A stretch of DNA of 64,000 bases from a virus. The translations under genes and the position numbers were made by a program. Positions 1 through 64,000 of this stretch are shown here, piece after piece. The stretch is from IMG/VR virus record IMGVR_UViG_3300002835_000026; one strand, 5' to 3'. How positions within the stretch are numbered: position 1 is the stretch's first letter; each line of letters begins with the position of its first letter. The notes under the pieces are model-generated. The model did not search any database. It was given only the letters and a program-made list of their open reading frames with translations, and had not been told where the DNA came from.

Positions 1-254
1 TCATGTAAAAATGCATACCCAACTTTAGATTTTGATTTATCTAATTTATTTGAACCCATATAATATACAGGACCATCATATTGTTCTATGATTTCTTCAT
101 TTTTAACCCATCTAACAATTCGACGTTCACCTTTCCAACTTCTAAATTCGTTAGGTGTTGCTCGACACCATATACCTGTTTTAATTTTGATTTCACAAGA
201 TTTAGTTGTGTCAAAATCAAATCGCATTTTTTCTGTAAAACCTTTTTTTTCCAT
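1..254 (-). CDS. hypothetical protein (partial, runs off window start)
   Basis: Read manually: ATG at 254 just downstream of a promoter, MEKKGFTEKMRFDFDTTKSCEIKIKTGIWCRATPNEFRSW..., open to position 1. Not in ORF track. Confidence 0.7.
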   Translation of the reverse strand, partial: MEKKGFTEKMRFDFDTTKSCEIKIKTGIWCRATPNEFRSWKGERRIVRWVKNEEIIEQYDGPVYYMGSNKLDKSKSKVGYAFLH

Positions 255-259
255 ATACT

Positions 260-292
260 TAAATATAACATCAATTTAACCAGAAGCCAAAC
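260..292 (-). promoter_or_regulatory. early/host-type promoter (Bacteroidota -33/-7-like)
   Basis: GTTTGGCT, 20 nt spacer after TTTG, then TATATTTA. Confidence 0.75.
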
Positions 293-497
293 CTATTTTT
301 TCTAAAAATGTATTTGTAATTTGTTGTTTAAGTAATTTTTGATTTGGTGTTTTATTAATGAATGTAATTTTTTCTACTTGCCATCCATCCTCTTCAGTAT
401 AGTAGGCTTGTATATCAAATTCAATACCATCATCTGTCACACCATTAAATATTTTATCTACACAAATTAGTATTGGATTGTCATAATCTATTTTCAT
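276..497 (-). CDS. hypothetical protein
   Basis: 73 aa ORF, tightly packed with neighbours. Confidence 0.7.
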   Translation of the reverse strand: MKIDYDNPILICVDKIFNGVTDDGIEFDIQAYYTEEDGWQVEKITFINKTPNQKLLKQQITNTFLEKIGLASG

Positions 498-504
498 AAT
501 TAAT

Positions 505-843
505 TTATTTAATTACATATAATTTACATTCAAATCCATGATCATCTAATAAATCATTAACTTGTTTAATATATAAATTTTCATCATCTACTTTAGGTTC
601 AACACTAATTGAAAATTTTCCATTATCTATTTGGTGACCATCATTATCTAATGCTTTAAGTGTATTTTTTCCAAATGAATGGGGTCTTGGTTTATTAGTT
701 TTAGTAAGACCAATATTAATAAAATTAATAGCATCTAACAACTCATCAATATCAGGACCTATTAGTTCAATATTAGATGTTTGTTTTTTTAAAGTCTTAC
801 TAATTTCTTCTCTAATGATTTGTTTTAATTCTGATTGTTTCAT
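505..843 (-). CDS. hypothetical protein, possible virion-packaged protein
   Basis: N-terminus MKQSELKQIIREEI; ATATTTATA motif upstream. Confidence 0.6.
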   Translation of the reverse strand: MKQSELKQIIREEISKTLKKQTSNIELIGPDIDELLDAINFINIGLTKTNKPRPHSFGKNTLKALDNDGHQIDNGKFSISVEPKVDDENLYIKQVNDLLDDHGFECKLYVIK

Positions 844-857
844 GATTTATCTTTTAA

Positions 858-866
858 TATAAATAT
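858..866 (-). promoter_or_regulatory. putative late promoter ATATTTATA
   Basis: Intergenic, upstream of ATG 843, no -33 box. Confidence 0.4.
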
Positions 867-886
867 AAATTAATATTTGGTTCATA

Positions 887-1378
887 TTAATCCCAAAAAT
901 ATTTTATATTATGTTCAACTAATTTCCAAAGTAATACCTCAGCACGTTTTTGTTTTTCAATACCTAACTGATATAACTCATCACTGAATTTATTGATTTC
1001 ATCATTATGTTTATCATCAATTGCTTTCTCCCATTTAAAACCTTTATACTCATACTTACCACCACCTATATCTTCAACCACCAGTTCCACTTTACCATAC
1101 ATGCTTTCTAATACTCCAACATAACTTGTAGCGTAATAGTCTTCATTAACTCGTTCCATTAGTTTAGCAATCATTCTACAACGTATAGCTCTACTTTTAG
1201 CACTGACGCCATATACTGAATTTGAACCTAATTTATTAGCTAAACGTTCTAAGCTGTATCGGAATATATCAATTGAATAGCTATAATCCCAATCATATCC
1301 TCCCCAAGCGTATTTAGCGTAGGCAAATGAACGTTTCACTTGGTTGTAAAACCATTTAATGTCACTCCAGATTTTCAT
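887..1378 (-). CDS. hypothetical protein
   Basis: 163 aa ORF with DWDY and C-terminal FWD motifs. Confidence 0.75.
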   Translation of the reverse strand: MKIWSDIKWFYNQVKRSFAYAKYAWGGYDWDYSYSIDIFRYSLERLANKLGSNSVYGVSAKSRAIRCRMIAKLMERVNEDYYATSYVGVLESMYGKVELVVEDIGGGKYEYKGFKWEKAIDDKHNDEINKFSDELYQLGIEKQKRAEVLLWKLVEHNIKYFWD

Positions 1379-1380
1379 TT

Positions 1381-1614
1381 TTAATTTATTATTTGTTTAC
1401 AATTAAAAGTTATTCTTTCATTTATTTGGGGAACTGTCTTACCAATAAAACGTACTTTTTTTTCACCACCTTCATTATCTAATTTAACATATAGATAAGC
1501 AGTATCAGTCCAAGAATAAACAAGACTAACAGTTACAACACCTGAACATTTTTCAGGAGCAGGTGTAAAACCATATGTAGTAATTAATATTAATATAACT
1601 AATATTTTTTTCAT
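1381..1614 (-). CDS. hypothetical exported/membrane protein
   Basis: Signal-peptide-like N-terminus MKKILVILILITTYG. Confidence 0.65.
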   Translation of the reverse strand: MKKILVILILITTYGFTPAPEKCSGVVTVSLVYSWTDTAYLYVKLDNEGGEKKVRFIGKTVPQINERITFNCKQIIN

Positions 1615-1619
1615 ATATG

Positions 1620-2060
1620 TTATTCATTATCTACATATTCTAAATCAACATCCCATTCCTCCACTATAAATTTTAACTCTAAACTAGTAATTTTATTTTT
1701 ATCTTCATCACAATATGCTGTTGCTTGGAGTCCACCTGTACTACAAGTGATACCTAATTCCCAATGTTCATCACTTAAATTTCCTAATCTTAATTTAGCA
1801 GCGTCTTTAAGTAATCTAATTGCTTCTGTTTTTAACATATTAATAGTAACATCTTGGCCTACCCATCTCCAATCTAAAACATTCATTGCTGTTTGTACTT
1901 TTAAAAAATCAAATTCTTGTATGATATTAAAAATCATAGCTTCAGTTTTATTAATCTTAACTGGTTTAGGTTCAACTACCATTTTATTAAGTCCTGCCAT
2001 TTTATTAAGCAATGTTCTTAATGTTTCTAATTCCTGTGTGTTTAAATTTTCTATATTCAT
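1620..2060 (-). CDS. hypothetical protein
   Basis: 146 aa ORF in operon. Confidence 0.75.
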   Translation of the reverse strand: MNIENLNTQELETLRTLLNKMAGLNKMVVEPKPVKINKTEAMIFNIIQEFDFLKVQTAMNVLDWRWVGQDVTINMLKTEAIRLLKDAAKLRLGNLSDEHWELGITCSTGGLQATAYCDEDKNKITSLELKFIVEEWDVDLEYVDNE

Positions 2061-2063
2061 AAC

Positions 2064-2273
2064 TTATTTTGCTTTAAATGGTGTTAATATATCTTGCATC
2101 CACTCTTCTTTGGTTTTAGGTTCAAATAACCTAGCTGTATGTTTACCTGCTACAGATAGTAGGTTAATAAGTTCACCTTTATCTTTTTCAAATTTAATTA
2201 AAAAATCATCATAGTGGTTATCTGAATTGTCATACCAATCACTTACTTGTTGTAAAAATTCTTCCTTTGTCAT
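2064..2273 (-). CDS. hypothetical protein
   Basis: 69 aa; ATGA overlap with upstream gene. Confidence 0.7.
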   Translation of the reverse strand: MTKEEFLQQVSDWYDNSDNHYDDFLIKFEKDKGELINLLSVAGKHTARLFEPKTKEEWMQDILTPFKAK

Positions 2274-2644
2274 AACTTATTATCTTGTTTAAATAACTCA
2301 TATACACTATTACGTGTGTTAAATTTAATATAATTATCTTGTTGTTCTATAATTTCAGTAACTGATGTAGTTAACCAAGTAAAACTCATTCGATGTGGAT
2401 CTAATATAAGTGATCTACCAATAATTGGTTCATCATATTTTTCTTTAAATGTACCATTTTCATTCCATTCAACCCATCCAATTTCATGAGCGTGGTGTGT
2501 TAATCCATCATGTTCACGAACCAATTTATATTCCATATGAGTATTAGGATCACCAAAAAATAGTTTACCCATCTCATCATCCATTTTTAGATTACCGTTC
2601 TCATCTTGAGTTACTAGTATTTTCTTTTGTACTCCGCCTATCAT
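2270..2644 (-). CDS. hypothetical protein
   Basis: 124 aa ORF in operon. Confidence 0.75.
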   Translation of the reverse strand: MIGGVQKKILVTQDENGNLKMDDEMGKLFFGDPNTHMEYKLVREHDGLTHHAHEIGWVEWNENGTFKEKYDEPIIGRSLILDPHRMSFTWLTTSVTEIIEQQDNYIKFNTRNSVYELFKQDNKL

Positions 2645-2645
2645 T

Positions 2646-2906
2646 TTAAAATCTAGCTAATGGATCTGTTTTTGGAACTGTCATTTCAGGTTCATTTTTA
2701 GAATTTAATACTTTCATAGCTGGTATTACCTCTACTTTGATTCCATTAATTTTAAATGATCCACCTTGTTGTAATAGTTTTCTAAATAATGTTTCATGGT
2801 TTAGAGACCATGTCTCACTTGCTGTTATAACTGTTTGTTTATCAACAATTTTATTATCAAATAAAACTACTACTCCACTTCTAATTGATTGAGGTTTGAT
2901 TGCCAT
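2646..2906 (-). CDS. hypothetical protein
   Basis: 86 aa ORF in operon. Confidence 0.7.
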   Translation of the reverse strand: MAIKPQSIRSGVVVLFDNKIVDKQTVITASETWSLNHETLFRKLLQQGGSFKINGIKVEVIPAMKVLNSKNEPEMTVPKTDPLARF

Positions 2907-2907
2907 G

Positions 2908-3015
2908 TTATTTAACTATTTTAAAATATTCTAATATTAATGCTATTACTCCTATAAGAAGCATTTGAATTACTGTTTTTATTTCAAGGTTATATTTGTT
3001 ATATAACTTTATCAT
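2908..3015 (-). CDS. small membrane peptide (35 aa)
   Basis: Read manually: MIKLYNKYNLEIKTVIQMLLIGVIALILEYFKIVK; fills the gap exactly. Confidence 0.55.
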   Translation of the reverse strand: MIKLYNKYNLEIKTVIQMLLIGVIALILEYFKIVK

Positions 3016-3018
3016 AAC

Positions 3019-3396
3019 TTATTTATTTTTTCTATATTCAATTTCATTTTTAATTATATTTAAATGCCACTCAGGACCTCCATAATCTAATACTGCTTCT
3101 AACCAGTCATCATTCATATCACAAATACGAACCCAAGTTAATGGTTGTTTTCCATCTTCACCTCTACCACCTCTAGTAGCATATAACCTAACTATTGAAT
3201 GAGGCATATCAGCAAATACTACTACTGATCGTATTTTATTAAAATCAACGGCTCCATATCTTAAATAAGCAGTGCCACCATCAACTGTTGCTTGATTTCT
3301 ACACATACATGTTTTATAATCATGTCTATGATATGAAACTATTGTTTCACCACAATCTAAACAATCAATCGCATTATATACTATTTGTCTTTCCAT
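3019..3396 (-). CDS. Zn-ribbon-like hypothetical protein
   Basis: CLDCG...HRHDYKTCMC...VDGG motif. Confidence 0.7.
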   Translation of the reverse strand: MERQIVYNAIDCLDCGETIVSYHRHDYKTCMCRNQATVDGGTAYLRYGAVDFNKIRSVVVFADMPHSIVRLYATRGGRGEDGKQPLTWVRICDMNDDWLEAVLDYGGPEWHLNIIKNEIEYRKNK

Positions 3397-3418
3397 AACT
3401 CTTATTTTTCTTTATATT

Positions 3419-3451
3419 TAAATATAATAAAGTTTATTTGGGGAGCCAAAC
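3419..3451 (-). promoter_or_regulatory. early/host-type promoter
   Basis: GTTTGGCT-N-TATATTTA, 20 nt spacer. Confidence 0.75.
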
Positions 3452-4546
3452 CTATTCATATGATTCTCTATCAATTTTAATTACATATGGAAATCTTGGA
3501 ATACCATCTGGTGTTAAGTTAAAATATTTAATTGTAGCTGTTTTACCTATTAATTGATCCTTGATCAACCACATTTCTTTTAACTCGTCCCAGCTATATT
3601 TAAAGTTAGAAGTAAATCGTTTACCTTCTTTAGTTTCAAATAAAGCATATCCAATCATTCCTGATTTATTACCTTCACCTTCATTAATACCTAATATAAC
3701 AAATTCCTCATCTACAAACGTTTTATATTTAAGTAAATACTTAGAACGTTTGTTTTGATATTCATTATCAATTCTTAGTATTTGACCCTCATAACCTTGA
3801 TCCATTACTCTATCATACTCAGTCATAACTTCATTCTCGTTATGTACTTGTACTGTCTCTACTACTACAATTGATTTATGTAATTTAAGTGATTTTAAAG
3901 TTGAATTACGTTTAGTGAATACACCGTTGTGACTAGGTAAATCATAAACATGATATTGAATATTATTTTTACTATCAATTAAATCATTACTTGTTGGTTT
4001 AGTTTTTTTAACTATAGAACAAATTTTATTAAAATCATTAGCAAATTTATCAGCATATAACTCACCATCAAATATTAATGTTGGATCATTTTCAAGTAAT
4101 GGTTTTAATGCTTCAAAAATATGAGGCGCTGATATGATTGGCTTACCATTTCGAGACCACATACCATCACTTTTAACAATACATCTAATACCATCAAGTT
4201 TTGGCTGACTAAAAATTGGATAACTAATTTTATGTTTTTCATCATTCCAATCCTTAGCTAACATAGGTTGAAAGTAAAGTGATTTATCACAATCCTTTAT
4301 ATCATCAAAAAATCCTACTTCCTTACGTTTACGATATAAAGCATCAGCTTCAGCTTTGGCTTGTCGTTCAGGTGTAGTTTCGTTTTTCTTACCTATATTT
4401 TTTCCATCACATACTGTCCATTCAGATGTTGTTTGAACACCATCATTATAACCAGCTATTGTTCTGAATTTGTTTGAATCAATTTCAATTGTCCATTGAT
4501 TGATTTTGCTGTTTGTGGCGCGTTTGTAAAGTGGCTTATATATCAT
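3452..4546 (-). CDS. lig: ATP-dependent DNA ligase
   Basis: PMLA, KLDGIRC (motif I), FDGELY, YHVYDL, EGQILR, LLKYK, C-terminal OB fold with PRFP. Confidence 0.95.
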   Translation of the reverse strand: MIYKPLYKRATNSKINQWTIEIDSNKFRTIAGYNDGVQTTSEWTVCDGKNIGKKNETTPERQAKAEADALYRKRKEVGFFDDIKDCDKSLYFQPMLAKDWNDEKHKISYPIFSQPKLDGIRCIVKSDGMWSRNGKPIISAPHIFEALKPLLENDPTLIFDGELYADKFANDFNKICSIVKKTKPTSNDLIDSKNNIQYHVYDLPSHNGVFTKRNSTLKSLKLHKSIVVVETVQVHNENEVMTEYDRVMDQGYEGQILRIDNEYQNKRSKYLLKYKTFVDEEFVILGINEGEGNKSGMIGYALFETKEGKRFTSNFKYSWDELKEMWLIKDQLIGKTATIKYFNLTPDGIPRFPYVIKIDRESYE

Positions 4547-4566
4547 ATCTTTTATTTCTTTATACC

Positions 4567-4599
4567 TAAATATAACATCCTTCTAACCAGAAGCCAAAC
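4567..4599 (-). promoter_or_regulatory. early/host-type promoter
   Basis: Near-identical to the 260-292 copy; 20 nt spacer. Confidence 0.75.
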
Positions 4600-4605
4600 A
4601 GGTGA

Positions 4606-4734
4606 TTACTCCCTGTCTAGTTTCTTATTTTTAACTCGTTTATAGATCTTTTTGGATTCTTTTGATCGTTGGATCATTTTTCTCCTAACTATTTGAGCGA
4701 CATGTCTAACTGATAATCCGTTTAACTCTTTCAT
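4606..4734 (-). CDS. small basic protein (42 aa)
   Basis: Read manually: MKELNGLSVRHVAQIVRRKMIQRSKESKKIYKRVKNKKLDRE. Confidence 0.6.
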   Translation of the reverse strand: MKELNGLSVRHVAQIVRRKMIQRSKESKKIYKRVKNKKLDRE

Positions 4735-4735
4735 T

Positions 4736-4969
4736 TTATGCTAATAATAAATTGTTTTTTTCTAATGCGACCCAAATTCTCTCATACCACACTAACATCT
4801 TTACTCCACCTAACTTGTCTGTGTCTCTTAACTTACGTTCCAACACTACTTGTGATAATAAAATTAAACAGTAATCTAAAGTATCTCTAGCATCATCCAT
4901 TTGTTTTAACTTTAATAAGTCACTTGCTTTTCTCCAACCGTTTTTAATCTCTAAATCGTAATTTACCAT
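4736..4969 (-). CDS. hypothetical protein
   Basis: 77 aa ORF in operon. Confidence 0.7.
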   Translation of the reverse strand: MVNYDLEIKNGWRKASDLLKLKQMDDARDTLDYCLILLSQVVLERKLRDTDKLGGVKMLVWYERIWVALEKNNLLLA

Positions 4970-4973
4970 TTTG

Positions 4974-5261
4974 TTATTCTATTAGTCCTAATTGTTTTGC
5001 TCTAAACGCGGCAACATACCTTCCTGTTGCTGGATTCAAATATTGTTTTTTGTCTGCTTTTGCTTTCTTTTCCTTAACTATAATATCAGCTATTGGAACT
5101 GAATTTTTATCATCAAACTCAACCATTATGGGTCCGTTTTTTGTTTTATCTAAATCATAATGCCATTTAGCAATTGTTCCATCTGCATGAACTATTGTTC
5201 TAATAAATTTAGTTGGCTGATCTTCTTCTTTTGTTGCTGCTACTCTTCCTCTTTTTGACAT
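4974..5261 (-). CDS. hypothetical protein
   Basis: 95 aa ORF with its own promoter; NPATGRYV motif. Confidence 0.7.
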   Translation of the reverse strand: MSKRGRVAATKEEDQPTKFIRTIVHADGTIAKWHYDLDKTKNGPIMVEFDDKNSVPIADIIVKEKKAKADKKQYLNPATGRYVAAFRAKQLGLIE

Positions 5262-5281
5262 ATCTTTATTTTCTTTATAAT

Positions 5282-5314
5282 TAAATATAACATCCTTATC
5301 CTAGTGAGCCAAAC
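5282..5314 (-). promoter_or_regulatory. early/host-type promoter
   Basis: GTTTGGCT-N-TATATTTA, 20 nt spacer. Confidence 0.75.
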
Positions 5315-5324
5315 AAGTGGTTTA

Positions 5325-5537
5325 TTAAGCTCCAAAACACATATTTGAACTTAACCATAATGGTACTAATTTTCTAGCTCCTACAGTTTCATTTCCTTCA
5401 TTATTCCATTGGTTAGGAGCTATTTCCCATAAACAATAGGTATCATAAATTGCTATTAATTTGGAGCGGAAAGTAGGTGAATAATTATCCGATGTCTCTT
5501 TACCAATCATTGTCATTAATTCTTCTTTCTTTGTCAT
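5325..5537 (-). CDS. hypothetical protein
   Basis: 70 aa ORF with its own promoter. Confidence 0.7.
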   Translation of the reverse strand: MTKKEELMTMIGKETSDNYSPTFRSKLIAIYDTYCLWEIAPNQWNNEGNETVGARKLVPLWLSSNMCFGA

Positions 5538-5559
5538 GTCTTTATTTTCTTATTATACT

Positions 5560-5592
5560 TAAATATAATAAAGATATTTTGGAAAGCCAAAC
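5560..5592 (-). promoter_or_regulatory. early/host-type promoter
   Basis: GTTTGGCT-N-TATATTTA, 20 nt spacer. Confidence 0.75.
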
Positions 5593-5598
5593 AGATGA

Positions 5599-5748
5599 TT
5601 AGGCCATAAACGTTTTTGGGGTTCGTTCGTATTCTTGTTCAAGTTGAAGGTCAATAGAGTAGGCCCAACATAGTAATACTAAGCTGGGCCAGTCCTTTTG
5701 AGCTAATTTAATTAATACATCGTCTGATATTGTCTCTAGACTTAACAC
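5599..5748 (-). CDS. hypothetical protein (49 aa, GTG start)
   Basis: Read manually; GTG overlaps the upstream TAG; contains a GC-rich hairpin. Confidence 0.45.
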   Translation of the reverse strand: MLSLETISDDVLIKLAQKDWPSLVLLCWAYSIDLQLEQEYERTPKTFMA

Positions 5749-5918
5749 TATTTTTTCTTATATGGACGGAATGTATTATCTCTAACAAATACTGTTTGTT
5801 TAGCATTTAATGCAGGTTCAACAGATGTTAAATTTTTTCTTGGTTTATTGTTTTTCTTTAGATCCTCGATCCAGGCTAATAAACAATCAATCTTAGCACT
5901 ATTACTTGTTTTACTCAT
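5748..5918 (-). CDS. hypothetical protein (56 aa)
   Basis: Read manually: MSKTSNSAKIDCLLAWIEDLKK... Confidence 0.55.
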   Translation of the reverse strand: MSKTSNSAKIDCLLAWIEDLKKNNKPRKNLTSVEPALNAKQTVFVRDNTFRPYKKK

Positions 5919-5934
5919 AACTTATTTATTTTAC

Positions 5935-6072
5935 TTAACGGCCTTGGCCTCTGTACTTGGTTTTCTTGCTAACACGTTTGTTAGTGTGTTTTGTTGCTTT
6001 GCCTTTTTTCTTTTTACCAAATGATATTTTACCTCTATTTGATAATGTAACTTTAGTTGATTTCTTAGCCAT
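5935..6072 (-). CDS. small, very basic protein ending YRGQGR (45 aa)
   Basis: Read manually: MAKKSTKVTLSNRGKISFGKKKKGKATKHTNKRVSKKTKYRGQGR; late-type motif upstream. Confidence 0.75.
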   Translation of the reverse strand: MAKKSTKVTLSNRGKISFGKKKKGKATKHTNKRVSKKTKYRGQGR

Positions 6073-6092
6073 GTTTATAGGATTTAATTTCC

Positions 6093-6101
6093 TATAAATA
6101 T
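6093..6101 (-). promoter_or_regulatory. putative late promoter ATATTTATA
   Basis: Intergenic, upstream of ATG 6072. Confidence 0.45.
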
Positions 6102-6102
6102 G

Positions 6103-6645
6103 TTATAACTCTACTTCAACCCACTTACTTTTATAGTTTTTATTATTGACCGCATAACGAGCGTAGTCGTTTAAAATCGGCTTACCTGTGTTGTAGTAAC
6201 CGCATACTTTACCCCAATCACCATAACGTTTATATAATTTAGCTAAAAATTTAGCACTTGTTTTAACATTTAATTCAATATCTTTTCTCATTTTATTTTG
6301 AGATATATTTTTGTCATAAATGTCTTTAGCAATTATAGGCATTAGTTGCATTGGTCCTACTGCTCCTGCGTTTGATATACGATCATGATTATATCTCCAA
6401 TCAAATGGTCCTTGATATGTTGTTTCAAGATAAGCGATATTATAAAATATATATTTTGGAATTTCATATTCCTCACTATATTTTTCTAAACAATTGTACA
6501 TCTGAATTGATGGTACATCTTGATTAGTTGTAATAAATCCTGTTTTCTCAATTGATGTTTCTAATCGCTCTAATTTAAAGAACAGATAACCTAACATTAA
6601 GGTTAAAGCTGTTAACCATGTGTATAATATTTTTTTCAATGTCAT
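6103..6645 (-). CDS. membrane-anchored SLT-family lytic transglycosylase
   Basis: N-terminal TM helix, catalytic ET, SNAGAVGPMQLMP, YYNTG. Confidence 0.88.
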   Translation of the reverse strand: MTLKKILYTWLTALTLMLGYLFFKLERLETSIEKTGFITTNQDVPSIQMYNCLEKYSEEYEIPKYIFYNIAYLETTYQGPFDWRYNHDRISNAGAVGPMQLMPIIAKDIYDKNISQNKMRKDIELNVKTSAKFLAKLYKRYGDWGKVCGYYNTGKPILNDYARYAVNNKNYKSKWVEVEL

Positions 6646-6650
6646 GTTAA

Positions 6651-6932
6651 TTATTTAAGTGAAACAATAGACTTAGCATAGATATTGAAAATACTTGATC
6701 CAATGCTATCAGAGTATAAAATATATTCTCCTGTTTGTTTATTAATGAGTAGTAATTGATTTTTCTCATTAATAGCAACTGATGTGTTATCAGGTGTCTT
6801 GATATTCTTTTGATTGATAATGTTTGTTACAATTTTGTTATAATGATAACCAACTGTAAAGCCCATAAATAATGCTAGTCCTAACATTAAAACTAATACT
6901 GACTGTTTAGCGTACTCTTTTAATTTTTCCAT
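6651..6932 (-). CDS. membrane protein
   Basis: N-terminal hydrophobic helix. Confidence 0.7.
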   Translation of the reverse strand: MEKLKEYAKQSVLVLMLGLALFMGFTVGYHYNKIVTNIINQKNIKTPDNTSVAINEKNQLLLINKQTGEYILYSDSIGSSIFNIYAKSIVSLK

Positions 6933-6933
6933 C

Positions 6934-7236
6934 TTATTTATTTGTTTTTAGTTTATTAATAACATCTACTATTTCAGTACATTTTTCATATAATTCTTCT
7001 TTGATATAATACTTCAAATTTTCCTCTAATGTAGATGCGAAGTGTTTCTTTTCTAATGAAATGTCATATGATGTGTCCTCATCTAAACAAGTAATAGTTA
7101 ATATATGAATACTTGTTTTTGGATTATCAAGATTCTTTAAAATATTTTCAACAATAATTTTAGCTATTTTAAAATCTTTATTATCGAGCATTTCTTGAAA
7201 ATCACTTTGACTCGCCACTGTTATCTCGTTTGTCAT
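6934..7236 (-). CDS. hypothetical protein with C-terminal UVR-like motif
   Basis: LEENLKYYIKEELYEKCTEIVDVINKL resembles the UvrB/C coiled motif. Confidence 0.55.
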   Translation of the reverse strand: MTNEITVASQSDFQEMLDNKDFKIAKIIVENILKNLDNPKTSIHILTITCLDEDTSYDISLEKKHFASTLEENLKYYIKEELYEKCTEIVDVINKLKTNK

Positions 7237-7237
7237 A

Positions 7238-7408
7238 TTAAAATAGGTCTAAAAAATTATTATTAATTACTTTTGATTTAAATTTAACAATCTTATCTTG
7301 GGATGCCAAAAGTGAGGTTGCAAGTTTTTCTAAGTGGTTCTGTTTTTGAACCTCATAGTCATGTACAATTTTCTTATGTTTAGTATGTTTTGATTTCGTC
7401 TTCGCCAT
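7238..7408 (-). CDS. hypothetical protein (56 aa)
   Basis: Read manually: MAKTKSKHTKHKKIVHDYEVQKQNHLEKLATSLLASQ...FLDLF; overlaps end of upstream gene. Confidence 0.6.
   Translation of the reverse strand: MAKTKSKHTKHKKIVHDYEVQKQNHLEKLATSLLASQDKIVKFKSKVINNNFLDLF
7279..7310 (-). promoter_or_regulatory. early/host-type promoter embedded in a CDS
   Basis: TTTGGC-N-TAAATTTA, 20 nt spacer. Confidence 0.5.
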
Positions 7409-8555
7409 CACGTGATCTTCTAGCTGTTAATATTTTATTCTTTTTCCATCTTGATACTGATGAATTATTTAATAATCTATCTTCCATTGCTCTTATTTCT
7501 GCCTTACTTAATTTACCATCACCATCTAAATCATATTGTTTTTCTTCATCAGTCAATGTAGAAATATTTTCTAAATAATTATCTGGAGGTAATTCTTTAT
7601 CTTCATCTACTAATTCAAAGTCTGAAGTTATATCTTCTAAGCCATCATTTAAAGTAACATCCCAATCTTTAATTTCATCTTGTATTTCTTCTTTTTCTAC
7701 ATAGAATGTTCTATTAGTTTCAGGATCAAACATTAATGGAACTCCTTTAACTTCTTCTTCAGGTTTATCTTCTTTTTTAGTTTTTAATTGAGCAAAAGCA
7801 AAATTAGCTGCTATCACTAAAGCAATTGCTAAAGGATCAAATACAAATATAATTACTAACAATAAGTAATTAATAATTTTATCCATTGGTAATCCAGTTA
7901 AACCAGATAAATATTTTAATGGACCTAATTCACTTGTTGCGCCACCTGTTTTAGCCTCTAATATTCTATTTTCTAAAGCAAATATTGAATCATTAGCTAC
8001 ATCTAATCTAGTTGTTAATTTATCATCTGATTTAGATGTTGACTCCATTTGTTTAATGTTAGCTTTATTAGATCTAACTACTAAATTACCTTTCTTATCA
8101 GTAAATTGAGTTGTAGCACCTTTAGATAAAGTACCTCTTAATTCATTAAGGGATTGTTTTTCCTTTAATAAATTGTCTCTTGTTTGAATGTATAATCCTT
8201 TTTTAGTTTCAAGTGTTGTTATTTGTTGAGTTACAACACCATCTTTATTTGCTGTCTCTTGATAAGCAGCGGATAAGAAACCATAAATACCCATTGATGT
8301 AATTAAAATCAATACAGTAGTTGCGATTGTTAAATATACTCTTAATGTTTTATTAAGATCATTCCAATATTGATAAAGTAATGAAGCTATTACCAATTTA
8401 GCTACTTCTAATGAACTAGCCATAATAATTACTTCTAAACTTGCACCAGCAAATAATTTACTTAATCCACTTATCGAGTAAAAAGCCGCTGAAGCTGATA
8501 CTGATAATGCAGATAATGCTATCAATGATGGAAATAATTTGTCTTTTATTGCCAT
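7380..8555 (-). CDS. multi-pass membrane protein with coiled coil and C-terminal EF-hand-like loop
   Basis: Three N-terminal TM helices, coiled coil, further TM (IIFVFDPLAIAL), DLDGDGKLSKAE loop. Confidence 0.8.
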   Translation of the reverse strand: MAIKDKLFPSLIALSALSVSASAAFYSISGLSKLFAGASLEVIIMASSLEVAKLVIASLLYQYWNDLNKTLRVYLTIATTVLILITSMGIYGFLSAAYQETANKDGVVTQQITTLETKKGLYIQTRDNLLKEKQSLNELRGTLSKGATTQFTDKKGNLVVRSNKANIKQMESTSKSDDKLTTRLDVANDSIFALENRILEAKTGGATSELGPLKYLSGLTGLPMDKIINYLLLVIIFVFDPLAIALVIAANFAFAQLKTKKEDKPEEEVKGVPLMFDPETNRTFYVEKEEIQDEIKDWDVTLNDGLEDITSDFELVDEDKELPPDNYLENISTLTDEEKQYDLDGDGKLSKAEIRAMEDRLLNNSSVSRWKKNKILTARRSRDGEDEIKTY

Positions 8556-8563
8556 AATTTTAT

Positions 8564-8572
8564 TATAAATAT
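8564..8572 (-). promoter_or_regulatory. putative late promoter ATATTTATA
   Basis: Intergenic, upstream of ATG 8555. Confidence 0.45.
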
Positions 8573-8573
8573 T

Positions 8574-9224
8574 TTAAATACGTGAAATAATATCAAAATC
8601 ATCATCAGCTAATGGTTCATTGTGTAATCCTAACTCCATTAAGCGTTGCTTTTGATAATCATCTAATTCCCAGTCCGGTAAATTTTCTTTAGTTGGTACA
8701 TGGTCTTCAAAACCTTCAATTTGTTTATTAGTGAACACATCACCAATATTTAAAAAATAACAATTGTAACATAACATTTCTAGATTTTCAATTCTATAAT
8801 GTTGTTTGTTTTTATCTTTAAAATGTAGTATTAGAGGCATTTTATAATCAACAACTCGTCGTTCATTAAAACCACATACATTACATTCTTCTTTTAAAAA
8901 TCCTTCCTCAATTAATCTATATTTAATTTTTTGAGGGTTATAATGTGAAGCGTCTACTCTACCTTCAATAATGTCTAATAACGCAACATCCTTTTTACCA
9001 TGATTTAAAAATTTAGGAATACCTTTACCTTGTTGATTTAAATGTTTATCAAATAAAGACTGACCTGTTGCTTCGTCTTTATAAAATTGAGCCCATTTCT
9101 TCCAGTGTGTGTAAGAACAATTCAAATAACGAGCCGCAGCTCTATTTGATTTTGTTTTAGCAACAGCGGCTAAACATTCCTCTTTTTTTAAATGTTTTGC
9201 TTTAGGCATTTTCTTCCTCGTCAA
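8574..9224 (-). CDS. HTH plus degenerate HNH-like domain protein
   Basis: SNRAAARYLNCSY HTH; CNVCG...LHFKDKN...ENLEMLCYNCY. Confidence 0.7.
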   Translation of the reverse strand: MTRKKMPKAKHLKKEECLAAVAKTKSNRAAARYLNCSYTHWKKWAQFYKDEATGQSLFDKHLNQQGKGIPKFLNHGKKDVALLDIIEGRVDASHYNPQKIKYRLIEEGFLKEECNVCGFNERRVVDYKMPLILHFKDKNKQHYRIENLEMLCYNCYFLNIGDVFTNKQIEGFEDHVPTKENLPDWELDDYQKQRLMELGLHNEPLADDDFDIISRI

Positions 9225-9582
9225 TTAAATCTTCAGGTTCAATTACTAATTCATCTAGTATAATTAAATCCTCATTATCTTCAATAATGTCAATTTCAGT
9301 TACATGATCAACATCTGACTCATCATTTAAATTAAATACATCAGTTATAGGTGCTACTACTCCTTTATTTCTAAATGTAGCTTCTACTTCTTTATATTTA
9401 ACAAAGTCATCATGTTCCATAATAATGATTTCATTGTAGGTGTGATCTCCTTCTCCTAAAGTAACAGTTACACCTGCTTTTCTACCTGTAGTTGAACATT
9501 CAACACATGTTGTAGCTGTTGGTAAAGCTTTTAAACGGCCTGGATGAATTTCTTCACCACATGATTTACACAGTTTACTCAT
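9202..9582 (-). CDS. DksA/TraR-type C4 zinc finger protein with acidic tail
   Basis: CKSCGEEIHPGRLKALPTATTCVEC. Confidence 0.85.
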   Translation of the reverse strand: MSKLCKSCGEEIHPGRLKALPTATTCVECSTTGRKAGVTVTLGEGDHTYNEIIIMEHDDFVKYKEVEATFRNKGVVAPITDVFNLNDESDVDHVTEIDIIEDNEDLIILDELVIEPEDLIDEEENA

Positions 9583-9973
9583 CTTTTTTATCTATTTTAC
9601 TTTCTATATTTTGTATTGCGTCCCAAAGATCTTCTGGGTCTTTAATTGTGATACTTTTTTCTTCACCTTTATCTTCTAATATAATAGGATTTAAATCTCC
9701 ATCAAGTGATACTCTATCATAGATATACCATAACATTAATTCAGTTTTCCACTCACCATAATGTTTTAACATCATATTTTCTATAATTTGAACATATGGT
9801 TCTTCATAATCAAGTAATGATAAATTAAATTTCTCAATTAACTCATCAGAACGATCAATACAAGCACTATAAGTTTTCATTAAACCTATAAAAAATGCTT
9901 TATCATCATCCAAATCTATTTCTCCACTAACTTGTATTTTTAAATTAGTTCCAAAATTCTTTAAATTAAACAT
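9575..9973 (-). CDS. hypothetical protein
   Basis: 132 aa ORF in operon. Confidence 0.75.
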   Translation of the reverse strand: MFNLKNFGTNLKIQVSGEIDLDDDKAFFIGLMKTYSACIDRSDELIEKFNLSLLDYEEPYVQIIENMMLKHYGEWKTELMLWYIYDRVSLDGDLNPIILEDKGEEKSITIKDPEDLWDAIQNIESKIDKKDE

Positions 9974-9975
9974 AA

Positions 9976-10137
9976 TTATTTATTTTTAATACCTATTGAA
10001 TAAATTTGTGAAAATTCACTTTCACTTAATTTTTTCATTTTAGAAAAATAATCTAATGCTACTTCAATACTTGGAGCTTCAATTGTATTGATAGCTTCTT
10101 TTGTTTTATCGTTTTTACTATAAAAATAATAAGTCAT
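9976..10137 (-). CDS. hypothetical protein (53 aa)
   Basis: Read manually: MTYYFYSKNDKTKEAINTIEAPSIEVALDYFSKMKKL... Confidence 0.65.
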   Translation of the reverse strand: MTYYFYSKNDKTKEAINTIEAPSIEVALDYFSKMKKLSESEFSQIYSIGIKNK

Positions 10138-10139
10138 AG

Positions 10140-10382
10140 TTATTTTATATTTAATTTTTCTGAAAAATAAGTTGCTGCTTTTTGATACGCTGTATCTAAT
10201 AATTGAAATTGTTGTTGTAATATCATACCAGCCATTTGAGGTGGTACCATTCGAGCCATGTGGTGGTTTGTAGTGTTTATAGTAACACGTTGATTTTTCT
10301 TTTCAAAAATATATTCTTCAACAACAAATTCCATTTCTTGTGTTGTTAATTCATTTTTTACTATTATTTCATTAATATCCAT
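10140..10382 (-). CDS. hypothetical protein
   Basis: 80 aa ORF with its own promoter. Confidence 0.7.
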   Translation of the reverse strand: MDINEIIVKNELTTQEMEFVVEEYIFEKKNQRVTINTTNHHMARMVPPQMAGMILQQQFQLLDTAYQKAATYFSEKLNIK

Positions 10383-10399
10383 AACCTTTATTTTATACC

Positions 10400-10432
10400 T
10401 AAATATAGTAAGACTATCTTAAATAGCCAAAC
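10400..10432 (-). promoter_or_regulatory. early/host-type promoter overlapping the clpP 3' end
   Basis: GTTTGGCT-N-TATATTTA, 20 nt spacer. Confidence 0.75.
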
Positions 10433-11003
10433 TACTTTCAAGTATTTCATCAACTATATGATATCTTAATGCGTCTTCAGCATTTAAGTACCAATATGAT
10501 GAAGCGTCTTTATGTATATTTAATTGATCATGATTTATATTAGTAAATTTCATTAATAATGAATCATATATTTCTTGTGAACGATCACCTTCTTGTAATT
10601 CTTGTCTGTGATGTTTACGAGGTTGATAATCTACTTCCCAGTTAATCTCATGGTACATTACTGTTGAGTAAACTCCAATAAACCGCTTATAACCAGCAGC
10701 TAATATAAGTAAACCCATTGACTGGGCTTGGCCATGACATATTGTATAAACAGGTGTTTCTGAATTTTGAACGGCTTCAACTATACCAAAACCACTATAC
10801 ACATCTCCACCTTCTGAATTAATTAATAATTTAATTGGTGTTCGTTGTTCATGTGTTATGTTTTTATCATCATTATTAATATCATAGATAAATCTAATGA
10901 CTTCATTAGCTGTTTGTTGGTTTACCTCAGCTAATGAAATAGTACGATTCGGTGTAGGTGTTGGTTTTCTAGTAGTCATAAAGTTAAAGAGTTTCATATT
11001 CAA
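10419..11003 (-). CDS. clpP: ClpP-family protease subunit
   Basis: INSEGGDVYSG, AQSMG (Ser), MYHE (His), AEDA..IVDEI. Confidence 0.9.
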   Translation of the reverse strand: MNMKLFNFMTTRKPTPTPNRTISLAEVNQQTANEVIRFIYDINNDDKNITHEQRTPIKLLINSEGGDVYSGFGIVEAVQNSETPVYTICHGQAQSMGLLILAAGYKRFIGVYSTVMYHEINWEVDYQPRKHHRQELQEGDRSQEIYDSLLMKFTNINHDQLNIHKDASSYWYLNAEDALRYHIVDEILESSLAI

Positions 11004-11862
11004 TTTCTATATTTGAAAATCCCCATGTGTTTGGATTTTTTGTTTGTTCTTGGAATGTAACAGCTTGATGAATGTCATTAGCTTTTTTATTAATACCTTC
11101 AGCGAATCCACCTCCACCCCATCCTTTAGAACCATGATTAATATGGAACATAGGAGGATTAAATATAGCTTTTAAATTAAAGCCATGTTTAACTGATTTT
11201 TTCTGTACATTAGTATCAGCATATAATGGATAAATTAATTCTTCTTCAAATCCTTTAATTTCATTCCAAATATGTTTAGGCGCTAATTGAAAGTCACCAC
11301 AACAATTGATTATACTATAATTATCTCCACTTACTGTAGCTTCACTTTGAACTCGTTCTTCTGAGTTAATATAAATATAATCTCTAAGTTTATCCCATTC
11401 TTGAAATTTCATTTCACCACCATGGAATTCTTTAATTATATCCCATGTTACTTCTCTTCTACTTAAAGTAAACATAGTATTATTATCACTATTGTTAATA
11501 ATAGATTCTATGTCTTCTCGTTTTGGATGAATAATATCAATATTAGTAGAAACAATATAATCACCTGTCGCCCTTCTAATACCTATGTTACGAGCTAAAA
11601 CTTCACAACATAATTGAGCATGTTCATTATAATTAGTTAATACTTTAGCTGCATCTGGTGGTATTACAAAATGTTTAAGATTACCTTTTAATTGAAGATT
11701 ATCTTTAATATCCCATAATAAACTATGAGTTGGTGAATTCCAATCAACATAAATTACCTCATCATAAGTATTAATAGCTGAGTTGATAGCATATATTGCT
11801 CTTTTATTCAAATGTCCTCCATAGTTATCATTTCTGGAGATAATAATTGCTGATATTTTCAT
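10984..11862 (-). CDS. GT-A fold (GT2-like) glycosyltransferase
   Basis: RNDNYG, YVDWNS, ARNIGIRRATGDYIVSTNIDII, GDFQL. Confidence 0.75.
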   Translation of the reverse strand: MKISAIIISRNDNYGGHLNKRAIYAINSAINTYDEVIYVDWNSPTHSLLWDIKDNLQLKGNLKHFVIPPDAAKVLTNYNEHAQLCCEVLARNIGIRRATGDYIVSTNIDIIHPKREDIESIINNSDNNTMFTLSRREVTWDIIKEFHGGEMKFQEWDKLRDYIYINSEERVQSEATVSGDNYSIINCCGDFQLAPKHIWNEIKGFEEELIYPLYADTNVQKKSVKHGFNLKAIFNPPMFHINHGSKGWGGGGFAEGINKKANDIHQAVTFQEQTKNPNTWGFSNIEIEYETL

Positions 11863-11863
11863 T

Positions 11864-12790
11864 TTAAAATTGTTTTATATAAACATCCCAAAATTTCTGA
11901 GTTGCTTCTGGTAAGTGATTGTAATAATTTTTAAGATCATTAATTAAATTAAGTGTACCTCTATACCCAATAACTTCATTTTGTAAATTAGTTACTAAAT
12001 CTTGAACATTTCTATCTTGATAAACAGTTGCTTTATTATATATAACTGAATTTGGGAAATAATGTTGTACAATATAAGCTCCCCAAATATCATCCATTCT
12101 ACCAGCATGAGGTAAAACAGCGTAATAAGGTAATACTTTACGAGCTAAAAATGTATTTTGTGAATTAAAAGGAGCAATTTGAGTTGATCCAAATGGTTTA
12201 AATTCTTCAAATTTAACAATTGGTTTTTTACTTAAACGACATAAAGCATCAATATCAGGATCACCATCCCAAAAATCAGCTTGTATTAATACCTCACGAT
12301 ATATTTTACCTTTATATTCAATATTATTTTTATTAGGTACATATTCAATTGGATAACCTCTATGCCATAACTCATTATATGATGTAGCTGAAATAGGATC
12401 AAACACATTATATTGATTATGAGAAAAAGCATTAATTTCTATTGTTTGGTTTACAAATACATTATCGCCCCAATTGTCATAAGGAATGTTATCATCATCT
12501 ACTGTCGCTACAATATCTGCTCCTTGATCATAAGCAAATACAAAACCAATATTACGACGTTGAATACTTTTCCAACCTATAGTTTCACTTAACTCTGGGT
12601 AAAGTGATTCTTGTTGGTCTGGGGTTAAATAGGTTACATTAGAATTTTCTAATGACTTGTATTCATTATGTGGTGTTTTTGTATCACCTACAATTACAAA
12701 AGTCCAATTTTTTTCTTGAGCAATCTTACAAAATTTAAGAGTTGCTTCTGTTGGACTATTAATTGTTGTTGTAACTATAAATTTTTTCAT
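11864..12790 (-). CDS. GT75/RGP-STELLO (DUF288)-like glycosyltransferase or NDP-sugar mutase
   Basis: VTTTIN, VGDTKTP, RRNIGF, TVDDDN, RGYP, DPDIDA, NSQNT, RMDDIWG. Confidence 0.75.
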   Translation of the reverse strand: MKKFIVTTTINSPTEATLKFCKIAQEKNWTFVIVGDTKTPHNEYKSLENSNVTYLTPDQQESLYPELSETIGWKSIQRRNIGFVFAYDQGADIVATVDDDNIPYDNWGDNVFVNQTIEINAFSHNQYNVFDPISATSYNELWHRGYPIEYVPNKNNIEYKGKIYREVLIQADFWDGDPDIDALCRLSKKPIVKFEEFKPFGSTQIAPFNSQNTFLARKVLPYYAVLPHAGRMDDIWGAYIVQHYFPNSVIYNKATVYQDRNVQDLVTNLQNEVIGYRGTLNLINDLKNYYNHLPEATQKFWDVYIKQF

Positions 12791-12791
12791 T

Positions 12792-13802
12792 TTATTTATT
12801 TACTTGTTTATTAATCCATTCAAATGTTTTCTTCATACCTTCATAAAGTGGTTGGATTGGTTCCCATCCCATTTTTTCTTTATAAAGTTTATTATCTGAA
12901 TTTCTGCCTCTTACTCCTGTTGGACCTTCAATATTTTTAATATATGATCTTTCATTTTTGTCTGCTATTTCAAGAGCCATTTCTGCTAATTGATTAATTG
13001 TAACCATTTCTTCAGAACCAATATTTACTGGTCCTAAAAATTCATCTTGTCTCATAAAACGTAAAACTGCTTCTAAACAATCATCAATATATAAGAAAGA
13101 ACGTGTTTGTAATCCATCACCCCATACTTCAATATATTCATCCATTCCTACTTCAGCTACTTTTCTACACATAGCCGCAGGTGCTTTTTCTTTACCACCA
13201 TTCCAAGTACCCATAGGACCAAATATATTATGGAAACGAGCTACTCTAACATCTAAATTATAATTTCTATTAAATGCTAAAAATAATCTTTCACTAAATA
13301 ATTTTTCCCAACCATATTCTGAATCTGGGTTTGCTGGGTATGCTGAAGTTTCCTCACAATTAGGATTGTTAGGATCCAACTGGTTATGTTCTGGATACAT
13401 ACAAGCTGATGAACTATAAAAAATTCGTTTAATTGATTTTTTTACAGCTTCATGAGTAACATTTAAATTAATTAAAGCTGAATTATGCATTACATTAGCA
13501 TCATTATTGCCTGTAAAAATATATCCTGCCCCACCCATATCAGCCGCTAATTGATAAACTTCATCAAATGAATTTATTTTATCATCTACAGATTTCTGAT
13601 TTGGTGCTACCATTATGCGAGATACTAAATTAGGATCTCTTAAATCACCTGAAATATATTCATTACAAATTTCATTATGATTCCAATATTCATGTTTTTC
13701 TTTAATGTCTACTATTCTAACCCAAAATCCTTCTGATCTGAGTCGTTTGGCTAGGTGTCCACCTATAAATCCTCCACCTCCAAGTACAAGTGCTGTTTTC
13801 AT
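12792..13802 (-). CDS. GDP-mannose 3',5'-epimerase-like NAD-dependent epimerase
   Basis: GGGGFIG, LAADMGGAGYI, SSSACMYP, YGWEK, EKAPAA, GVRGRNSDN. Confidence 0.88.
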   Translation of the reverse strand: MKTALVLGGGGFIGGHLAKRLRSEGFWVRIVDIKEKHEYWNHNEICNEYISGDLRDPNLVSRIMVAPNQKSVDDKINSFDEVYQLAADMGGAGYIFTGNNDANVMHNSALINLNVTHEAVKKSIKRIFYSSSACMYPEHNQLDPNNPNCEETSAYPANPDSEYGWEKLFSERLFLAFNRNYNLDVRVARFHNIFGPMGTWNGGKEKAPAAMCRKVAEVGMDEYIEVWGDGLQTRSFLYIDDCLEAVLRFMRQDEFLGPVNIGSEEMVTINQLAEMALEIADKNERSYIKNIEGPTGVRGRNSDNKLYKEKMGWEPIQPLYEGMKKTFEWINKQVNK

Positions 13803-13805
13803 ATT

Positions 13806-14498
13806 TTATATTAATGGTAAAATTGTATATTCTATTTGTGGGAAACTTTTTCCACCTGAAAATTTATCAAGTGCTAATTGTGTGTCTATTTCTATTGAAT
13901 GAGGTATTTTTGAATATAACTCTGGATTACCAGCTGGTTTAGTATGAGTCATCTTAATTGAATCTATAATAGCAATTTTATCTTTTGGATCACCTAATAG
14001 ATAAGACCAAATTCCATCTAGACCCCATGATGAATAATTAACATCAAATGTTTCTTTAAGTTTTAATACTGTATTTAAATTCATCACTGGTGCCATTATT
14101 TCAACGAAATTAGTATAACGTAATAAAGAATTTTCTTGAGGCAAAGTTATCTTATGAGAAACATAACCTAAAAGTGATGGTTGACAAATATATAAATCAT
14201 ATTTTTTAGCTATATCAAATAGATTATTAATATTATTTGTATCTATTTTAAGATCATCATCTGGAAACCAAATATATTCATATTGAGATACCCATTCTAA
14301 ATTATCTTCAATAAATGCTTTAACCAACCACCACTTAAATCCTTTAGAAGCATAAACATGAGGTGTATCTTGAGTATAAGATTTAGCTACTTCCATATCA
14401 TCACCATAATAGAGTAATACTAAATCAAAATTTGGTTCGCCTGTTAACCACTCTTTATGAAGTGATTTATCTCCAGCAGGTGATATTATTAGATTCAT
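13806..14498 (-). CDS. DUF707-like putative glycosyltransferase
   Basis: YEYIWFPDDD, QPSL, TNFVEIMAPV, WGLD. Confidence 0.75.
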   Translation of the reverse strand: MNLIISPAGDKSLHKEWLTGEPNFDLVLLYYGDDMEVAKSYTQDTPHVYASKGFKWWLVKAFIEDNLEWVSQYEYIWFPDDDLKIDTNNINNLFDIAKKYDLYICQPSLLGYVSHKITLPQENSLLRYTNFVEIMAPVMNLNTVLKLKETFDVNYSSWGLDGIWSYLLGDPKDKIAIIDSIKMTHTKPAGNPELYSKIPHSIEIDTQLALDKFSGGKSFPQIEYTILPLI

Positions 14499-15139
14499 TA
14501 TACTTTGTATTTTGTTCTTCCTATTTGTTCAATTTTATCATATAAGTCATTTTGAGCAACTTGACGATCTAATTGTTTAGGATGTAAAATACAAAATAAT
14601 TCATCTGAAGGTAAAAAAACAAATGTTTTATGTCCTTTAATTTTACTATGAAGTAAACCATCCCATTCTACCCAATTACAATTACGATATAAACGCATTT
14701 GATGATCTGGAAAATTAACCCAGCCTTTTTCATTTACATTCCATCTCCATTTAGCAATATATTCAGGAGTTAAACCTTCAACAGTATTAATTCGAGGCAT
14801 AATGAACAAATCTATTTCATTATTATCCTCTAATAATTGAGGTAACATTTCAATAAATTCTGGTTTAACTAATTCATCAGCATCAAGTTGAAGAATATAG
14901 TCACCTGTACAAATACTATTTAAGTAATTTTTCTGGGTGTGGTCTCCATCAAATGTTCTGTAGTCTAGTTTAATTTGATGATTATATTTTTTAAGAATTT
15001 CTATTGTTTCTAAATCAGTAGAAAAATCATCTACAACAACTATTTCATCTTCAAGACGTTTGTTAGTTGTTAGGAATGAAAGGAGAGTATCAATATACTG
15101 TCCTTCATTATGAGTTAAAATTGCATAACTTATTTTCAT
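14498..15139 (-). CDS. GT2 glycosyltransferase
   Basis: THNE, VVDDFSTD, QKN, LQLDADE, PDHQMRLY. Confidence 0.88.
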   Translation of the reverse strand: MKISYAILTHNEGQYIDTLLSFLTTNKRLEDEIVVVDDFSTDLETIEILKKYNHQIKLDYRTFDGDHTQKNYLNSICTGDYILQLDADELVKPEFIEMLPQLLEDNNEIDLFIMPRINTVEGLTPEYIAKWRWNVNEKGWVNFPDHQMRLYRNCNWVEWDGLLHSKIKGHKTFVFLPSDELFCILHPKQLDRQVAQNDLYDKIEQIGRTKYKV

Positions 15140-15140
15140 A

Positions 15141-15596
15141 TTACTCAGGTAAAACTCCTATGTAAGATAAAGCGTCCATAAAATCTTTTTCAAAAAATGA
15201 TTTCATAGTAGCCATATCCATTCTAAATTCATAATATTGATCTTTTTTTCCTTTAATAGGATATTTATGTTTTTCCTCTTCTGTTACTACAACTGCTTTA
15301 ACAGCTGCCCATTTCCAATCATTAAAATCAGTTCCGTTTGCAAATACCATTCCTTTATCAGGAACATTAATCATACTAGGCATCCACATTTGTTCTTCTT
15401 TATCTTTATAAATTAGGTCTTTATATAATTCAGGAAGTAATTCTTTTTGTTGTTCAAAAAATTCTTCACCTTCTTTCATTAGTGTGTTAGTTTGAAAACC
15501 ACACCCGTAACAAAAGTGATTTGTTATTTCAGGAGTTACTTCTTGAGTATAACAAGCATCACTTCCACAACGTTTACATATTGTTAAGTTATCCAT
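15141..15596 (-). CDS. Zn-ribbon hypothetical protein
   Basis: CKRCGSDAC...CYGCGF. Confidence 0.7.
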   Translation of the reverse strand: MDNLTICKRCGSDACYTQEVTPEITNHFCYGCGFQTNTLMKEGEEFFEQQKELLPELYKDLIYKDKEEQMWMPSMINVPDKGMVFANGTDFNDWKWAAVKAVVVTEEEKHKYPIKGKKDQYYEFRMDMATMKSFFEKDFMDALSYIGVLPE

Positions 15597-16902
15597 TTAT
15601 TTTAGTTAATTTAGGTAATTCAATTTTTTTAGGTTGAGGTAATTTTAAAGTTACTTCTTTAGGAAATTCAGGAATATTTTTAGTAAATAATTCATCTACT
15701 TTATCCTTCATTTTAATCCAACTAAATTCTGTTTTAGATTTATAAGCTTGACGATTAGCACCATCAGTATATTTTTTATAATTTTCAAATATATCTTTCA
15801 TATAGTGACCTATTTGTCCTTGATCTACTGAAAACCATAATGTATCTTTTAATATCATTGTGTTTTGAGCACTTGGGTGAACTGGTGTTAATTGACCTGG
15901 TAATAAAGTAGTAAATTCATTACTTAAGAAATCTGTTTGTCCACTCCAATTAGTAGTTATGATAGGTTTTTTAACTAAACTAAACTCAAGTAATGGTCTT
16001 CCAAAACCTTCACCTTTAGTTAAATTAACCATTGATTTTACTTTTGGATGATTATAAAGTTCATTCATTTCATCATCTGTAAATTCACCATGTAATAAGT
16101 AAATATTAGGTAAAGTAGTTGCTTTAACTGTTTTACGAATCATTTTTACTCGTTTAGCTATTTCTTCTCTGTCAACATATGATGAACCTACCATTGATGT
16201 TTTTAAAATTAAGGCTGGTGCTTTAGCTTTATTTTTAAATATTTCATAAAATGCTTTAACTAATAAATTTACATTTTTTCTATCTTCACCTATATCACCT
16301 TGCATCCAATGACCTACAAATAAGTAAGCAAATGATTCTGGGATGTCATTTATATTTTTTAAGAATGATTGTTTAGTATCTACTTTATCTAATACTTTAT
16401 AAATGTCAGTATTAGCTCCTTCAAATAATACTTCAACAGGTTTAGTTAATTCAATTGTTCCTTCTTTTTGTTGTGTTTGAGAATTAACTTTTTCAAATTT
16501 AGTATCAGTGAATACTTTTTTAGTATGGTTAGATGAAACTAAAGTTAAATCCATTCTATTAACACCTTCTAAAAACTCATGAGAACAAGCTGTTGTTTCA
16601 ATTCCTGCTGTTACTCCAATATTATATTTTCCTATTGGTTGGAATTCATTTGGAACTGTAATTTGCATCCAAACATCTGGTTGTTTAGGTAGTTGAGGGG
16701 TTGTTAATGTATGTTCTCTTAAAAAGGCCCATTCAGGATTTTCATCCATGAATCCCCAAGGTGTGTCTCCCCAACGTTGAGGAATTAATTTTACTTCATA
16801 TCTATCTAATTCAATAATTGCTTTAATTAAATCACGGGCTCTAGCTCCGTAACCTGAAAATGTATCAAATGGTGATGATATAATAAATAATGGTTTACTC
16901 AT
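15589..16902 (-). CDS. GT4 (GT-B) glycosyltransferase
   Basis: SGYG, DRKNV, LILKT, GEGFGRPLLE, TNWSG. Confidence 0.88.
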   Translation of the reverse strand: MSKPLFIISSPFDTFSGYGARARDLIKAIIELDRYEVKLIPQRWGDTPWGFMDENPEWAFLREHTLTTPQLPKQPDVWMQITVPNEFQPIGKYNIGVTAGIETTACSHEFLEGVNRMDLTLVSSNHTKKVFTDTKFEKVNSQTQQKEGTIELTKPVEVLFEGANTDIYKVLDKVDTKQSFLKNINDIPESFAYLFVGHWMQGDIGEDRKNVNLLVKAFYEIFKNKAKAPALILKTSMVGSSYVDREEIAKRVKMIRKTVKATTLPNIYLLHGEFTDDEMNELYNHPKVKSMVNLTKGEGFGRPLLEFSLVKKPIITTNWSGQTDFLSNEFTTLLPGQLTPVHPSAQNTMILKDTLWFSVDQGQIGHYMKDIFENYKKYTDGANRQAYKSKTEFSWIKMKDKVDELFTKNIPEFPKEVTLKLPQPKKIELPKLTKING

Positions 16903-16907
16903 AACAA

Positions 16908-18350
16908 TTAATATAATAATTTGTGGTTAATAACTCTGTCTTTTACTTCATTTAAATTAATAAATTCATATTTTTCTCTTGGCTTCCAAGTTGCAAATAA
17001 TTTATCTAGTGTTTCAATAATATTCACACCCATTTTTTCAGATGTAAATCCTGCTTCATCACCTAATGCCCATTCTCTACCTTTTAAACCTCTTGCTTTT
17101 CTTTCTTCTCTACCTAAAGAATAAACATTCATTAATTGTTCTGCCGCGTCTTCTGCTCTACATCTATCATCCCAAATATAAGGAGTTAAAGGCGAGCCTA
17201 CTAATGATTTATTTGTTGGAAATACTGGAAATGCCCATTCACCACATTCTTTAATTGTACCATTATGGTTTGAAGGAAAATCAGCATCTAATTCCATCCA
17301 TTTACCATCTTTAATAAAACGCATTTGATCTTGCATTCCACCTGTTACATTAGCAATAATTGGATTTCCTACTAATAAGGCTTCAGTTAAACTTAATCCC
17401 CATCCTTCATTTGATGTTAATTGAATTTGAACATCTGTTATATTATATAACCAATTTATTTGTTGAGTTCCTAAACGATTTTGAGAAAATATAACATTAT
17501 ACTTATCTTCATTTAATAATAATTCTCTAACTGCTTCTAAATCAGTTCCATTATCATCTACAACTTGAGTATGTAAAATAAAAGCACATTTTTTAGCTTT
17601 TTCTTCTGGTAGTTGGTCTATAAAGAATTTATACGCTAACATTGTATCAGGAATTTGTTTCCTACGAATGTTTCTAGAGTTAAAGAAAACTACAAATTTA
17701 TAATTGTTTCCTCCAAAAATATTTTTCTTAAATTCAATCATGTCTTTATATTGATCATGTTTTTCATCAATTGGAAACATCATTTCATGATTTAAACCAT
17801 GAGGAACATATTTAATAATTTTATCTTTTGCTTTATCACCTAATACTAATTTATTAATATTAACTGTTTGCTTTGAAATACCTAATAATGCATCACAAGC
17901 TTCATAAAATGCTTTATTGTAATGAGGTGCTGGGTAGTCATCCCAAATATTTAAATAAATAATAGGTAATTTTTTGCGTAACTCACCTTCCATTTGGAAT
18001 AACCAAATAAAATATCTTGGGTCAGTGATAATAAAAATTGCATCTGGTTTTTCAATTTGAATTAAAGATCTTAATAATGTAGGATCTCCATAACCATTTA
18101 CTGGATATAAAATTACAGATGAATCTGTTAATCCTGAGTTAATATTTGTATCTTGAGATAAATCAAAACGTTTACCTGCTTCTGGATGTTGGATAGCTCC
18201 TCCAATATTAACCCAATTAAAATGTTGTGAGGTGTGTAAAACTACTTCTCGAGCAACAGTAGCGATTCCTGAATGGACTCTAATATCATCACATATTAGG
18301 AGAATTTTCTTCCTCTTCTCAGGAGGCAAATAAGCGAAACTTGAATTCAT
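16908..18350 (-). CDS. GT4 (GT-B) glycosyltransferase
   Basis: HSG, PHG, RNIRRKQ, NEGWGLSLTEA, NVTGG. Confidence 0.88.
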   Translation of the reverse strand: MNSSFAYLPPEKRKKILLICDDIRVHSGIATVAREVVLHTSQHFNWVNIGGAIQHPEAGKRFDLSQDTNINSGLTDSSVILYPVNGYGDPTLLRSLIQIEKPDAIFIITDPRYFIWLFQMEGELRKKLPIIYLNIWDDYPAPHYNKAFYEACDALLGISKQTVNINKLVLGDKAKDKIIKYVPHGLNHEMMFPIDEKHDQYKDMIEFKKNIFGGNNYKFVVFFNSRNIRRKQIPDTMLAYKFFIDQLPEEKAKKCAFILHTQVVDDNGTDLEAVRELLLNEDKYNVIFSQNRLGTQQINWLYNITDVQIQLTSNEGWGLSLTEALLVGNPIIANVTGGMQDQMRFIKDGKWMELDADFPSNHNGTIKECGEWAFPVFPTNKSLVGSPLTPYIWDDRCRAEDAAEQLMNVYSLGREERKARGLKGREWALGDEAGFTSEKMGVNIIETLDKLFATWKPREKYEFINLNEVKDRVINHKLLY

Positions 18351-18364
18351 ATAACTGTTTTAAT

Positions 18365-18397
18365 TTATTATAATAACTATTTTTTATTTTTCCAAAC
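18365..18397 (-). promoter_or_regulatory. variant early/middle promoter
   Basis: GTTTGG-N-TATAATAA, 20 nt spacer. Confidence 0.5.
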
Positions 18398-18575
18398 TTA
18401 AGCCTGTATGACTGTGGATCATTTTACGAAACTCTTCATTTGTTAAGTATAGATGGATTGATCTATCTGCTAGTTTTTGAAATGAGAATTTACGTTTAAC
18501 ACATTCTACTCTAAAATCTTCGAATAATTCACTTTGTATTTTAACACTTGTAAGTGTCATGTCTTTTTTTTCCAT
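18384..18575 (-). CDS. small ribbon-helix-helix-like protein
   Basis: LTSVKI strand followed by two helices. Confidence 0.55.
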   Translation of the reverse strand: MEKKDMTLTSVKIQSELFEDFRVECVKRKFSFQKLADRSIHLYLTNEEFRKMIHSHTGLSLEK

Positions 18576-18600
18576 AATGTTGTATATATTGATATTTTAT

Positions 18601-18609
18601 TATAAATAT
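18601..18609 (-). promoter_or_regulatory. putative late promoter ATATTTATA
   Basis: Intergenic, upstream of ATG 18575. Confidence 0.4.
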
Positions 18610-18618
18610 ATACTTAGT

Positions 18619-19575
18619 TTAAGAGAGTGCAAAATCGCATAACTTGTTTGACGAGTATGGGCAGTATTTACAGTTAAACGCGCTTGGATTAGGAGTGTGT
18701 GATTTTTCTTTATATGTCCCATCTAAATTAAAACAACTAGTTATGAATTCATTCATAGCGTCTAGTGCTTTATTTACTTTAACTTTACCACTTGCAGGTC
18801 TAAATTCTTGAATGTAGCGTTGAGTATATTCAGTGTTCTCATATATTTTACGTTTCAATATAACAAAATTAATATCAATTGAATCTACAGGAACATTAAA
18901 CTGTTCAGCGAAAAATTGTTTATAAAGTATTAATTGGAATTGTTTATCCTCATCCTTTTTAGCTGCATCATTCCATCCTCTAGTAGACGTTTTAAAGTCG
19001 ATTATAGTGAATGTATTTGTTGGTTCATGATATAATACAAGGTCTAAATACCCTTTATATAACACGGTTTTATACAGTTTATTTGGATTTAATACAATGG
19101 GTACTTCACAACCTACTAAGTGCCAACCACGTTTACTAAAATATTTTTTCTTGTTCTTCTTTAAGTAAGATATTATATTTAATCCATCTTCATAAAATTC
19201 TCTTAACTCTTCAGCACTACTAAAGTGTGTCTTAGTATTTTTCTTATATTCATCAGCATATAAGTCTCTTAGCTTAGTTTCAAATATATCATTTAAATCT
19301 AAAGCATCTGATGCTATATCACTTTCCTCATACATTACAGTAAGGTATTGTTGTACTGTTTCATGCATTGCAGTTCCAAATATAAAATGGATTGAAGGTT
19401 GATATAAGTAATTACCTTCTTTGTATTGTAGTTGCCATTTGTGATTACAAGATCTAAACATAGACATTTGACTATACGATATAGTTTTTTCAAATCTATA
19501 ATCAGTATCTCTAGGTTTATACTTCCTAATTTCTTTAACTATTTTAGGTAATTTCTTAGCCATTATTTCTTCCAA
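18619..19575 (-). CDS. PD-(D/E)xK exonuclease (RecB/Cas4-like)
   Basis: ISYSQ..C, FGTAMHE, E..., GYLDLV, IDFKT, QLILY, CKYCPY....C. Confidence 0.88.
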   Translation of the reverse strand: MEEIMAKKLPKIVKEIRKYKPRDTDYRFEKTISYSQMSMFRSCNHKWQLQYKEGNYLYQPSIHFIFGTAMHETVQQYLTVMYEESDIASDALDLNDIFETKLRDLYADEYKKNTKTHFSSAEELREFYEDGLNIISYLKKNKKKYFSKRGWHLVGCEVPIVLNPNKLYKTVLYKGYLDLVLYHEPTNTFTIIDFKTSTRGWNDAAKKDEDKQFQLILYKQFFAEQFNVPVDSIDINFVILKRKIYENTEYTQRYIQEFRPASGKVKVNKALDAMNEFITSCFNLDGTYKEKSHTPNPSAFNCKYCPYSSNKLCDFALS

Positions 19576-20045
19576 AGACCACGTTCTACTAACTGAGCTA
19601 TAATTCCATAGTTAGTAATATCTTGATATGTGTCAATTAAAGGCTCATTATTTACTTTACGTTTACTGATAATCATATTTTTCCAACGATTAACTTTATC
19701 ATTTAGTCTATACCATAAACCAGTTAATGCAAATTCTATCTCATCAGAATTTGATAATTGAGTACCAGCTGAAATATTTGACATACCATAGTCTAAATGT
19801 TTTTTAGCAAATAATTCATATTGTTCTAAAATTATTTGTTCATAACCATCAGCAATAGTAGGATATTCTTTTTTTAATATTTGAATTGCCTCTGGCATTT
19901 TAGGATAATCAATTAGTTTAGTATTAATTTGAGCTGTTTCTTTAGAGTGATCTTTTACTTTAGTGTTGTAAGGTGCTACTGGTTCTGACATTTCTTTATT
20001 AAAATTGATTTCTCTGTTATTATATTTTTTAATTGGACCTGACAT
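19563..20045 (-). CDS. DUF1599 / nucleotide-modification-associated (Nmad1-like) protein
   Basis: KKHLDYG..NI, RLNDKVNR, EPLIDTYQDITNYGII. Confidence 0.75.
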   Translation of the reverse strand: MSGPIKKYNNREINFNKEMSEPVAPYNTKVKDHSKETAQINTKLIDYPKMPEAIQILKKEYPTIADGYEQIILEQYELFAKKHLDYGMSNISAGTQLSNSDEIEFALTGLWYRLNDKVNRWKNMIISKRKVNNEPLIDTYQDITNYGIIAQLVERGLWKK

Positions 20046-20464
20046 TATTTTATTTCTTTAATTAATGCTTTTTTTAATTTTTCCTCTAAACCTAACTCAC
20101 TAAATATATTTTCCATTTCCTGTTTAGGTAATATTTTAATATATTCACTAGCTTCCTTTTTTGAACACTCAAAATAAAAAGCTATATGAGTTAATAGTTC
20201 AGGTGAATAAGACTTAATGGTGGATTTTATATACTTACTATATAATGGTTTAGTAGGTAAAATATTTAAGTAAACATTATATATTTGTTTCTTTTCAGCT
20301 GGAGGTAGTTTTTGGACTAAGTTTGTTAGTTCAATATACTTCTCATCCATACTTAATACTTTATGAGCCATATATGAGTTGAAATCATTTTTTTCATTCT
20401 CAGTATATGAATCCCACTTTGTTTTATTTATAGTAAGATTTTTTATAAAATCCCAAGGTGTCAT
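20045..20464 (-). CDS. clamp loader small subunit (gp62-like)
   Basis: MTPWDFIKNL, FNSYMAHKVLS, YFECSKKEASEY; near gp44-like gene. Confidence 0.75.
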   Translation of the reverse strand: MTPWDFIKNLTINKTKWDSYTENEKNDFNSYMAHKVLSMDEKYIELTNLVQKLPPAEKKQIYNVYLNILPTKPLYSKYIKSTIKSYSPELLTHIAFYFECSKKEASEYIKILPKQEMENIFSELGLEEKLKKALIKEIK

Positions 20465-20718
20465 TAGTCTTGTGTTTCGTTTAATTCAGCGTATTCTGCT
20501 CTTAATTCTTTAGGTAAGAAATCAGACATAATTTTTCCTGTCTTAATATCAAAAAAACATGGGATTGGAATAACACCATCTTCTGCTTGTCCTGTAATGA
20601 AACGAGATACTTTTCTTAAAATTACTCCTTCTTGGAATACTGAATTACCATCAGGTGAGGTAATTGGGGTAGTTGTTGTCAAGTCAATTTGTGCTTGAGG
20701 TACTTGCTGTTTATTCAT
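20464..20718 (-). CDS. hypothetical protein
   Basis: 84 aa ORF in operon. Confidence 0.75.
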   Translation of the reverse strand: MNKQQVPQAQIDLTTTTPITSPDGNSVFQEGVILRKVSRFITGQAEDGVIPIPCFFDIKTGKIMSDFLPKELRAEYAELNETQD

Positions 20719-20908
20719 TGTTTTCTTTTTTATGTCTTAACCAATCTATATAAAATCCTATTGCTACTATAATATTCATTCCAAATGAAGCTATTATCTC
20801 GTATATGTCTTCATAAATGTTCATTGTTAAATGAACATGACCTATCATCCAAAATGGAACTGCTAAATTTTGAGATATCCAAGACAATAGATACTTTGTA
20901 AACTTCAC
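20711..20908 (-). CDS. small membrane protein
   Basis: Two hydrophobic segments. Confidence 0.65.
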   Translation of the reverse strand: MKFTKYLLSWISQNLAVPFWMIGHVHLTMNIYEDIYEIIASFGMNIIVAIGFYIDWLRHKKENNE

Positions 20909-20909
20909 T

Positions 20910-21839
20910 CTATATAACCTTTTTCTTTAATATAACCTTTAATATTTGAGATATACAAGCCATAATGTTTATCTCTTTATCAATTCTAAAATTAGATTGA
21001 TATTGTGATTCTGAAATTAATATAATTAACTCACCATCATTTCCTTTACTATACTCCTCTATTCTATCATATAATGCTCTAAACAATTCATCATACTCAC
21101 TTATATTTGAATCAGCAATAATTTGTTTAATTGTTTTCCAAGACGTAGGAGTAGGTTTAGTAAGTTCAGATATTACTTTATCAATATAATTAGAAGCAAT
21201 TAATACTGACTTATCTAATGTTAATTTACCACTATGTGTTGATAATTGACATGTATTCAAAATCTTTCTTAGATCAGGATAAAACTGGTTTACTACAGTT
21301 TTAATTGAATCTAAATCGTATTCAGTGTTCTCTTTTTCTAAAACAGTAACAATATGTTTTGCAACCTCACCTTTAGATGGAGGTACAATTTTTAATACTT
21401 GACATCTAGATTGTAGTGGATCAATAATTCGTTCTATAAAGTTACAAGTTAAAATAAAACGAGTACTCATAGAATAAGTTTCAATTACATTTCGTAAAGC
21501 AGCTTGTCCTTGAATTGTAATGAAATCTGCCTCATCTAATATGATTACCTTTAAAGGTTTAAATGAGGCAGTTGAGGCAAAACCTTGTACTTTTTCTCGT
21601 ATGGTCTCAATTCCTCTCTCATCACTTGCATTTATATAGAGGTGGTCACAGTTGATATTATTAATAAGAAGTTTTGCTAATGTTGTTTTTCCAGTTCCTG
21701 GAGGACCATATAGTAATAAATTTTGTATATCATTCTGTTCAATATACTTTGCTATTACTTGTTTTAAGGTATCATTACCTACATATTCGTCTAATGTTTT
21801 AGAACGATATTTTTCTACATATAACTTGTGCTCTCTCAT
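20910..21839 (-). CDS. clamp loader large subunit (gp44/RFC)
   Basis: YVEKYR, GPPGTGKTT, INASDERG, ILDEAD, LQSRC; ATG 21839 preferred over GTG 21842. Confidence 0.95.
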   Translation of the reverse strand: MREHKLYVEKYRSKTLDEYVGNDTLKQVIAKYIEQNDIQNLLLYGPPGTGKTTLAKLLINNINCDHLYINASDERGIETIREKVQGFASTASFKPLKVIILDEADFITIQGQAALRNVIETYSMSTRFILTCNFIERIIDPLQSRCQVLKIVPPSKGEVAKHIVTVLEKENTEYDLDSIKTVVNQFYPDLRKILNTCQLSTHSGKLTLDKSVLIASNYIDKVISELTKPTPTSWKTIKQIIADSNISEYDELFRALYDRIEEYSKGNDGELIILISESQYQSNFRIDKEINIMACISQILKVILKKKVI

Positions 21840-21843
21840 CACT

Positions 21844-21876
21844 TAAATATAACATTTATTATTTATAAAGCCAAAC
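21844..21876 (-). promoter_or_regulatory. early/host-type promoter
   Basis: GTTTGGCT-N-TATATTTA, 20 nt spacer; 4 nt to ATG. Confidence 0.75.
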
Positions 21877-21884
21877 TGACTCTA

Positions 21885-22139
21885 CTAATAGTCTCCATAC
21901 ATATTGAACTTTTTAGGTGCTACAGGTTTAACCTCAACCTCTTCAGTTCTAATAACATATGCTTTACCACCTATAGGATTTAGTTTAAATTCAGCTTTTT
22001 CACCTGTTTTATCAAACCAAGCCTCTAATACTTCAGTTAGTGAATTATAAATTTCACTTGAACCAACTAGAGCCCACCTGTCACCAGGTGGAACTCTATT
22101 AGCTATTAGTTCATAAAATTCTTTTTTACTTGTTTCCAT
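21885..22139 (-). CDS. hypothetical protein
   Basis: 84 aa; IANRVPPGDRW motif. Confidence 0.75.
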   Translation of the reverse strand: METSKKEFYELIANRVPPGDRWALVGSSEIYNSLTEVLEAWFDKTGEKAEFKLNPIGGKAYVIRTEEVEVKPVAPKKFNMYGDY

Positions 22140-23758
22140 TACATCATTCCATTCATCATACTACCGTAGTCAGGAGTTGAATTTTTGTCTTCTGGTTTAT
22201 CAACAATAGTACATTCTGTTAATAAAATAGTTCCGGCTACTGACGCCGCATTTTCTAAAGCTGTTCTTGTTACTTTAGCTGGATCAATAATACCTGCTTC
22301 TTTCATATTAACAACTTTTTCTGATTGTAAATCATAACCCATCCATGATGTTTCATTTTTAATGTCATTCATGATTTGATAGATTTTTTCTTGTTCTACA
22401 CCAGCATTAGATAAAATTTTCTTAAGTGGAGCTGAACATGCTTCATAAACAATTTGAGAACCAATATCATTTACTTCAATTAAATCTCTCATATGTAATA
22501 AAGCTACTCCACCACCTGGTACAATACCTTCCTCAATTGCAGCTTTAGTTGCATGTAATGCATCATCAAATCTGTCTTTACGTTCTTTAACTTCTGTTTC
22601 AGTGTTACCACCTACATGTACAATTGAAATACCACCTACAAATTTAGCTAAACGTTCTTGTAATTTTTCTTTTTCAAATGGTGTTTTTGCTAATTCAATT
22701 TGTTCCATTAACTCATTAATACGAGCCTCAATTTTAGTATCATCACCTTTACCATCTACAATTGTAGTTGTGTCTTTAGAAATTGTAACTGAACGTGCTT
22801 GGCCTAACCAACTAGAATCAAATTTTTCTAATTTCATTCCTTTTTCAGATGAAATAACTTGACCACCAGTTAAGATTGCAATGTCCTCTAAAATTAATTT
22901 TCTTCTATCTCCAAAGTCAGGTGCTTTAACAGCTGCTGATTTTAAGATACCTCTTGCTTTGTTTACAATAAGTGCTGCTAATGCTTCACCTTCAATATCT
23001 TCAGCAATAACTAAAATTGATTTATTTTGTTGAGAAATACTTTCTAAAACAGGTAATAATTCTTTTACTTGAGATACTTTTTTGTCTATAATTAAAACAT
23101 AAACATCATTTAAAATAGCAGTCATTGAATTATTATCTGTAACCATATAAGGTGACTTATAACCTCTTTCAAACTGCATACCTTCTACTGTTTCAAGATA
23201 TGTTTCTCCTGTTTTAGATTCTTCAACATGAACAACACCTTCACGACCTACTTTTTTCATCGCTTCAGCTATCATTTTTCCAATTTCTGGATCATTATTA
23301 GCTGAAATAGTAGCTACTTGTTCTAATTGTTCTTCAGATGAAATATCTTCTTTTAATTCTTTACGAAGTGATTCAACTAATTGTTTAACTGCTCTATCAA
23401 TTCCTCTTTTAATCTCAACCGCATTTGAACCATTGTTTAAATGATTTAATCCAGCGTTAACCATTGATTGTGCTAATAAAGTAGATGTAGTTGTTCCATC
23501 ACCCGCATTGTCTGCTGTCTTAATAGCAGCTTGTTTAATCATTTTGATACCCAATTCCTCGATTGGATCCTCTAAGTAGTTAATATTTTTAGCTACTGTC
23601 ACACCGTCTTTAGTAGAAAACACTGACTGACCATCTGTATAAACTACATTTCGGCCATTTGGTCCTAATGTACTTGTAACAGCATCAGCTAATGTATTAA
23701 TACCACTTACTAAGCGCTCTCTAGCTTCACTACCTATTACTATAACTTGTTTACTCAT
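22139..23758 (-). CDS. groEL: chaperonin GroEL
   Basis: TLGPNGRNV, TKDGVTVAK, GDGTTT, EGMQFERGY, EEGIVPGGG, IIDPAKVTR. Confidence 0.98.
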   Translation of the reverse strand: MSKQVIVIGSEARERLVSGINTLADAVTSTLGPNGRNVVYTDGQSVFSTKDGVTVAKNINYLEDPIEELGIKMIKQAAIKTADNAGDGTTTSTLLAQSMVNAGLNHLNNGSNAVEIKRGIDRAVKQLVESLRKELKEDISSEEQLEQVATISANNDPEIGKMIAEAMKKVGREGVVHVEESKTGETYLETVEGMQFERGYKSPYMVTDNNSMTAILNDVYVLIIDKKVSQVKELLPVLESISQQNKSILVIAEDIEGEALAALIVNKARGILKSAAVKAPDFGDRRKLILEDIAILTGGQVISSEKGMKLEKFDSSWLGQARSVTISKDTTTIVDGKGDDTKIEARINELMEQIELAKTPFEKEKLQERLAKFVGGISIVHVGGNTETEVKERKDRFDDALHATKAAIEEGIVPGGGVALLHMRDLIEVNDIGSQIVYEACSAPLKKILSNAGVEQEKIYQIMNDIKNETSWMGYDLQSEKVVNMKEAGIIDPAKVTRTALENAASVAGTILLTECTIVDKPEDKNSTPDYGSMMNGMM

Positions 23759-23759
23759 A

Positions 23760-24056
23760 TTATTCTTCTTCGTTTAATGTTGCTAATACTTGATTTTCAG
23801 GGCAAACATAATATTCTACTCCTTCATGTTCTACTTTTACTGGGCCCATTTGAGGTAAAATTACTTGTTGTCCTACTTTTAATACTGTAGGTATCCAAAC
23901 TCCAGTTACTGAATAATGACCAGGACCGATTGATACAATTTCTCCTGATAAATTTTTTTCTTTTCCTAAATCAGGAATGTAAAGTGAACCATATGTTTGT
24001 TCTGATTCATCTTTAGGCTTTACAATTACAGCGTTAAATTCTGCGTTTAATCTCAT
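23760..24056 (-). CDS. groES: co-chaperonin GroES
   Basis: VIVKP, GSLYIPD..KEK, GEIVSIGPG, LKVG; adjacent to groEL. Confidence 0.92.
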   Translation of the reverse strand: MRLNAEFNAVIVKPKDESEQTYGSLYIPDLGKEKNLSGEIVSIGPGHYSVTGVWIPTVLKVGQQVILPQMGPVKVEHEGVEYYVCPENQVLATLNEEE

Positions 24057-24358
24057 AAGTCTATTTTAATTAATTGGTTTATTTTATTTTCTACTATTCT
24101 CCATTCCTCAATATATTCAGAAATTGAGTTATATTCGGCTTTATTACTTGTTTTTAAACTAGCAATACGTCTTAGACAAGATCCGAATGAACCATAATAT
24201 CCTATTGTTTTTTGGATTTTTTCTACACTTTTAGTGTAACGTTGATCTGGTGTAGCATCCTCTAATACTGTGTAGCAGTATGTATCCTTTTGGATATAGA
24301 ATGGTTCTAAAAATGGATCACGGATTGTAATGCTGTTTGATAACTCTTTTTCTTTCAT
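24053..24358 (-). CDS. hypothetical protein
   Basis: 101 aa ORF. Confidence 0.75.
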   Translation of the reverse strand: MKEKELSNSITIRDPFLEPFYIQKDTYCYTVLEDATPDQRYTKSVEKIQKTIGYYGSFGSCLRRIASLKTSNKAEYNSISEYIEEWRIVENKINQLIKIDL

Positions 24359-24370
24359 AACCTTGTTTTA

Positions 24371-24379
24371 TATAAATAT
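24371..24379 (-). promoter_or_regulatory. putative late promoter ATATTTATA (groES/EL unit)
   Basis: Intergenic, upstream of ATG 24358. Confidence 0.45.
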
Positions 24380-24381
24380 GC

Positions 24382-25122
24382 TTAAATTTCCTTTTGTACT
24401 AAGTAGTAAGTACTACTTATAATTCCGTTTTGGAATTCTAATTTAATTAAACCCTCTAAATTAATGCTTAGTGTTCCTGATATCATATCTTTATTACAAT
24501 ATAATATCTCTTTAATTAATTCTGAATTGTAATGTAATTTATATTGTGATGGAACATTTTGTTGAGTTAGATTAGGTAAATAAAATGATACTTTATTTGC
24601 GTATTCAACATCTCCACCAAATGTTAATTCTAATTCAGGTTCACCATCTATAGATAATGATGGTTGAATAACTACTGTTTCACTATTTGTTAAGGCACCT
24701 TGTGCTTTAATAATTGAACCAATTGCTTCAGAATCTAATGTTGTAATAATATTATATGACTCTTCAAAATTAGTTTCACCTGTTTTAGGTATAGTTAAAA
24801 TATCAGCTAAGGCATAATTAAGTTGAAATTGATTATCAGCTAGTAATAATTTAGAACAAATTCTACCTACTTTAACAGTGCTTAATTGAATAACATCTTT
24901 AGTAATGTCAATTAATTTTACTAATTGAGTTGTATTACTAATTCCAAAACTACAATCATCTAATGGAAATTTAGAACATTTTACTTCACCTAACATTTCT
25001 TTACTAGGTGACATAAATTTAACTGCTAAATTATTGTCTTTAATTTCCCACTTAACCTGCTCAACTAAACTACCAATATGGTATTTTGATATGACTGATT
25101 TTAGATCTGTTTTATTTATCAT
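24382..25122 (-). CDS. sliding clamp (gp45-like)
   Basis: Size, beta-rich two-domain pattern, position between PolB and clamp loader. Confidence 0.7.
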   Translation of the reverse strand: MINKTDLKSVISKYHIGSLVEQVKWEIKDNNLAVKFMSPSKEMLGEVKCSKFPLDDCSFGISNTTQLVKLIDITKDVIQLSTVKVGRICSKLLLADNQFQLNYALADILTIPKTGETNFEESYNIITTLDSEAIGSIIKAQGALTNSETVVIQPSLSIDGEPELELTFGGDVEYANKVSFYLPNLTQQNVPSQYKLHYNSELIKEILYCNKDMISGTLSINLEGLIKLEFQNGIISSTYYLVQKEI

Positions 25123-25128
25123 ATGGAT

Positions 25129-25161
25129 ATAATATAATGAAGATATGACTACAAGCCAAAC
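25129..25161 (-). promoter_or_regulatory. early/host-type promoter
   Basis: GTTTGGCT-N-TATATTAT, 20 nt spacer. Confidence 0.7.
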
Positions 25162-27825
25162 TTAAAATTTAAAAAATTTGTGAACATTACGGTTAAATAT
25201 TGGAGCTCCCCACCCTAGATCTTCATACACTCCCTCTAATTTGTTTCTCATAACCGATTCAAATATTCGGTCACGGTCAATATATTTTTCAATAAACTCC
25301 ATTATTTCAGGAGGATCATTGTAACCATTAAATCCCATAACATCTATTTTATATGGATTTTCTTTTAGGTAAGCAATATACATTTTATCACCTATTTGGA
25401 ATGTTGGGAATTGTTTGTCTAGTTTTTTAAATCTTAGAATATCATTATAATAAACAGCTGATTTAGTATTAATAGGACATTTTAGGGCTAGTCTAGAAAA
25501 TATTTCACCTGCTCCTGGTCTAGCAGCTATATAACTAGACATTTGTTTTAGTCCTGTAGGTTTTAGTATTTGATGCCAGTCAATAGTTCTTAATGACTCT
25601 CTAAACACTAATAATTGCTCATCAATTGAAGATTTAGATTTACCATACATAATTTCTTTTAGAATATGTTCTCCAAAGTTTCTAAATAAAGGTGGAAAAT
25701 TAGATTTCATTAGATCTAAACCCATCATTACTAGTTCATCTGTTGGTACACCTTCTTTATTTACAATATGCATTGCATATCTTCTTTTACCAGCAAAATA
25801 ACCTCGTTCAAGTACTACCTCTTGTTTCAACTCAAAGTAATGAGGTTCGTCTGGGTATTTAACATTGAATAAATCTTTTACTAATGTATGTAGATGGTTA
25901 TTAGCTTCCTTTTGAATTTCAGTTGCAATCTCTAAAATATATTTAACCCACTCCTCTTTAGAGGCATTTATTAGATTTGGATTTCTTTTTAATGCTAAAT
26001 CTTTAACTTGAATAAATAGTGAGTCAGTATCTGATGTTACAATATAATCTTTATCATTTGAGTTTAATTGTTTATTCATCCATTCATTAACAAACTTAAT
26101 TGATTCTTGAGTCAGTCTTTGACCTGTTAAAGTAATTGCTTTACTAATAAACTTATTTCCGTCAGTATATCTCCATCCATTTTGAGCAAACACTCCATAA
26201 ACATCATTCAACTTAATCTTATAAGCATGTTGTCTACTATTATAAAATTCTCCTAATACAGGATCGTTTTTAACTTTATAAGCGTCTTTCATTAGTTTTT
26301 TATACTCCTGTCTTTTTACAAACCAGTCAGTTAAAATTTCACAAACAACACTTGATACATCTTTCTTAAATATAACTCCAGGTGCAGATATAATTAAATC
26401 ATTATGTTCAATTAGATTTACTAGATTTCCTACTGTTGTAACAGAAGTAGATACCGTTCTATCTTTTTTTACTTTTTCAATCTTAATTTTTCTTTCAGGA
26501 TCCATTTGTTTTAGTTCCCGCAGAGACCACTGGTTATCAAACTTACCATTGTTTACAACACGACCTACTAACGTTTCTATTCCCATGTTTAAAGAACGAA
26601 TTATAGAAGGATATAGTGAAGTAAAGTCTAAGTCAATCACCCAATCATATAGTCCAGGTACTGGGTCTTTTAGATAACCACCGGCATAACCAGCTAATAC
26701 TAAAATTTCATCATACTCATCTTTAGTCATTTGACCACTACGATAAAGTGCTTCTGCTTTTCTAGGATTAATCTCTTTTAAGTATGGATTATAAGTTGTA
26801 GGTTTATTAGGTGAAACTACTCCTTTTCGTTTTAGGTAAGTTAAAATAGCGCCCTCATTCAACATAGTTGAATAATAGATTTGTTCATATTCAGTATGAC
26901 ATAAATGAGCAATTGTAACTGTTAAGTCTATAAACTTCATTCTGTTTTCTAACTCAACAATGATTTCAACATCTCGAATGTTATACTCAATAAATTTTTC
27001 TGGGTCTTCTTTAAATAGGTTATCTAATGAACCTTGATATTCAACTTTACCTAAGTCAGCATATCTTAAACCAATATCATTTAATCGATATGATGGTTCT
27101 TGTTTCATAATAAACTTTTTAAACAACAACATATAGTCTAAGTGATTTACTCCTCCTATTACTATTGGTTGTTCTGTATCATATTCTACAGTTTTAATTT
27201 TACCTATTGGAGATAAACGTTTACCTTCACTTTCACCTGCTACTTTAGATATTCTATGATATAAATAAGGTATATCAAAGAAACCACTATTCCAACCTGT
27301 AACAATAGTTGGATCAAGTTGTTCCCATAATGCTAAAAATGCTTGTAATAACTCTAATTCAGTTGTAAATGGAACTACTTCTTTACCTGGATTGTTAATA
27401 GTGTTTAGATTATTTTGTTCATCTAAAATTAAACAATAATATTTTTTAGTAGTAGCATCATATACTGAAACTGAAGTAATTTTAGCTAATGCTTGTTTTA
27501 TACTTTCAGCAGTTAGTGCTCCTAATATCTCACACTCAATATCTAGGTAAACTACATTTTGGAATGATGGTGTATCATCAGTCTCATAATAAGTGTCAAC
27601 TAATAAACGAGTTATTTTATCAACATCTTTTTCATAGTACTTAGGATTTTTCCAGTCATCCATTTTTTTAGTAGCCGATACACAATCACCTTCTAATGTG
27701 TATTGATCTCCATTCTCATCCTTAACATAATAAGTGGGATAGTATTTAAAATCAGACCAACCACGTTTGTCATCTCTTAAATAATATTTTTTCTCGTTAA
27801 AATCGTAATAACAGCTTTGATACAT
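25162..27825 (-). CDS. family B DNA polymerase (gp43-like)
   Basis: Exo motifs DIE, GWNS..FDIPY, YNIRD; DFTSLYPSII, KIKLNDVYG, DTDS, KRRYA. Confidence 0.97.
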   Translation of the reverse strand: MYQSCYYDFNEKKYYLRDDKRGWSDFKYYPTYYVKDENGDQYTLEGDCVSATKKMDDWKNPKYYEKDVDKITRLLVDTYYETDDTPSFQNVVYLDIECEILGALTAESIKQALAKITSVSVYDATTKKYYCLILDEQNNLNTINNPGKEVVPFTTELELLQAFLALWEQLDPTIVTGWNSGFFDIPYLYHRISKVAGESEGKRLSPIGKIKTVEYDTEQPIVIGGVNHLDYMLLFKKFIMKQEPSYRLNDIGLRYADLGKVEYQGSLDNLFKEDPEKFIEYNIRDVEIIVELENRMKFIDLTVTIAHLCHTEYEQIYYSTMLNEGAILTYLKRKGVVSPNKPTTYNPYLKEINPRKAEALYRSGQMTKDEYDEILVLAGYAGGYLKDPVPGLYDWVIDLDFTSLYPSIIRSLNMGIETLVGRVVNNGKFDNQWSLRELKQMDPERKIKIEKVKKDRTVSTSVTTVGNLVNLIEHNDLIISAPGVIFKKDVSSVVCEILTDWFVKRQEYKKLMKDAYKVKNDPVLGEFYNSRQHAYKIKLNDVYGVFAQNGWRYTDGNKFISKAITLTGQRLTQESIKFVNEWMNKQLNSNDKDYIVTSDTDSLFIQVKDLALKRNPNLINASKEEWVKYILEIATEIQKEANNHLHTLVKDLFNVKYPDEPHYFELKQEVVLERGYFAGKRRYAMHIVNKEGVPTDELVMMGLDLMKSNFPPLFRNFGEHILKEIMYGKSKSSIDEQLLVFRESLRTIDWHQILKPTGLKQMSSYIAARPGAGEIFSRLALKCPINTKSAVYYNDILRFKKLDKQFPTFQIGDKMYIAYLKENPYKIDVMGFNGYNDPPEIMEFIEKYIDRDRIFESVMRNKLEGVYEDLGWGAPIFNRNVHKFFKF

Positions 27826-27829
27826 ATTG

Positions 27830-27862
27830 TTAATATAATAAAAAAGGCTTGGAAAACCAAGC
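27830..27862 (-). promoter_or_regulatory. promoter for polB overlapping a terminator
   Basis: GCTTGG-N-TATATTAA, 20 nt spacer; 4 nt to ATG. Confidence 0.6.
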
Positions 27863-27864
27863 CT
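27840..27864 (-). terminator. intrinsic terminator
   Basis: AGGCTTGG-TTTT-CCAAGCCT followed by a T tract. Confidence 0.75.
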
Positions 27865-27897
27865 TAGAAAATAAAAGATATGATAGATTTAGTAATT

Positions 27898-28617
27898 TTA
27901 ATTATTTATTATCCATTGGTTTAATTTATTTAGATTCATTGTTATATCATTAGGAGCGTTGATTGGTTTTTCTGATGGTTCAGTTTTAAACTCATCTTTA
28001 GTTAATTGAAACCAAGTTTTAACATCAGTTCCTACATTAAATATTCCTGTCGCTTTTGTTTTAATTAACTTAATAATTAAATTAGATATTACATTAACAT
28101 AATCACCATTTGTTAATTGATCAATCCAAGCTTGTTTATAAGGAAATGGATATGGTTTATGAGATGTTCTAATAATTAAATAATTTTTTGATTTAAGTTC
28201 TATATAACCATCAGCTAATAATTTAGTATGACAATACCAAGTATTTAAAGTTGAAGGAACATCTTCTTCAGATGCATTATGTTTTGAATTAGCATAAACA
28301 TAATCTGTTGATATATGAATTAATTTTATATTATACTTATTACAAAAATCAGTTAAATCAGCTACTCCTTTATAATTAATAATCCATTGAGATTGTTTAT
28401 TGTCTGAATAAGTATCAGTATTAGCTATACAATTAATAATAGTATTATATTTAAGTATTTGAGTTTTTAATTCAAGAGAATCTTGAATAAAATACTTATT
28501 AAAAGTATTAGATTGGGTTAAATCAAAATTATCTTTTTTTCTTGAAATATAATCCCAACCTGATTGTTTTGCTAGCTCAGATCCTAATAATCCATCTCCT
28601 AAAATAACTACACTCAT
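27898..28617 (-). CDS. rmlD: RmlD-like NDP-4-keto-sugar reductase
   Basis: LGDGLLG, HISTDYVY, YCHTK, IIRTS. Confidence 0.82.
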   Translation of the reverse strand: MSVVILGDGLLGSELAKQSGWDYISRKKDNFDLTQSNTFNKYFIQDSLELKTQILKYNTIINCIANTDTYSDNKQSQWIINYKGVADLTDFCNKYNIKLIHISTDYVYANSKHNASEEDVPSTLNTWYCHTKLLADGYIELKSKNYLIIRTSHKPYPFPYKQAWIDQLTNGDYVNVISNLIIKLIKTKATGIFNVGTDVKTWFQLTKDEFKTEPSEKPINAPNDITMNLNKLNQWIINN

Positions 28618-29240
28618 TTTGTAATATCATAATAACCACCAATAATAAATTTCATTTTAGTATATATAGTACCTTCATTTTCTTCTTCTTTATATTTTGA
28701 TATTGGTATCACTCTGAAGTCACAGCTAATTCTTGTATTTAATGTTATATTTTGTTTATTTCCATGGGTTAAATTACAACCATTCCACATAACTGTTTGT
28801 CCATATAATGTATTTATAGGAGCAAAATCCCATTTATCTTCTTCACTTTCTGCCCAAATAGTATTTTCATTGTAAGCGTCAGTGAATGGTAAGAAAAAAT
28901 TAATTTCTTCTTTATTATGTTTATATGATTTATCTTTATGGTACTCAAATACACTTAAATTATTTACAAGATGAGTTCTAAAAGTTGGTATTTTTTGATA
29001 AACAATATCTTCATTAAATAAAGGCTTTATAATATTATAAATAAATTTATTATAAAGTGGTAAAAATTTATCTAAATTAGAATAATATAATTTATGCCAA
29101 TGTGTTGATTGATCAGTACCTTTTATAAATAAATTATAATTTTGTTTATTATGGATTTTTTCTAAATTTTCTTCTTGTAAAATATCCTGAATAATTGTTC
29201 TAAATGGATATTCATTAATATTAAAATTAATATACTTCAT
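28614..29240 (-). CDS. StrG-like Fe(II)/2OG dioxygenase
   Basis: YQKIPTFR, HKD...H, INFFLP, HGN, TRISCDFR (HxD...H triad and Arg). Confidence 0.75.
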   Translation of the reverse strand: MKYINFNINEYPFRTIIQDILQEENLEKIHNKQNYNLFIKGTDQSTHWHKLYYSNLDKFLPLYNKFIYNIIKPLFNEDIVYQKIPTFRTHLVNNLSVFEYHKDKSYKHNKEEINFFLPFTDAYNENTIWAESEEDKWDFAPINTLYGQTVMWNGCNLTHGNKQNITLNTRISCDFRVIPISKYKEEENEGTIYTKMKFIIGGYYDITK

Positions 29241-29245
29241 ATATA

Positions 29246-30535
29246 TTATTTATCAAATTTTTTAATTACTTGTTCTATATAATCAAATACTTCTGGAGTA
29301 TAATGAGGAGCAGCTCCGATAAAGAATACTTTGTCTAATACTTTATTTGCTTCTGGATAATCTTTATAATCACCTAAGAAACTATATCCGGGATGCATTA
29401 AAATATTTCCAGCGAAATAATTACGTGTTTGGATTTTATTAGCTTCTAAATACTCTACTAATCTATGTTTTAGTCCTTCTTCCTTACAAATAAATGGAGT
29501 TCCAAACCAACATGCTTCTGCTTTATCTAACATTTTTGGAGTACAAATATTAGGAATATTATCAGTAAATATTTTTTCTAATGTTTCTTTAGATATATTT
29601 CTACGAGTTTCAATTTCATTAAATTTATCTAATTGAACTGAACCGATTGCTCCTTGTAAATCTAATGGTTTTAAATTATAACCCATATTAGAAAATACAT
29701 ACTTATGATCTATTACTCCATCATATGATTCTAACCAATTATCAAAACGTTTACCGCATGTACCACATGATAATAAATTAGCTGAACCTACACAATAACA
29801 ATCTCTACCCCACCAAGCAATACTAACCATTAATTTTTTTAATTCTTCATCGTCAGTACAAATCATTCCTCCTTCACCTGTTGAAATATGATGAGCGGGA
29901 TAGAATGAATTAGAAAATGCTACATAATACTCATTTAAATATTTTCCATCCCATTTAGAACCTAAACTATCACAATTATCACCTACTAATTTTAAGTCAT
30001 ATTTTTTACAAATTTCTAATAATTTATCAAAATCAGGTGGATTTCCTAATACAGGAGAAACAAAAATTGCTTTAGTACGAGGTGTAATTTTAGCTTCAAT
30101 TTGATTTAAATCAAAGTTTAATGTATCCCATTCAATATCAATGAATACTGGTTTTAATCTATTTTGATGTAATACAGATATTGTAGTTGCAAAACCAACA
30201 GGTGAAACAATTACTTCATCATCATCAGCCCAATTAAAACGTTTCTTTAAAGCAGCTATTAATACTAAATTAGCTGACGAACCTGAGTTAACCATAAATG
30301 AGTATTTTGTATTAAATTGTTTTGAGAATTTTCTCTCAAATTTAAATACACTTTCACCTGATGTAATCCATTTTCCGTTTAAAAAGGTATTCATCGCTGC
30401 TTCTATCTCATTATTGTCCCAATATGGACCTGAATAATAGATAGGTGTCTTACCTGGTTCGAAATTTTTAGAATTATAAATATAAGGAGCAACATGGTTC
30501 CCTACTAACTCTTTGATATTGTCTTTTAAGATCAT
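29246..30535 (-). CDS. rfbH: RfbH/E1-type NDP-4-keto-6-deoxyglucose 3-dehydratase (DegT family)
   Basis: VNSGSSANL, DNCDSLG, SFYPAHHISTGEGG (His replacing the PLP Lys), GRDCYC...CGKRF Fe-S motif. Confidence 0.88.
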   Translation of the reverse strand: MILKDNIKELVGNHVAPYIYNSKNFEPGKTPIYYSGPYWDNNEIEAAMNTFLNGKWITSGESVFKFERKFSKQFNTKYSFMVNSGSSANLVLIAALKKRFNWADDDEVIVSPVGFATTISVLHQNRLKPVFIDIEWDTLNFDLNQIEAKITPRTKAIFVSPVLGNPPDFDKLLEICKKYDLKLVGDNCDSLGSKWDGKYLNEYYVAFSNSFYPAHHISTGEGGMICTDDEELKKLMVSIAWWGRDCYCVGSANLLSCGTCGKRFDNWLESYDGVIDHKYVFSNMGYNLKPLDLQGAIGSVQLDKFNEIETRRNISKETLEKIFTDNIPNICTPKMLDKAEACWFGTPFICKEEGLKHRLVEYLEANKIQTRNYFAGNILMHPGYSFLGDYKDYPEANKVLDKVFFIGAAPHYTPEVFDYIEQVIKKFDK

Positions 30536-30538
30536 ATT

Positions 30539-31036
30539 TTAGTAATTTGTTTTACCTTGAAACTGACCGTCATATAGGTCTTGAGGAATAGGATTTGTAA
30601 GCATATAAAACTGGCATACACGAGCATTTTCCTCAATGAATATAGTTTCAGCTTCTAACATTAATGTAGTTCCCATTTCTCTAGTCATAAATCCTGGATC
30701 CCACATAGGTGAATTAATATGAGCACCTCCTCTATAAATAGAAGAACGTGATGTGATAAATCCTGTAGCATGAGAAGGAATTGAAACACCTTCATTAAAG
30801 GTTAAAGCATAAGCTCCTCTTTCTAGTCTCCACATTTGTCTACCTTCAATACTTGTTAAAGGTATTTCAATAAATAATGAAGGATCAACTACTGTTTTTT
30901 CTTGGAAAACTAATACTCCACCAATAATTTTTTCGATTTTTTTAACTGATAAATCAATACCTACTTGATTTACTTTATGGTAATCGGTACCATTAGTTTC
31001 CAGATATTGGAATACTTGATGTCCTGTTAGCAACAT
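30539..31036 (-). CDS. trimeric dUTPase/dCTP deaminase family protein
   Basis: GIDL, SRSS..R, WDPGF, RVCQ, YDGQFQ. Confidence 0.85.
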   Translation of the reverse strand: MLLTGHQVFQYLETNGTDYHKVNQVGIDLSVKKIEKIIGGVLVFQEKTVVDPSLFIEIPLTSIEGRQMWRLERGAYALTFNEGVSIPSHATGFITSRSSIYRGGAHINSPMWDPGFMTREMGTTLMLEAETIFIEENARVCQFYMLTNPIPQDLYDGQFQGKTNY

Positions 31037-31761
31037 AATTTTAATTTTATCATTTCTAATACTTCTTGTTTTGCTGTTTTTGTATGATCAGCGAACACAC
31101 CTGATACTTCACTTGTAACCATACTAGCACCTTGATGTTTAACTCCTCTACAAGATACACATTGATGACCAGCATGTATAATAACCATTACTCCAATATT
31201 ACCTTCACAAATTTCATTAATTGCATTATGGATTGCTACTGTTAATTGTTCTTGAATTGCACCTCTTCTACCAAAATGTTCTACAATACGATTTAATTTA
31301 CTTAAACCAATTACTTTACCTTCTAGTCCTGGAATATAAGCAATATGAACATTACCTAAGATAGCTTGATGATGATGAGAACACATACTTGTTACTGGAA
31401 TGTCTCTTTCTAAAACAATACCATTATATCCGTCACTTGGAAATGCTGTAATTTCAGTTGGTATTTCATATCTACCTCTCCATAAATCATTTACATATGC
31501 TTTAGATACACGACGTGGTGTTTCCATACTATTTGGATCATTTTCCCAATCTACACCTAATGCGGTTAAAAATTTACCATATGCTTTTTCAGCATTAGTA
31601 ATGATTTTTTTCTTTTCTTTGTCATTTAAAGAACGATGTTGTCCTTTATCAATTAGGTCTTTTAATTGCAATGAAATACCATTTGCAAAACCTGCTTGTG
31701 CTGTCTCTAATTTCTCGATGTCAGCTGTTTTACGTCTATTGTTTATAACTTTATCTTTCAT
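31027..31761 (-). CDS. folE: GTP cyclohydrolase I
   Basis: ETPRRV, SMCSHH, GLSKLNRIV, IQEQLT, HQCVSCRG. Confidence 0.96.
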   Translation of the reverse strand: MKDKVINNRRKTADIEKLETAQAGFANGISLQLKDLIDKGQHRSLNDKEKKKIITNAEKAYGKFLTALGVDWENDPNSMETPRRVSKAYVNDLWRGRYEIPTEITAFPSDGYNGIVLERDIPVTSMCSHHHQAILGNVHIAYIPGLEGKVIGLSKLNRIVEHFGRRGAIQEQLTVAIHNAINEICEGNIGVMVIIHAGHQCVSCRGVKHQGASMVTSEVSGVFADHTKTAKQEVLEMIKLKLCC

Positions 31762-31767
31762 ATAACT

Positions 31768-31800
31768 GTATTATAATAATTTATTTTAATAATGCCAAAC
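31768..31800 (-). promoter_or_regulatory. variant early/middle promoter
   Basis: GTTTGGC-N-TATAATAC, 20 nt spacer. Confidence 0.55.
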
Positions 31801-32303
31801 TATAAGGCATATAAAACTGGATGGTTTCTAAGATGACCATTTTCATTATCCATTCCCATTCCGCATAACCACTCTTCATCTACTTCAAATCCCCAAACCA
31901 TATTTTCTAATGGCTCAGTCTTTTTTCTTTTAGCTAAAGTTACAACGTTAATTGATTTTGGATTTTTAATTTTAATGAACTCAATTAAAGCCTTCATTGT
32001 ATTACCTGAGTCAAAAATATCGTCTACTAAGTAAACATGTTTTCCTTTAATTGGTATCTCTAAATCTTTAGTAATTTTAATATCACCTTGATTATTTTTA
32101 GAAACATAACTTTTTACTCTAACAAAATCACATTCAATGTCTGTTGTTAATGCTTTTACTAATTCAGTATAAAACATAAAACCACCATTTAGAACACAAA
32201 CCATAACAACTGGTGTTTTATCTCCTCTATGTTCGTCTGAAATGTTTTTTGCTAGTATTCTTGTTCTTATTTCTATTTGTTGTTGTCCAAATAGTTTGAT
32301 CAT
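31800..32303 (-). CDS. hpt: hypoxanthine/guanine-type phosphoribosyltransferase
   Basis: VLNGGFMF, KSY, LVDDIFDSGNT (PRPP loop), WLCGMGMD, LRN. Confidence 0.9.
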   Translation of the reverse strand: MIKLFGQQQIEIRTRILAKNISDEHRGDKTPVVMVCVLNGGFMFYTELVKALTTDIECDFVRVKSYVSKNNQGDIKITKDLEIPIKGKHVYLVDDIFDSGNTMKALIEFIKIKNPKSINVVTLAKRKKTEPLENMVWGFEVDEEWLCGMGMDNENGHLRNHPVLYAL

Positions 32304-32581
32304 AACAATTTTTTAATTTTTATAGAACCTTCATATTTTTTGTAACCTGTCTCACTTAAAACTACTACTGCAGGTAAGAATTGAACATCAAATAATTCTG
32401 AGATAAATTCTGTTTCTTCTTCATCATTATCAATTTCTACTAACTTATGGTCTGGTCTTGCCTTAGCAATTTCGTTTATTGTAGATTTAATTTTAGTGCA
32501 ATGATCACACCATTCTGTATAAAAGAAAAATATAGATTTTTCCTTACGTTGGATTGATTCTTTAAGTAATTTCTTATTCAT
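32300..32581 (-). CDS. thioredoxin
   Basis: WCDHC, cis-Pro FLPA. Confidence 0.88.
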   Translation of the reverse strand: MNKKLLKESIQRKEKSIFFFYTEWCDHCTKIKSTINEIAKARPDHKLVEIDNDEEETEFISELFDVQFLPAVVVLSETGYKKYEGSIKIKKLL

Positions 32582-32584
32582 GGT

Positions 32585-32593
32585 GATAAATAT
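32585..32593 (-). promoter_or_regulatory. putative late promoter ATATTTATC
   Basis: 3 nt upstream of ATG 32581. Confidence 0.4.
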
Positions 32594-32594
32594 A

Positions 32595-33254
32595 TTATAA
32601 AATAGAAAGTAATTTATCTGTATCTACTACTTGTCCAGCGTAATTAAATATATCATATATCTTTGAATTAAACATTTCGAAATTACTTGGGTAGATATAA
32701 TAATCGGATGGTTGGAAAATTTTAGCTAATCGTGAATATACTTTTTGCTCAAAAATTGGCTCTGTTGGTATTGTATCTATAGTAAATAAATATTTAGCTG
32801 CTTGTATATTATAAGCTCCATGACCTACAGAAATTGAACCAGGAAATGTTAAATTATATTTTACATCACCCCATTGTGATCCTATTATTTTTACACCATC
32901 TTCAAGTAATTTAATCCATTGTTTTTGTTGTTCAAAAATAGTATCATCTACCCAATAATCATAAGCTGTTTTAATTACATACTTAGCTCCTAGATATTCT
33001 AATAGATTTAAACCTATATTAATTTTATCTAAATCACCTTTACCATAATGATTATCATCTTTATTTAATAATTCACAAACATAAAGATCACATAATTTAG
33101 CTATTTCTTCATTTGGAATACTATCAATTAAAACTATATAACTATTAGGGTAATACTTTTTAATTTGTTTAAGATATTTTATTAAGTGATTTGTTTTTTC
33201 AATTGCTAATGAACCTCCAATATAAGAAGTTATTAAGAAATATGTTTTATCCAT
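32595..33254 (-). CDS. hypothetical protein, possibly GT-A-like
   Basis: 219 aa; IVLIDS and KYVIKTAYD patterns. Confidence 0.6.
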   Translation of the reverse strand: MDKTYFLITSYIGGSLAIEKTNHLIKYLKQIKKYYPNSYIVLIDSIPNEEIAKLCDLYVCELLNKDDNHYGKGDLDKINIGLNLLEYLGAKYVIKTAYDYWVDDTIFEQQKQWIKLLEDGVKIIGSQWGDVKYNLTFPGSISVGHGAYNIQAAKYLFTIDTIPTEPIFEQKVYSRLAKIFQPSDYYIYPSNFEMFNSKIYDIFNYAGQVVDTDKLLSIL

Positions 33255-33435
33255 GTATATGAATTTTTCTAAGTGTAAATTTATGTCCTGAATCTGAGTT
33301 GATTTCTAATAATGCTTTAAAGTCTTCAGCTTTATCTTTAGTTTCAAACTCTAATACTTCTCCATGACCATCTAAGATGATCACAGGTATAGTAGCTTTT
33401 TCTGTTTCAATATGTTTAATAATAACATAACACAT
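33247..33435 (-). CDS. hypothetical protein
   Basis: 62 aa, overlaps both neighbours. Confidence 0.7.
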   Translation of the reverse strand: MCYVIIKHIETEKATIPVIILDGHGEVLEFETKDKAEDFKALLEINSDSGHKFTLRKIHIHG

Positions 33436-34205
33436 TATACACCTCTCTTTTGTCCGTAAGCAATAATATGATCTCTACCAGTCCAATTATAACCTTCTCT
33501 AGTACACATTTCAATTGAAATTGGATACATTCTAGTTAATTCTTCTGCTGTATCACCAGCTGGCATAATCCATGTTTTGTTTTTAGGAATACCTAACTCA
33601 ACTCTAAACGCTTCAATTTCAACTAAGTTTTCTTCTGTTCCATCCCATACTGGTTTTAAATGATAATCAGAATGAAATTCAATCATCTGTTTAATTTCAG
33701 GAATGTTAAGACGGTATTTGTTATGTTGGTCCACAAACTTTTGATCCACTTCTTTACCAAGTGGAGTAAGAATCCCAACCCTAGGAACACTATTGCTAAA
33801 CTTAGGGCTAATAGATAAGAGACCGATAGGAAAATCAGTCTCAATAAAGTGACTACCTTCAGTTTCCATAGTGATAAGAATACCTCTTTCATTTGCAAAA
33901 TGTGTTAATTCGTTTACTAATACTGGATGCATTGTAGGTGCGCCACCTGTTAACATCATTTCTTTAATATGAGGATTTTCATCATATATTTTAACGATGT
34001 CATTGAATGTAAATTTACCTTTTTCAGGGTGAATACTTGTATACCAAGAATCACACCATCCACCTTCACCAAACCAACATCTGTGAGTACAGCCTGTTGT
34101 TCTAACAGCAACTGTAGGTCTTCCTTGTCTACTACCTTCACTTTGAACACAAGGATAAATTTCTATCACTTGTATTTTTTTATTGTAATCTAATATTCTA
34201 TCCAT
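33435..34205 (-). CDS. queE: 7-carboxy-7-deazaguanine synthase (radical SAM)
   Basis: EIY..QSEG...G.P...VRTTGC, CTHRCWFGEGGWCDS, LTGG, METEG, SISPK. Confidence 0.92.
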   Translation of the reverse strand: MDRILDYNKKIQVIEIYPCVQSEGSRQGRPTVAVRTTGCTHRCWFGEGGWCDSWYTSIHPEKGKFTFNDIVKIYDENPHIKEMMLTGGAPTMHPVLVNELTHFANERGILITMETEGSHFIETDFPIGLLSISPKFSNSVPRVGILTPLGKEVDQKFVDQHNKYRLNIPEIKQMIEFHSDYHLKPVWDGTEENLVEIEAFRVELGIPKNKTWIMPAGDTAEELTRMYPISIEMCTREGYNWTGRDHIIAYGQKRGV

Positions 34206-34210
34206 AACTA

Positions 34211-34690
34211 TTATTCTGCTTCAAAAATTGATGAATTCTTACCGTGTTCAAAACACTCTACTTTAATTACTTTACATCTAGCACCATCTGTATTAGATAA
34301 TACTTCATTAAACTTATCTGATACTAGCTTGGCTAATGATTCACAACCCATTTTATCCATTAAATGTACTTTAGCTAATCCCATTTGTCCTAATTGTTCA
34401 AATACATCAGCAAACGGATCATCTTTTTCAACTAGTAATGTATGGTCCCACATATGGTCCATCCAATCTTTTAATCCATTTCCTACTGGTTTTGATTTAA
34501 ATCCTCCAAAATCAACAATCCAATTCATTTCATCTAATTGTTTATCTAAATCTGGTTGATTAGATGCAAACCATACTTTAAAGTAAATTCCATAACCGTG
34601 TAGTAATTGACAATGTGAATGTTGCGCTTTCCATTGTCTAATTGCAACTGAATAATTGTCAAATACTTTCGTTGAAATATATCTAGCCAT
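34211..34690 (-). CDS. queD: 6-carboxytetrahydropterin synthase, variant
   Basis: HCQLLHGY, WIVDFG, DHT, GCE; adjacent to queE. Confidence 0.88.
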   Translation of the reverse strand: MARYISTKVFDNYSVAIRQWKAQHSHCQLLHGYGIYFKVWFASNQPDLDKQLDEMNWIVDFGGFKSKPVGNGLKDWMDHMWDHTLLVEKDDPFADVFEQLGQMGLAKVHLMDKMGCESLAKLVSDKFNEVLSNTDGARCKVIKVECFEHGKNSSIFEAE

Positions 34691-34691
34691 A

Positions 34692-34940
34692 TTAATTATT
34701 ATTGAAAAAATTTACTATATCATTTATTGGTTTTGCTCCTATAAATCGAGCTTTTTCAACTCCATTATCTACTAAAACTACAGTAGGAACACTAGTTACA
34801 TTATATTGTTTAGTTAATGTGACATCATAGTCTACATTTACTTTATTTACTGGAATTTGTTTAGCAACTTGTTCCATAATTGGGCCTAATATTTTACATG
34901 GTTGACACCATTCAGCACTGAAGTATATAAATCCTTTCAT
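34692..34940 (-). CDS. thioredoxin
   Basis: FSAEWCQPCK, VTSVPT. Confidence 0.92.
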   Translation of the reverse strand: MKGFIYFSAEWCQPCKILGPIMEQVAKQIPVNKVNVDYDVTLTKQYNVTSVPTVVLVDNGVEKARFIGAKPINDIVNFFNNN

Positions 34941-34941
34941 A

Positions 34942-35139
34942 TTAAAATTGTTTTTCGTCTATTAATTCTATTTCTTTATTTTGTTGTTTTAAATATTTTG
35001 TACTTGAATATAGGAGTGGTTTTGCTTCATCCCAATTAGCTGACCAAACTGATTGACCACCTAATAAACCTACAAATACCTCTCCATCCTTATTCAAAAC
35101 TATATAAAACGGTTGTTTTTCTTCTTTTTGTTTTTTCAT
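34942..35139 (-). CDS. hypothetical protein
   Basis: 65 aa ORF in operon. Confidence 0.7.
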   Translation of the reverse strand: MKKQKEEKQPFYIVLNKDGEVFVGLLGGQSVWSANWDEAKPLLYSSTKYLKQQNKEIELIDEKQF

Positions 35140-35291
35140 ACTAACTCTTCTACAATACCAATCAACTCACTTAATATAAGTATAACAGCTGCTAAAGCCA
35201 AGTTAAAAGATAAAGTAATATAACCTAATATTCTAATTCCTGATTTAAGGAAACTAACACGTTGATGTAATTTAGGATCTGGTTGTTTCAT
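35136..35291 (-). CDS. small membrane protein (51 aa)
   Basis: Read manually: MKQPDPKLHQRVSFLKSGIRILGYITLSFNLALAAVILILSELIGIVEELV; overlaps queC end. Confidence 0.7.
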   Translation of the reverse strand: MKQPDPKLHQRVSFLKSGIRILGYITLSFNLALAAVILILSELIGIVEELV

Positions 35292-36192
35292 GTTCTTTTA
35301 ATACTTTAGTTACTTCATTTACTACATGTTCCCATGTTACCGGACCTGTTTCGTCTGCATATTCTGCTGGGTCAGGACGACCTAATTTTAAAAACGCTTC
35401 TACACGTTCAACTGATGATGCTGATTTATAATCTGAATACCATTTACCGCTAAAAGTAATTACTTGCTTAGTGCCAAATAAGTCAATATCTGTTTCAACT
35501 TGATCTTCAATATATATTGGCTTATAAGACGTATTAGTCCGGCTATATACTGCGTTAAAGTCAAGGCCTAATGTATTGCAACACGCTGCGCCATCCTCTA
35601 ATATAGTGTATTTATCGCCGGTTAAGTACGGAGTATAATATGTTACTTTCTCAGCACCCCAATTACCTGCTTTAAACGCTTCATAATCAATATCACGAAA
35701 CTCTTGTCTACAATCTGGATAGATAGCGTGGTCACCTGCATGAATACCCATAGCAATTACACACTCAGTATTCTTTTGTTCAGCAATTGATAATGCAACA
35801 GCCTGAATAATTGAACTAAATATTTTATTGCGATTTGGAACTACAGTTACTTTCATATTTTCTTCAGCATAATGACCTTCAGGTACTTCAGAACCACCGG
35901 ATACTAATGATGAATTTAATAATTGTGCTAAACCATCTAATTTAATTACTTGATGTTTAACTCTAAGAAAATGATGTAAAATAACTTCTGATGTTTCAGA
36001 TTTGTATTTAACTTCATCTGCTTTACTATTTAAATAATCAACTAATTCTTTAGCTCGTTCTAATTCTACATTGTGTTTTTGACCATAGTCAAAGGATAAT
36101 GCTGTTACTTCATAACCATTGGCAAGTAGATGAAGCAGTAAGCTGGAGCTATCCATACCTCCACTTAGTGATAATACTGCTTGTTTTTTCAT
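35272..36192 (-). CDS. queC: 7-cyano-7-deazaguanine synthase, cysteine-less variant
   Basis: SLSGGMDS PP-loop, FDYGQKH..E, VPNRN, HAGD..YPDCR. Confidence 0.93.
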   Translation of the reverse strand: MKKQAVLSLSGGMDSSSLLLHLLANGYEVTALSFDYGQKHNVELERAKELVDYLNSKADEVKYKSETSEVILHHFLRVKHQVIKLDGLAQLLNSSLVSGGSEVPEGHYAEENMKVTVVPNRNKIFSSIIQAVALSIAEQKNTECVIAMGIHAGDHAIYPDCRQEFRDIDYEAFKAGNWGAEKVTYYTPYLTGDKYTILEDGAACCNTLGLDFNAVYSRTNTSYKPIYIEDQVETDIDLFGTKQVITFSGKWYSDYKSASSVERVEAFLKLGRPDPAEYADETGPVTWEHVVNEVTKVLKEHETTRS

Positions 36193-36193
36193 T

Positions 36194-36550
36194 TTAGAAT
36201 GTTACTGTATAAATTGTTTTAATAGATAAATCTTCAGCTTTATATTTAGCTAAGTCTTTATCTCTAGCTACTTCAAACTCTACTGATTGACCATTTTTAG
36301 TTTGAACCCATAATTCTTTAATGAATTCAGTTGATGTAATTTCGTTTTCGTCATTACGTGTTACTTTGAACACTGTTACTTTATTTTGCATAATTGCGTT
36401 TTGGTTAATTGATGAAATTGTTAAATTTGGGGTTGTTAAATTTGGTACTGTAAAACTAGGAGTATAACTACTAATATATGTACCTGATGATGTTGTTCCA
36501 ATACCTGTTGTAAATGTTTGTGCCATGTTATTGTTGTTTAAATAGTTCAT
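36194..36550 (-). CDS. hypothetical protein
   Basis: 118 aa; Thr/Ser-rich N-terminus, start uncertain. Confidence 0.7.
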   Translation of the reverse strand: MNYLNNNNMAQTFTTGIGTTSSGTYISSYTPSFTVPNLTTPNLTISSINQNAIMQNKVTVFKVTRNDENEITSTEFIKELWVQTKNGQSVEFEVARDKDLAKYKAEDLSIKTIYTVTF

Positions 36551-36728
36551 AATCTTGTTTCTTTAATTCGTAATCCATACTATCACGTTTGTACTCCATT
36601 TCTTTATATTTAAGATCTTGTTTATAAGATTCTACAAATACTGTTAATAAAACCCAAACAGATAATCCTGCAAGGTAAAACAATATAATGTCTTGTTTTC
36701 TTTTAATCCAATCAATTAATCTTCTCAT
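36528..36728 (-). CDS. small membrane protein
   Basis: Single TM helix. Confidence 0.65.
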   Translation of the reverse strand: MRRLIDWIKRKQDIILFYLAGLSVWVLLTVFVESYKQDLKYKEMEYKRDSMDYELKKQDYELFKQQ

Positions 36729-37519
36729 TTTATAAACGATTTAAATTTGTTAATGTTACTTTGTATAACTTCTATTTCTTTTTTACTAAATTCTCTCTCC
36801 ATAAACTCTTCAATTTTATTTTTTGGTTTAGTTAATAAACCATATTCCTTATAAAACTGACCTAACGCACCTACAATAACTGGATTAGATGTGTCAACAG
36901 ACTTAATAAAAGCATATTTTGGATCATTATAATATAGGAATTCTTGGGGTAACGAGGCTCCTAATAAGTGAACATAATGACTATCTTTAATAATTTTTTC
37001 TTTATATAACCTAGAAATTATATAGATACGATTCATCATTTGATTAACTAATGGATTTAGATGATAACCATCATGTTGATAATATATAGATGAATGATTA
37101 AATGCAAAATGAGTATAACCTAAAGCAATACACTGATTATATAGATTCATAAAATCACCTAATGTATGTCCTTGCATCACTACCATTAATTCCGTTTCTT
37201 TAGGTAGTTGTTCTTTAATAACATTCATCCAATACTTAGCATTTCTATGAGTGAGTGCTGTATCATTCCATTCATCAGGAACAATAAAAATATCTGGTTT
37301 GATTAGATTAATTTTTTCAATTAAATCTTTTTCAGTGTGAGTCACACCTTCAAATAAACCATTATCACAAATTATAAAACGACCATGTCGTCTAGCTCTT
37401 ATAAAATATTCTTTATATGCTGTATGTTTATCAATTAAATGAGGAAGACAATAATCATAGTCGTTCCATAAATAAGATTTGTTTAATAAATTGAGAGGGA
37501 GTTCATGTGATACTTGCAT
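36725..37519 (-). CDS. TGT-fold, DpdA-like deazaguanine transglycosylase
   Basis: TIM-barrel TGT-type motifs ICDNG, VPD, VMQG, VHLLG, SVDTS; heads the que operon. Confidence 0.68.
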   Translation of the reverse strand: MQVSHELPLNLLNKSYLWNDYDYCLPHLIDKHTAYKEYFIRARRHGRFIICDNGLFEGVTHTEKDLIEKINLIKPDIFIVPDEWNDTALTHRNAKYWMNVIKEQLPKETELMVVMQGHTLGDFMNLYNQCIALGYTHFAFNHSSIYYQHDGYHLNPLVNQMMNRIYIISRLYKEKIIKDSHYVHLLGASLPQEFLYYNDPKYAFIKSVDTSNPVIVGALGQFYKEYGLLTKPKNKIEEFMEREFSKKEIEVIQSNINKFKSFIK

Positions 37520-37533
37520 AACTTTATTTTATA

Positions 37534-37565
37534 TAAATATAAAAGATTTTTTTAATTTGCCAAAC
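37534..37565 (-). promoter_or_regulatory. early/host-type promoter for the dpdA-like/que operon
   Basis: GTTTGGC-N-TATATTTA, 19 nt spacer. Confidence 0.7.
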
Positions 37566-38061
37566 TTAATTTTCTTTGTTCTAACCATTTTGGATAATGT
37601 GAAGCTATCTCAGTTAAAGTACCTTCTATTTCCTCAACATAATCATTTGCTAAATCTTTAGTACCACCTAAATGATACCTTAATGCTTCTTTAAAATCTT
37701 TAATACGATTAAACTCATCTTTCATCATATCTTCTCTTAAATGTTTTAAACGTTTAGCATATGATACTATGATTTCATCTTCTTTTTCTCGTCTGATGTT
37801 AAATCGTAGATTTTGCTCTCTAATAGCTAAAATTTCTTCAGCCATCCAATAATGCTCATAATCTATATACTTAGCATAAGGAGTATAATCAAAATCTCCG
37901 TTATCTATTTTGTTTTGTAGTGGTTGGTATTTGTGGAGATCTTTATGGATTGGAAATCGTCTCCACCAATAAAATTTATTAGCTCCATTCCATTTAGGTT
38001 TTTGAGGTGCTTTAATCTTATGATTAAATCCTAATTCTTTTAATATATCTTTTACTGTCAT
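37552..38061 (-). CDS. hypothetical protein
   Basis: 169 aa; FYWWRRF and IDNGDFD motifs. Confidence 0.75.
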   Translation of the reverse strand: MTVKDILKELGFNHKIKAPQKPKWNGANKFYWWRRFPIHKDLHKYQPLQNKIDNGDFDYTPYAKYIDYEHYWMAEEILAIREQNLRFNIRREKEDEIIVSYAKRLKHLREDMMKDEFNRIKDFKEALRYHLGGTKDLANDYVEEIEGTLTEIASHYPKWLEQRKLSLAN

Positions 38062-38065
38062 TGTT

Positions 38066-38098
38066 TAAATGTAATAAGGAATGGCCCGAAGGCCAAAC
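38066..38098 (-). promoter_or_regulatory. early/host-type promoter with a hairpin in the spacer
   Basis: GTTTGGCC-N-TACATTTA, 20 nt spacer; TGGCC-TTCG-GGCCA stem. Confidence 0.7.
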
Positions 38099-38103
38099 CT
38101 AAT

Positions 38104-39135
38104 TTAAGATAACTCTATGGCTGAGATTCTATGTTTTGACGATTTATCATTAAGTAAATGCTTATTGATATAATCAACTATTAATGCTTTAATAAATGAT
38201 TCAAATTTAGGTGAGTAATATTTATCCATTAATAAACCCATCACATGACTCATTGGCTCTCTTCCTAACTTATACTCGTATTTATATAATTTTAAGAACT
38301 TATTAATATTATTTGTTTTAACAAGTGGAGTTATACCATAATGATTGTTATACAATAATAATGTTACTAACACTCTATTTTCTTCAGGTATTTTTGCGTT
38401 TGCTAAAATTTCTAAAGCTAATAATGTATTTTCTGTATCTGAAGATGCAAACATAGATTTTAACGTTTCATATGTTTCCTCATTTAATTCAATACTATCT
38501 TCATTAAATTGATGTTGTAATGAACTTGCTAAAACAATTTTTTTAGTTGTTGTTAATGAATTAGCAATTTGTTTTAGTTTTGATATAACTAAATTCATTC
38601 CTCTCTCTTCTTCAACAATTATATTAATTGACCTATCTCTATTATACACATATGAATTTACAATTTGATAATAAGATTTTACAATTGGATTTGCAATTGA
38701 TAATTTAGGATTACCATATCTCTTAACATGTTCTGTTGTTCCAAGGCAAACTTCAACATTATTTGTTTTTACAAATGGATCATTACTATGTAATTTAGTT
38801 TTTATATTACAAGGTAAAAATGAATATTCTACTAAGTTCGACTCTTTTATTTTATCATAAAACCAAATATCATCTATTACTAATGTATCAGCTTTAGATT
38901 CATCTGTTACTCGTTTAAATTTAACTCGTTCATTTAAATCTTTTAACTTATCTCTAGTAATATTATCTTTACCAAAACAAACTATATCACCATCTTCAAT
39001 TTTATTGTTTTTAAAATTAAATAAACTAGCTTTAAAACTATTAACATCTGACTCATTTAAGTAACCATATATTGTACTTGAATCTACAATAATGTTTCTG
39101 TTGTCTATCCAACCGCTTTTATAAAAATATATCAT
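38104..39135 (-). CDS. MoxR-associated hypothetical protein
   Basis: 343 aa, directly downstream of the AAA+ ATPase. Confidence 0.75.
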   Translation of the reverse strand: MIYFYKSGWIDNRNIIVDSSTIYGYLNESDVNSFKASLFNFKNNKIEDGDIVCFGKDNITRDKLKDLNERVKFKRVTDESKADTLVIDDIWFYDKIKESNLVEYSFLPCNIKTKLHSNDPFVKTNNVEVCLGTTEHVKRYGNPKLSIANPIVKSYYQIVNSYVYNRDRSINIIVEEERGMNLVISKLKQIANSLTTTKKIVLASSLQHQFNEDSIELNEETYETLKSMFASSDTENTLLALEILANAKIPEENRVLVTLLLYNNHYGITPLVKTNNINKFLKLYKYEYKLGREPMSHVMGLLMDKYYSPKFESFIKALIVDYINKHLLNDKSSKHRISAIELS

Positions 39136-39139
39136 GTTC

Positions 39140-40354
39140 TTACTTCATTAAATATGAAACCAACTCTTTCTTTAACATTAAGCTTTTAAACTTATTAGCA
39201 TCACCATTATAGATTGACTTTACAATATGGTACTTTAAATCAACAGCAAATATATCTCCTATGATAATCTCTTTAATTCGATTAATTAAGCTATCATCTA
39301 TTTTATTATCACTTGAATAAAATAAACTATAATTGATTAATCTGGTTGCTAATGTTGATGCAATATCTGCTCTATAATTTTTGTCAGTTCCAATACATCC
39401 TTTTAATTCACCTAAAATATATTTTTCATTGTCATGAAATAACACATCATGTATTTTTACTAATTTATCTAATTTGTTATTGATAAACATTGTGAACATA
39501 CTTGCAAATTCAACACCAACACTACCTTCTCCAATCATTTGAATTAATGGTAATGATTTATCAAACGATTCTAATGATGATATTGAATTAAAAAACATTG
39601 ATGTACTTCTTGGATTGACATTTTTGGTAATTAGTTCAGGATGTAATAACATAAAATTGATACATCTGTTATCTAATTGATTTTGTTCAGCCCATTCCGC
39701 CCAACATGAAACATCATACTTTAAATTAACTGAGATGAATCGTGTTTTTTGAGCAGAGTCAATTGAATTAACAATATAATCATCTGTATCAGGATTACTT
39801 GTTAATATGATGTGCCAGTCTTTAGGTAGTTTCCAGCTAATATATTCTTGTCTATCAATTAACTCCATTACAGCTTGTATGAATCTCATATCAGCTCTAT
39901 TCCAGTCATCTAATAATAGAATACCACCTTTTGTTTTACCACTAATCCATTCAGGTGGACAATAACTCATTCGATTTTTACCTGTAAATTTATACCCTAA
40001 TTTAGTGTACTCATCTACTGCATGTTCATCAATCCAAACACATTTCTCTTCCTCGTTTTGACATACTTCAAATTGTCTGATTGGAAAACCTACTATGTCT
40101 CCTAACTCTTCAATTTGAGCTAAATTTAACTTAACAAAATCCACATTCAACTCTTTTGCTAATTGAATAATTGATGATGTTTTTCCAATACCACTTTCTC
40201 CTACTACTTCGACACTTACTACTGGTTTGCCTTGTTCCTGAAGAAATCGATTGTTACTAACAATGTGATTTAGGAATGATTTTAAATCTTTTGGATTTAG
40301 GGACACTTGATTTGATGATGAAGTCTCCGTACTTTTTTTAGAACCTTTTGCCAT
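39140..40354 (-). CDS. MoxR-like AAA+ ATPase
   Basis: GESGIGKT, LLLDDWNRAD, LTSNP, DSAQKTRF, NPRS. Confidence 0.9.
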   Translation of the reverse strand: MAKGSKKSTETSSSNQVSLNPKDLKSFLNHIVSNNRFLQEQGKPVVSVEVVGESGIGKTSSIIQLAKELNVDFVKLNLAQIEELGDIVGFPIRQFEVCQNEEEKCVWIDEHAVDEYTKLGYKFTGKNRMSYCPPEWISGKTKGGILLLDDWNRADMRFIQAVMELIDRQEYISWKLPKDWHIILTSNPDTDDYIVNSIDSAQKTRFISVNLKYDVSCWAEWAEQNQLDNRCINFMLLHPELITKNVNPRSTSMFFNSISSLESFDKSLPLIQMIGEGSVGVEFASMFTMFINNKLDKLVKIHDVLFHDNEKYILGELKGCIGTDKNYRADIASTLATRLINYSLFYSSDNKIDDSLINRIKEIIIGDIFAVDLKYHIVKSIYNGDANKFKSLMLKKELVSYLMK

Positions 40355-40381
40355 AATTTTTATCTTTTATTTCTTTATACC

Positions 40382-40414
40382 TAAATATAACAAAGATTTA
40401 TTGGGAAGCCAAAC
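40382..40414 (-). promoter_or_regulatory. early/host-type promoter
   Basis: GTTTGGCT-N-TATATTTA, 20 nt spacer. Confidence 0.75.
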
Positions 40415-40631
40415 TCTCTGGTTCATATATTTCAATGTTCTTTTTATATAACTCAATAAATTTACCCCAACTATGCACATCAATTACTAATTGATATAAC
40501 TCTGTTTTAGTTGCTTTAATATCAGCTTGTTCATCACTTAAGTTAAATAGAATGGCCATAGCTACTACTAAATTGTCATGGTCGTCTGACTTAATCATGC
40601 TAGTCAGTTGTTTAATTTGTTCTGGTTCCAT
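40398..40631 (-). CDS. hypothetical protein sharing a helical motif with 38104..39135
   Basis: LTSMIKSDDHDNLVVAMAILFN. Confidence 0.7.
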   Translation of the reverse strand: MEPEQIKQLTSMIKSDDHDNLVVAMAILFNLSDEQADIKATKTELYQLVIDVHSWGKFIELYKKNIEIYEPESLASQ

Positions 40632-40632
40632 A

Positions 40633-41805
40633 TTAATTCATGTGTACTACTTTGCCTGGAAATTTTGTTGTTTTAGTTTCACCATCTTTTGTCATTACCC
40701 ATAACATTGGACGTTTAGGAGGTGTAGGAGCAGGTGCATAACCATCTGTAAAAAATACTAATGTGTTATATGTTTGAATATGCTGATTAAAATAATCAAT
40801 TGCTGGTTGAAAATCTGTTCCTCCTCTACCTGTAATAGCAATCTCTTTATCTCCTTTATATTTAAATATATTAGTAATTTTAGCATCACATTCCATTACT
40901 GTCACTTCATGACCTGTTTTATGAATATGTAATAATTGACCTAAAAACTCAACTAAATTATCACTACTAACTGAACCTGAAGTATCAATTGCTACTAATA
41001 TATTTTTCTTATGTTTAATTTTTAAAGCTGGATTACCTGGAAAACGTTTATTGTATTTGTTTCTAGATTTTTTAGTAACTACTTTATCAGATGATGATAT
41101 AAAACGTTTAAAATATGATTTCCAATCAGTAACTGGTACTGGCAATTCAAATAAACTATCAATCCATTCTACTAATGAACCAGGTAATGTACCTCTAAAA
41201 TTAGAACCTTTTTTATCTAAATGTTCAGCAATCTCTTTTACTTGATGTTCTAATTGTTTACCAATTAATTTTTTAGTTGCCTCATCCATATTTGGATCAC
41301 CCCACATATCATGACCATCAGCAAATTCACAACTATCATCTCCTAATCCATCAAGCCATTCTTGAACTTGAGGACAAGTTGATGCTTTATCCTTAATCAT
41401 ATCATAATAAACTCTTGTACCTGCTTTTTCAGGTAAAACTAAATTAGGAACTGAAGTTAAACTTAACCACTCCTTTGATTTGTTTTGTTCGTCTATAAAT
41501 TGATTGATTTCTATATCCGCGGCTATGTTTCTTAGTTTAGCATCCGGATACATTGTTGTGTCTAATAGAAAGTGATGAAACATGATATGTAACAATTCAT
41601 GTTTTAATAATCCTATTCGTTGAAGTTCAGGTAATGAATTCCAATATTCAGGATTAATCTCTAAAGATTGGTTAATACCTTGTAATGATACACAAGCAGT
41701 TGGAATGTTTGTGTTTTCTCGTTTGTTTAATGTTAATAGGAACAAACCATAAAACGGTTCATCTAACATTAATTTCTTGGCTATTTTACTTAAATCTATA
41801 TTCAT
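40633..41805 (-). CDS. metallopeptidase-vWA protein (DUF2201-like)
   Basis: HELLH, NIAADIEIN, AIDTSGS, RGGTDF, FTDGY. Confidence 0.9.
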   Translation of the reverse strand: MNIDLSKIAKKLMLDEPFYGLFLLTLNKRENTNIPTACVSLQGINQSLEINPEYWNSLPELQRIGLLKHELLHIMFHHFLLDTTMYPDAKLRNIAADIEINQFIDEQNKSKEWLSLTSVPNLVLPEKAGTRVYYDMIKDKASTCPQVQEWLDGLGDDSCEFADGHDMWGDPNMDEATKKLIGKQLEHQVKEIAEHLDKKGSNFRGTLPGSLVEWIDSLFELPVPVTDWKSYFKRFISSSDKVVTKKSRNKYNKRFPGNPALKIKHKKNILVAIDTSGSVSSDNLVEFLGQLLHIHKTGHEVTVMECDAKITNIFKYKGDKEIAITGRGGTDFQPAIDYFNQHIQTYNTLVFFTDGYAPAPTPPKRPMLWVMTKDGETKTTKFPGKVVHMN

Positions 41806-41809
41806 ATCC

Positions 41810-41842
41810 TAAACATAATAAAGATATTTAGGGAAGCCAAGC
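41810..41842 (-). promoter_or_regulatory. early/host-type promoter
   Basis: GCTTGGCT-N-TATGTTTA, 20 nt spacer; 4 nt to ATG. Confidence 0.7.
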
Positions 41843-42046
41843 CTATTGTAAAGTTTGAGTACCTTTTATATGTTGTGGATGGTAAGGACAATGTCGACAA
41901 CCATTTCCACAACAATAACCACGATTAATAAGAAAATGGGTCGTGAGAACACGATACCCATTTTCTATATAGTAATCTTGAGTGTTATTGGATTTCGCAA
42001 TTTCCTCCGGCACAGGCGAGTTCGTCTTGTCTTGCTGTGTTGTCAT
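41843..42046 (-). CDS. small Cys-rich protein (DUF5522-like)
   Basis: DYYIENG..VLT..F...RGYCCGNGCRHCPY. Confidence 0.8.
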   Translation of the reverse strand: MTTQQDKTNSPVPEEIAKSNNTQDYYIENGYRVLTTHFLINRGYCCGNGCRHCPYHPQHIKGTQTLQ

Positions 42047-43838
42047 TCATTTCTATTACTTTAGATAAGTCAATATTATGTAAACTTTTTACCATTTCAT
42101 TAAATTTGTCCTCATCTATGGTTTCAAATGGTGCTTGAACGTAAGTGTGATCTGAATGTGGTAGAACTGATAACGCAGTGAAATATTCTTTGTTTTCAAA
42201 TAACCATTCTCCAATTGATTCCCACTCATCAGGTTTAAGAGTTACTGTAGCAGAAACATTATGCATGTTAGCTCCTCTTCTATGTCCTGGTTTGATCCAA
42301 TTTTTATTAATTGTTTTAATACGTTCTAATAAATCAATAGCTGATTCTGAACGTGTAATTGCTCCTTGTGGTGCTTTTTGTGGAACTGAAATTACAGCTT
42401 GAATAGTTGGTTTAAAGAAATCATCTTCTAATAATTCTGGATGATAGATACTTAAGTAAGTATATAATGCTTCGTTTTTACCTACTCTAATTCTTCTAGC
42501 ATAAAACTCATCGTGCCAAGCATGAATTCCAGATGAAGTACCTAATACTAAACTTGTAGTACCTGATGGCTTAACTGTTGTAACACGAGCTGCTCTATTA
42601 ATACCAATAATTTTAGCTACACGTTCGTTTTCTTCAACTGCTACTTTAGCTGCTTCTTTCATGTTTAATTTTAAAACAGCTCCTGAAGCAATACCTGTCA
42701 TTCCAATACCTAATAATGCTTCTTTTTCAGTTGTTTTTTTCCAAACATCTCTTAAGTAATGAAAATCAGTATATGATGCTTGTAATGTTCCAATGAACGA
42801 TGCTGCTTTTGCTCTGTTGTTATATTCTTCTTGTGTTTCAATATCCGAAGCATTGATTTCACATAAGTTACAGAATTGATTTGGTTTTAAATTAATTTCA
42901 GCACATGGATTTGTACCTGCATCTTTATCGTTTGAGAATAAGAAGCCAGGTTCACCACTATTACTTAATTCAATTTTTTTCCATAATGCTAAAAATGTAT
43001 CTTTTTCAATTTTAGAACGTAACAACATCGCTGAGTTATTTGCTCTTCCACGTTGTGGATTTTCTTCCCACCAATTTCCAAATTTACAAGTTAACATTTC
43101 TTCATCATCTAAATTAAATAATGAAATTAATGCTGCTCTTCTAATACCACCTGATAATACCGCATCAGCTAAATGACAAATAATATCATGACATTCTAAT
43201 GATGATAATTTTTGACCATCTTGTTTTCTGTCTAAAATAGCTTGTACATGTGTTAAAGCAATTTTTAATGGTTCTGGACCTGGTGCTTTACCTCCTACAG
43301 TAATTAATTCAGCTCCTTTAGGACGAATATCTCTAAAGTCAAAAGCAGGTGCTGCACCTCCTCTTAAGTAAGCTTTCATTAATACTTTAACTGCATCAGC
43401 CCATCCTTCAATTGAATCACCAACTAAATATCTTTTAGATTTTAATGGTTTTCTAATTTCAGGTAATTTTTCAATGTGATGTTGTTGTACTGAATAACCT
43501 ACTCCACATCCTGAAAGTAATAAAAACATAATTTCAGAAAATGCAGCCATGTCATCAATTGGTAAATAAGAACAATTGAATATTCTTGAATTGTTTATTT
43601 GGATTGGTTTACCACCAAATTGTAAACTACGCATTGAAGGTAATACCTTCTTATCATACACAAATTTATACGCCCAATCAATCTCTTCTTTTAATGCCGG
43701 ATACTTTTCAGTATGCATTTCCTTGTTTCGGGTAACTAATTCGTCCCAAGTTTCTCTTCTTTTTGCTTCGGGTAAGTACTTCGCGTACTTAAGGTGGGTA
43801 GTAATCTCACTCAGAATTTGTGATTCTAATGTCAACAT
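41985..43838 (-). CDS. nrdJ: class II (B12-dependent) ribonucleotide reductase
   Basis: RRETW, LPSMR, FNCS, GCGVG, RRAAL, TNPCAEI, VKPSGTTS, C-terminal CAGGNC. Confidence 0.93.
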   Translation of the reverse strand: MLTLESQILSEITTHLKYAKYLPEAKRRETWDELVTRNKEMHTEKYPALKEEIDWAYKFVYDKKVLPSMRSLQFGGKPIQINNSRIFNCSYLPIDDMAAFSEIMFLLLSGCGVGYSVQQHHIEKLPEIRKPLKSKRYLVGDSIEGWADAVKVLMKAYLRGGAAPAFDFRDIRPKGAELITVGGKAPGPEPLKIALTHVQAILDRKQDGQKLSSLECHDIICHLADAVLSGGIRRAALISLFNLDDEEMLTCKFGNWWEENPQRGRANNSAMLLRSKIEKDTFLALWKKIELSNSGEPGFLFSNDKDAGTNPCAEINLKPNQFCNLCEINASDIETQEEYNNRAKAASFIGTLQASYTDFHYLRDVWKKTTEKEALLGIGMTGIASGAVLKLNMKEAAKVAVEENERVAKIIGINRAARVTTVKPSGTTSLVLGTSSGIHAWHDEFYARRIRVGKNEALYTYLSIYHPELLEDDFFKPTIQAVISVPQKAPQGAITRSESAIDLLERIKTINKNWIKPGHRRGANMHNVSATVTLKPDEWESIGEWLFENKEYFTALSVLPHSDHTYVQAPFETIDEDKFNEMVKSLHNIDLSKVIEMNDNTARQDELACAGGNCEIQ

Positions 43839-43861
43839 GTTTAAATAAAATTTTAAATTAA

Positions 43862-44125
43862 CTAATTAAATAATTTGTTGTCTAATTCCGTCATTTGAAG
43901 ATATAAAATGAAATCATTAAATACTTCTTTTTTTGATTCTGTTAGACTAGAAGCATGTGATTTTAATGCTTCAAGAGTAATAACTGGTTTGTTTGATTCT
44001 AAAATCAACTGTTTATACGAGTTTAAGGTCTCGTTAATTAGATCGGGATTTTCATCTCCGAAGGAATAACTATCTTCGATATACTCAGTAATTAGTTTGT
44101 TGATGTGAGTTTGTTCTAATTTCAT
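43862..44125 (-). CDS. hypothetical protein
   Basis: 87 aa; several L/I-x-E motifs. Confidence 0.7.
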   Translation of the reverse strand: MKLEQTHINKLITEYIEDSYSFGDENPDLINETLNSYKQLILESNKPVITLEALKSHASSLTESKKEVFNDFILYLQMTELDNKLFN

Positions 44126-44601
44126 AGTAAATTAATTTTTTTAACTTCATTAATAATATACCTTGCAAAACTAATTAATTTTTCTTCTAATTTTTGTAAT
44201 AACGCTTTCTTTTGTTGACCAATTCTTAATCCTTCAAATGGTACTTCTGTGTGCTTCATTTCAGGTACTAAATATTGTCGATAAGCATTTCCTGCTAAAA
44301 ATATAAATTTGTCTTTATCTAAACTATAACCTTTTGCTTGAATTTGTTTTAATACTTCATCTGACCATTCTTTACGTTTATCAGATGATAACTCTTTTAA
44401 AGTCACATTATATGGTGGTATAACTTTATCATGTGGTACTAAATGAAATTTTGCAGATAAAATGTAGATATCTTTCTCTTCCGCTAATTTTTTAGCATAT
44501 GCCCAATTCTTTTGAAATAAATCTGATGAGTATAATTCAAAAGCTGGAGCTGGCTTAGGTAATTTTGTTGCGGAACAAGCTATTAATACTACTGTAGACA
44601 T
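44122..44601 (-). CDS. DUF6884/YaaA-like protein
   Basis: LIACSATK, PAFELY.S.LF, YILSAK, PYNVTL, LAG..Y, GLRIGQQ. Confidence 0.72.
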   Translation of the reverse strand: MSTVVLIACSATKLPKPAPAFELYSSDLFQKNWAYAKKLAEEKDIYILSAKFHLVPHDKVIPPYNVTLKELSSDKRKEWSDEVLKQIQAKGYSLDKDKFIFLAGNAYRQYLVPEMKHTEVPFEGLRIGQQKKALLQKLEEKLISFARYIINEVKKINLL

Positions 44602-44617
44602 ATTTTGTGGTTATGGT

Positions 44618-44626
44618 GATAAATAT
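44618..44626 (-). promoter_or_regulatory. putative late promoter ATATTTATC
   Basis: Intergenic, upstream of ATG 44601. Confidence 0.4.
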
Positions 44627-44632
44627 TAAATT

Positions 44633-46009
44633 TTATTTTCCTAATTCAAAAAATTTCTGACTTAGTAACTGCTTATCCATAAAATCAAAATTAGTATTTG
44701 GTGATAAACCTGCTGGTTTAAAGCCTTGTTCTGGTTCTGAATCCTCATAATGCATTTCAGCTGTATTAATGTCTATATGACCTGTAGATGTATCAATTTT
44801 AGCGTTAAATGTCATACCATCCATACCATATCTGTTTTTCATAATATGAACTCTACCAGTACCGTTTGTTTTGTCTAAACGTTTTCTTGATAATGACATT
44901 GCAAAATCTGAAATCATCATTTTATCATATGAACCTGCGGCTTTATCACCTTCAATTACATCATCTTTAGCACCTGCGCGATTTACTTGAGACACTGACC
45001 AAACGGGTAAATTTAATTCTCTTGCTAATCCTTTAGTACTTACATATAAATCATCAACTTCATCCTTACGTTCACCTTTTAAACGTTTAGAGCGTAATAA
45101 GTCAATATAGTCAATAATAACTAAGTCTGGTTTAAAATCTAACTCAATACATTTTTTAATATGTGACTCAACCATTGAAATTGTTGCTTTACCCATTGCA
45201 AACTCTTTAATAATCAAATTACCAGGTAATTTTGGTACCATGTCTTCGATTTCTTTTCTATGTTTTGCAATATTTTGTACTGGTTTGTTAGTGAAAAATG
45301 CATCATAACGTCTTCCTACATAATCTTCGCCTAATTCTAGTGTATAATGTATAACATTATATCCTAATTTAACAGCATGACCACCTAATGCAACTAATGA
45401 CCATGATTTACCTCCACCTGGATTACCAAATATAATACCTAAATCACCTCCTCCTAAACCACCTTGTAACAATACATTTAAGTGTTCCCAAGGTGTCGGA
45501 ACAAATGAGCGATTATCTTCTCTATATCGAGATTCAGTATCCTTATTGTATTCGTGGCCTAAATTTTTGTCTTGCCCCGCTTTAAGCGCGTTATTAACCA
45601 ATAACCTAATAGAGTCATAATCTCCGGCGTTAAGTAAATCAACGCTGTTTAACAGAGCTCTCTTCAGCTGTTGGTTTCTACAAAAATTAGCAAATTCATT
45701 TTCTACATATTCTAAATCATCGTCTGATGATGTATATGCTTCTTTTAATTGTTCTTTAATAGATACTTGTAATACTTCGTTAGTTAATTTTTTTAACTCA
45801 ACTTTAAGTACTTCCATACTTGGTGTTGTATGGTATTTGTAATAGTAATCTAGAATTTGTTTAATGATCCACTTGTGACCTTGGTTTGAAAAATATTCGT
45901 CAGTCAATAAATCATGGATATTTACTAAAAATTCTTTACGAGTTAATAAAGCTGATATAACTTTAATTTGAAATCCCGTCCCATACTGATCTATCGTTTG
46001 TAATGTCAT
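44633..46009 (-). CDS. DnaB-like replicative helicase (gp41-like)
   Basis: GNPGGGKS, YTLEL, IIDYIDL, SVSQVNR, MKNRYG. Confidence 0.94.
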   Translation of the reverse strand: MTLQTIDQYGTGFQIKVISALLTRKEFLVNIHDLLTDEYFSNQGHKWIIKQILDYYYKYHTTPSMEVLKVELKKLTNEVLQVSIKEQLKEAYTSSDDDLEYVENEFANFCRNQQLKRALLNSVDLLNAGDYDSIRLLVNNALKAGQDKNLGHEYNKDTESRYREDNRSFVPTPWEHLNVLLQGGLGGGDLGIIFGNPGGGKSWSLVALGGHAVKLGYNVIHYTLELGEDYVGRRYDAFFTNKPVQNIAKHRKEIEDMVPKLPGNLIIKEFAMGKATISMVESHIKKCIELDFKPDLVIIDYIDLLRSKRLKGERKDEVDDLYVSTKGLARELNLPVWSVSQVNRAGAKDDVIEGDKAAGSYDKMMISDFAMSLSRKRLDKTNGTGRVHIMKNRYGMDGMTFNAKIDTSTGHIDINTAEMHYEDSEPEQGFKPAGLSPNTNFDFMDKQLLSQKFFELGK

Positions 46010-46016
46010 AACTTAT

Positions 46017-47057
46017 TTATTTGTAACTATTTAGTATATTGAAATTGTTAGGTAACCAGTGTTCTACATTTTTAATTGTAAAACCCATTCCATCCTCATG
46101 GTATAATTTTAAGAAATCACCTGCTCTTAATTCTGGTGAACTTTCTATTATTAGTTCTTCTAAGAACTGTTTCTCATTATCATCTATAATTGGATTAGCT
46201 AGATTCATAATTTTAAAACAATTTCGTATTGAATTTTCTTCAAACACTATTCTAGAATAGATAATATGTTCCTTATATTTTTCAGCACTAATTTTAAAAA
46301 TATCATCTAATGTTAATATTTCAGTTTGTAATTCAGGAAACAATTTAAATATTTTTCCTTTACCTAAACCTTTAACACCAGGTACTTTATCTGAATTGTC
46401 TCCTAATAGTGTTTTATATAAGATAAAATTTTCAGGTAGAGTGCCAAACTTACTCTTTACAGTTTTACTATCATAGAAATCTTTTTCAATTGGAGAGTAA
46501 ACAATAATATTTTTATTTACTAATTGTAAGAAATCTTTATCTGAAGATACTATATAAACTTTAGAGTCATGAGTTGAAGCTAAATGAGTACTTAAATGAG
46601 CTATTAAGTCGTCTGCTTCTGCTTTATCTATTGCTACTGTTTTAACAGGTAAACATTTTAGATAATGAATTAAACGAGAAATTTGATTATACTTAGAAAT
46701 ATTTTCATCTTCTAAATCATCAAACGTATCCCAATTAGTAACTCGTGTTTGATGTCTTCCTGATTTGTATTCGGGTAATAAGTTCTTCCTGTTATTGGAA
46801 GAACCTATACCGTCAAATACTAGATATACAGATGTTGGTTGAATATTGTTAATCAGAAATCCTAATGATCTTAAGAATCCACCTAAACCTCCTATATGCA
46901 CTCCATCTGAATTAATATAATTTAATACAGCAAAGTTTCTTAGAAATAAATTTAATCCATCTACTAGAACTACTCTAGAGTGTTTATTTAAGGTAGGCTC
47001 GTCCTTTACTTCTTGGGTTACATTACCAAGAAGTTTAAATAATTCATCTGTATTCAT
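46017..47057 (-). CDS. 5'-3' exonuclease / RNase H (FEN family)
   Basis: VDGLN, VFDG, YKSGR, EADD, SSDKDFLQL, GDNSDKVPGVKGLG. Confidence 0.94.
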   Translation of the reverse strand: MNTDELFKLLGNVTQEVKDEPTLNKHSRVVLVDGLNLFLRNFAVLNYINSDGVHIGGLGGFLRSLGFLINNIQPTSVYLVFDGIGSSNNRKNLLPEYKSGRHQTRVTNWDTFDDLEDENISKYNQISRLIHYLKCLPVKTVAIDKAEADDLIAHLSTHLASTHDSKVYIVSSDKDFLQLVNKNIIVYSPIEKDFYDSKTVKSKFGTLPENFILYKTLLGDNSDKVPGVKGLGKGKIFKLFPELQTEILTLDDIFKISAEKYKEHIIYSRIVFEENSIRNCFKIMNLANPIIDDNEKQFLEELIIESSPELRAGDFLKLYHEDGMGFTIKNVEHWLPNNFNILNSYK

Positions 47058-47060
47058 TTT

Positions 47061-48137
47061 CTATTCTGGTTCTTGTGAAAATACATCAGTCCCTTCAAAT
47101 CCCTCTTCTTCTTCAAAGACATCAAAATCTAAACTGCCTAAAATTTTCATCCATTCTTTTGCGTGAGCATCTTTATAAGATTTTAATTCTTTTTCAGTAT
47201 CGTTAATGAATCCATGAGGTGTCATAATAATTTTACCTCTTGATTGAACTCCGTTAATGTGATTTTTATCAATCTGGATGTTTGTGCGTTTAGCAAATTC
47301 TACTTGCTTACCATCTTTAATTGCTTTAATTTTAGATGTTCCAGCATTTGAAATATTACCAAATGTTACTACAAATGTAGCGTCAAACCACATTGCAAAT
47401 CCACCCTTATTCATTAGTTTTGGTTGACCCATAGGCATTTCAGCTTTAGCTGTCCATACTTTATTGATACAAACTAATGTATTAGTGTATTTTGAACTCT
47501 CTTTTCTCGATAATGTAATTCTTTGATTAACACTATTTCCAAATTGAGTACTCATTGCACCTGCATTCCACTCATTATTATTTTTATTTGAACGAATTGA
47601 TAATTCACATGGTATAGAACCAATTGAATCCCATAAGAACAATAAATCATATGGTAAATTACCTTTTTTCTGTTCGTCTAATAAATCTAAAATAAATGCT
47701 GCTACGTCTTCAATTGTATGTAACGTTTCTCTATCTACATAAATAAAATTACCTTCAAAATTTAAAATTTCTCCAGTTGATTCGTCTACAATTGTTTTAA
47801 CATCTAATCCCATCTGAATTGCGTGTTCCCAATTCCACTTCATCTCAGTAATAATGAATACAGGTAATACCTTTTGTTTTTGAGCGGCTACTGCTGCTTC
47901 AATTAACGCTGTTGTTTTACCTGTATCACTATGACCTCTTAGTAGGACTATATGACCCTGAGGAATCCCAGGAACCGAAGTTACATCTTGAAATGCTTTA
48001 GATAATGGTATCCATTTTTGATCTTTGAATTTCACATTTGAACTTAATAATTTCTTTTCCTTGAATTTATTTAAGTCAAAGCTACCTCTCAACTCAGCAG
48101 ATACCGCTGCTGCTAGTGATGTGTCTTTTTTAGCCAT
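47061..48137 (-). CDS. uvsX: RecA/UvsX-like recombinase
   Basis: GIPQG, GHSDTGKTT, LWDSIGS, KGG..M, IDKNH. Confidence 0.88.
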   Translation of the reverse strand: MAKKDTSLAAAVSAELRGSFDLNKFKEKKLLSSNVKFKDQKWIPLSKAFQDVTSVPGIPQGHIVLLRGHSDTGKTTALIEAAVAAQKQKVLPVFIITEMKWNWEHAIQMGLDVKTIVDESTGEILNFEGNFIYVDRETLHTIEDVAAFILDLLDEQKKGNLPYDLLFLWDSIGSIPCELSIRSNKNNNEWNAGAMSTQFGNSVNQRITLSRKESSKYTNTLVCINKVWTAKAEMPMGQPKLMNKGGFAMWFDATFVVTFGNISNAGTSKIKAIKDGKQVEFAKRTNIQIDKNHINGVQSRGKIIMTPHGFINDTEKELKSYKDAHAKEWMKILGSLDFDVFEEEEGFEGTDVFSQEPE

Positions 48138-48149
48138 TTTGTTTAGTTA

Positions 48150-48974
48150 TTAGTCTTCGTCATCAAATAATGCGTCAAATTTACTTGCTTTAGGTGCTGG
48201 TTTAGCTGTTAAAGTGTAATTTTGAGTTTTAGGAGCTGCTTCCCAAGGTAAGTCATCTGTTTTGTCTTCAGTAGTAACTTCATCATCAATGATTGAACCT
48301 TCTTCTGCTTCTTCAGGTGTTAACCACTCTTGTAAAGATGCTTTCATTTCGTCAAATGAATACTTTTTAAACTCTTCAATTGGATTTGGTTGTTCATCTA
48401 ACCAATTTTGAATTTGATTAGCATCCTCAGACAATGGAGTAACTTTTGTACGAGCCATAATTGTTGATTTATTATACTGTGTACCAGTTACATCTGGTCC
48501 TACTGTATTAATAATAATGTCTCTACCTTCTGCTACGTCTGTAAAGTCTCCTACGTCCTCGTTATCAGCTAAATTTAAGAAGTCCATATATAACTCCTTA
48601 CCAAACTGCCATAACTTAATTCCGTTTGATTCTTCACCTCTAACAATAACAGGAGCAAAAATTCTCATTTTTGGATCTAATTTCTTAGCTAATCTCCAAT
48701 TTTCCTTGTCATTTGTACTACGTAATTGTTTTGCAAATTCAGCAATTGGATCTTTATCACCCCACGATAGAGGAGAGATCATTACTTTTTTGCCAATACC
48801 ATAGTAGAAATATAATTCTGTGAATGGGTTTTTCTTATTATACTTATTAGGTACAATACGAACATTTTGTTTTCCGATTGATGGTTTCCAACCTGAGTTT
48901 TTCTTGTCGGTTTTGTTTGAACCGGGTTTAGCTTGTAGTTTCGTAAGCTTCGATTTGATTTCTGATAAATCCAT
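48150..48974 (-). CDS. single-stranded DNA-binding protein (gp32-like)
   Basis: WKP...VRIVP, DPIAEF, LWQFGK, acidic FDALFDDED tail. Confidence 0.88.
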   Translation of the reverse strand: MDLSEIKSKLTKLQAKPGSNKTDKKNSGWKPSIGKQNVRIVPNKYNKKNPFTELYFYYGIGKKVMISPLSWGDKDPIAEFAKQLRSTNDKENWRLAKKLDPKMRIFAPVIVRGEESNGIKLWQFGKELYMDFLNLADNEDVGDFTDVAEGRDIIINTVGPDVTGTQYNKSTIMARTKVTPLSEDANQIQNWLDEQPNPIEEFKKYSFDEMKASLQEWLTPEEAEEGSIIDDEVTTEDKTDDLPWEAAPKTQNYTLTAKPAPKASKFDALFDDED

Positions 48975-49012
48975 AACTGTATATTTGTTTAATTTAAAAC
49001 TATTATTATTCT

Positions 49013-49045
49013 ATAATATAATGAACACATTATGTGAGGCCAAAC
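49013..49045 (-). promoter_or_regulatory. early/host-type promoter for the ssb-uvsX-helicase operon
   Basis: GTTTGGCC-N-TATATTAT, 20 nt spacer. Confidence 0.7.
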
Positions 49046-49068
49046 TAAGGCCCAAAAATTGGACCTTA
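49046..49068 (-). terminator. hairpin, probable terminator
   Basis: TAAGGTCCAA-TTT-TTGGGCCTTA immediately before the promoter. Confidence 0.5.
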
Positions 49069-49100
49069 GATGATTTTGTGTGGTATGTTGGGGTGATTTT

Positions 49101-49271
49101 TTATTTTATTTTGTTTTGATCATTAAATTTTGATTTTAACCATTCTTCTTTAGTAAGAGGTGCTCCACATTTATACAAAATAGCAGCACATCTTTCACTA
49201 GTTTTTTTAATTTCATCTACACCTTCCCAATATTTTTTTACAAAAATATCATATTTTTCATCTATTGTCAT
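49101..49271 (-). CDS. hypothetical protein (56 aa)
   Basis: Read manually: MTIDEKYDIFVKKYWEGVDEIKK... Confidence 0.6.
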   Translation of the reverse strand: MTIDEKYDIFVKKYWEGVDEIKKTSERCAAILYKCGAPLTKEEWLKSKFNDQNKIK

Positions 49272-49290
49272 AAACTTTATATTTTAATTA

Positions 49291-49692
49291 TTATCCTACA
49301 ATCCAATCACCATTTATTTGATTTATAGCTACATCTTGATCTTGGTAATTATCATCATATATATGAATACCTGCGGCATCTGTTTCAAAATCCATACCTG
49401 CTGCTTTAGCGGCATATATAAAATTTTGTCTATCTAAATTCAATACCTGTAGTACTTTATCTAATTTATCATATCCATATGGTTTATTAATTAAAGCTTT
49501 AATTACTCTTACAGCATTTTTACCTTGTATAGTATTAACAAATGTTTTAGCCTTTTTTATATCTTGAGCTTCTTCATCTGCTAATTCTTTATCTACATCA
49601 TCCCATGTTTTTTCTTCATTAATTTGGTTTTCAGTAATAATACCTGCTAATTTTTGCATGCGGATAAATTGTTCGTTTAATGGTTGTTTCAT
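49291..49692 (-). CDS. putative capsid-packaged protein (leader family)
   Basis: 26 aa leader MKQPLNEQFIRMQKLAGIITENQINE shared with the neighbouring gene. Confidence 0.7.
   Translation of the reverse strand: MKQPLNEQFIRMQKLAGIITENQINEEKTWDDVDKELADEEAQDIKKAKTFVNTIQGKNAVRVIKALINKPYGYDKLDKVLQVLNLDRQNFIYAAKAAGMDFETDAAGIHIYDDNYQDQDVAINQINGDWIVG
49615..49692 (-). repeat. 78 bp direct repeat, copy 1 (leader-coding)
   Basis: 72/78 nt identical to 50194-50271. Confidence 0.95.
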
Positions 49693-49704
49693 TATAGTGT
49701 TGTA

Positions 49705-50271
49705 TTATAATTTTTCCGCAGCGTCTTTTAGATAATCACTTATTACTTCTCTTGGACTTGTATCATAATCCATATTCCAAATATCCCATATAATACCATA
49801 AGATGTAGGTCTAAATGTATCTGAATATCCAAATGAATTATCTATTTTACTTAAATAAGATTGAGGAATTGTCCATTCATCTTCCTCTTTATCAAATGTA
49901 AATCCTGCAGCTATTAAATTTTTAGCTAATTGAGGAGCAAAAGCTTGCATAATTTCATAATCAATACCATCTTGAACATAACCTCCAAAACTTTCTAAAG
50001 CATCCTCATCTTCATCTTCAGCTGTTAATTTATAAGCCCAATCAAAAGCTTCTTGTTTAACTTTTGGATTATTAACTACTGCGTCTAATCCTTTATAGAT
50101 AGGATCAGTACCTACTAAGTCTAAATATTCTTGTGAATGTCCTTTCCATTGTTTATCAAATTGAGACATTAATGCCTCTTTGTCCATTTCAACTTCGTTA
50201 ATTTGGTTTTCAGTAATTATACCCGCTAATTTTTGCATGCGGGTAAATTGTTCGTTTAATTGTTTTTTCAT
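49705..50271 (-). CDS. putative capsid-packaged protein (leader family)
   Basis: Leader MKKQLNEQFTRMQKLAGIITENQINE followed by an unrelated acidic body. Confidence 0.7.
   Translation of the reverse strand: MKKQLNEQFTRMQKLAGIITENQINEVEMDKEALMSQFDKQWKGHSQEYLDLVGTDPIYKGLDAVVNNPKVKQEAFDWAYKLTAEDEDEDALESFGGYVQDGIDYEIMQAFAPQLAKNLIAAGFTFDKEEDEWTIPQSYLSKIDNSFGYSDTFRPTSYGIIWDIWNMDYDTSPREVISDYLKDAAEKL
50194..50271 (-). repeat. 78 bp direct repeat, copy 2
   Basis: 72/78 nt identical to 49615-49692. Confidence 0.95.
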
Positions 50272-50289
50272 TTTAATATTGTTTTATAT

Positions 50290-51312
50290 TTATACATCAT
50301 AAGACCAACCTAACTCTGTATTTTTTAAATTTGGATAATCTTTAAATATTGCTTTTTCTATTTTTCTTACTTGTTCACCATAAATATCTATATATTTTTG
50401 AATAAATGGAGTATTATCTAATTCTAATTGGTCTGGTTGTAAACTTTTAGGAAGAGAAGTAATTTTTGTATTAGTTAAATTAAGATAATCTGTTACATTA
50501 AAACCCTCAGGTAATGAAGTTATAGGAAGATTATATAAATCTAAATCACCTTTTATATTTAAATCTTTATCAGTTAATGATTTAAAATCATATAATAATT
50601 TATACTTAAATGGAGTATCATATTTAGGATATTTTTCTTTAATAAATTTAAATAATTCATAAATGTAAGATTCATTTCCTATAGGATTATCATCTTTATC
50701 CATAAACGCATCTTCTTCATAAGAAAATTGATATTTTTCTTTACTATTTGGCTTAATAAAAATAAATAAAGGACCTTTAGATATATAATTATCAAAATGT
50801 TCTCTTGTTTTACCTGTAGCTGTACACCATTCAGTCCCTGAACCTAACTCACATGATACTCCATATAAATCCTTTTTACCCTTTGGTAACATATAAACAT
50901 CAAATCCATTAGTAGAGCCAATATAAAATTCTTTATACTTATCTGATTTTACTACTCCTTTTTGTTGAGATGCATCTTTTGATTCCTTATCTAATATATC
51001 AACTGATGTTTTTATAAAATTAGATATATCTTGAGATGATTTATACTGATTAATATCAGCATATGGGTATTCTTTTTTACGCCTATCAAAAACCATAAAA
51101 TATTTTTTATATTTATATGCGTCTTCTAATTTAATAGTTTTATCTATTACTTTTTTAAGTAACCAAGTGATATAAGCTGATTTAGGTGTAGTATTAACTA
51201 TATCATCAAATGATTTCTGGTTAATTTTACCAGAATCTACAAATTGAGTTTTTAGCTGTTCTATTGAAGCTTCAGTTATTAATATTTGTAAAAGTGAAGA
51301 TAATTTTATCAT
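50290..51312 (-). CDS. putative packaged protein with WCT-motif domain and C-terminal leucine-rich repeats
   Basis: MIKLSSLLQILITE leader; LGSGTEWCTA...FDNY; LDLYNLPITSLP and LNLTNTKITSLP LRRs. Confidence 0.7.
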   Translation of the reverse strand: MIKLSSLLQILITEASIEQLKTQFVDSGKINQKSFDDIVNTTPKSAYITWLLKKVIDKTIKLEDAYKYKKYFMVFDRRKKEYPYADINQYKSSQDISNFIKTSVDILDKESKDASQQKGVVKSDKYKEFYIGSTNGFDVYMLPKGKKDLYGVSCELGSGTEWCTATGKTREHFDNYISKGPLFIFIKPNSKEKYQFSYEEDAFMDKDDNPIGNESYIYELFKFIKEKYPKYDTPFKYKLLYDFKSLTDKDLNIKGDLDLYNLPITSLPEGFNVTDYLNLTNTKITSLPKSLQPDQLELDNTPFIQKYIDIYGEQVRKIEKAIFKDYPNLKNTELGWSYDV

Positions 51313-51315
51313 GAT

Positions 51316-51324
51316 AATAAATAT
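51316..51324 (-). promoter_or_regulatory. putative late promoter ATATTTATT
   Basis: 3 nt upstream of ATG 51312. Confidence 0.45.
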
Positions 51325-51788
51325 TACACTAAGTCTACTATTTTATGAATTTTAGTATTAAGTGTTTTTAGTTCATTATGCTGAGTTAATAAAATACTAT
51401 TTTTATAGTGTTGCCAATCAATTCTAAATGATGGGTCAACTACACCTCTATTTAATGATTTAATTAGTTCATTAAGAGCATTAATTGTATATAGTGTGTT
51501 TGATTCTTTTTTACGATGTACTAATATTGTATTTGTTGGTATCGTGTTCACGTTACCTTGATCAATATTGTAAGTAATAACATACTCACCTGTATTTTGA
51601 ACATGTAAAACAAAAATCTTGTTGTACATTATATCATATGTTTTAGAAACCTCATTTATTAGCCCGTCTAATCCCTCTAAAGCAATGAAGGTACATAGTA
51701 ACCTATTATTCACGTCGAATGTATTAAAAATGTGTTGGAAGTCATAATTTATCGAATTATACATATCGCTGTTTTTATTTAAAGTCAT
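51324..51788 (-). CDS. hypothetical protein
   Basis: NTILVHRKKESNTLYTINALN; overlaps the PolA-like gene. Confidence 0.8.
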   Translation of the reverse strand: MTLNKNSDMYNSINYDFQHIFNTFDVNNRLLCTFIALEGLDGLINEVSKTYDIMYNKIFVLHVQNTGEYVITYNIDQGNVNTIPTNTILVHRKKESNTLYTINALNELIKSLNRGVVDPSFRIDWQHYKNSILLTQHNELKTLNTKIHKIVDLV

Positions 51789-53052
51789 AACTGTTACCTG
51801 TATTGGTTTTAATTTGTAATTTGTATTTTATAAAAATTTCACTAATTTTAGGTAAAATATCATCCTCACTTTTATCATAATCTAATAAAAATGAATCATA
51901 AGTGTAAAGTACAATTTTTGTATTTTTACCCCTTAATACCTTATGTATATCCATCAATATATTCATATTGTTAGATGTTTCCATATTTTGTAATATATAA
52001 TTAAACAACTTGTTTGGATTCATGTTATCCAGCTTACTTAACTCATATCTGTACTTAGATATAGGACAATCATAATATCCTCCATATTGCAACATATCCC
52101 AAGCCTTATCTATAAACATTTGAATTTTTTTAAAATACTCTAAGTGAGCATATTCCTTAAATACTCCTCCGTATAGTTGTTTAAATGTTAATTCCTTAGC
52201 TGTTTTATAATCTACACCATACATTTCTGCAAACGAGGCGTGTATGTCTTTGTCTCCAAAATCATATCCAATTAATTGAGCAGCAAGTGTTGGATGGTAA
52301 GCTGATATATCCATTTCTACAAATATATCATTACTTGGAACAAAACTTGATCGTGTTTCTTTTTTTAGTGCTGCAAAGTTAATACCATTATAGGAATTAG
52401 CGGGTCTGCGAGTTGTAGTATAGATATTATATTGCGTGAATATTTTATCATTGTCAATTGAATAGTAGTCATTATTTGTTTCATAGTATTTTTCAAATAT
52501 TGGTTTGTTAAATGTTATACCGTTTTTTTCAATCCCAAATAAAGCCAAAGTAACCCGGTTATTATAAAATTCGAACCACTCGGGCAAACGGTGTGGTATT
52601 AATGGTTTGATTTGGTTATACACGGTTTCACACAGTTCATAGTGTTTTGATACTGGTATTATACGATTAGTATCTTGTTTTTGTGGAAAACGTTGATAAA
52701 AATGTTGGTGTGTAAAAGTAGGTTGTATATCCGTAGGAGATATTAGTGATATATCGCAACATGCTTTTATCTGAAAGTAATATAAAAATTGTTTCTTATT
52801 GCGTACCCACAATTCTGGAATATCTTTTAAAACACTTTCGACATGATTTTTACTTATGTATAATGTTTCACTGTGGTTAACACATATTAGATATCCTTTA
52901 GTGTCATCAAGTGGCCTAATATAGACTAATGATACTTTATTTAAGGCAGGATGGATATTAGAATTGAATGGAATTACCTCAACAAATGCTTTTTGTGTCT
53001 TAAGATTGTATAAGACTTTTAGTTGATTTAATGTTTCAATAATATAATACAT
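51775..53052 (-). CDS. degenerate family A DNA polymerase-like protein
   Basis: TTTRRP, EMDISAYHP (motif A), AKELTFKQLYGG (motif B), NYILQ, YTYDSFL (motif C). Confidence 0.82.
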   Translation of the reverse strand: MYYIIETLNQLKVLYNLKTQKAFVEVIPFNSNIHPALNKVSLVYIRPLDDTKGYLICVNHSETLYISKNHVESVLKDIPELWVRNKKQFLYYFQIKACCDISLISPTDIQPTFTHQHFYQRFPQKQDTNRIIPVSKHYELCETVYNQIKPLIPHRLPEWFEFYNNRVTLALFGIEKNGITFNKPIFEKYYETNNDYYSIDNDKIFTQYNIYTTTRRPANSYNGINFAALKKETRSSFVPSNDIFVEMDISAYHPTLAAQLIGYDFGDKDIHASFAEMYGVDYKTAKELTFKQLYGGVFKEYAHLEYFKKIQMFIDKAWDMLQYGGYYDCPISKYRYELSKLDNMNPNKLFNYILQNMETSNNMNILMDIHKVLRGKNTKIVLYTYDSFLLDYDKSEDDILPKISEIFIKYKLQIKTNTGNSYDFK

Positions 53053-53067
53053 AACCTATTTTAGGCT

Positions 53068-53099
53068 ATAATATACTAAACAAAAATTAGATTGCCAAA
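53068..53099 (-). promoter_or_regulatory. early/host-type promoter
   Basis: TTTGGC-N-TATATTAT, 20 nt spacer. Confidence 0.65.
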
Positions 53100-53100
53100 T

Positions 53101-53694
53101 TTAAACGTAATACTTTGTAAAGTCGAACTTTAAGTAAGCGTCAAATTGAGGTAATAATAAATTTTTCATAGTTAATAAAACTATGTTACGATTTACTGTT
53201 GCAACTTGTTCTTCAATACCTGTTAAGTTCCAAGGAAGGAAAAACGGTAAATAATATTGCCAAAGTATAGTTGGTGCTTGAGATGATAATTTATCAAATG
53301 TGTTTTGATCTATTTCTAAATAGATAATTTCATTTGTTTTTTTACAAAAATAACGTCTGTATTCTCCTATTTGATAATCTTGTTGTGTTGGAATGTTAGG
53401 ATTATAAACAGGGTTAAATACTTGATTAGTACCAATAGGTTTTATACTATTATAAATTGGACTACGTAATGTTGTTACTTCTGGTAATATTGTTTGAGTA
53501 TTATCAGTAGTAAATGATGCATTATAAGGAATTATTTCTATTACTGGGTTATCATTTTGATTACGTCCTGTAAAATATTGTCCTGTAGAGGTTTTAAAAT
53601 AATAACCAGTATAAGGAGTCCCAGTGGATTTGATTTGAAATTCTCCTCCATTAGCATATAAATTAGGTGTTATTTGAGATAAGGGATAATACAT
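53101..53694 (-). CDS. probable baseplate/tail-associated protein
   Basis: Last gene of the tail operon. Confidence 0.6.
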   Translation of the reverse strand: MYYPLSQITPNLYANGGEFQIKSTGTPYTGYYFKTSTGQYFTGRNQNDNPVIEIIPYNASFTTDNTQTILPEVTTLRSPIYNSIKPIGTNQVFNPVYNPNIPTQQDYQIGEYRRYFCKKTNEIIYLEIDQNTFDKLSSQAPTILWQYYLPFFLPWNLTGIEEQVATVNRNIVLLTMKNLLLPQFDAYLKFDFTKYYV

Positions 53695-56501
53695 TAGTTA
53701 TAAACTCCTTCTCCTATTTTTAGGTAAATATCTAAAGCATAACCAATTCGTTGAGCTAGTCCTTGAACGTTAGATCGTTCATATTTTGCTTCAACTACTT
53801 TTGCTGCTTGTACAACACCTGGGATACCAGTAGTTGTTACTTTTTTAAGTTCTCTTTTAGCTGCTCCTTCTACACCATTTAATTCATAAAGAACAAAGTA
53901 TAATTGAGTATTTAATCTTGTATAATCTTTTCCATTAATAGAAAGTGGTACTAATTCAAAATTTTCTAATTGTTCTTTTCTATATCCTAACCATTGAGCT
54001 ATACCAAGTGTATCTCCACCTCTAGTAGCTAATGGTTTCATTCCTGATTCTAATATAAAATTACCTATTAAACCTGCTATTTGTTCATTTGTATAACCGG
54101 CTATTCTAAAAACTTGATATGCTCGTTTAATAGCTACTTGATCAAAATCTTGTGTTTCTAAAATTATAGGAATTCCTCCAGCATTAAATGGTAATGGTTT
54201 ATTTGTTATTTTAGGTAATGATAAAGATTCAATAGTTGTTTTCCATTTATTATTTTGAATAGTATGATTTATTCCTTTAATAAGGAATGTCATTTCTCTA
54301 TCATAATTTGAAGGTAAATATTTAGTATCAACTGTAAATTCTTGATAAATTTTCATACCAGACATACCAGTCATTTCTAATGATACATTAATAGGGATAA
54401 ATCCTGTTGATGTTGAAGCCGAACTTGTAAATTCAGCCATTACATTTTGTTGGTAATTTATAAATGAGTTTAATGTTGATTGATAAGTGCTAAAATTATC
54501 TTCATTCCATTGTGGTGGATTATTATTATCCGCCATATTCATACTTTGTACAAATTCAACATATCTTTGAGATGCAAGTTTATATTGATCAAGAAATGAA
54601 GAAGTAGCAGTTGTAGGTACAATTTTAGGATCTTCATATTTTTCAATATAACTACTAGTTAAACCAGAGTTTATTCTAGATAAAGCGGTAGCATCTTCTC
54701 CTACTACTTTAGCTCTTGCTGCTGCTCCAATAGTAATCATACTAGCAAACTGAGGTGTTAATTCAGTTTTCATTGTCATATCTGTTATAAAACCTGCTGA
54801 ACCTGATCCATTTGGATTATATCCATATATTTCAAATTTACCAGGAGTTGTACTAGTTTGAGTTTTATAACGTTCATTAAATTTATCTATAACTGAGTTC
54901 TTTTTATATAATAAATTTTGATCTATAAATTTAATAACATTTGTTTCTTCATCTATAATAGGAACTATATTATTAATACCACCTAAACTATCACTAATAG
55001 TTTTACCTAATGCTTGTAAGAAATCAATTAATAATACTTTAGATCCTGGAGTTATTCGTAATTCATCTAATTTAGTTTCTATAAATGTATAATTTAAGTA
55101 AACATTCATAAGTTTACCATATTCACTAACACCATCAATAGATTCTATAAAATCAGCACATTTTTCATCTAATACTTGAACATCTAAATCAGGTATTTCT
55201 TTTTTAATTAGTACATATTTAGGATTTGTACTTATTTGATAATCTAAATAATTTATTAAATTAGAATCAACATCATAATCAATTTTAATTGCTTTAATAT
55301 CATTAATAGTAGGTATAACATCTCCTTGTATTATTCTTAAAAGTGCTCCAAAACGAACATAATAATTAGGTGTACTGTCTTTCCAATTAACTTTAACTAT
55401 ATCTCGTAATTTATTATCACTTAAATAAGTAGGAATACTATAAACATTATCTGTGTTACGTTGAATATCTTTAGTTACTCTATTATTTAATTCATTTTTT
55501 AATGAATATAATCTAAAATTAATATTACTTTTAAAAGCTTCAGGCTGTAATGTATTTGCTTCAATATTTTCACCTACTATAGCTTCTCCTGCCGCGTATT
55601 CAATAGCAAGTAATCCAGGATTAGTTATAGCTTTTATATTTCTAAATAAACCATCTATAAATGTACTTGTTTCTTTTTTATAAGCTTCAACAGCTGAGTC
55701 AGTAGGTACTGTTGCGTCAGTATCAGAAGTAAAAACATTCACTTTAAGTGATTCTATAATATCACCCACACTTCTAATTGTTATGACTATATCATAACTT
55801 CCGTCATTATTAAAATTCCAACTAAAATTAACTACTTTACCAAATAAAGCATCATAATTACCAAAACCTTCAAGACGTTTTTTTACTATTAAAGATAACA
55901 TACTATCTATGCTATTTTTTTTATTAAAAAACTCACTTTCTAAAGATATTGGATCTTTTATTACATCTCCTTTATTATTAGCATAAAATGTATGACCCCA
56001 CTCTAATAAAACATAAAATCCTAAACGTAAATATAAAGTTTCAATTATTTCAAATTGAGCTCTATCCCAACATTTAATATTAACCGTAGCTGTTTTTAAT
56101 GAACCTATGTTTTCAGTTTTAATATTAGCAGTTGTTATACCAGGCATTGGTCTTAAACCAAACTCTCCTGCTCCCCAACCATAAGCATAATTATTAAACA
56201 CAGTAGGTTTACCTGTTGGAATACCACTTTTTAATCCTTTAACACCACCAAATAATATTGCTTTTTTTGCTAAATTTTGTCCAGTTTCATTTAAAGTAGC
56301 TACAAATGGACTATTTAATTTTTTTGGATCCGCTATTTCAACAGATGACATTAATTGTACAAATGATGTATCAGAAGTAGCGTAGGTTATAAGTTCAGGA
56401 GTTCTTGGATTGTTAGAATTGTATCCAGCCGCGTAAAGTTTTTGGCGGACACCTATTTGATCTAATATAACTTGATTAAAACCTTCACCTAATATATCCA
56501 T
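53694..56501 (-). CDS. baseplate hub-like protein with C-terminal phage tail lysozyme domain
   Basis: RPMPGIT, LLEWG, NFSW; C-terminal IAGLIGNFILESG, GIAQW, QL.F..EL, YER. Confidence 0.8.
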   Translation of the reverse strand: MDILGEGFNQVILDQIGVRQKLYAAGYNSNNPRTPELITYATSDTSFVQLMSSVEIADPKKLNSPFVATLNETGQNLAKKAILFGGVKGLKSGIPTGKPTVFNNYAYGWGAGEFGLRPMPGITTANIKTENIGSLKTATVNIKCWDRAQFEIIETLYLRLGFYVLLEWGHTFYANNKGDVIKDPISLESEFFNKKNSIDSMLSLIVKKRLEGFGNYDALFGKVVNFSWNFNNDGSYDIVITIRSVGDIIESLKVNVFTSDTDATVPTDSAVEAYKKETSTFIDGLFRNIKAITNPGLLAIEYAAGEAIVGENIEANTLQPEAFKSNINFRLYSLKNELNNRVTKDIQRNTDNVYSIPTYLSDNKLRDIVKVNWKDSTPNYYVRFGALLRIIQGDVIPTINDIKAIKIDYDVDSNLINYLDYQISTNPKYVLIKKEIPDLDVQVLDEKCADFIESIDGVSEYGKLMNVYLNYTFIETKLDELRITPGSKVLLIDFLQALGKTISDSLGGINNIVPIIDEETNVIKFIDQNLLYKKNSVIDKFNERYKTQTSTTPGKFEIYGYNPNGSGSAGFITDMTMKTELTPQFASMITIGAAARAKVVGEDATALSRINSGLTSSYIEKYEDPKIVPTTATSSFLDQYKLASQRYVEFVQSMNMADNNNPPQWNEDNFSTYQSTLNSFINYQQNVMAEFTSSASTSTGFIPINVSLEMTGMSGMKIYQEFTVDTKYLPSNYDREMTFLIKGINHTIQNNKWKTTIESLSLPKITNKPLPFNAGGIPIILETQDFDQVAIKRAYQVFRIAGYTNEQIAGLIGNFILESGMKPLATRGGDTLGIAQWLGYRKEQLENFELVPLSINGKDYTRLNTQLYFVLYELNGVEGAAKRELKKVTTTGIPGVVQAAKVVEAKYERSNVQGLAQRIGYALDIYLKIGEGVYN

Positions 56502-56502
56502 A

Positions 56503-56799
56503 TTAACTATTTATAACGTTGTACGCATCAACTACACTTGATGGGTTTGCTGGTATTCTTAATTGTATTCCTGATGGTATTAATAAACTACCTAAAGTAA
56601 CTTGTGGGTTACCAATTGCTATTATCCACCATAAAGAACTATCTTGATAAAAATCTTGTGCTAATACATCAAAACGATCTCCTTGCTGAGTATAAACATA
56701 TATATCATCAGCTGATAAAGGAATTTCTGGGTAGCGTACTGTTACATATACTACTTTTCCATTAATTTTTGTTTGAGGTATTCTAGCGTATCTATTCAT
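56503..56799 (-). CDS. LysM-like baseplate wedge protein
   Basis: GDRFDVLAQDFYQDSSLWWIIAIGN..LRIP. Confidence 0.85.
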   Translation of the reverse strand: MNRYARIPQTKINGKVVYVTVRYPEIPLSADDIYVYTQQGDRFDVLAQDFYQDSSLWWIIAIGNPQVTLGSLLIPSGIQLRIPANPSSVVDAYNVINS

Positions 56800-56800
56800 T

Positions 56801-58606
56801 TTATAATCCTTGTAATTCTGTTAAATCATCTTCCTCACCAGGATCTCCTAGTAAAGGAGCAGAATCATAATTATTATTATCTCCAGTTGACAAAGCTATA
56901 AATCTTTGATCACCAAATGTTGTAACATTATTAGCGTAATAATTTACACCTTTAATAGTATTTAATAATTCACCTGGATTTCCTTTAATTCCATAATCAT
57001 TATCTTGTTTTTGTGGAGCAAAAGTATGTATTGGAGTGAAGTTAAATCCTGATACTCTAATCATATGGGGTAATTCTTTAACAGATGGATCACTTCCTCC
57101 AAAATCATTAATTCCTATTTCCCAAGGTGATTCTGACGGTACATCATAAGTTAAACTGGTTATAAAACCTGGTTGAGAATATAAATATCCTCCTACAGTA
57201 AGCCTAACTAAAGTACCAGACATGTATCCTTTTTCATTATATGTAGGGGCTAAAGATGAAGCTAAATAATTTAATTTTTGATACATTGGAATAAGTTCAT
57301 CTTTTGATTGAGCAGCTACAGTCCAAGACATATTTATTGTTCTATCAAAATTATTATACGTGTAAAATTTTTCACCTCTACCTATGTATTGAGTATCAGA
57401 CCAATTAGCTGTATAATTATCTGAAAATGAATCTATAAATGCTCTAAAATGTATAAATGTACCAAATGCTGGCGCATTATTATCTATAACTTCAATTCTA
57501 AATTTACATAAATCATTAGTTCCAGCAGGATCTACAAATTGAGAACGATATAATGGTTTAGCATTGATTTTATCTAAAGCACCTAATTTATTTTGAGTTA
57601 TAGGATCAAGAGCTCCAGCAGTATATGAAATAATATTTTTATCTCGTCTTCCTGGATTACCTAAAAATACTCTATTTTCTATACTTTCATCAGTATAATC
57701 AGGAGATATAGATAATATATTTGAGTTTTTAATTCCTTTTCTTAAGTGTTTTCTAAAATCAACTAATCTAGTGACTGTTTTAGTTTGGTATGTTTGTTGT
57801 GATTCAAGTGCTAATGCTGGATCAGCAACTATAACTTTAGGGCCCCCACCAGGTAATATACCATAAAATTGATTACGATTATCAATATATAAAGGATTAT
57901 TAATACCTGTTCTAAATCTACCAGCTGATGCAAACTTTATAGATGTAGATCCTATACCTAAAGTAGATCCAGGTCCTCCTCTATAATTTAATATTTCTGT
58001 TCCAAAGGGTGATATTCCGGTTGATGGATTAACAGAAATTGAATTTGTTATTTTTGAATCTTTTAATAAAATTAATCTATTTGTACTTTTTGCTGTAATT
58101 CCTATTATAACTTCATTATCATTATATTGAGGAGAAAAATAACCATCGGGCAATAAACCTTGTTTATTAAAATGAGCACCAGCTACTGATAGTCCTACCT
58201 GTGCTAATGTATTAGTAGGCAAATATGGACCATTATTTGGTTGTATTTGAGGAGTAGGAATATTTGATGCTTGTGTTCTAACATTTGTTTGAGATAAAAC
58301 ATTTTGTTTAGCTATAAAAAGTAAACCTGGTGTAGTTGTAAAAAATTTAGCTAAACGTTCTACATCTGTTGCAGAACGAGCTATAACTAAACCATTAGTA
58401 TTAAAAGTAGCTGAGGCTCCTGGGATTGGAGTAACTATAAATGGTTGTCTACTTGCTCCACCACCAGGAGAATCTTTACCGTATTTAAGAGTTAGCAGAG
58501 GCTCTACCCCATTTACACCACCTGTATAAACGTTTGGTGTAGGATAACCTGCCCCTCCGTAGAATTTAAATCTCTCAGGGTTAATAAAGATATCTTTTAA
58601 GCCCAT
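56801..58606 (-). CDS. tail tube initiator/baseplate protein
   Basis: FRAFIDSFSD..W..YIGRGE..Y..FDR, LTVG, PGFI; position after the tape measure gene. Confidence 0.7.
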   Translation of the reverse strand: MGLKDIFINPERFKFYGGAGYPTPNVYTGGVNGVEPLLTLKYGKDSPGGGASRQPFIVTPIPGASATFNTNGLVIARSATDVERLAKFFTTTPGLLFIAKQNVLSQTNVRTQASNIPTPQIQPNNGPYLPTNTLAQVGLSVAGAHFNKQGLLPDGYFSPQYNDNEVIIGITAKSTNRLILLKDSKITNSISVNPSTGISPFGTEILNYRGGPGSTLGIGSTSIKFASAGRFRTGINNPLYIDNRNQFYGILPGGGPKVIVADPALALESQQTYQTKTVTRLVDFRKHLRKGIKNSNILSISPDYTDESIENRVFLGNPGRRDKNIISYTAGALDPITQNKLGALDKINAKPLYRSQFVDPAGTNDLCKFRIEVIDNNAPAFGTFIHFRAFIDSFSDNYTANWSDTQYIGRGEKFYTYNNFDRTINMSWTVAAQSKDELIPMYQKLNYLASSLAPTYNEKGYMSGTLVRLTVGGYLYSQPGFITSLTYDVPSESPWEIGINDFGGSDPSVKELPHMIRVSGFNFTPIHTFAPQKQDNDYGIKGNPGELLNTIKGVNYYANNVTTFGDQRFIALSTGDNNNYDSAPLLGDPGEEDDLTELQGL

Positions 58607-58875
58607 TACGCTGGTTTAACGTCTACGTATTTTTGTGCTGGAGTTTTGATGTCAAGGTTTGATGGTTGAGGTAATGTATTTAATACTCCGTCATCGTACT
58701 TATTGTAATCACGTGTTACAGTTGAGTTAAAAGCACCATTTAATGAGTAGCCTGGAGCTTCTCCAAATGCATGCATTTTTGATTCTTTAGTTGCTAATGG
58801 ATTAACAGGTGGTGTATTACCTCCATATTTACTTTGGTTTGAACCTTGTTTTCTTAATCTATCTAATAAGCTCAT
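58606..58875 (-). CDS. hypothetical structural-module protein
   Basis: 89 aa in the tail operon. Confidence 0.7.
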   Translation of the reverse strand: MSLLDRLRKQGSNQSKYGGNTPPVNPLATKESKMHAFGEAPGYSLNGAFNSTVTRDYNKYDDGVLNTLPQPSNLDIKTPAQKYVDVKPA

Positions 58876-58897
58876 AGTTTTATGTTTTTAATTTTGT

Positions 58898-58906
58898 TAT
58901 AAATAT
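58898..58906 (-). promoter_or_regulatory. putative late promoter ATATTTATA
   Basis: Intergenic, upstream of ATG 58875. Confidence 0.5.
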
Positions 58907-58911
58907 TAATA

Positions 58912-61227
58912 TTATGTTACTTTATATGTACCCATACCAAATGCAGTGCCTCCTCTAGTAGTGTCAAATAATGCGACTCCTTCTTTATTTAATATAGCAT
59001 TTAATGTAGCATTCATTTTTTCCATATGGTTTAACATAGGAATATCAGTTGATGATGAAGATGAACTTCCTCCTAAATTAGTACCTGCTATAACAGTATC
59101 ATTGCGATCTAAACTATATGTACCTTTTCTACCTGATACCATTAAACCACCGTCTGGAGATATTTGACCATCATCTATTTTAACAGATGATTTAGCTGAA
59201 TTCATAGCCATTACACCAGCTGCTATACCTCCAGCAATTGCTAATGCTCCTACACCTACAGTCATAGCACTACTTAAGCTTATTGCAGCTAACGCGTTGC
59301 CTATCATTGGTCCAAGTAAAGCTAATGCTGATCCAGTTGCTCTAAGTAATCCAGGTACTAAAGATAAAGTCACTGCTGTTCCTGCTATTGTTAATGCAGT
59401 TGCTATACCTGATACTAAAGGACCCATTTCTGCGAATACATCTGAAAATTTTTTAGCAGGATCAAAAAGAGCATGCATAATTTCTTTTACACCTTGAAGC
59501 GTTTTAGCTATTGGAATTAAAATATTACTTAATAAATCAGCAAGAGGTGATACTATTAATAATATAGGTTCAGCTAATGCTACAAATAATTCTTTTAATT
59601 TTTCTATTGTTTGACTAAAACGATCGGCAGCTGATTGTTGAGCAAATTGGTTTGCTAATTGTTCACTACCTAACTGTGCTTTAGCTTCTTCTAAACTTGT
59701 TTGTTTAACTAAATTATTAAATTTTTCTTGAGCTGTTTTACCATCAACTTCTGATAGTTTAGCTAGTGCTTCTCTATCCATTAAAGATTGAGCTAATTCA
59801 TCTTTAGTTAACCCAGCTGCATCAGCGATCGCTTGCTGTTGAATTCTATTCATATTAGCGAAATCAGCAGATGTACCTACTTGTTTTGCTATTTCTTCAG
59901 CTGCTCCTGCTATATCATTATTTAAAGCTAAAAATCTTGCTCTTTCAAAGTTAAGATTTTTACCTGTTAATAATTCAGCTTCTAACTCACTAGATATTGA
60001 ACTTTCAAAATTTAATAACCCTGAAGCTATTTTATCAGCTTGTTCTAAATTTAAACCATATTGCTTAGCTTTTACTACAGCTTCAGCTAATGCCGCTGTT
60101 CCTCCTTTTAATGATACTTTAATAGAAGCTGATGTTTTAGATACTTCTCTTAAAACATCCTTTTCATTAATCACTAATTTATTTTGAGCCGCGTAAGCTT
60201 CTGCTGCTCCTAATAGTTCAGATGTATTATCTTCTAATGTTTTACCATTAACTAAAGATATTTTTTGAATACCTATTAACTCATCATTAGTATAACCTGC
60301 TTGTTCTCTTAATTTAGTAAAGGTAATTAAATCTTCTTCATTTAACATTGCGTTAGTACCTAAAGATTTACCTACAGCTATTAAGCTTTCTTGTAATCTA
60401 TTAGTATTAACAGCTGATTCTCCTGATAGAGCAGCTACACTAGTTAATTCATCTCGTATATGTAATGCTTCGTAATAACTAACATTAAATGATTTAGCTA
60501 AAATTCCTGACTCTTTGTCTACTTCTTTAAGAGCATGAAGTAATTGTTCAATACCTATAGCTAATAAAGCAGCAGGATCAAGAGATTTAGCTAAATTTTT
60601 TCCTAGTTCTTTTGCTAAATGTTTAGAAGCTTCAAGATTAGTTACATTACCTTTACTTGCTCCTACCATTGCTTTAGTAGAAGCTAAAGCTTTATCTATA
60701 CCTAAATGAGTACTTAAAGCACCTAAACCTGCTTTTTGCAATCCTTTACTAAGACCTTCAGCGGCAGCTCCTAAGCTACCCATTGATTTTTGTATTTTAT
60801 CTGCTATTACAGCTTGTTCTTCAAGTTCTTTATATACTTCAGCTTCAACTAATTTAGCTGCGTTTAAGTCTTTTAATAATGCTTCTTTATTTATTGAAGT
60901 ACTACGAGAAGCTATTTCAATTTGTCTTTCAATAGATAAAATTTTAAGTTGTCTAGCTTCAATTTGTTTAGTGATATCAGCTCTAGTTAAATCTCCTTTA
61001 TTTAATTTAGCTTGGTTTTTTTCAATTATATCAGTAGTTCGAGCTAATGCATTTACACCACCTTTTATATCATTAAATAATGTTTTACTGTATGAACTAG
61101 TTCTATCAATAGCATTTTTAAAAATCTCACCCATTTGATCAGCAATAGATCGTAACGCGTCTTCAACTATAATTGAAGTTTCGTTAAGTGTACTTTTTAT
61201 TTCTGCCTCTGCTTTATTCTTAGCCAT
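58912..61227 (-). CDS. tail tape measure protein
   Basis: Ala/Leu-rich helical protein with C-terminal hydrophobic stretch, downstream of tube and chaperone genes. Confidence 0.85.
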   Translation of the reverse strand: MAKNKAEAEIKSTLNETSIIVEDALRSIADQMGEIFKNAIDRTSSYSKTLFNDIKGGVNALARTTDIIEKNQAKLNKGDLTRADITKQIEARQLKILSIERQIEIASRSTSINKEALLKDLNAAKLVEAEVYKELEEQAVIADKIQKSMGSLGAAAEGLSKGLQKAGLGALSTHLGIDKALASTKAMVGASKGNVTNLEASKHLAKELGKNLAKSLDPAALLAIGIEQLLHALKEVDKESGILAKSFNVSYYEALHIRDELTSVAALSGESAVNTNRLQESLIAVGKSLGTNAMLNEEDLITFTKLREQAGYTNDELIGIQKISLVNGKTLEDNTSELLGAAEAYAAQNKLVINEKDVLREVSKTSASIKVSLKGGTAALAEAVVKAKQYGLNLEQADKIASGLLNFESSISSELEAELLTGKNLNFERARFLALNNDIAGAAEEIAKQVGTSADFANMNRIQQQAIADAAGLTKDELAQSLMDREALAKLSEVDGKTAQEKFNNLVKQTSLEEAKAQLGSEQLANQFAQQSAADRFSQTIEKLKELFVALAEPILLIVSPLADLLSNILIPIAKTLQGVKEIMHALFDPAKKFSDVFAEMGPLVSGIATALTIAGTAVTLSLVPGLLRATGSALALLGPMIGNALAAISLSSAMTVGVGALAIAGGIAAGVMAMNSAKSSVKIDDGQISPDGGLMVSGRKGTYSLDRNDTVIAGTNLGGSSSSSSTDIPMLNHMEKMNATLNAILNKEGVALFDTTRGGTAFGMGTYKVT

Positions 61228-61240
61228 TTAGATATTTTGT

Positions 61241-61249
61241 TATAAATAT
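61241..61249 (-). promoter_or_regulatory. putative late promoter ATATTTATA
   Basis: Upstream of the tape measure gene. Confidence 0.5.
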
Positions 61250-61250
61250 T

Positions 61251-61277
61251 AAAGGCACCTATTTTCTAGATGCCTTT
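61251..61277 (-). terminator. hairpin over the chaperone-extension stop codon
   Basis: AAAGGCATCTA-GAAAA-TAGGTGCCTTT. Confidence 0.55.
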
Positions 61278-61547
61278 GTACTATAAGTTGGTTGATTTGA
61301 TGCTTGTAATTTTTGTTTAGCTGATTTAGGGTCAGCAAAATCAATATTATTTTTATTTTTTGATGTATTATTATAAGCGTCTGATTCTTTTTGTCTTTGA
61401 TCTGCTATAAAGTTAAATGTTAATTTTCTTAACCAAATAGGCATATCATATACTGTGTGATAATCATATCCACCGTTACCATAATAACATATATCATGGA
61501 TAACTTTAAATAATTGAAATCTGTATTCGTTACTCAGGCCAAAAAAA
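61259..61547 (-). CDS. tail assembly chaperone C-terminal extension (gp51/GT-like), probably reached by frameshift
   Basis: Overlapping +1 frame entered at the T7 run; YDMPIWLRK motif. Confidence 0.65.
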
Positions 61548-62270
61548 CGTAATAGTGATAGGAATGTTGATGACCTCCGATTCACCATCTGAATTAATGT
61601 AATTTGCTGTTAATTCAATATCGGGTTGTGTTTTTTTAAGATGTTCTCTAAAATCTTTAGAATCTCTAGCTAATAAATAATTATCAACAAATTCTCTAAT
61701 TGTTTTTTTATCTGTATTTCCACCAACTGATAAAATCATATATTTTAATCTAGTTGATAATTCAGCAGATGAATTTTTATCAATTTTTTTCAATCCATCT
61801 AATTCAGCTTGAACTTCTTTTTCATCTTTACCTGTTAATAACTTATATGTTATTTCAGTTTTTGAATGAGGAAATGTATAACTAAAATTATTTGTACCTG
61901 GAGTGTGTGTTAATTCATCTAAATAACGAGTTGGGCATTCAGTTAAGTCTACTGTTACTGTTTCTTCACCCATTTTAAAACTATAATCTTTACCGTATCC
62001 TAAAATACGAGAAGCAATCATAATAGCATTTTTATCACCTACAATTAACTCATCATAATTAATCTTAGATACAATTAATGATTGTAATAATTTGTCTAAA
62101 ACTACACCTTGTTTGATATAATTCTGGTTAGTTAATATATCCTCTTCTTTCGCCGTCATATATTTCATTTCGACTTTACCGCTTGATAACGGATTATCTG
62201 CGGGGTATATTAAACCTTTTGATGGTAAATCCACCATCTCTGTTGGGAATTTGAACTTGTTGTCTTCCAT
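61530..62270 (-). CDS. tail/baseplate hub assembly chaperone (gp26-like)
   Basis: VDLPSKG..Y, MTAKEEDIL, GDKNAI..SRILGYG, C-terminal FFWP. Confidence 0.82.
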   Translation of the reverse strand: MEDNKFKFPTEMVDLPSKGLIYPADNPLSSGKVEMKYMTAKEEDILTNQNYIKQGVVLDKLLQSLIVSKINYDELIVGDKNAIMIASRILGYGKDYSFKMGEETVTVDLTECPTRYLDELTHTPGTNNFSYTFPHSKTEITYKLLTGKDEKEVQAELDGLKKIDKNSSAELSTRLKYMILSVGGNTDKKTIREFVDNYLLARDSKDFREHLKKTQPDIELTANYINSDGESEVINIPITITFFWPE

Positions 62271-62302
62271 AAATTTGATTTGTTTATAACTATGTTTATA
62301 TA

Positions 62303-62311
62303 TATAAATAT
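62303..62311 (-). promoter_or_regulatory. putative late promoter ATATTTATA
   Basis: Just after the terminator, upstream of ATG 62270. Confidence 0.5.
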
Positions 62312-62316
62312 ATGAG

Positions 62317-62345
62317 AAAAAAAGAAGCTCGCTAAAAGGCGAGCC
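62317..62345 (-). terminator. intrinsic terminator after the tail tube gene
   Basis: GCTCGC-CTTTTA-GCGAGC followed by TTCTTTTTTT. Confidence 0.8.
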
Positions 62346-62376
62346 ATCTTAATCCTGTATTTCGGGAGGGGGAGGT

Positions 62377-62865
62377 TTAGAAATTTAAAATACAATAATC
62401 TGGTTGTATAGTTAATGCAATATTTTGTGCTGTTGAATCTGTATCCCAGTTGTAATCACCAAAGTTAGCTGATGTAATTAAAGCACCTTTGATAATCCAT
62501 TCTGAAACAATATCACCTACTGGTCCTAATACGTCTAATGTTAAGTCTTTCTTATAAAAATCACTATAACCATCTCTACCAGTTACTGATTCGTGATGTA
62601 AACGTACCCATTCCATTACCGCCTGAGCTCCTGAAGGAGTGATTGGGTCAAATAATGTCATTTGAATTTCACCCCATTTGCTTTTACCTTTTACAAAACG
62701 TTGAACGTTAATGTGATTTAAAGCTACTGCGTCTTGGGTTAAATTTACACCTGCAACTCCTTTAATAATATACGCTGGAATACCATCCATGTATAAAATG
62801 AAACGGTTCTGTTGTTTCGGTTCGAACGCTGTGAAAAATATTTCGTTTGGATCTAATACTGCCAT
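62377..62865 (-). CDS. tail tube protein (gp19-like)
   Basis: FEPKQQNRF, KGKSKW..I..TLFDPI, YKKD, EW.I.GA; follows the sheath gene. Confidence 0.9.
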   Translation of the reverse strand: MAVLDPNEIFFTAFEPKQQNRFILYMDGIPAYIIKGVAGVNLTQDAVALNHINVQRFVKGKSKWGEIQMTLFDPITPSGAQAVMEWVRLHHESVTGRDGYSDFYKKDLTLDVLGPVGDIVSEWIIKGALITSANFGDYNWDTDSTAQNIALTIQPDYCILNF

Positions 62866-62893
62866 GTTTATTTTTTTGTTATTTATTCTTTAT

Positions 62894-62902
62894 TATAAAT
62901 AT
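62894..62902 (-). promoter_or_regulatory. putative late promoter ATATTTATA
   Basis: Upstream of the tail tube gene. Confidence 0.5.
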
Positions 62903-62917
62903 TATTTAATTTAATCC

Positions 62918-64000
62918 TTACGCTGGGAATGTTGCTCCTGTAGGTAAGATGTTGAAATCTAAGTAAATAAATTCAGCTGTTCTTGTAGGTTGGATATAAA
63001 TTTGTCCGATCAACTCATTTCTATCAATTACGTCTGCTGTATTATTTGTTTCATTCATAATTACTCTAAACGCGTATAAACCTTGTTTTTGTTGAACTGA
63101 TTCTAAGTATGGATTTACTTGTGATAAGAATACATTTCTTGTTGCTGTTGAATTTTGTTCGAATACTAATGTATTAGCAATTTGTGAAATATAGTTCTTA
63201 AGAGCAATTAACAATCTTCTAACATTTACTCTATCTAAAGCTGATGCTTGAGTTTGTAATGTTTTCTGACCATATACTACTGTACCTGTTCCAGGGAATG
63301 TAGCAATAGGATTTACTTTGTTTGTATATAAAGTATCTCTACTTGTTTGTGGTAATTTTTGTTCTGCTCTAATTACTTGTAATCCACCTCTGTTAATACC
63401 TGCTGGTGCAAACCAAGGCTCAGCTACTGTATCATTAAATGCAAACACACCTGCCATTACTGTTGATGCTGGAACCCAAACGTTCTTTCCTGTAGCAGGA
63501 TCAATCATTTGAACCCAAGGCCAGTATGAAGCAGCGTATGAAGTATTTCTTGAATTAGCTTGTGTTGTTACAGCAGATAATGTTTGAGTCCCATAAGGCA
63601 CTAAATCTAATATAAATAAACTATCTCCTCTTGTTTGAGTATTATTAATCATTGATGTACATTGTGATGTATATCCTGAGTTGTATAATCCTGGAGCAAA
63701 TAAGATATTAAATTTGTATTCATCTTGGTTTGATAATAAGTCAATCATGTCATCATAATCTGCACCTACTAAACCTTGTGTATTTGTACCATTAATAGTC
63801 TCGTAAAAATTAGCTCCTGCTGCTACTGTACCTACACCACCTGTAAATGAACCACTTGAGTTAACTGGAATTGATGATGTATATTGTGGTTTAGCTACTC
63901 CTGTATTATCAAAATAATACGGAGTTGGAGTATTTACTGCTGAAACTCTTACATAACGTGAAGCGTTAAAGTAAGAACCAGATACTTCAATTTGGTTTGT
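62918..64000 (-). CDS. contractile tail sheath protein (5' truncated by window)
   Basis: YWPWV, PWFAPAG..RG, VNPI, GQKT, RVNVRRL, FEQN; frame is open to 64000. Confidence 0.95.
   Translation of the reverse strand, partial: TNQIEVSGSYFNASRYVRVSAVNTPTPYYFDNTGVAKPQYTSSIPVNSSGSFTGGVGTVAAGANFYETINGTNTQGLVGADYDDMIDLLSNQDEYKFNILFAPGLYNSGYTSQCTSMINNTQTRGDSLFILDLVPYGTQTLSAVTTQANSRNTSYAASYWPWVQMIDPATGKNVWVPASTVMAGVFAFNDTVAEPWFAPAGINRGGLQVIRAEQKLPQTSRDTLYTNKVNPIATFPGTGTVVYGQKTLQTQASALDRVNVRRLLIALKNYISQIANTLVFEQNSTATRNVFLSQVNPYLESVQQKQGLYAFRVIMNETNNTADVIDRNELIGQIYIQPTRTAEFIYLDFNILPTGATFPA

Follow-up and report, generated by a model that had tools for sequence, protein, structure and literature searches.

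A phosphoribosyltransferase tied to phage 7-deazaguanine DNA-modification clusters and its likely role in guanine recycling

What does a 6-oxopurine phosphoribosyltransferase (PRT) do inside a phage operon for 7-deazaguanine synthesis? The question arises from a 64,000-nucleotide stretch of viral DNA (IMG/VR record IMGVR_UViG_3300002835_000026; hereafter, the window), in which the original prediction saw a 7-deazaguanine DNA-modification system, a designation that our analysis supports. Its preferred explanation had the PRT supply the dNTP pool by ribosylating a deazaguanine base, and its alternative was that the PRT salvages guanine released by DpdA.

A compact operon with a DpdA3-type transglycosylase

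The cluster spans positions 30539-37519 on the minus strand and forms a tightly packed operon, the neighboring genes of which overlap or sit 1-38 nt apart (Table 1). Using the open reading frame (ORF) list and Pfam and NCBIfam profile searches, we recovered the complete predicted gene set: a DpdA3-type transglycosylase, QueC, a thioredoxin, QueD, QueE, a second thioredoxin, an HGPRT-family PRT, FolE, and a dUTPase-fold protein. The cluster additionally holds a 219-aa glycosyltransferase-like ORF and four small ORFs, and conserved proteins of 118 and 169 aa flank the transglycosylase. The polymerase and ribonucleotide reductase expected nearby are also present, PolB at 25162-27825 and a class II RNR at 41985-43838. 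The phage backbone is T4-like and akin to that of immuto, and a 306-nt part of queE has 83% DNA identity to immuto queE.

Table 1. Features of the cluster and its flank, in order of transcription
Feature	Coordinates	Strand	Evidence and context
Conserved protein, function unassigned, 169 aa	37552..38061	-	Directly upstream of DpdA3
DpdA3-subfamily 7-deazaguanine transglycosylase (assigned by sequence and model), 264 aa	36725..37519	-	No Pfam match; AlphaFold2/Foldseek TGT
Small ORF, 66 aa	36528..36728	-	Overlaps DpdA3 stop; kept in closest relatives
Conserved protein, function unassigned, 118 aa	36194..36550	-	Between DpdA3 and QueC
QueC-like, 306 aa	35272..36192	-	PF06508 1.6e-36
Thioredoxin Trx2	34692..34940	-	PF00085 3e-16; conserved between QueC and QueD
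QueD, 6-carboxytetrahydropterin synthase	34211..34690	-	PF01242 3.5e-10; TIGR03367
QueE, radical-SAM 7-carboxy-7-deazaguanine synthase	33435..34205	-	TIGR03365 1.2e-15
Glycosyltransferase-like insert, 219 aa	32595..33254	-	ESM Atlas nearest cluster "putative glycosyltransferase" (0.98)
Thioredoxin Trx1	32300..32581	-	PF00085 9.6e-11; stop overlaps PRT start by 4 nt
HGPRT-family 6-oxopurine PRT, 167 aa	31800..32303	-	PF00156; TIGR01203
FolE, GTP cyclohydrolase I, first pathway enzyme	31027..31761	-	PF01227 6e-46; TIGR00063
dUTPase/dCTP-deaminase-fold protein	30539..31036	-	PF22769; overlaps folE stop

The TGT-fold protein shows 33-35% identity to immuto DpdA3 and CP220 gp056, and its profile (A4) aligned with phiST CGPG_00065 in hhalign at 98.6% probability (E 7.5e-16). 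The AlphaFold2 model (pLDDT 95) is a minimal TGT TIM barrel in which the zinc subdomain is missing; all top Foldseek matches in the PDB were tRNA-guanine transglycosylases (E ~1e-8), and D52, N53, D82, Q116, H184, G187, and D209 are invariant. Judged by these alignments and the predicted structure, the protein is a member of the DpdA3 subfamily. Many DpdA3 loci have a homologue of the 118-aa protein (39-84% identity) in the corresponding place, and homologues of the 169-aa protein (27-92% identity) adjoin DpdA3 in many loci; the former gave no family match in Pfam or PHROG and the latter none in Pfam, NCBIfam, or PHROG. The 219-aa insert, with no Pfam or NCBIfam match, was seen only in the window and the near-identical L083 and does not belong to the conserved gene set. 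The DpdA3 subfamily has been reported in phages replacing all dG, namely CP220, phiST, and immuto; CP220 DNA was reported to carry 100% dADG, and the authors did not succeed in reconstituting the activity of DpdA3 in E. coli (PMC10516641).

Like the phages of that study (PMC10516641), the window encodes a DpdA3 homologue, FolE, QueD, QueE, and an immuto-type QueC (63% identity to the immuto protein), and like immuto and phiST it has a PRT and a nucleotide pyrophosphatase adjoining folE. Those two type phages also encode a PRT, and calling the cluster "rewired" was an overstatement. The differences are that the DpdA3 here is just 33-35% identical to those of immuto and CP220, that a dUTPase-fold protein stands in place of the MazG-like enzyme, and that the PRT belongs to the HGPRT family, whereas those of immuto and phiST are of the loop-less Gpt type. 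The QueC-like protein is a long form in which the four zinc cysteines are missing. It scores 117 bits against TIGR00364, under the cut-off of 150, and it can be aligned with PDB 2pg3 over the PP-loop and YPDCR motifs but not over its C-terminal part. In a tblastn search of the window we found no homologues of QueF, DpdN, or Gat-QueC, in agreement with the original prediction for queF and Gat-QueC, and DpdM and DpdL are absent from the cluster, as are the AAA_28 kinase and any other detected kinase. In contrast to the phages of that study, the window has no QueF, DpdN, DpdL, or AAA_28 kinase, and because QueF, DpdN, DpdM, and DpdL are lacking, the final nucleoside is predicted to be dPreQ0 or dADG, not fdPreQ1 or dDG.

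Association of the PRT with que genes and folE

Relatives of the PRT are encoded on 330 viral contigs. Among the best 80 of these, 77 carry que genes no more than 10 kb from the PRT relative (QueE 74, FolE 67, QueC 55, DpdA3 49) and 3 have none, although a single group of related T4-like phages supplies much of this co-occurrence, part of which is therefore inherited synteny. The PRT lies a median of 53 nt from folE across loci, and 38 nt upstream of it here; Trx2 is found in 53 of the 80 loci (best 80 viral contigs). The PRT clade thus occurs almost exclusively in 7-deazaguanine clusters of phages and is a conserved part of them, and the frequency of que genes around its relatives supports a functional tie to the modification system. 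The notion that hpt is equally common without que genes fails on the same counts.

Other PRTs take the same place. Next to folE, sister clusters have a loop-less Gpt-type PRT, which keeps the canonical purine contacts including the Lys and the Trp, instead of the HGPRT-family enzyme, so that two unrelated 6-oxopurine PRT families hold this position. Unrelated phages show the link to FolE as well: in Brevundimonas phage MaInes a PRT is adjacent to folE, and FolE carries an N-terminally fused PRT domain in ~34 phage records, from phages infecting Vibrio, Pseudomonas, Stenotrophomonas, Variovorax, Xanthomonas, and Sphingomonas. The Queuovirinae-like fusions (such as Vibrio phage VpKK5 gp32 and Pseudomonas phage Baskent_P4_1) resemble our case in that a 6-oxopurine-type PRT and FolE are physically joined within a 7-deazaguanine cluster; their PRT module has an intact PRPP loop but is Gpt-type, loop-less, and fused, and it goes with a non-DpdA3 transglycosylase (VpKK5, the one fusion record checked, carries a gene annotated as queuine tRNA-ribosyltransferase).

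The association is not obligatory. The PRT is missing from 10 of the 23 DpdA3 loci that include folE and from CP220, and it is thus dispensable to DpdA3 systems. Our literature search found no paper connecting DpdA to a phosphoribosyltransferase, and the PRTs of immuto and phiST are not mentioned in the 2023 paper describing these phages (PMC10516641).

That many relatives do without it would suit a general salvage enzyme, one that would enlarge the GTP and dGTP pools with guanine and hypoxanthine taken from broken-down host nucleic acid, with no link specific to base exchange. The canonical HGPRT motifs and cellular relatives of the PRT, and its location together with RNR and PolB in a module for replication and nucleotide metabolism, are consistent with such a role. 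We nevertheless regard it as rather improbable, since the PRT tracks folE too closely for a generic salvage gene: nearly all of the relatives considered (77 of the best 80 of 330) lie in que clusters, mostly ~50 nt from folE, and unrelated phages repeatedly show independent PRT families, or fusions to FolE, in company with folE.

The purine pocket and the fate of guanine

The PRT has HGPRT as its best match in every library, with PDB HGXPRTs at E 7e-27, and scores 141 bits against the TIGR01203 HGPRTase model, just under the equivalog cut-off of 150. It shares the fold, all catalytic motifs (KSY loop, DDIxDSGNT PRPP loop, aromatic stacking residue, GxGxD), and 31-36% full-length identity with cellular HGPRT/Hpt (TIGR01203; PDB 4qri, 1hgx, 3ohp), and it contains the predicted motifs TLAKR and WLCGMGMD. 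Unlike the cellular enzymes, it has Arg at the position of the O6-binding Lys, Trp for the stacking Phe, KSY for SSY, and DDI for EDI, falls under the equivalog cut-off, and is encoded within a phage DNA-modification operon. The Trp and the Lys-to-Arg change had been put forward as marks of deazaguanine use, but the same Arg126/Trp145 signature marks the one HGPRT homologue that each of three Flavobacteriales genomes encodes, with ordinary chromosomal genes around it. The N7-directed catalytic Asp98 of the PRPP loop is invariant. Clusters with and without QueF do not differ in the active-site columns, and the pocket is thus independent of the final base.

These features bear on the route that the original prediction preferred. 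A ToyH/TubE-like PRT would join CDG, ADG, or preQ0 to PRPP, and the ribonucleotide would be phosphorylated, reduced by the class II RNR with the thioredoxins, and incorporated by PolB, while the dUTPase-fold or MazG-like enzyme would remove dGTP and DpdA3 merely clear residual G. The chemistry is real: TubE, of purine PRT type, is a biochemically shown CDG:PRPP transferase acting on 7-carboxy-7-deazaguanine (PMC6112128). In the tubercidin and toyocamycin clusters of Streptomyces, TubE/ToyH likewise lies beside homologues of GTP cyclohydrolase I, QueD, and QueE (PMC6112128). The near restriction of the PRT clade to que clusters, the Arg and invariant Trp with the sub-cut-off HGPRTase score, and a nucleotide pyrophosphatase, two thioredoxins, RNR, and PolB close at hand fit this route, as do 100% replacement in phages whose DpdA3 activity could not be reconstituted, the ADG nucleoside detected in CP220-infected cells (PMC10516641), and the modified-dGTP route proposed for Campylobacter phages (PMC6884629). 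We still find it unlikely. The N7-contacting Asp is invariant, yet a 7-deaza base has no N7; the signature residues recur in Flavobacteriales; a Gpt-type PRT with canonical contacts can stand in; fusions to FolE occur in other phage lineages, with the VpKK5 transglycosylase differently annotated; the pocket does not follow the final base; and the PRT is missing in CP220 and 10 of 23 relatives. The tub/toy clusters, moreover, have a GMP reductase, a decarboxylase, and a Nudix or HAD phosphatase, and make free nucleoside antibiotics without a transglycosylase (PMC6112128); no GMP-reductase or Nudix/HAD tailoring genes of this type were seen in our cluster with Pfam.

The findings agree better with the alternative of the original prediction, in which the PRT salvages the guanine that DpdA releases, and the preferred route is thereby demoted. 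Here we infer enzyme substrates, final base, and extent of replacement. From their family assignments, FolE, QueD, QueE, and the zinc-less QueC would convert GTP to preQ0 or halt at the amide ADG, and DpdA3 would swap guanine for either. The PRT, coupled translationally to thioredoxin, would join the released guanine to PRPP to give GMP, which host kinases would return to GTP, the substrate of FolE. By its chemistry such a loop would be stoichiometrically closed, one GTP being used and one guanine freed per modified position, and the PRT would also clear guanine, which is poorly soluble and competes in the exchange reaction. The PRT thus most likely recycles the guanine expelled by the base swap and does not itself build the modified nucleotide. 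We favor recycling over nucleotide-level synthesis because of the invariant Asp, the pocket residues shared with Flavobacteriales, the constancy of the pocket whatever the final base, the DpdA3 systems that lack the PRT, its substitution by a Gpt-type enzyme, and the PRT-FolE fusions in phages with other DpdA types. The reading as a whole, DpdA3-type replacement of dG by a 7-deazaguanine with recycling by the PRT, we hold with moderate confidence. Counting against it are the score below the HGPRTase cut-off, the Arg for the O6-binding Lys, the TubE precedent, and the unsuccessful DpdA3 reconstitution in E. coli (PMC6112128, PMC10516641).

Almost always folE is adjoined by a nucleotide pyrophosphatase, MazG-like or dUTPase-fold, including in the unrelated phiST; the two types are mutually exclusive (66 and 24 loci, respectively, none with both), and our putative pyrophosphatase of dUTPase fold sits where sister clusters have the MazG-like enzyme. 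Its top NCBIfam match is the archaeal-type dUTPase NF002598 (88 bits, below cut-off), and it matches PDB 9w59, a probable dUTPase. In CP220, an HD-kinase fusion and an AAA_28 kinase flank DpdA3, and in immuto an AAA_28 kinase lies nearby. These pyrophosphatases and kinases hint at an arm acting on the nucleotide pool, for which guanine recycling by itself would not account. A further reading is exchange at the nucleotide level: DpdA3 would act on dGMP, dGTP, or dG that the pyrophosphatase provides, while the PRT would recycle guanine and kinases would restore the triphosphate for PolB. The zinc-less, minimal 260-aa barrel, the coupling of pyrophosphatases to folE, the kinases beside DpdA3, and complete replacement despite unsuccessful reconstitution on DNA in E. 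coli (PMC10516641) all suit it. It is nonetheless the least probable explanation that we consider: the window's cluster has no detected kinase, and the pyrophosphatases may just be dUTPases, the family that gives the protein in the window its top NCBIfam match. We also know of no TGT-fold enzyme acting on mononucleotides.

The source is an uncultured T4-like water phage with a full predicted gene set for replacing DNA guanine by a 7-deazaguanine. On the recycling reading, its PRT would be a helper of this replacement and not the route of the modified base into DNA.

The DpdA3 transglycosylase and its gene cluster

By tblastn, hhalign, and Foldseek, the TGT-fold protein of the cluster, which the original prediction had proposed to place among the DpdA and TGT families, is a member of DpdA3. 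It had no Pfam match, and a profile search of the PDB gave only a hit at E 1.2, to the bacterial DpdA 7ui4; the placement was settled by fold search and hhalign, where these sequence searches failed. With the AlphaFold2 model (pLDDT 95.1, pTM 0.92) as the query, the best 50 Foldseek matches in the PDB were all tRNA-guanine transglycosylases (E ~1e-8, query TM 0.6–0.68). Seven residues (D52, N53, D82, Q116, H184, G187, and D209) were invariant among 36 sequences and are located at successive strand ends of the model. The catalytic residues of TGT are likewise found at strand ends, and its reference residues D102, D156, Q203, and D280 comprise the catalytic Asp nucleophile and the base-binding Asp and Gln. 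The comparison of profile A4, built from 36 viral-contig relatives of the window protein, with CGPG_00065 of phiST gave an hhalign probability of 98.6% (E 7.5e-16) and aligned, at the sequence level only, D52, D82, Q116, G187, and D209 with the phiST motifs DNG, LD, QG, LGAG, and TDS. In tblastn, the founding DpdA3 members of immuto and CP220 were 33–35% identical to the window protein, with 99% of its length covered (E 1e-25 to 1e-30); they are the immuto gene annotated as DpdA (gp65; 33%, E 7e-30, full length) and a protein annotated as hypothetical in Campylobacter phage CP220 (gp056) and its relatives (35%, E 8e-26, full length). The DpdA3 subfamily was defined from CGPG_00065, and DpdA3 phages are reported to replace all guanines, with dADG in CP220, dDG in phiST, and fdPreQ1 in immuto; the activity of DpdA3 was not reconstituted in Escherichia coli (PMC10516641).

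We derived the gene order from Pfam, NCBIfam, and PHROG scans, which recovered every gene of the original inventory and confirmed it as correct. The window is AT-rich (G+C ~29%), all genes between 25 and 48 kb are on the minus strand, and the cluster is compact, adjacent ORFs overlapping or being 1–38 nt apart. Along the direction of transcription, it begins with the 264-amino-acid TGT-fold protein, ORFs of 66 and 118 amino acids, a QueC-like protein of 306 amino acids, two small ORFs, and a thioredoxin; there follow QueD, QueE, a 62-amino-acid ORF, an unknown protein of 219 amino acids, a second thioredoxin, the phosphoribosyltransferase (PRT), FolE, and a 165-amino-acid protein of the dUTPase/dCTP-deaminase fold. 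FolE, QueD, QueE, and QueC are co-encoded with DpdA3 in one operon. The phage itself is uncultured; at the DNA level, its cultured relatives are limited to the "immuto" phages of Flavobacterium, with 83% identity in part of queE. As a variation on the known DpdA3 type, the cluster has an HGPRT-type PRT in place of the Gpt-type and a dUTPase-fold protein in place of the MazG-like protein, and tailoring genes are absent.

Coordinates of the cluster, its neighbors, and sites in two comparison loci
Feature	Coordinates	Strand	Remark
Family B DNA polymerase	25162-27825	-	near cluster
DegT-type aminotransferase and RmlD/epimerase-like protein	27898-30535	-	directly after dUTPase-fold gene
Deazaguanine cluster	30539-37519	-	
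dUTPase-fold protein	30539-31036	-	downstream of folE; pyrophosphatase site
PRT	31800-32303	-	167 aa
Second thioredoxin	32300-32581	-	overlaps PRT start codon
219-aa ORF	32595-33254	-	between thioredoxin and QueE
Thioredoxin	34692-34940	-	between QueC and QueD
QueC-like protein	35272-36192	-	
118-aa protein	36194-36550	-	flanks DpdA3
DpdA3	36725-37519	-	
169-aa protein	37552-38061	-	flanks DpdA3
AAA (MoxR-like) ATPase and DUF2201 metallopeptidase/VWA pair	39140-41805	-	between deazaguanine cluster and ribonucleotide reductase
Class II ribonucleotide reductase	41985-43838	-	near cluster
folE-coupled pyrophosphatase, locus L248	L248:11176-11763		
DpdA3 with flanking genes, CP220	L002:10868-13361		

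Several further genes were observed in and around the cluster. The 219-amino-acid ORF has no family match and is present only in the window and the near-identical contig L083; its nearest ESM Atlas cluster carries the automatic label "putative glycosyltransferase" (0.98), and it could be a phage fiber-glycosylation gene or a DNA-tailoring enzyme. The 118- and 169-amino-acid proteins keep their positions in many DpdA3 loci and are possible transglycosylase partners. Of the thioredoxins, the one between QueC and QueD is conserved in 53 of the best 80 PRT loci; the two may serve the class II ribonucleotide reductase or the que enzymes. The DegT-type and RmlD-like proteins are sugar-nucleotide enzymes adjoining both the DNA-modification block and the polymerase.

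The QueC-like protein has SGGMDS PP-loop and YPDCR motifs that align to PDB 2pg3 and 3bl5, and it scored 117 bits against TIGR00364, under the cutoff of 150. Its alignment to QueC in the PDB ends at about residue 176, the C-terminal 130 residues being divergent. In canonical QueC structures, the C-terminal part holds four zinc-binding cysteines; no Cys cluster was found beyond residue 176 of the window protein. The immuto QueC match, with 63% identity to the window protein, has the same zinc-less form, and as immuto DNA carries a preQ1 derivative (PMC10516641), this form presumably still makes preQ0. We found no QueF, DpdN, or other tailoring genes within the window, and tblastn searches of the window gave nothing, whether the queries were the CP220 kinases or, from immuto, QueF, DpdN, the AAA_28 kinase, MazG, and the small PRT. 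Given the lack of QueF, DpdN, and tailoring genes in the window, the final nucleoside is predicted to be dPreQ0, or dADG if QueC halts at the amide.

Family, pocket, and distribution of the phosphoribosyltransferase

Sequence comparison places the PRT in the HGPRT family: it contains PF00156 (3e-25 in Pfam), aligns over its full length with HGXPRTs of known structure (E 7e-27), and has as its best NCBIfam model the HGPRTase TIGR01203, with 141 bits just below the equivalog cutoff of 150. The PRT has a flexible loop with Ser-Tyr, an acidic loop for PRPP, an aromatic residue for stacking, and a GxGxD loop, and the loop VDDIFDSGNT aligns to the PRPP loop of HGXPRTs in the PDB. In HGPRTs, an Asp in the acidic PRPP loop contacts N7 of the purine. 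In the PRT this Asp is D98, and D98 and the flexible-loop residues S65 and Y66 were invariant in an alignment of 18 sequences and in all 65 nonredundant phage-clade PRT ORFs compared. The original prediction had favored a deazaguanine base as the substrate of the PRT; the invariance of the N7-directed Asp in all 65 ORFs argues against this, as 7-deaza bases have no N7.

The pocket motifs that had suggested such a substrate are real: three PDB alignments put R126 at the position of the O6-binding Lys, and W145 corresponds to the stacking Phe. Among 136 library representatives, the column of the O6-binding Lys contained Arg in 50 and Lys in 85, and the Arg126/Trp145/KSY/DDI signature set 71 canonical representatives apart from the phage clade. 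The same signature was nevertheless found in an HGPRT homologue of Flavobacteriales and Crocinitomicaceae metagenome-assembled genomes (MAGs; L170–L174) and, in the three of these genomes searched, the gene bearing it was the sole HGPRT homologue. The homologue of L170 has ordinary chromosomal surroundings (including genes for asparagine synthase, VanY, and an EamA transporter), and the Flavobacteriales chromosomal homologues scored ~116 bits against TIGR01203, also below the cutoff. Because the signature is shared with these chromosomal homologues, we dropped it as a switch to a changed base specificity, and the sharing likewise speaks against a deazaguanine substrate. Its occurrence in the sole chromosomal HGPRT homologue of Flavobacteriales genomes makes it look like a lineage trait inherited from the host phylum and not like an adjustment to a different base.

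With aligned relatives as the query, we identified 330 viral contigs encoding PRT relatives. Within 10 kb of the PRT, the best 80 of these 330 contained QueE in 74 cases, FolE in 67, QueD in 61, QueC in 55, and DpdA3 in 49, and the median gap from PRT to folE was 53 nt; one related phage group accounts for much of this co-occurrence. The PRT-bearing clusters include ones with a DpdA3 only 30–40% identical to that of the window and immuto-like ones with QueF and DpdN. Relatives of the PRT were also found on 170-kb metagenomic contigs, and the two closest in bacterial assemblies, both on MAG contigs, are in que clusters as well (QueD, QueE, FolE, and MazG beside the PRT in L168; additionally QueC and DpdA3 in L169). 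The original prediction had named an hpt gene equally common without que genes as evidence that would refute it; only 3 of the best 80 contigs lacked any que gene, 77 having them nearby, and together with the bacterial-assembly relatives in que clusters this removes that objection. Clusters ending with QueC and those with QueF (mostly with DpdN), which make different bases, have identical pocket columns, and this again disfavors a deazaguanine substrate.

Other types of PRT take the same place beside folE. Among the 23 DpdA3-anchored loci including folE, 3 had the HGPRT type, 10 a small PRT of 130 amino acids, and 10 none. The small PRT directly adjoins folE, the same PRT being annotated in immuto, and has relatives in archaeal purine PRTs and E. 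coli XGPRT; it is without the flexible-loop segment, with RGG, DDICDTG, Lys, and Trp kept. Its relatives occur in phiST, in Brevundimonas phage MaInes, where folE directly precedes the gene, and in ~34 records of Vibrio, Pseudomonas, Stenotrophomonas, Variovorax, Xanthomonas, and Sphingomonas phages, where they form the N-terminal domain of a fusion with FolE; in VpKK5, the one fusion record checked, a gene annotated as queuine tRNA-ribosyltransferase is also present. The PRT of these clusters has three interchangeable forms, and the HGPRT type, the small PRT, the adjacency in MaInes, and the FolE fusions together indicate that the link between a 6-oxopurine PRT and FolE arose several times and extends beyond DpdA3 phages. 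A PRT acting on deazaguanine is also disfavored by the interchange of two unrelated families, of which the Gpt type has canonical contacts, and by fusion or adjacency to the GTP-consuming entry enzyme FolE, not to QueC, QueE, or DpdA. Furthermore, a PF00156 search of the CP220 record found no PRT and, with its absence also from 10 of the 23 relatives, the PRT appears to be a helper and not the route.

Probable guanine recycling, pyrophosphatases, and kinases

We lean toward the reading that the PRT recycles the guanine released in the exchange, which the original prediction had given as its alternative. Each base exchange would free one guanine and each deazaguanine would cost one GTP; by returning guanine to GMP, the PRT would close the loop, and removal of guanine would also clear a sparingly soluble product competing in the exchange. 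TubE, which couples 7-carboxy-7-deazaguanine to PRPP, sets a real precedent for a deazaguanine substrate, and the window shares with the TubE cluster that homologues of GTP cyclohydrolase I, QueD, and QueE are encoded beside the PRT (PMC6112128), in the window within the same operon. Pfam found no GMP reductase or Nudix/HAD phosphatase, as encoded with TubE and ToyH, among the ORFs of 30.5–41.8 kb, and the invariant Asp, the shared signature, and the PRT-less relatives point the other way.

Guanine recycling leaves the folE-coupled pyrophosphatase and the kinases unexplained. Coupling of folE to a nucleotide pyrophosphatase, with dUTP or dGTP as the candidate substrate, is almost universal in these loci. 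The pyrophosphatase was MazG-like in 66 loci and of the dUTPase fold in 24, with both in none, usually within 300 nt of folE; besides the window and L248, the sites are in loci L011, L034, L047–L050, and L086–L165. The best match of the window dUTPase-fold protein was a dUTPase, and the MazG-like protein of L089 had no PDB match by sequence. In phiST, an unrelated siphovirus, a MazG-like gene overlaps folE. The genes flanking DpdA3 in CP220 encode an HD phosphohydrolase fused to a P-loop kinase and an AAA_28 kinase, to which a kinase in immuto is related. These proteins could be ordinary dUTPases and kinases, but they also fit a nucleotide-level scheme with exclusion of dGTP, such as was once proposed for Campylobacter phages (PMC6884629). 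The DpdA3 clusters would then be prereplicative pool systems, in which the base is made into a nucleotide, dGTP is destroyed, and the modified base is written by the polymerase. The nucleotide may be formed by the PRT acting in the manner of TubE or by DpdA3 swapping the base on a guanine nucleotide, and dGTP may be removed by the folE-coupled MazG-like or dUTPase-fold enzyme. Such a system would explain the 100% replacement, and we nevertheless consider it unlikely; if true, it would overturn the view that all 7-deazaguanine DNA modification is postreplicative.

The word "phosphoribosyl" is absent from the DpdA3 paper (PMC10516641) and from that on Pseudomonas phage iggy, and our literature search found no paper combining DpdA, guanine, salvage, and phosphoribosyltransferase. 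In the clusters of the window and its several hundred relatives, folE is regularly accompanied by a 6-oxopurine PRT and a nucleotide pyrophosphatase. If the PRT acts on a deaza base, a second, prereplicative route would be established. If it recycles guanine, it would provide the helper step that makes complete replacement affordable and would be a likely missing ingredient for reconstitution in E. coli.
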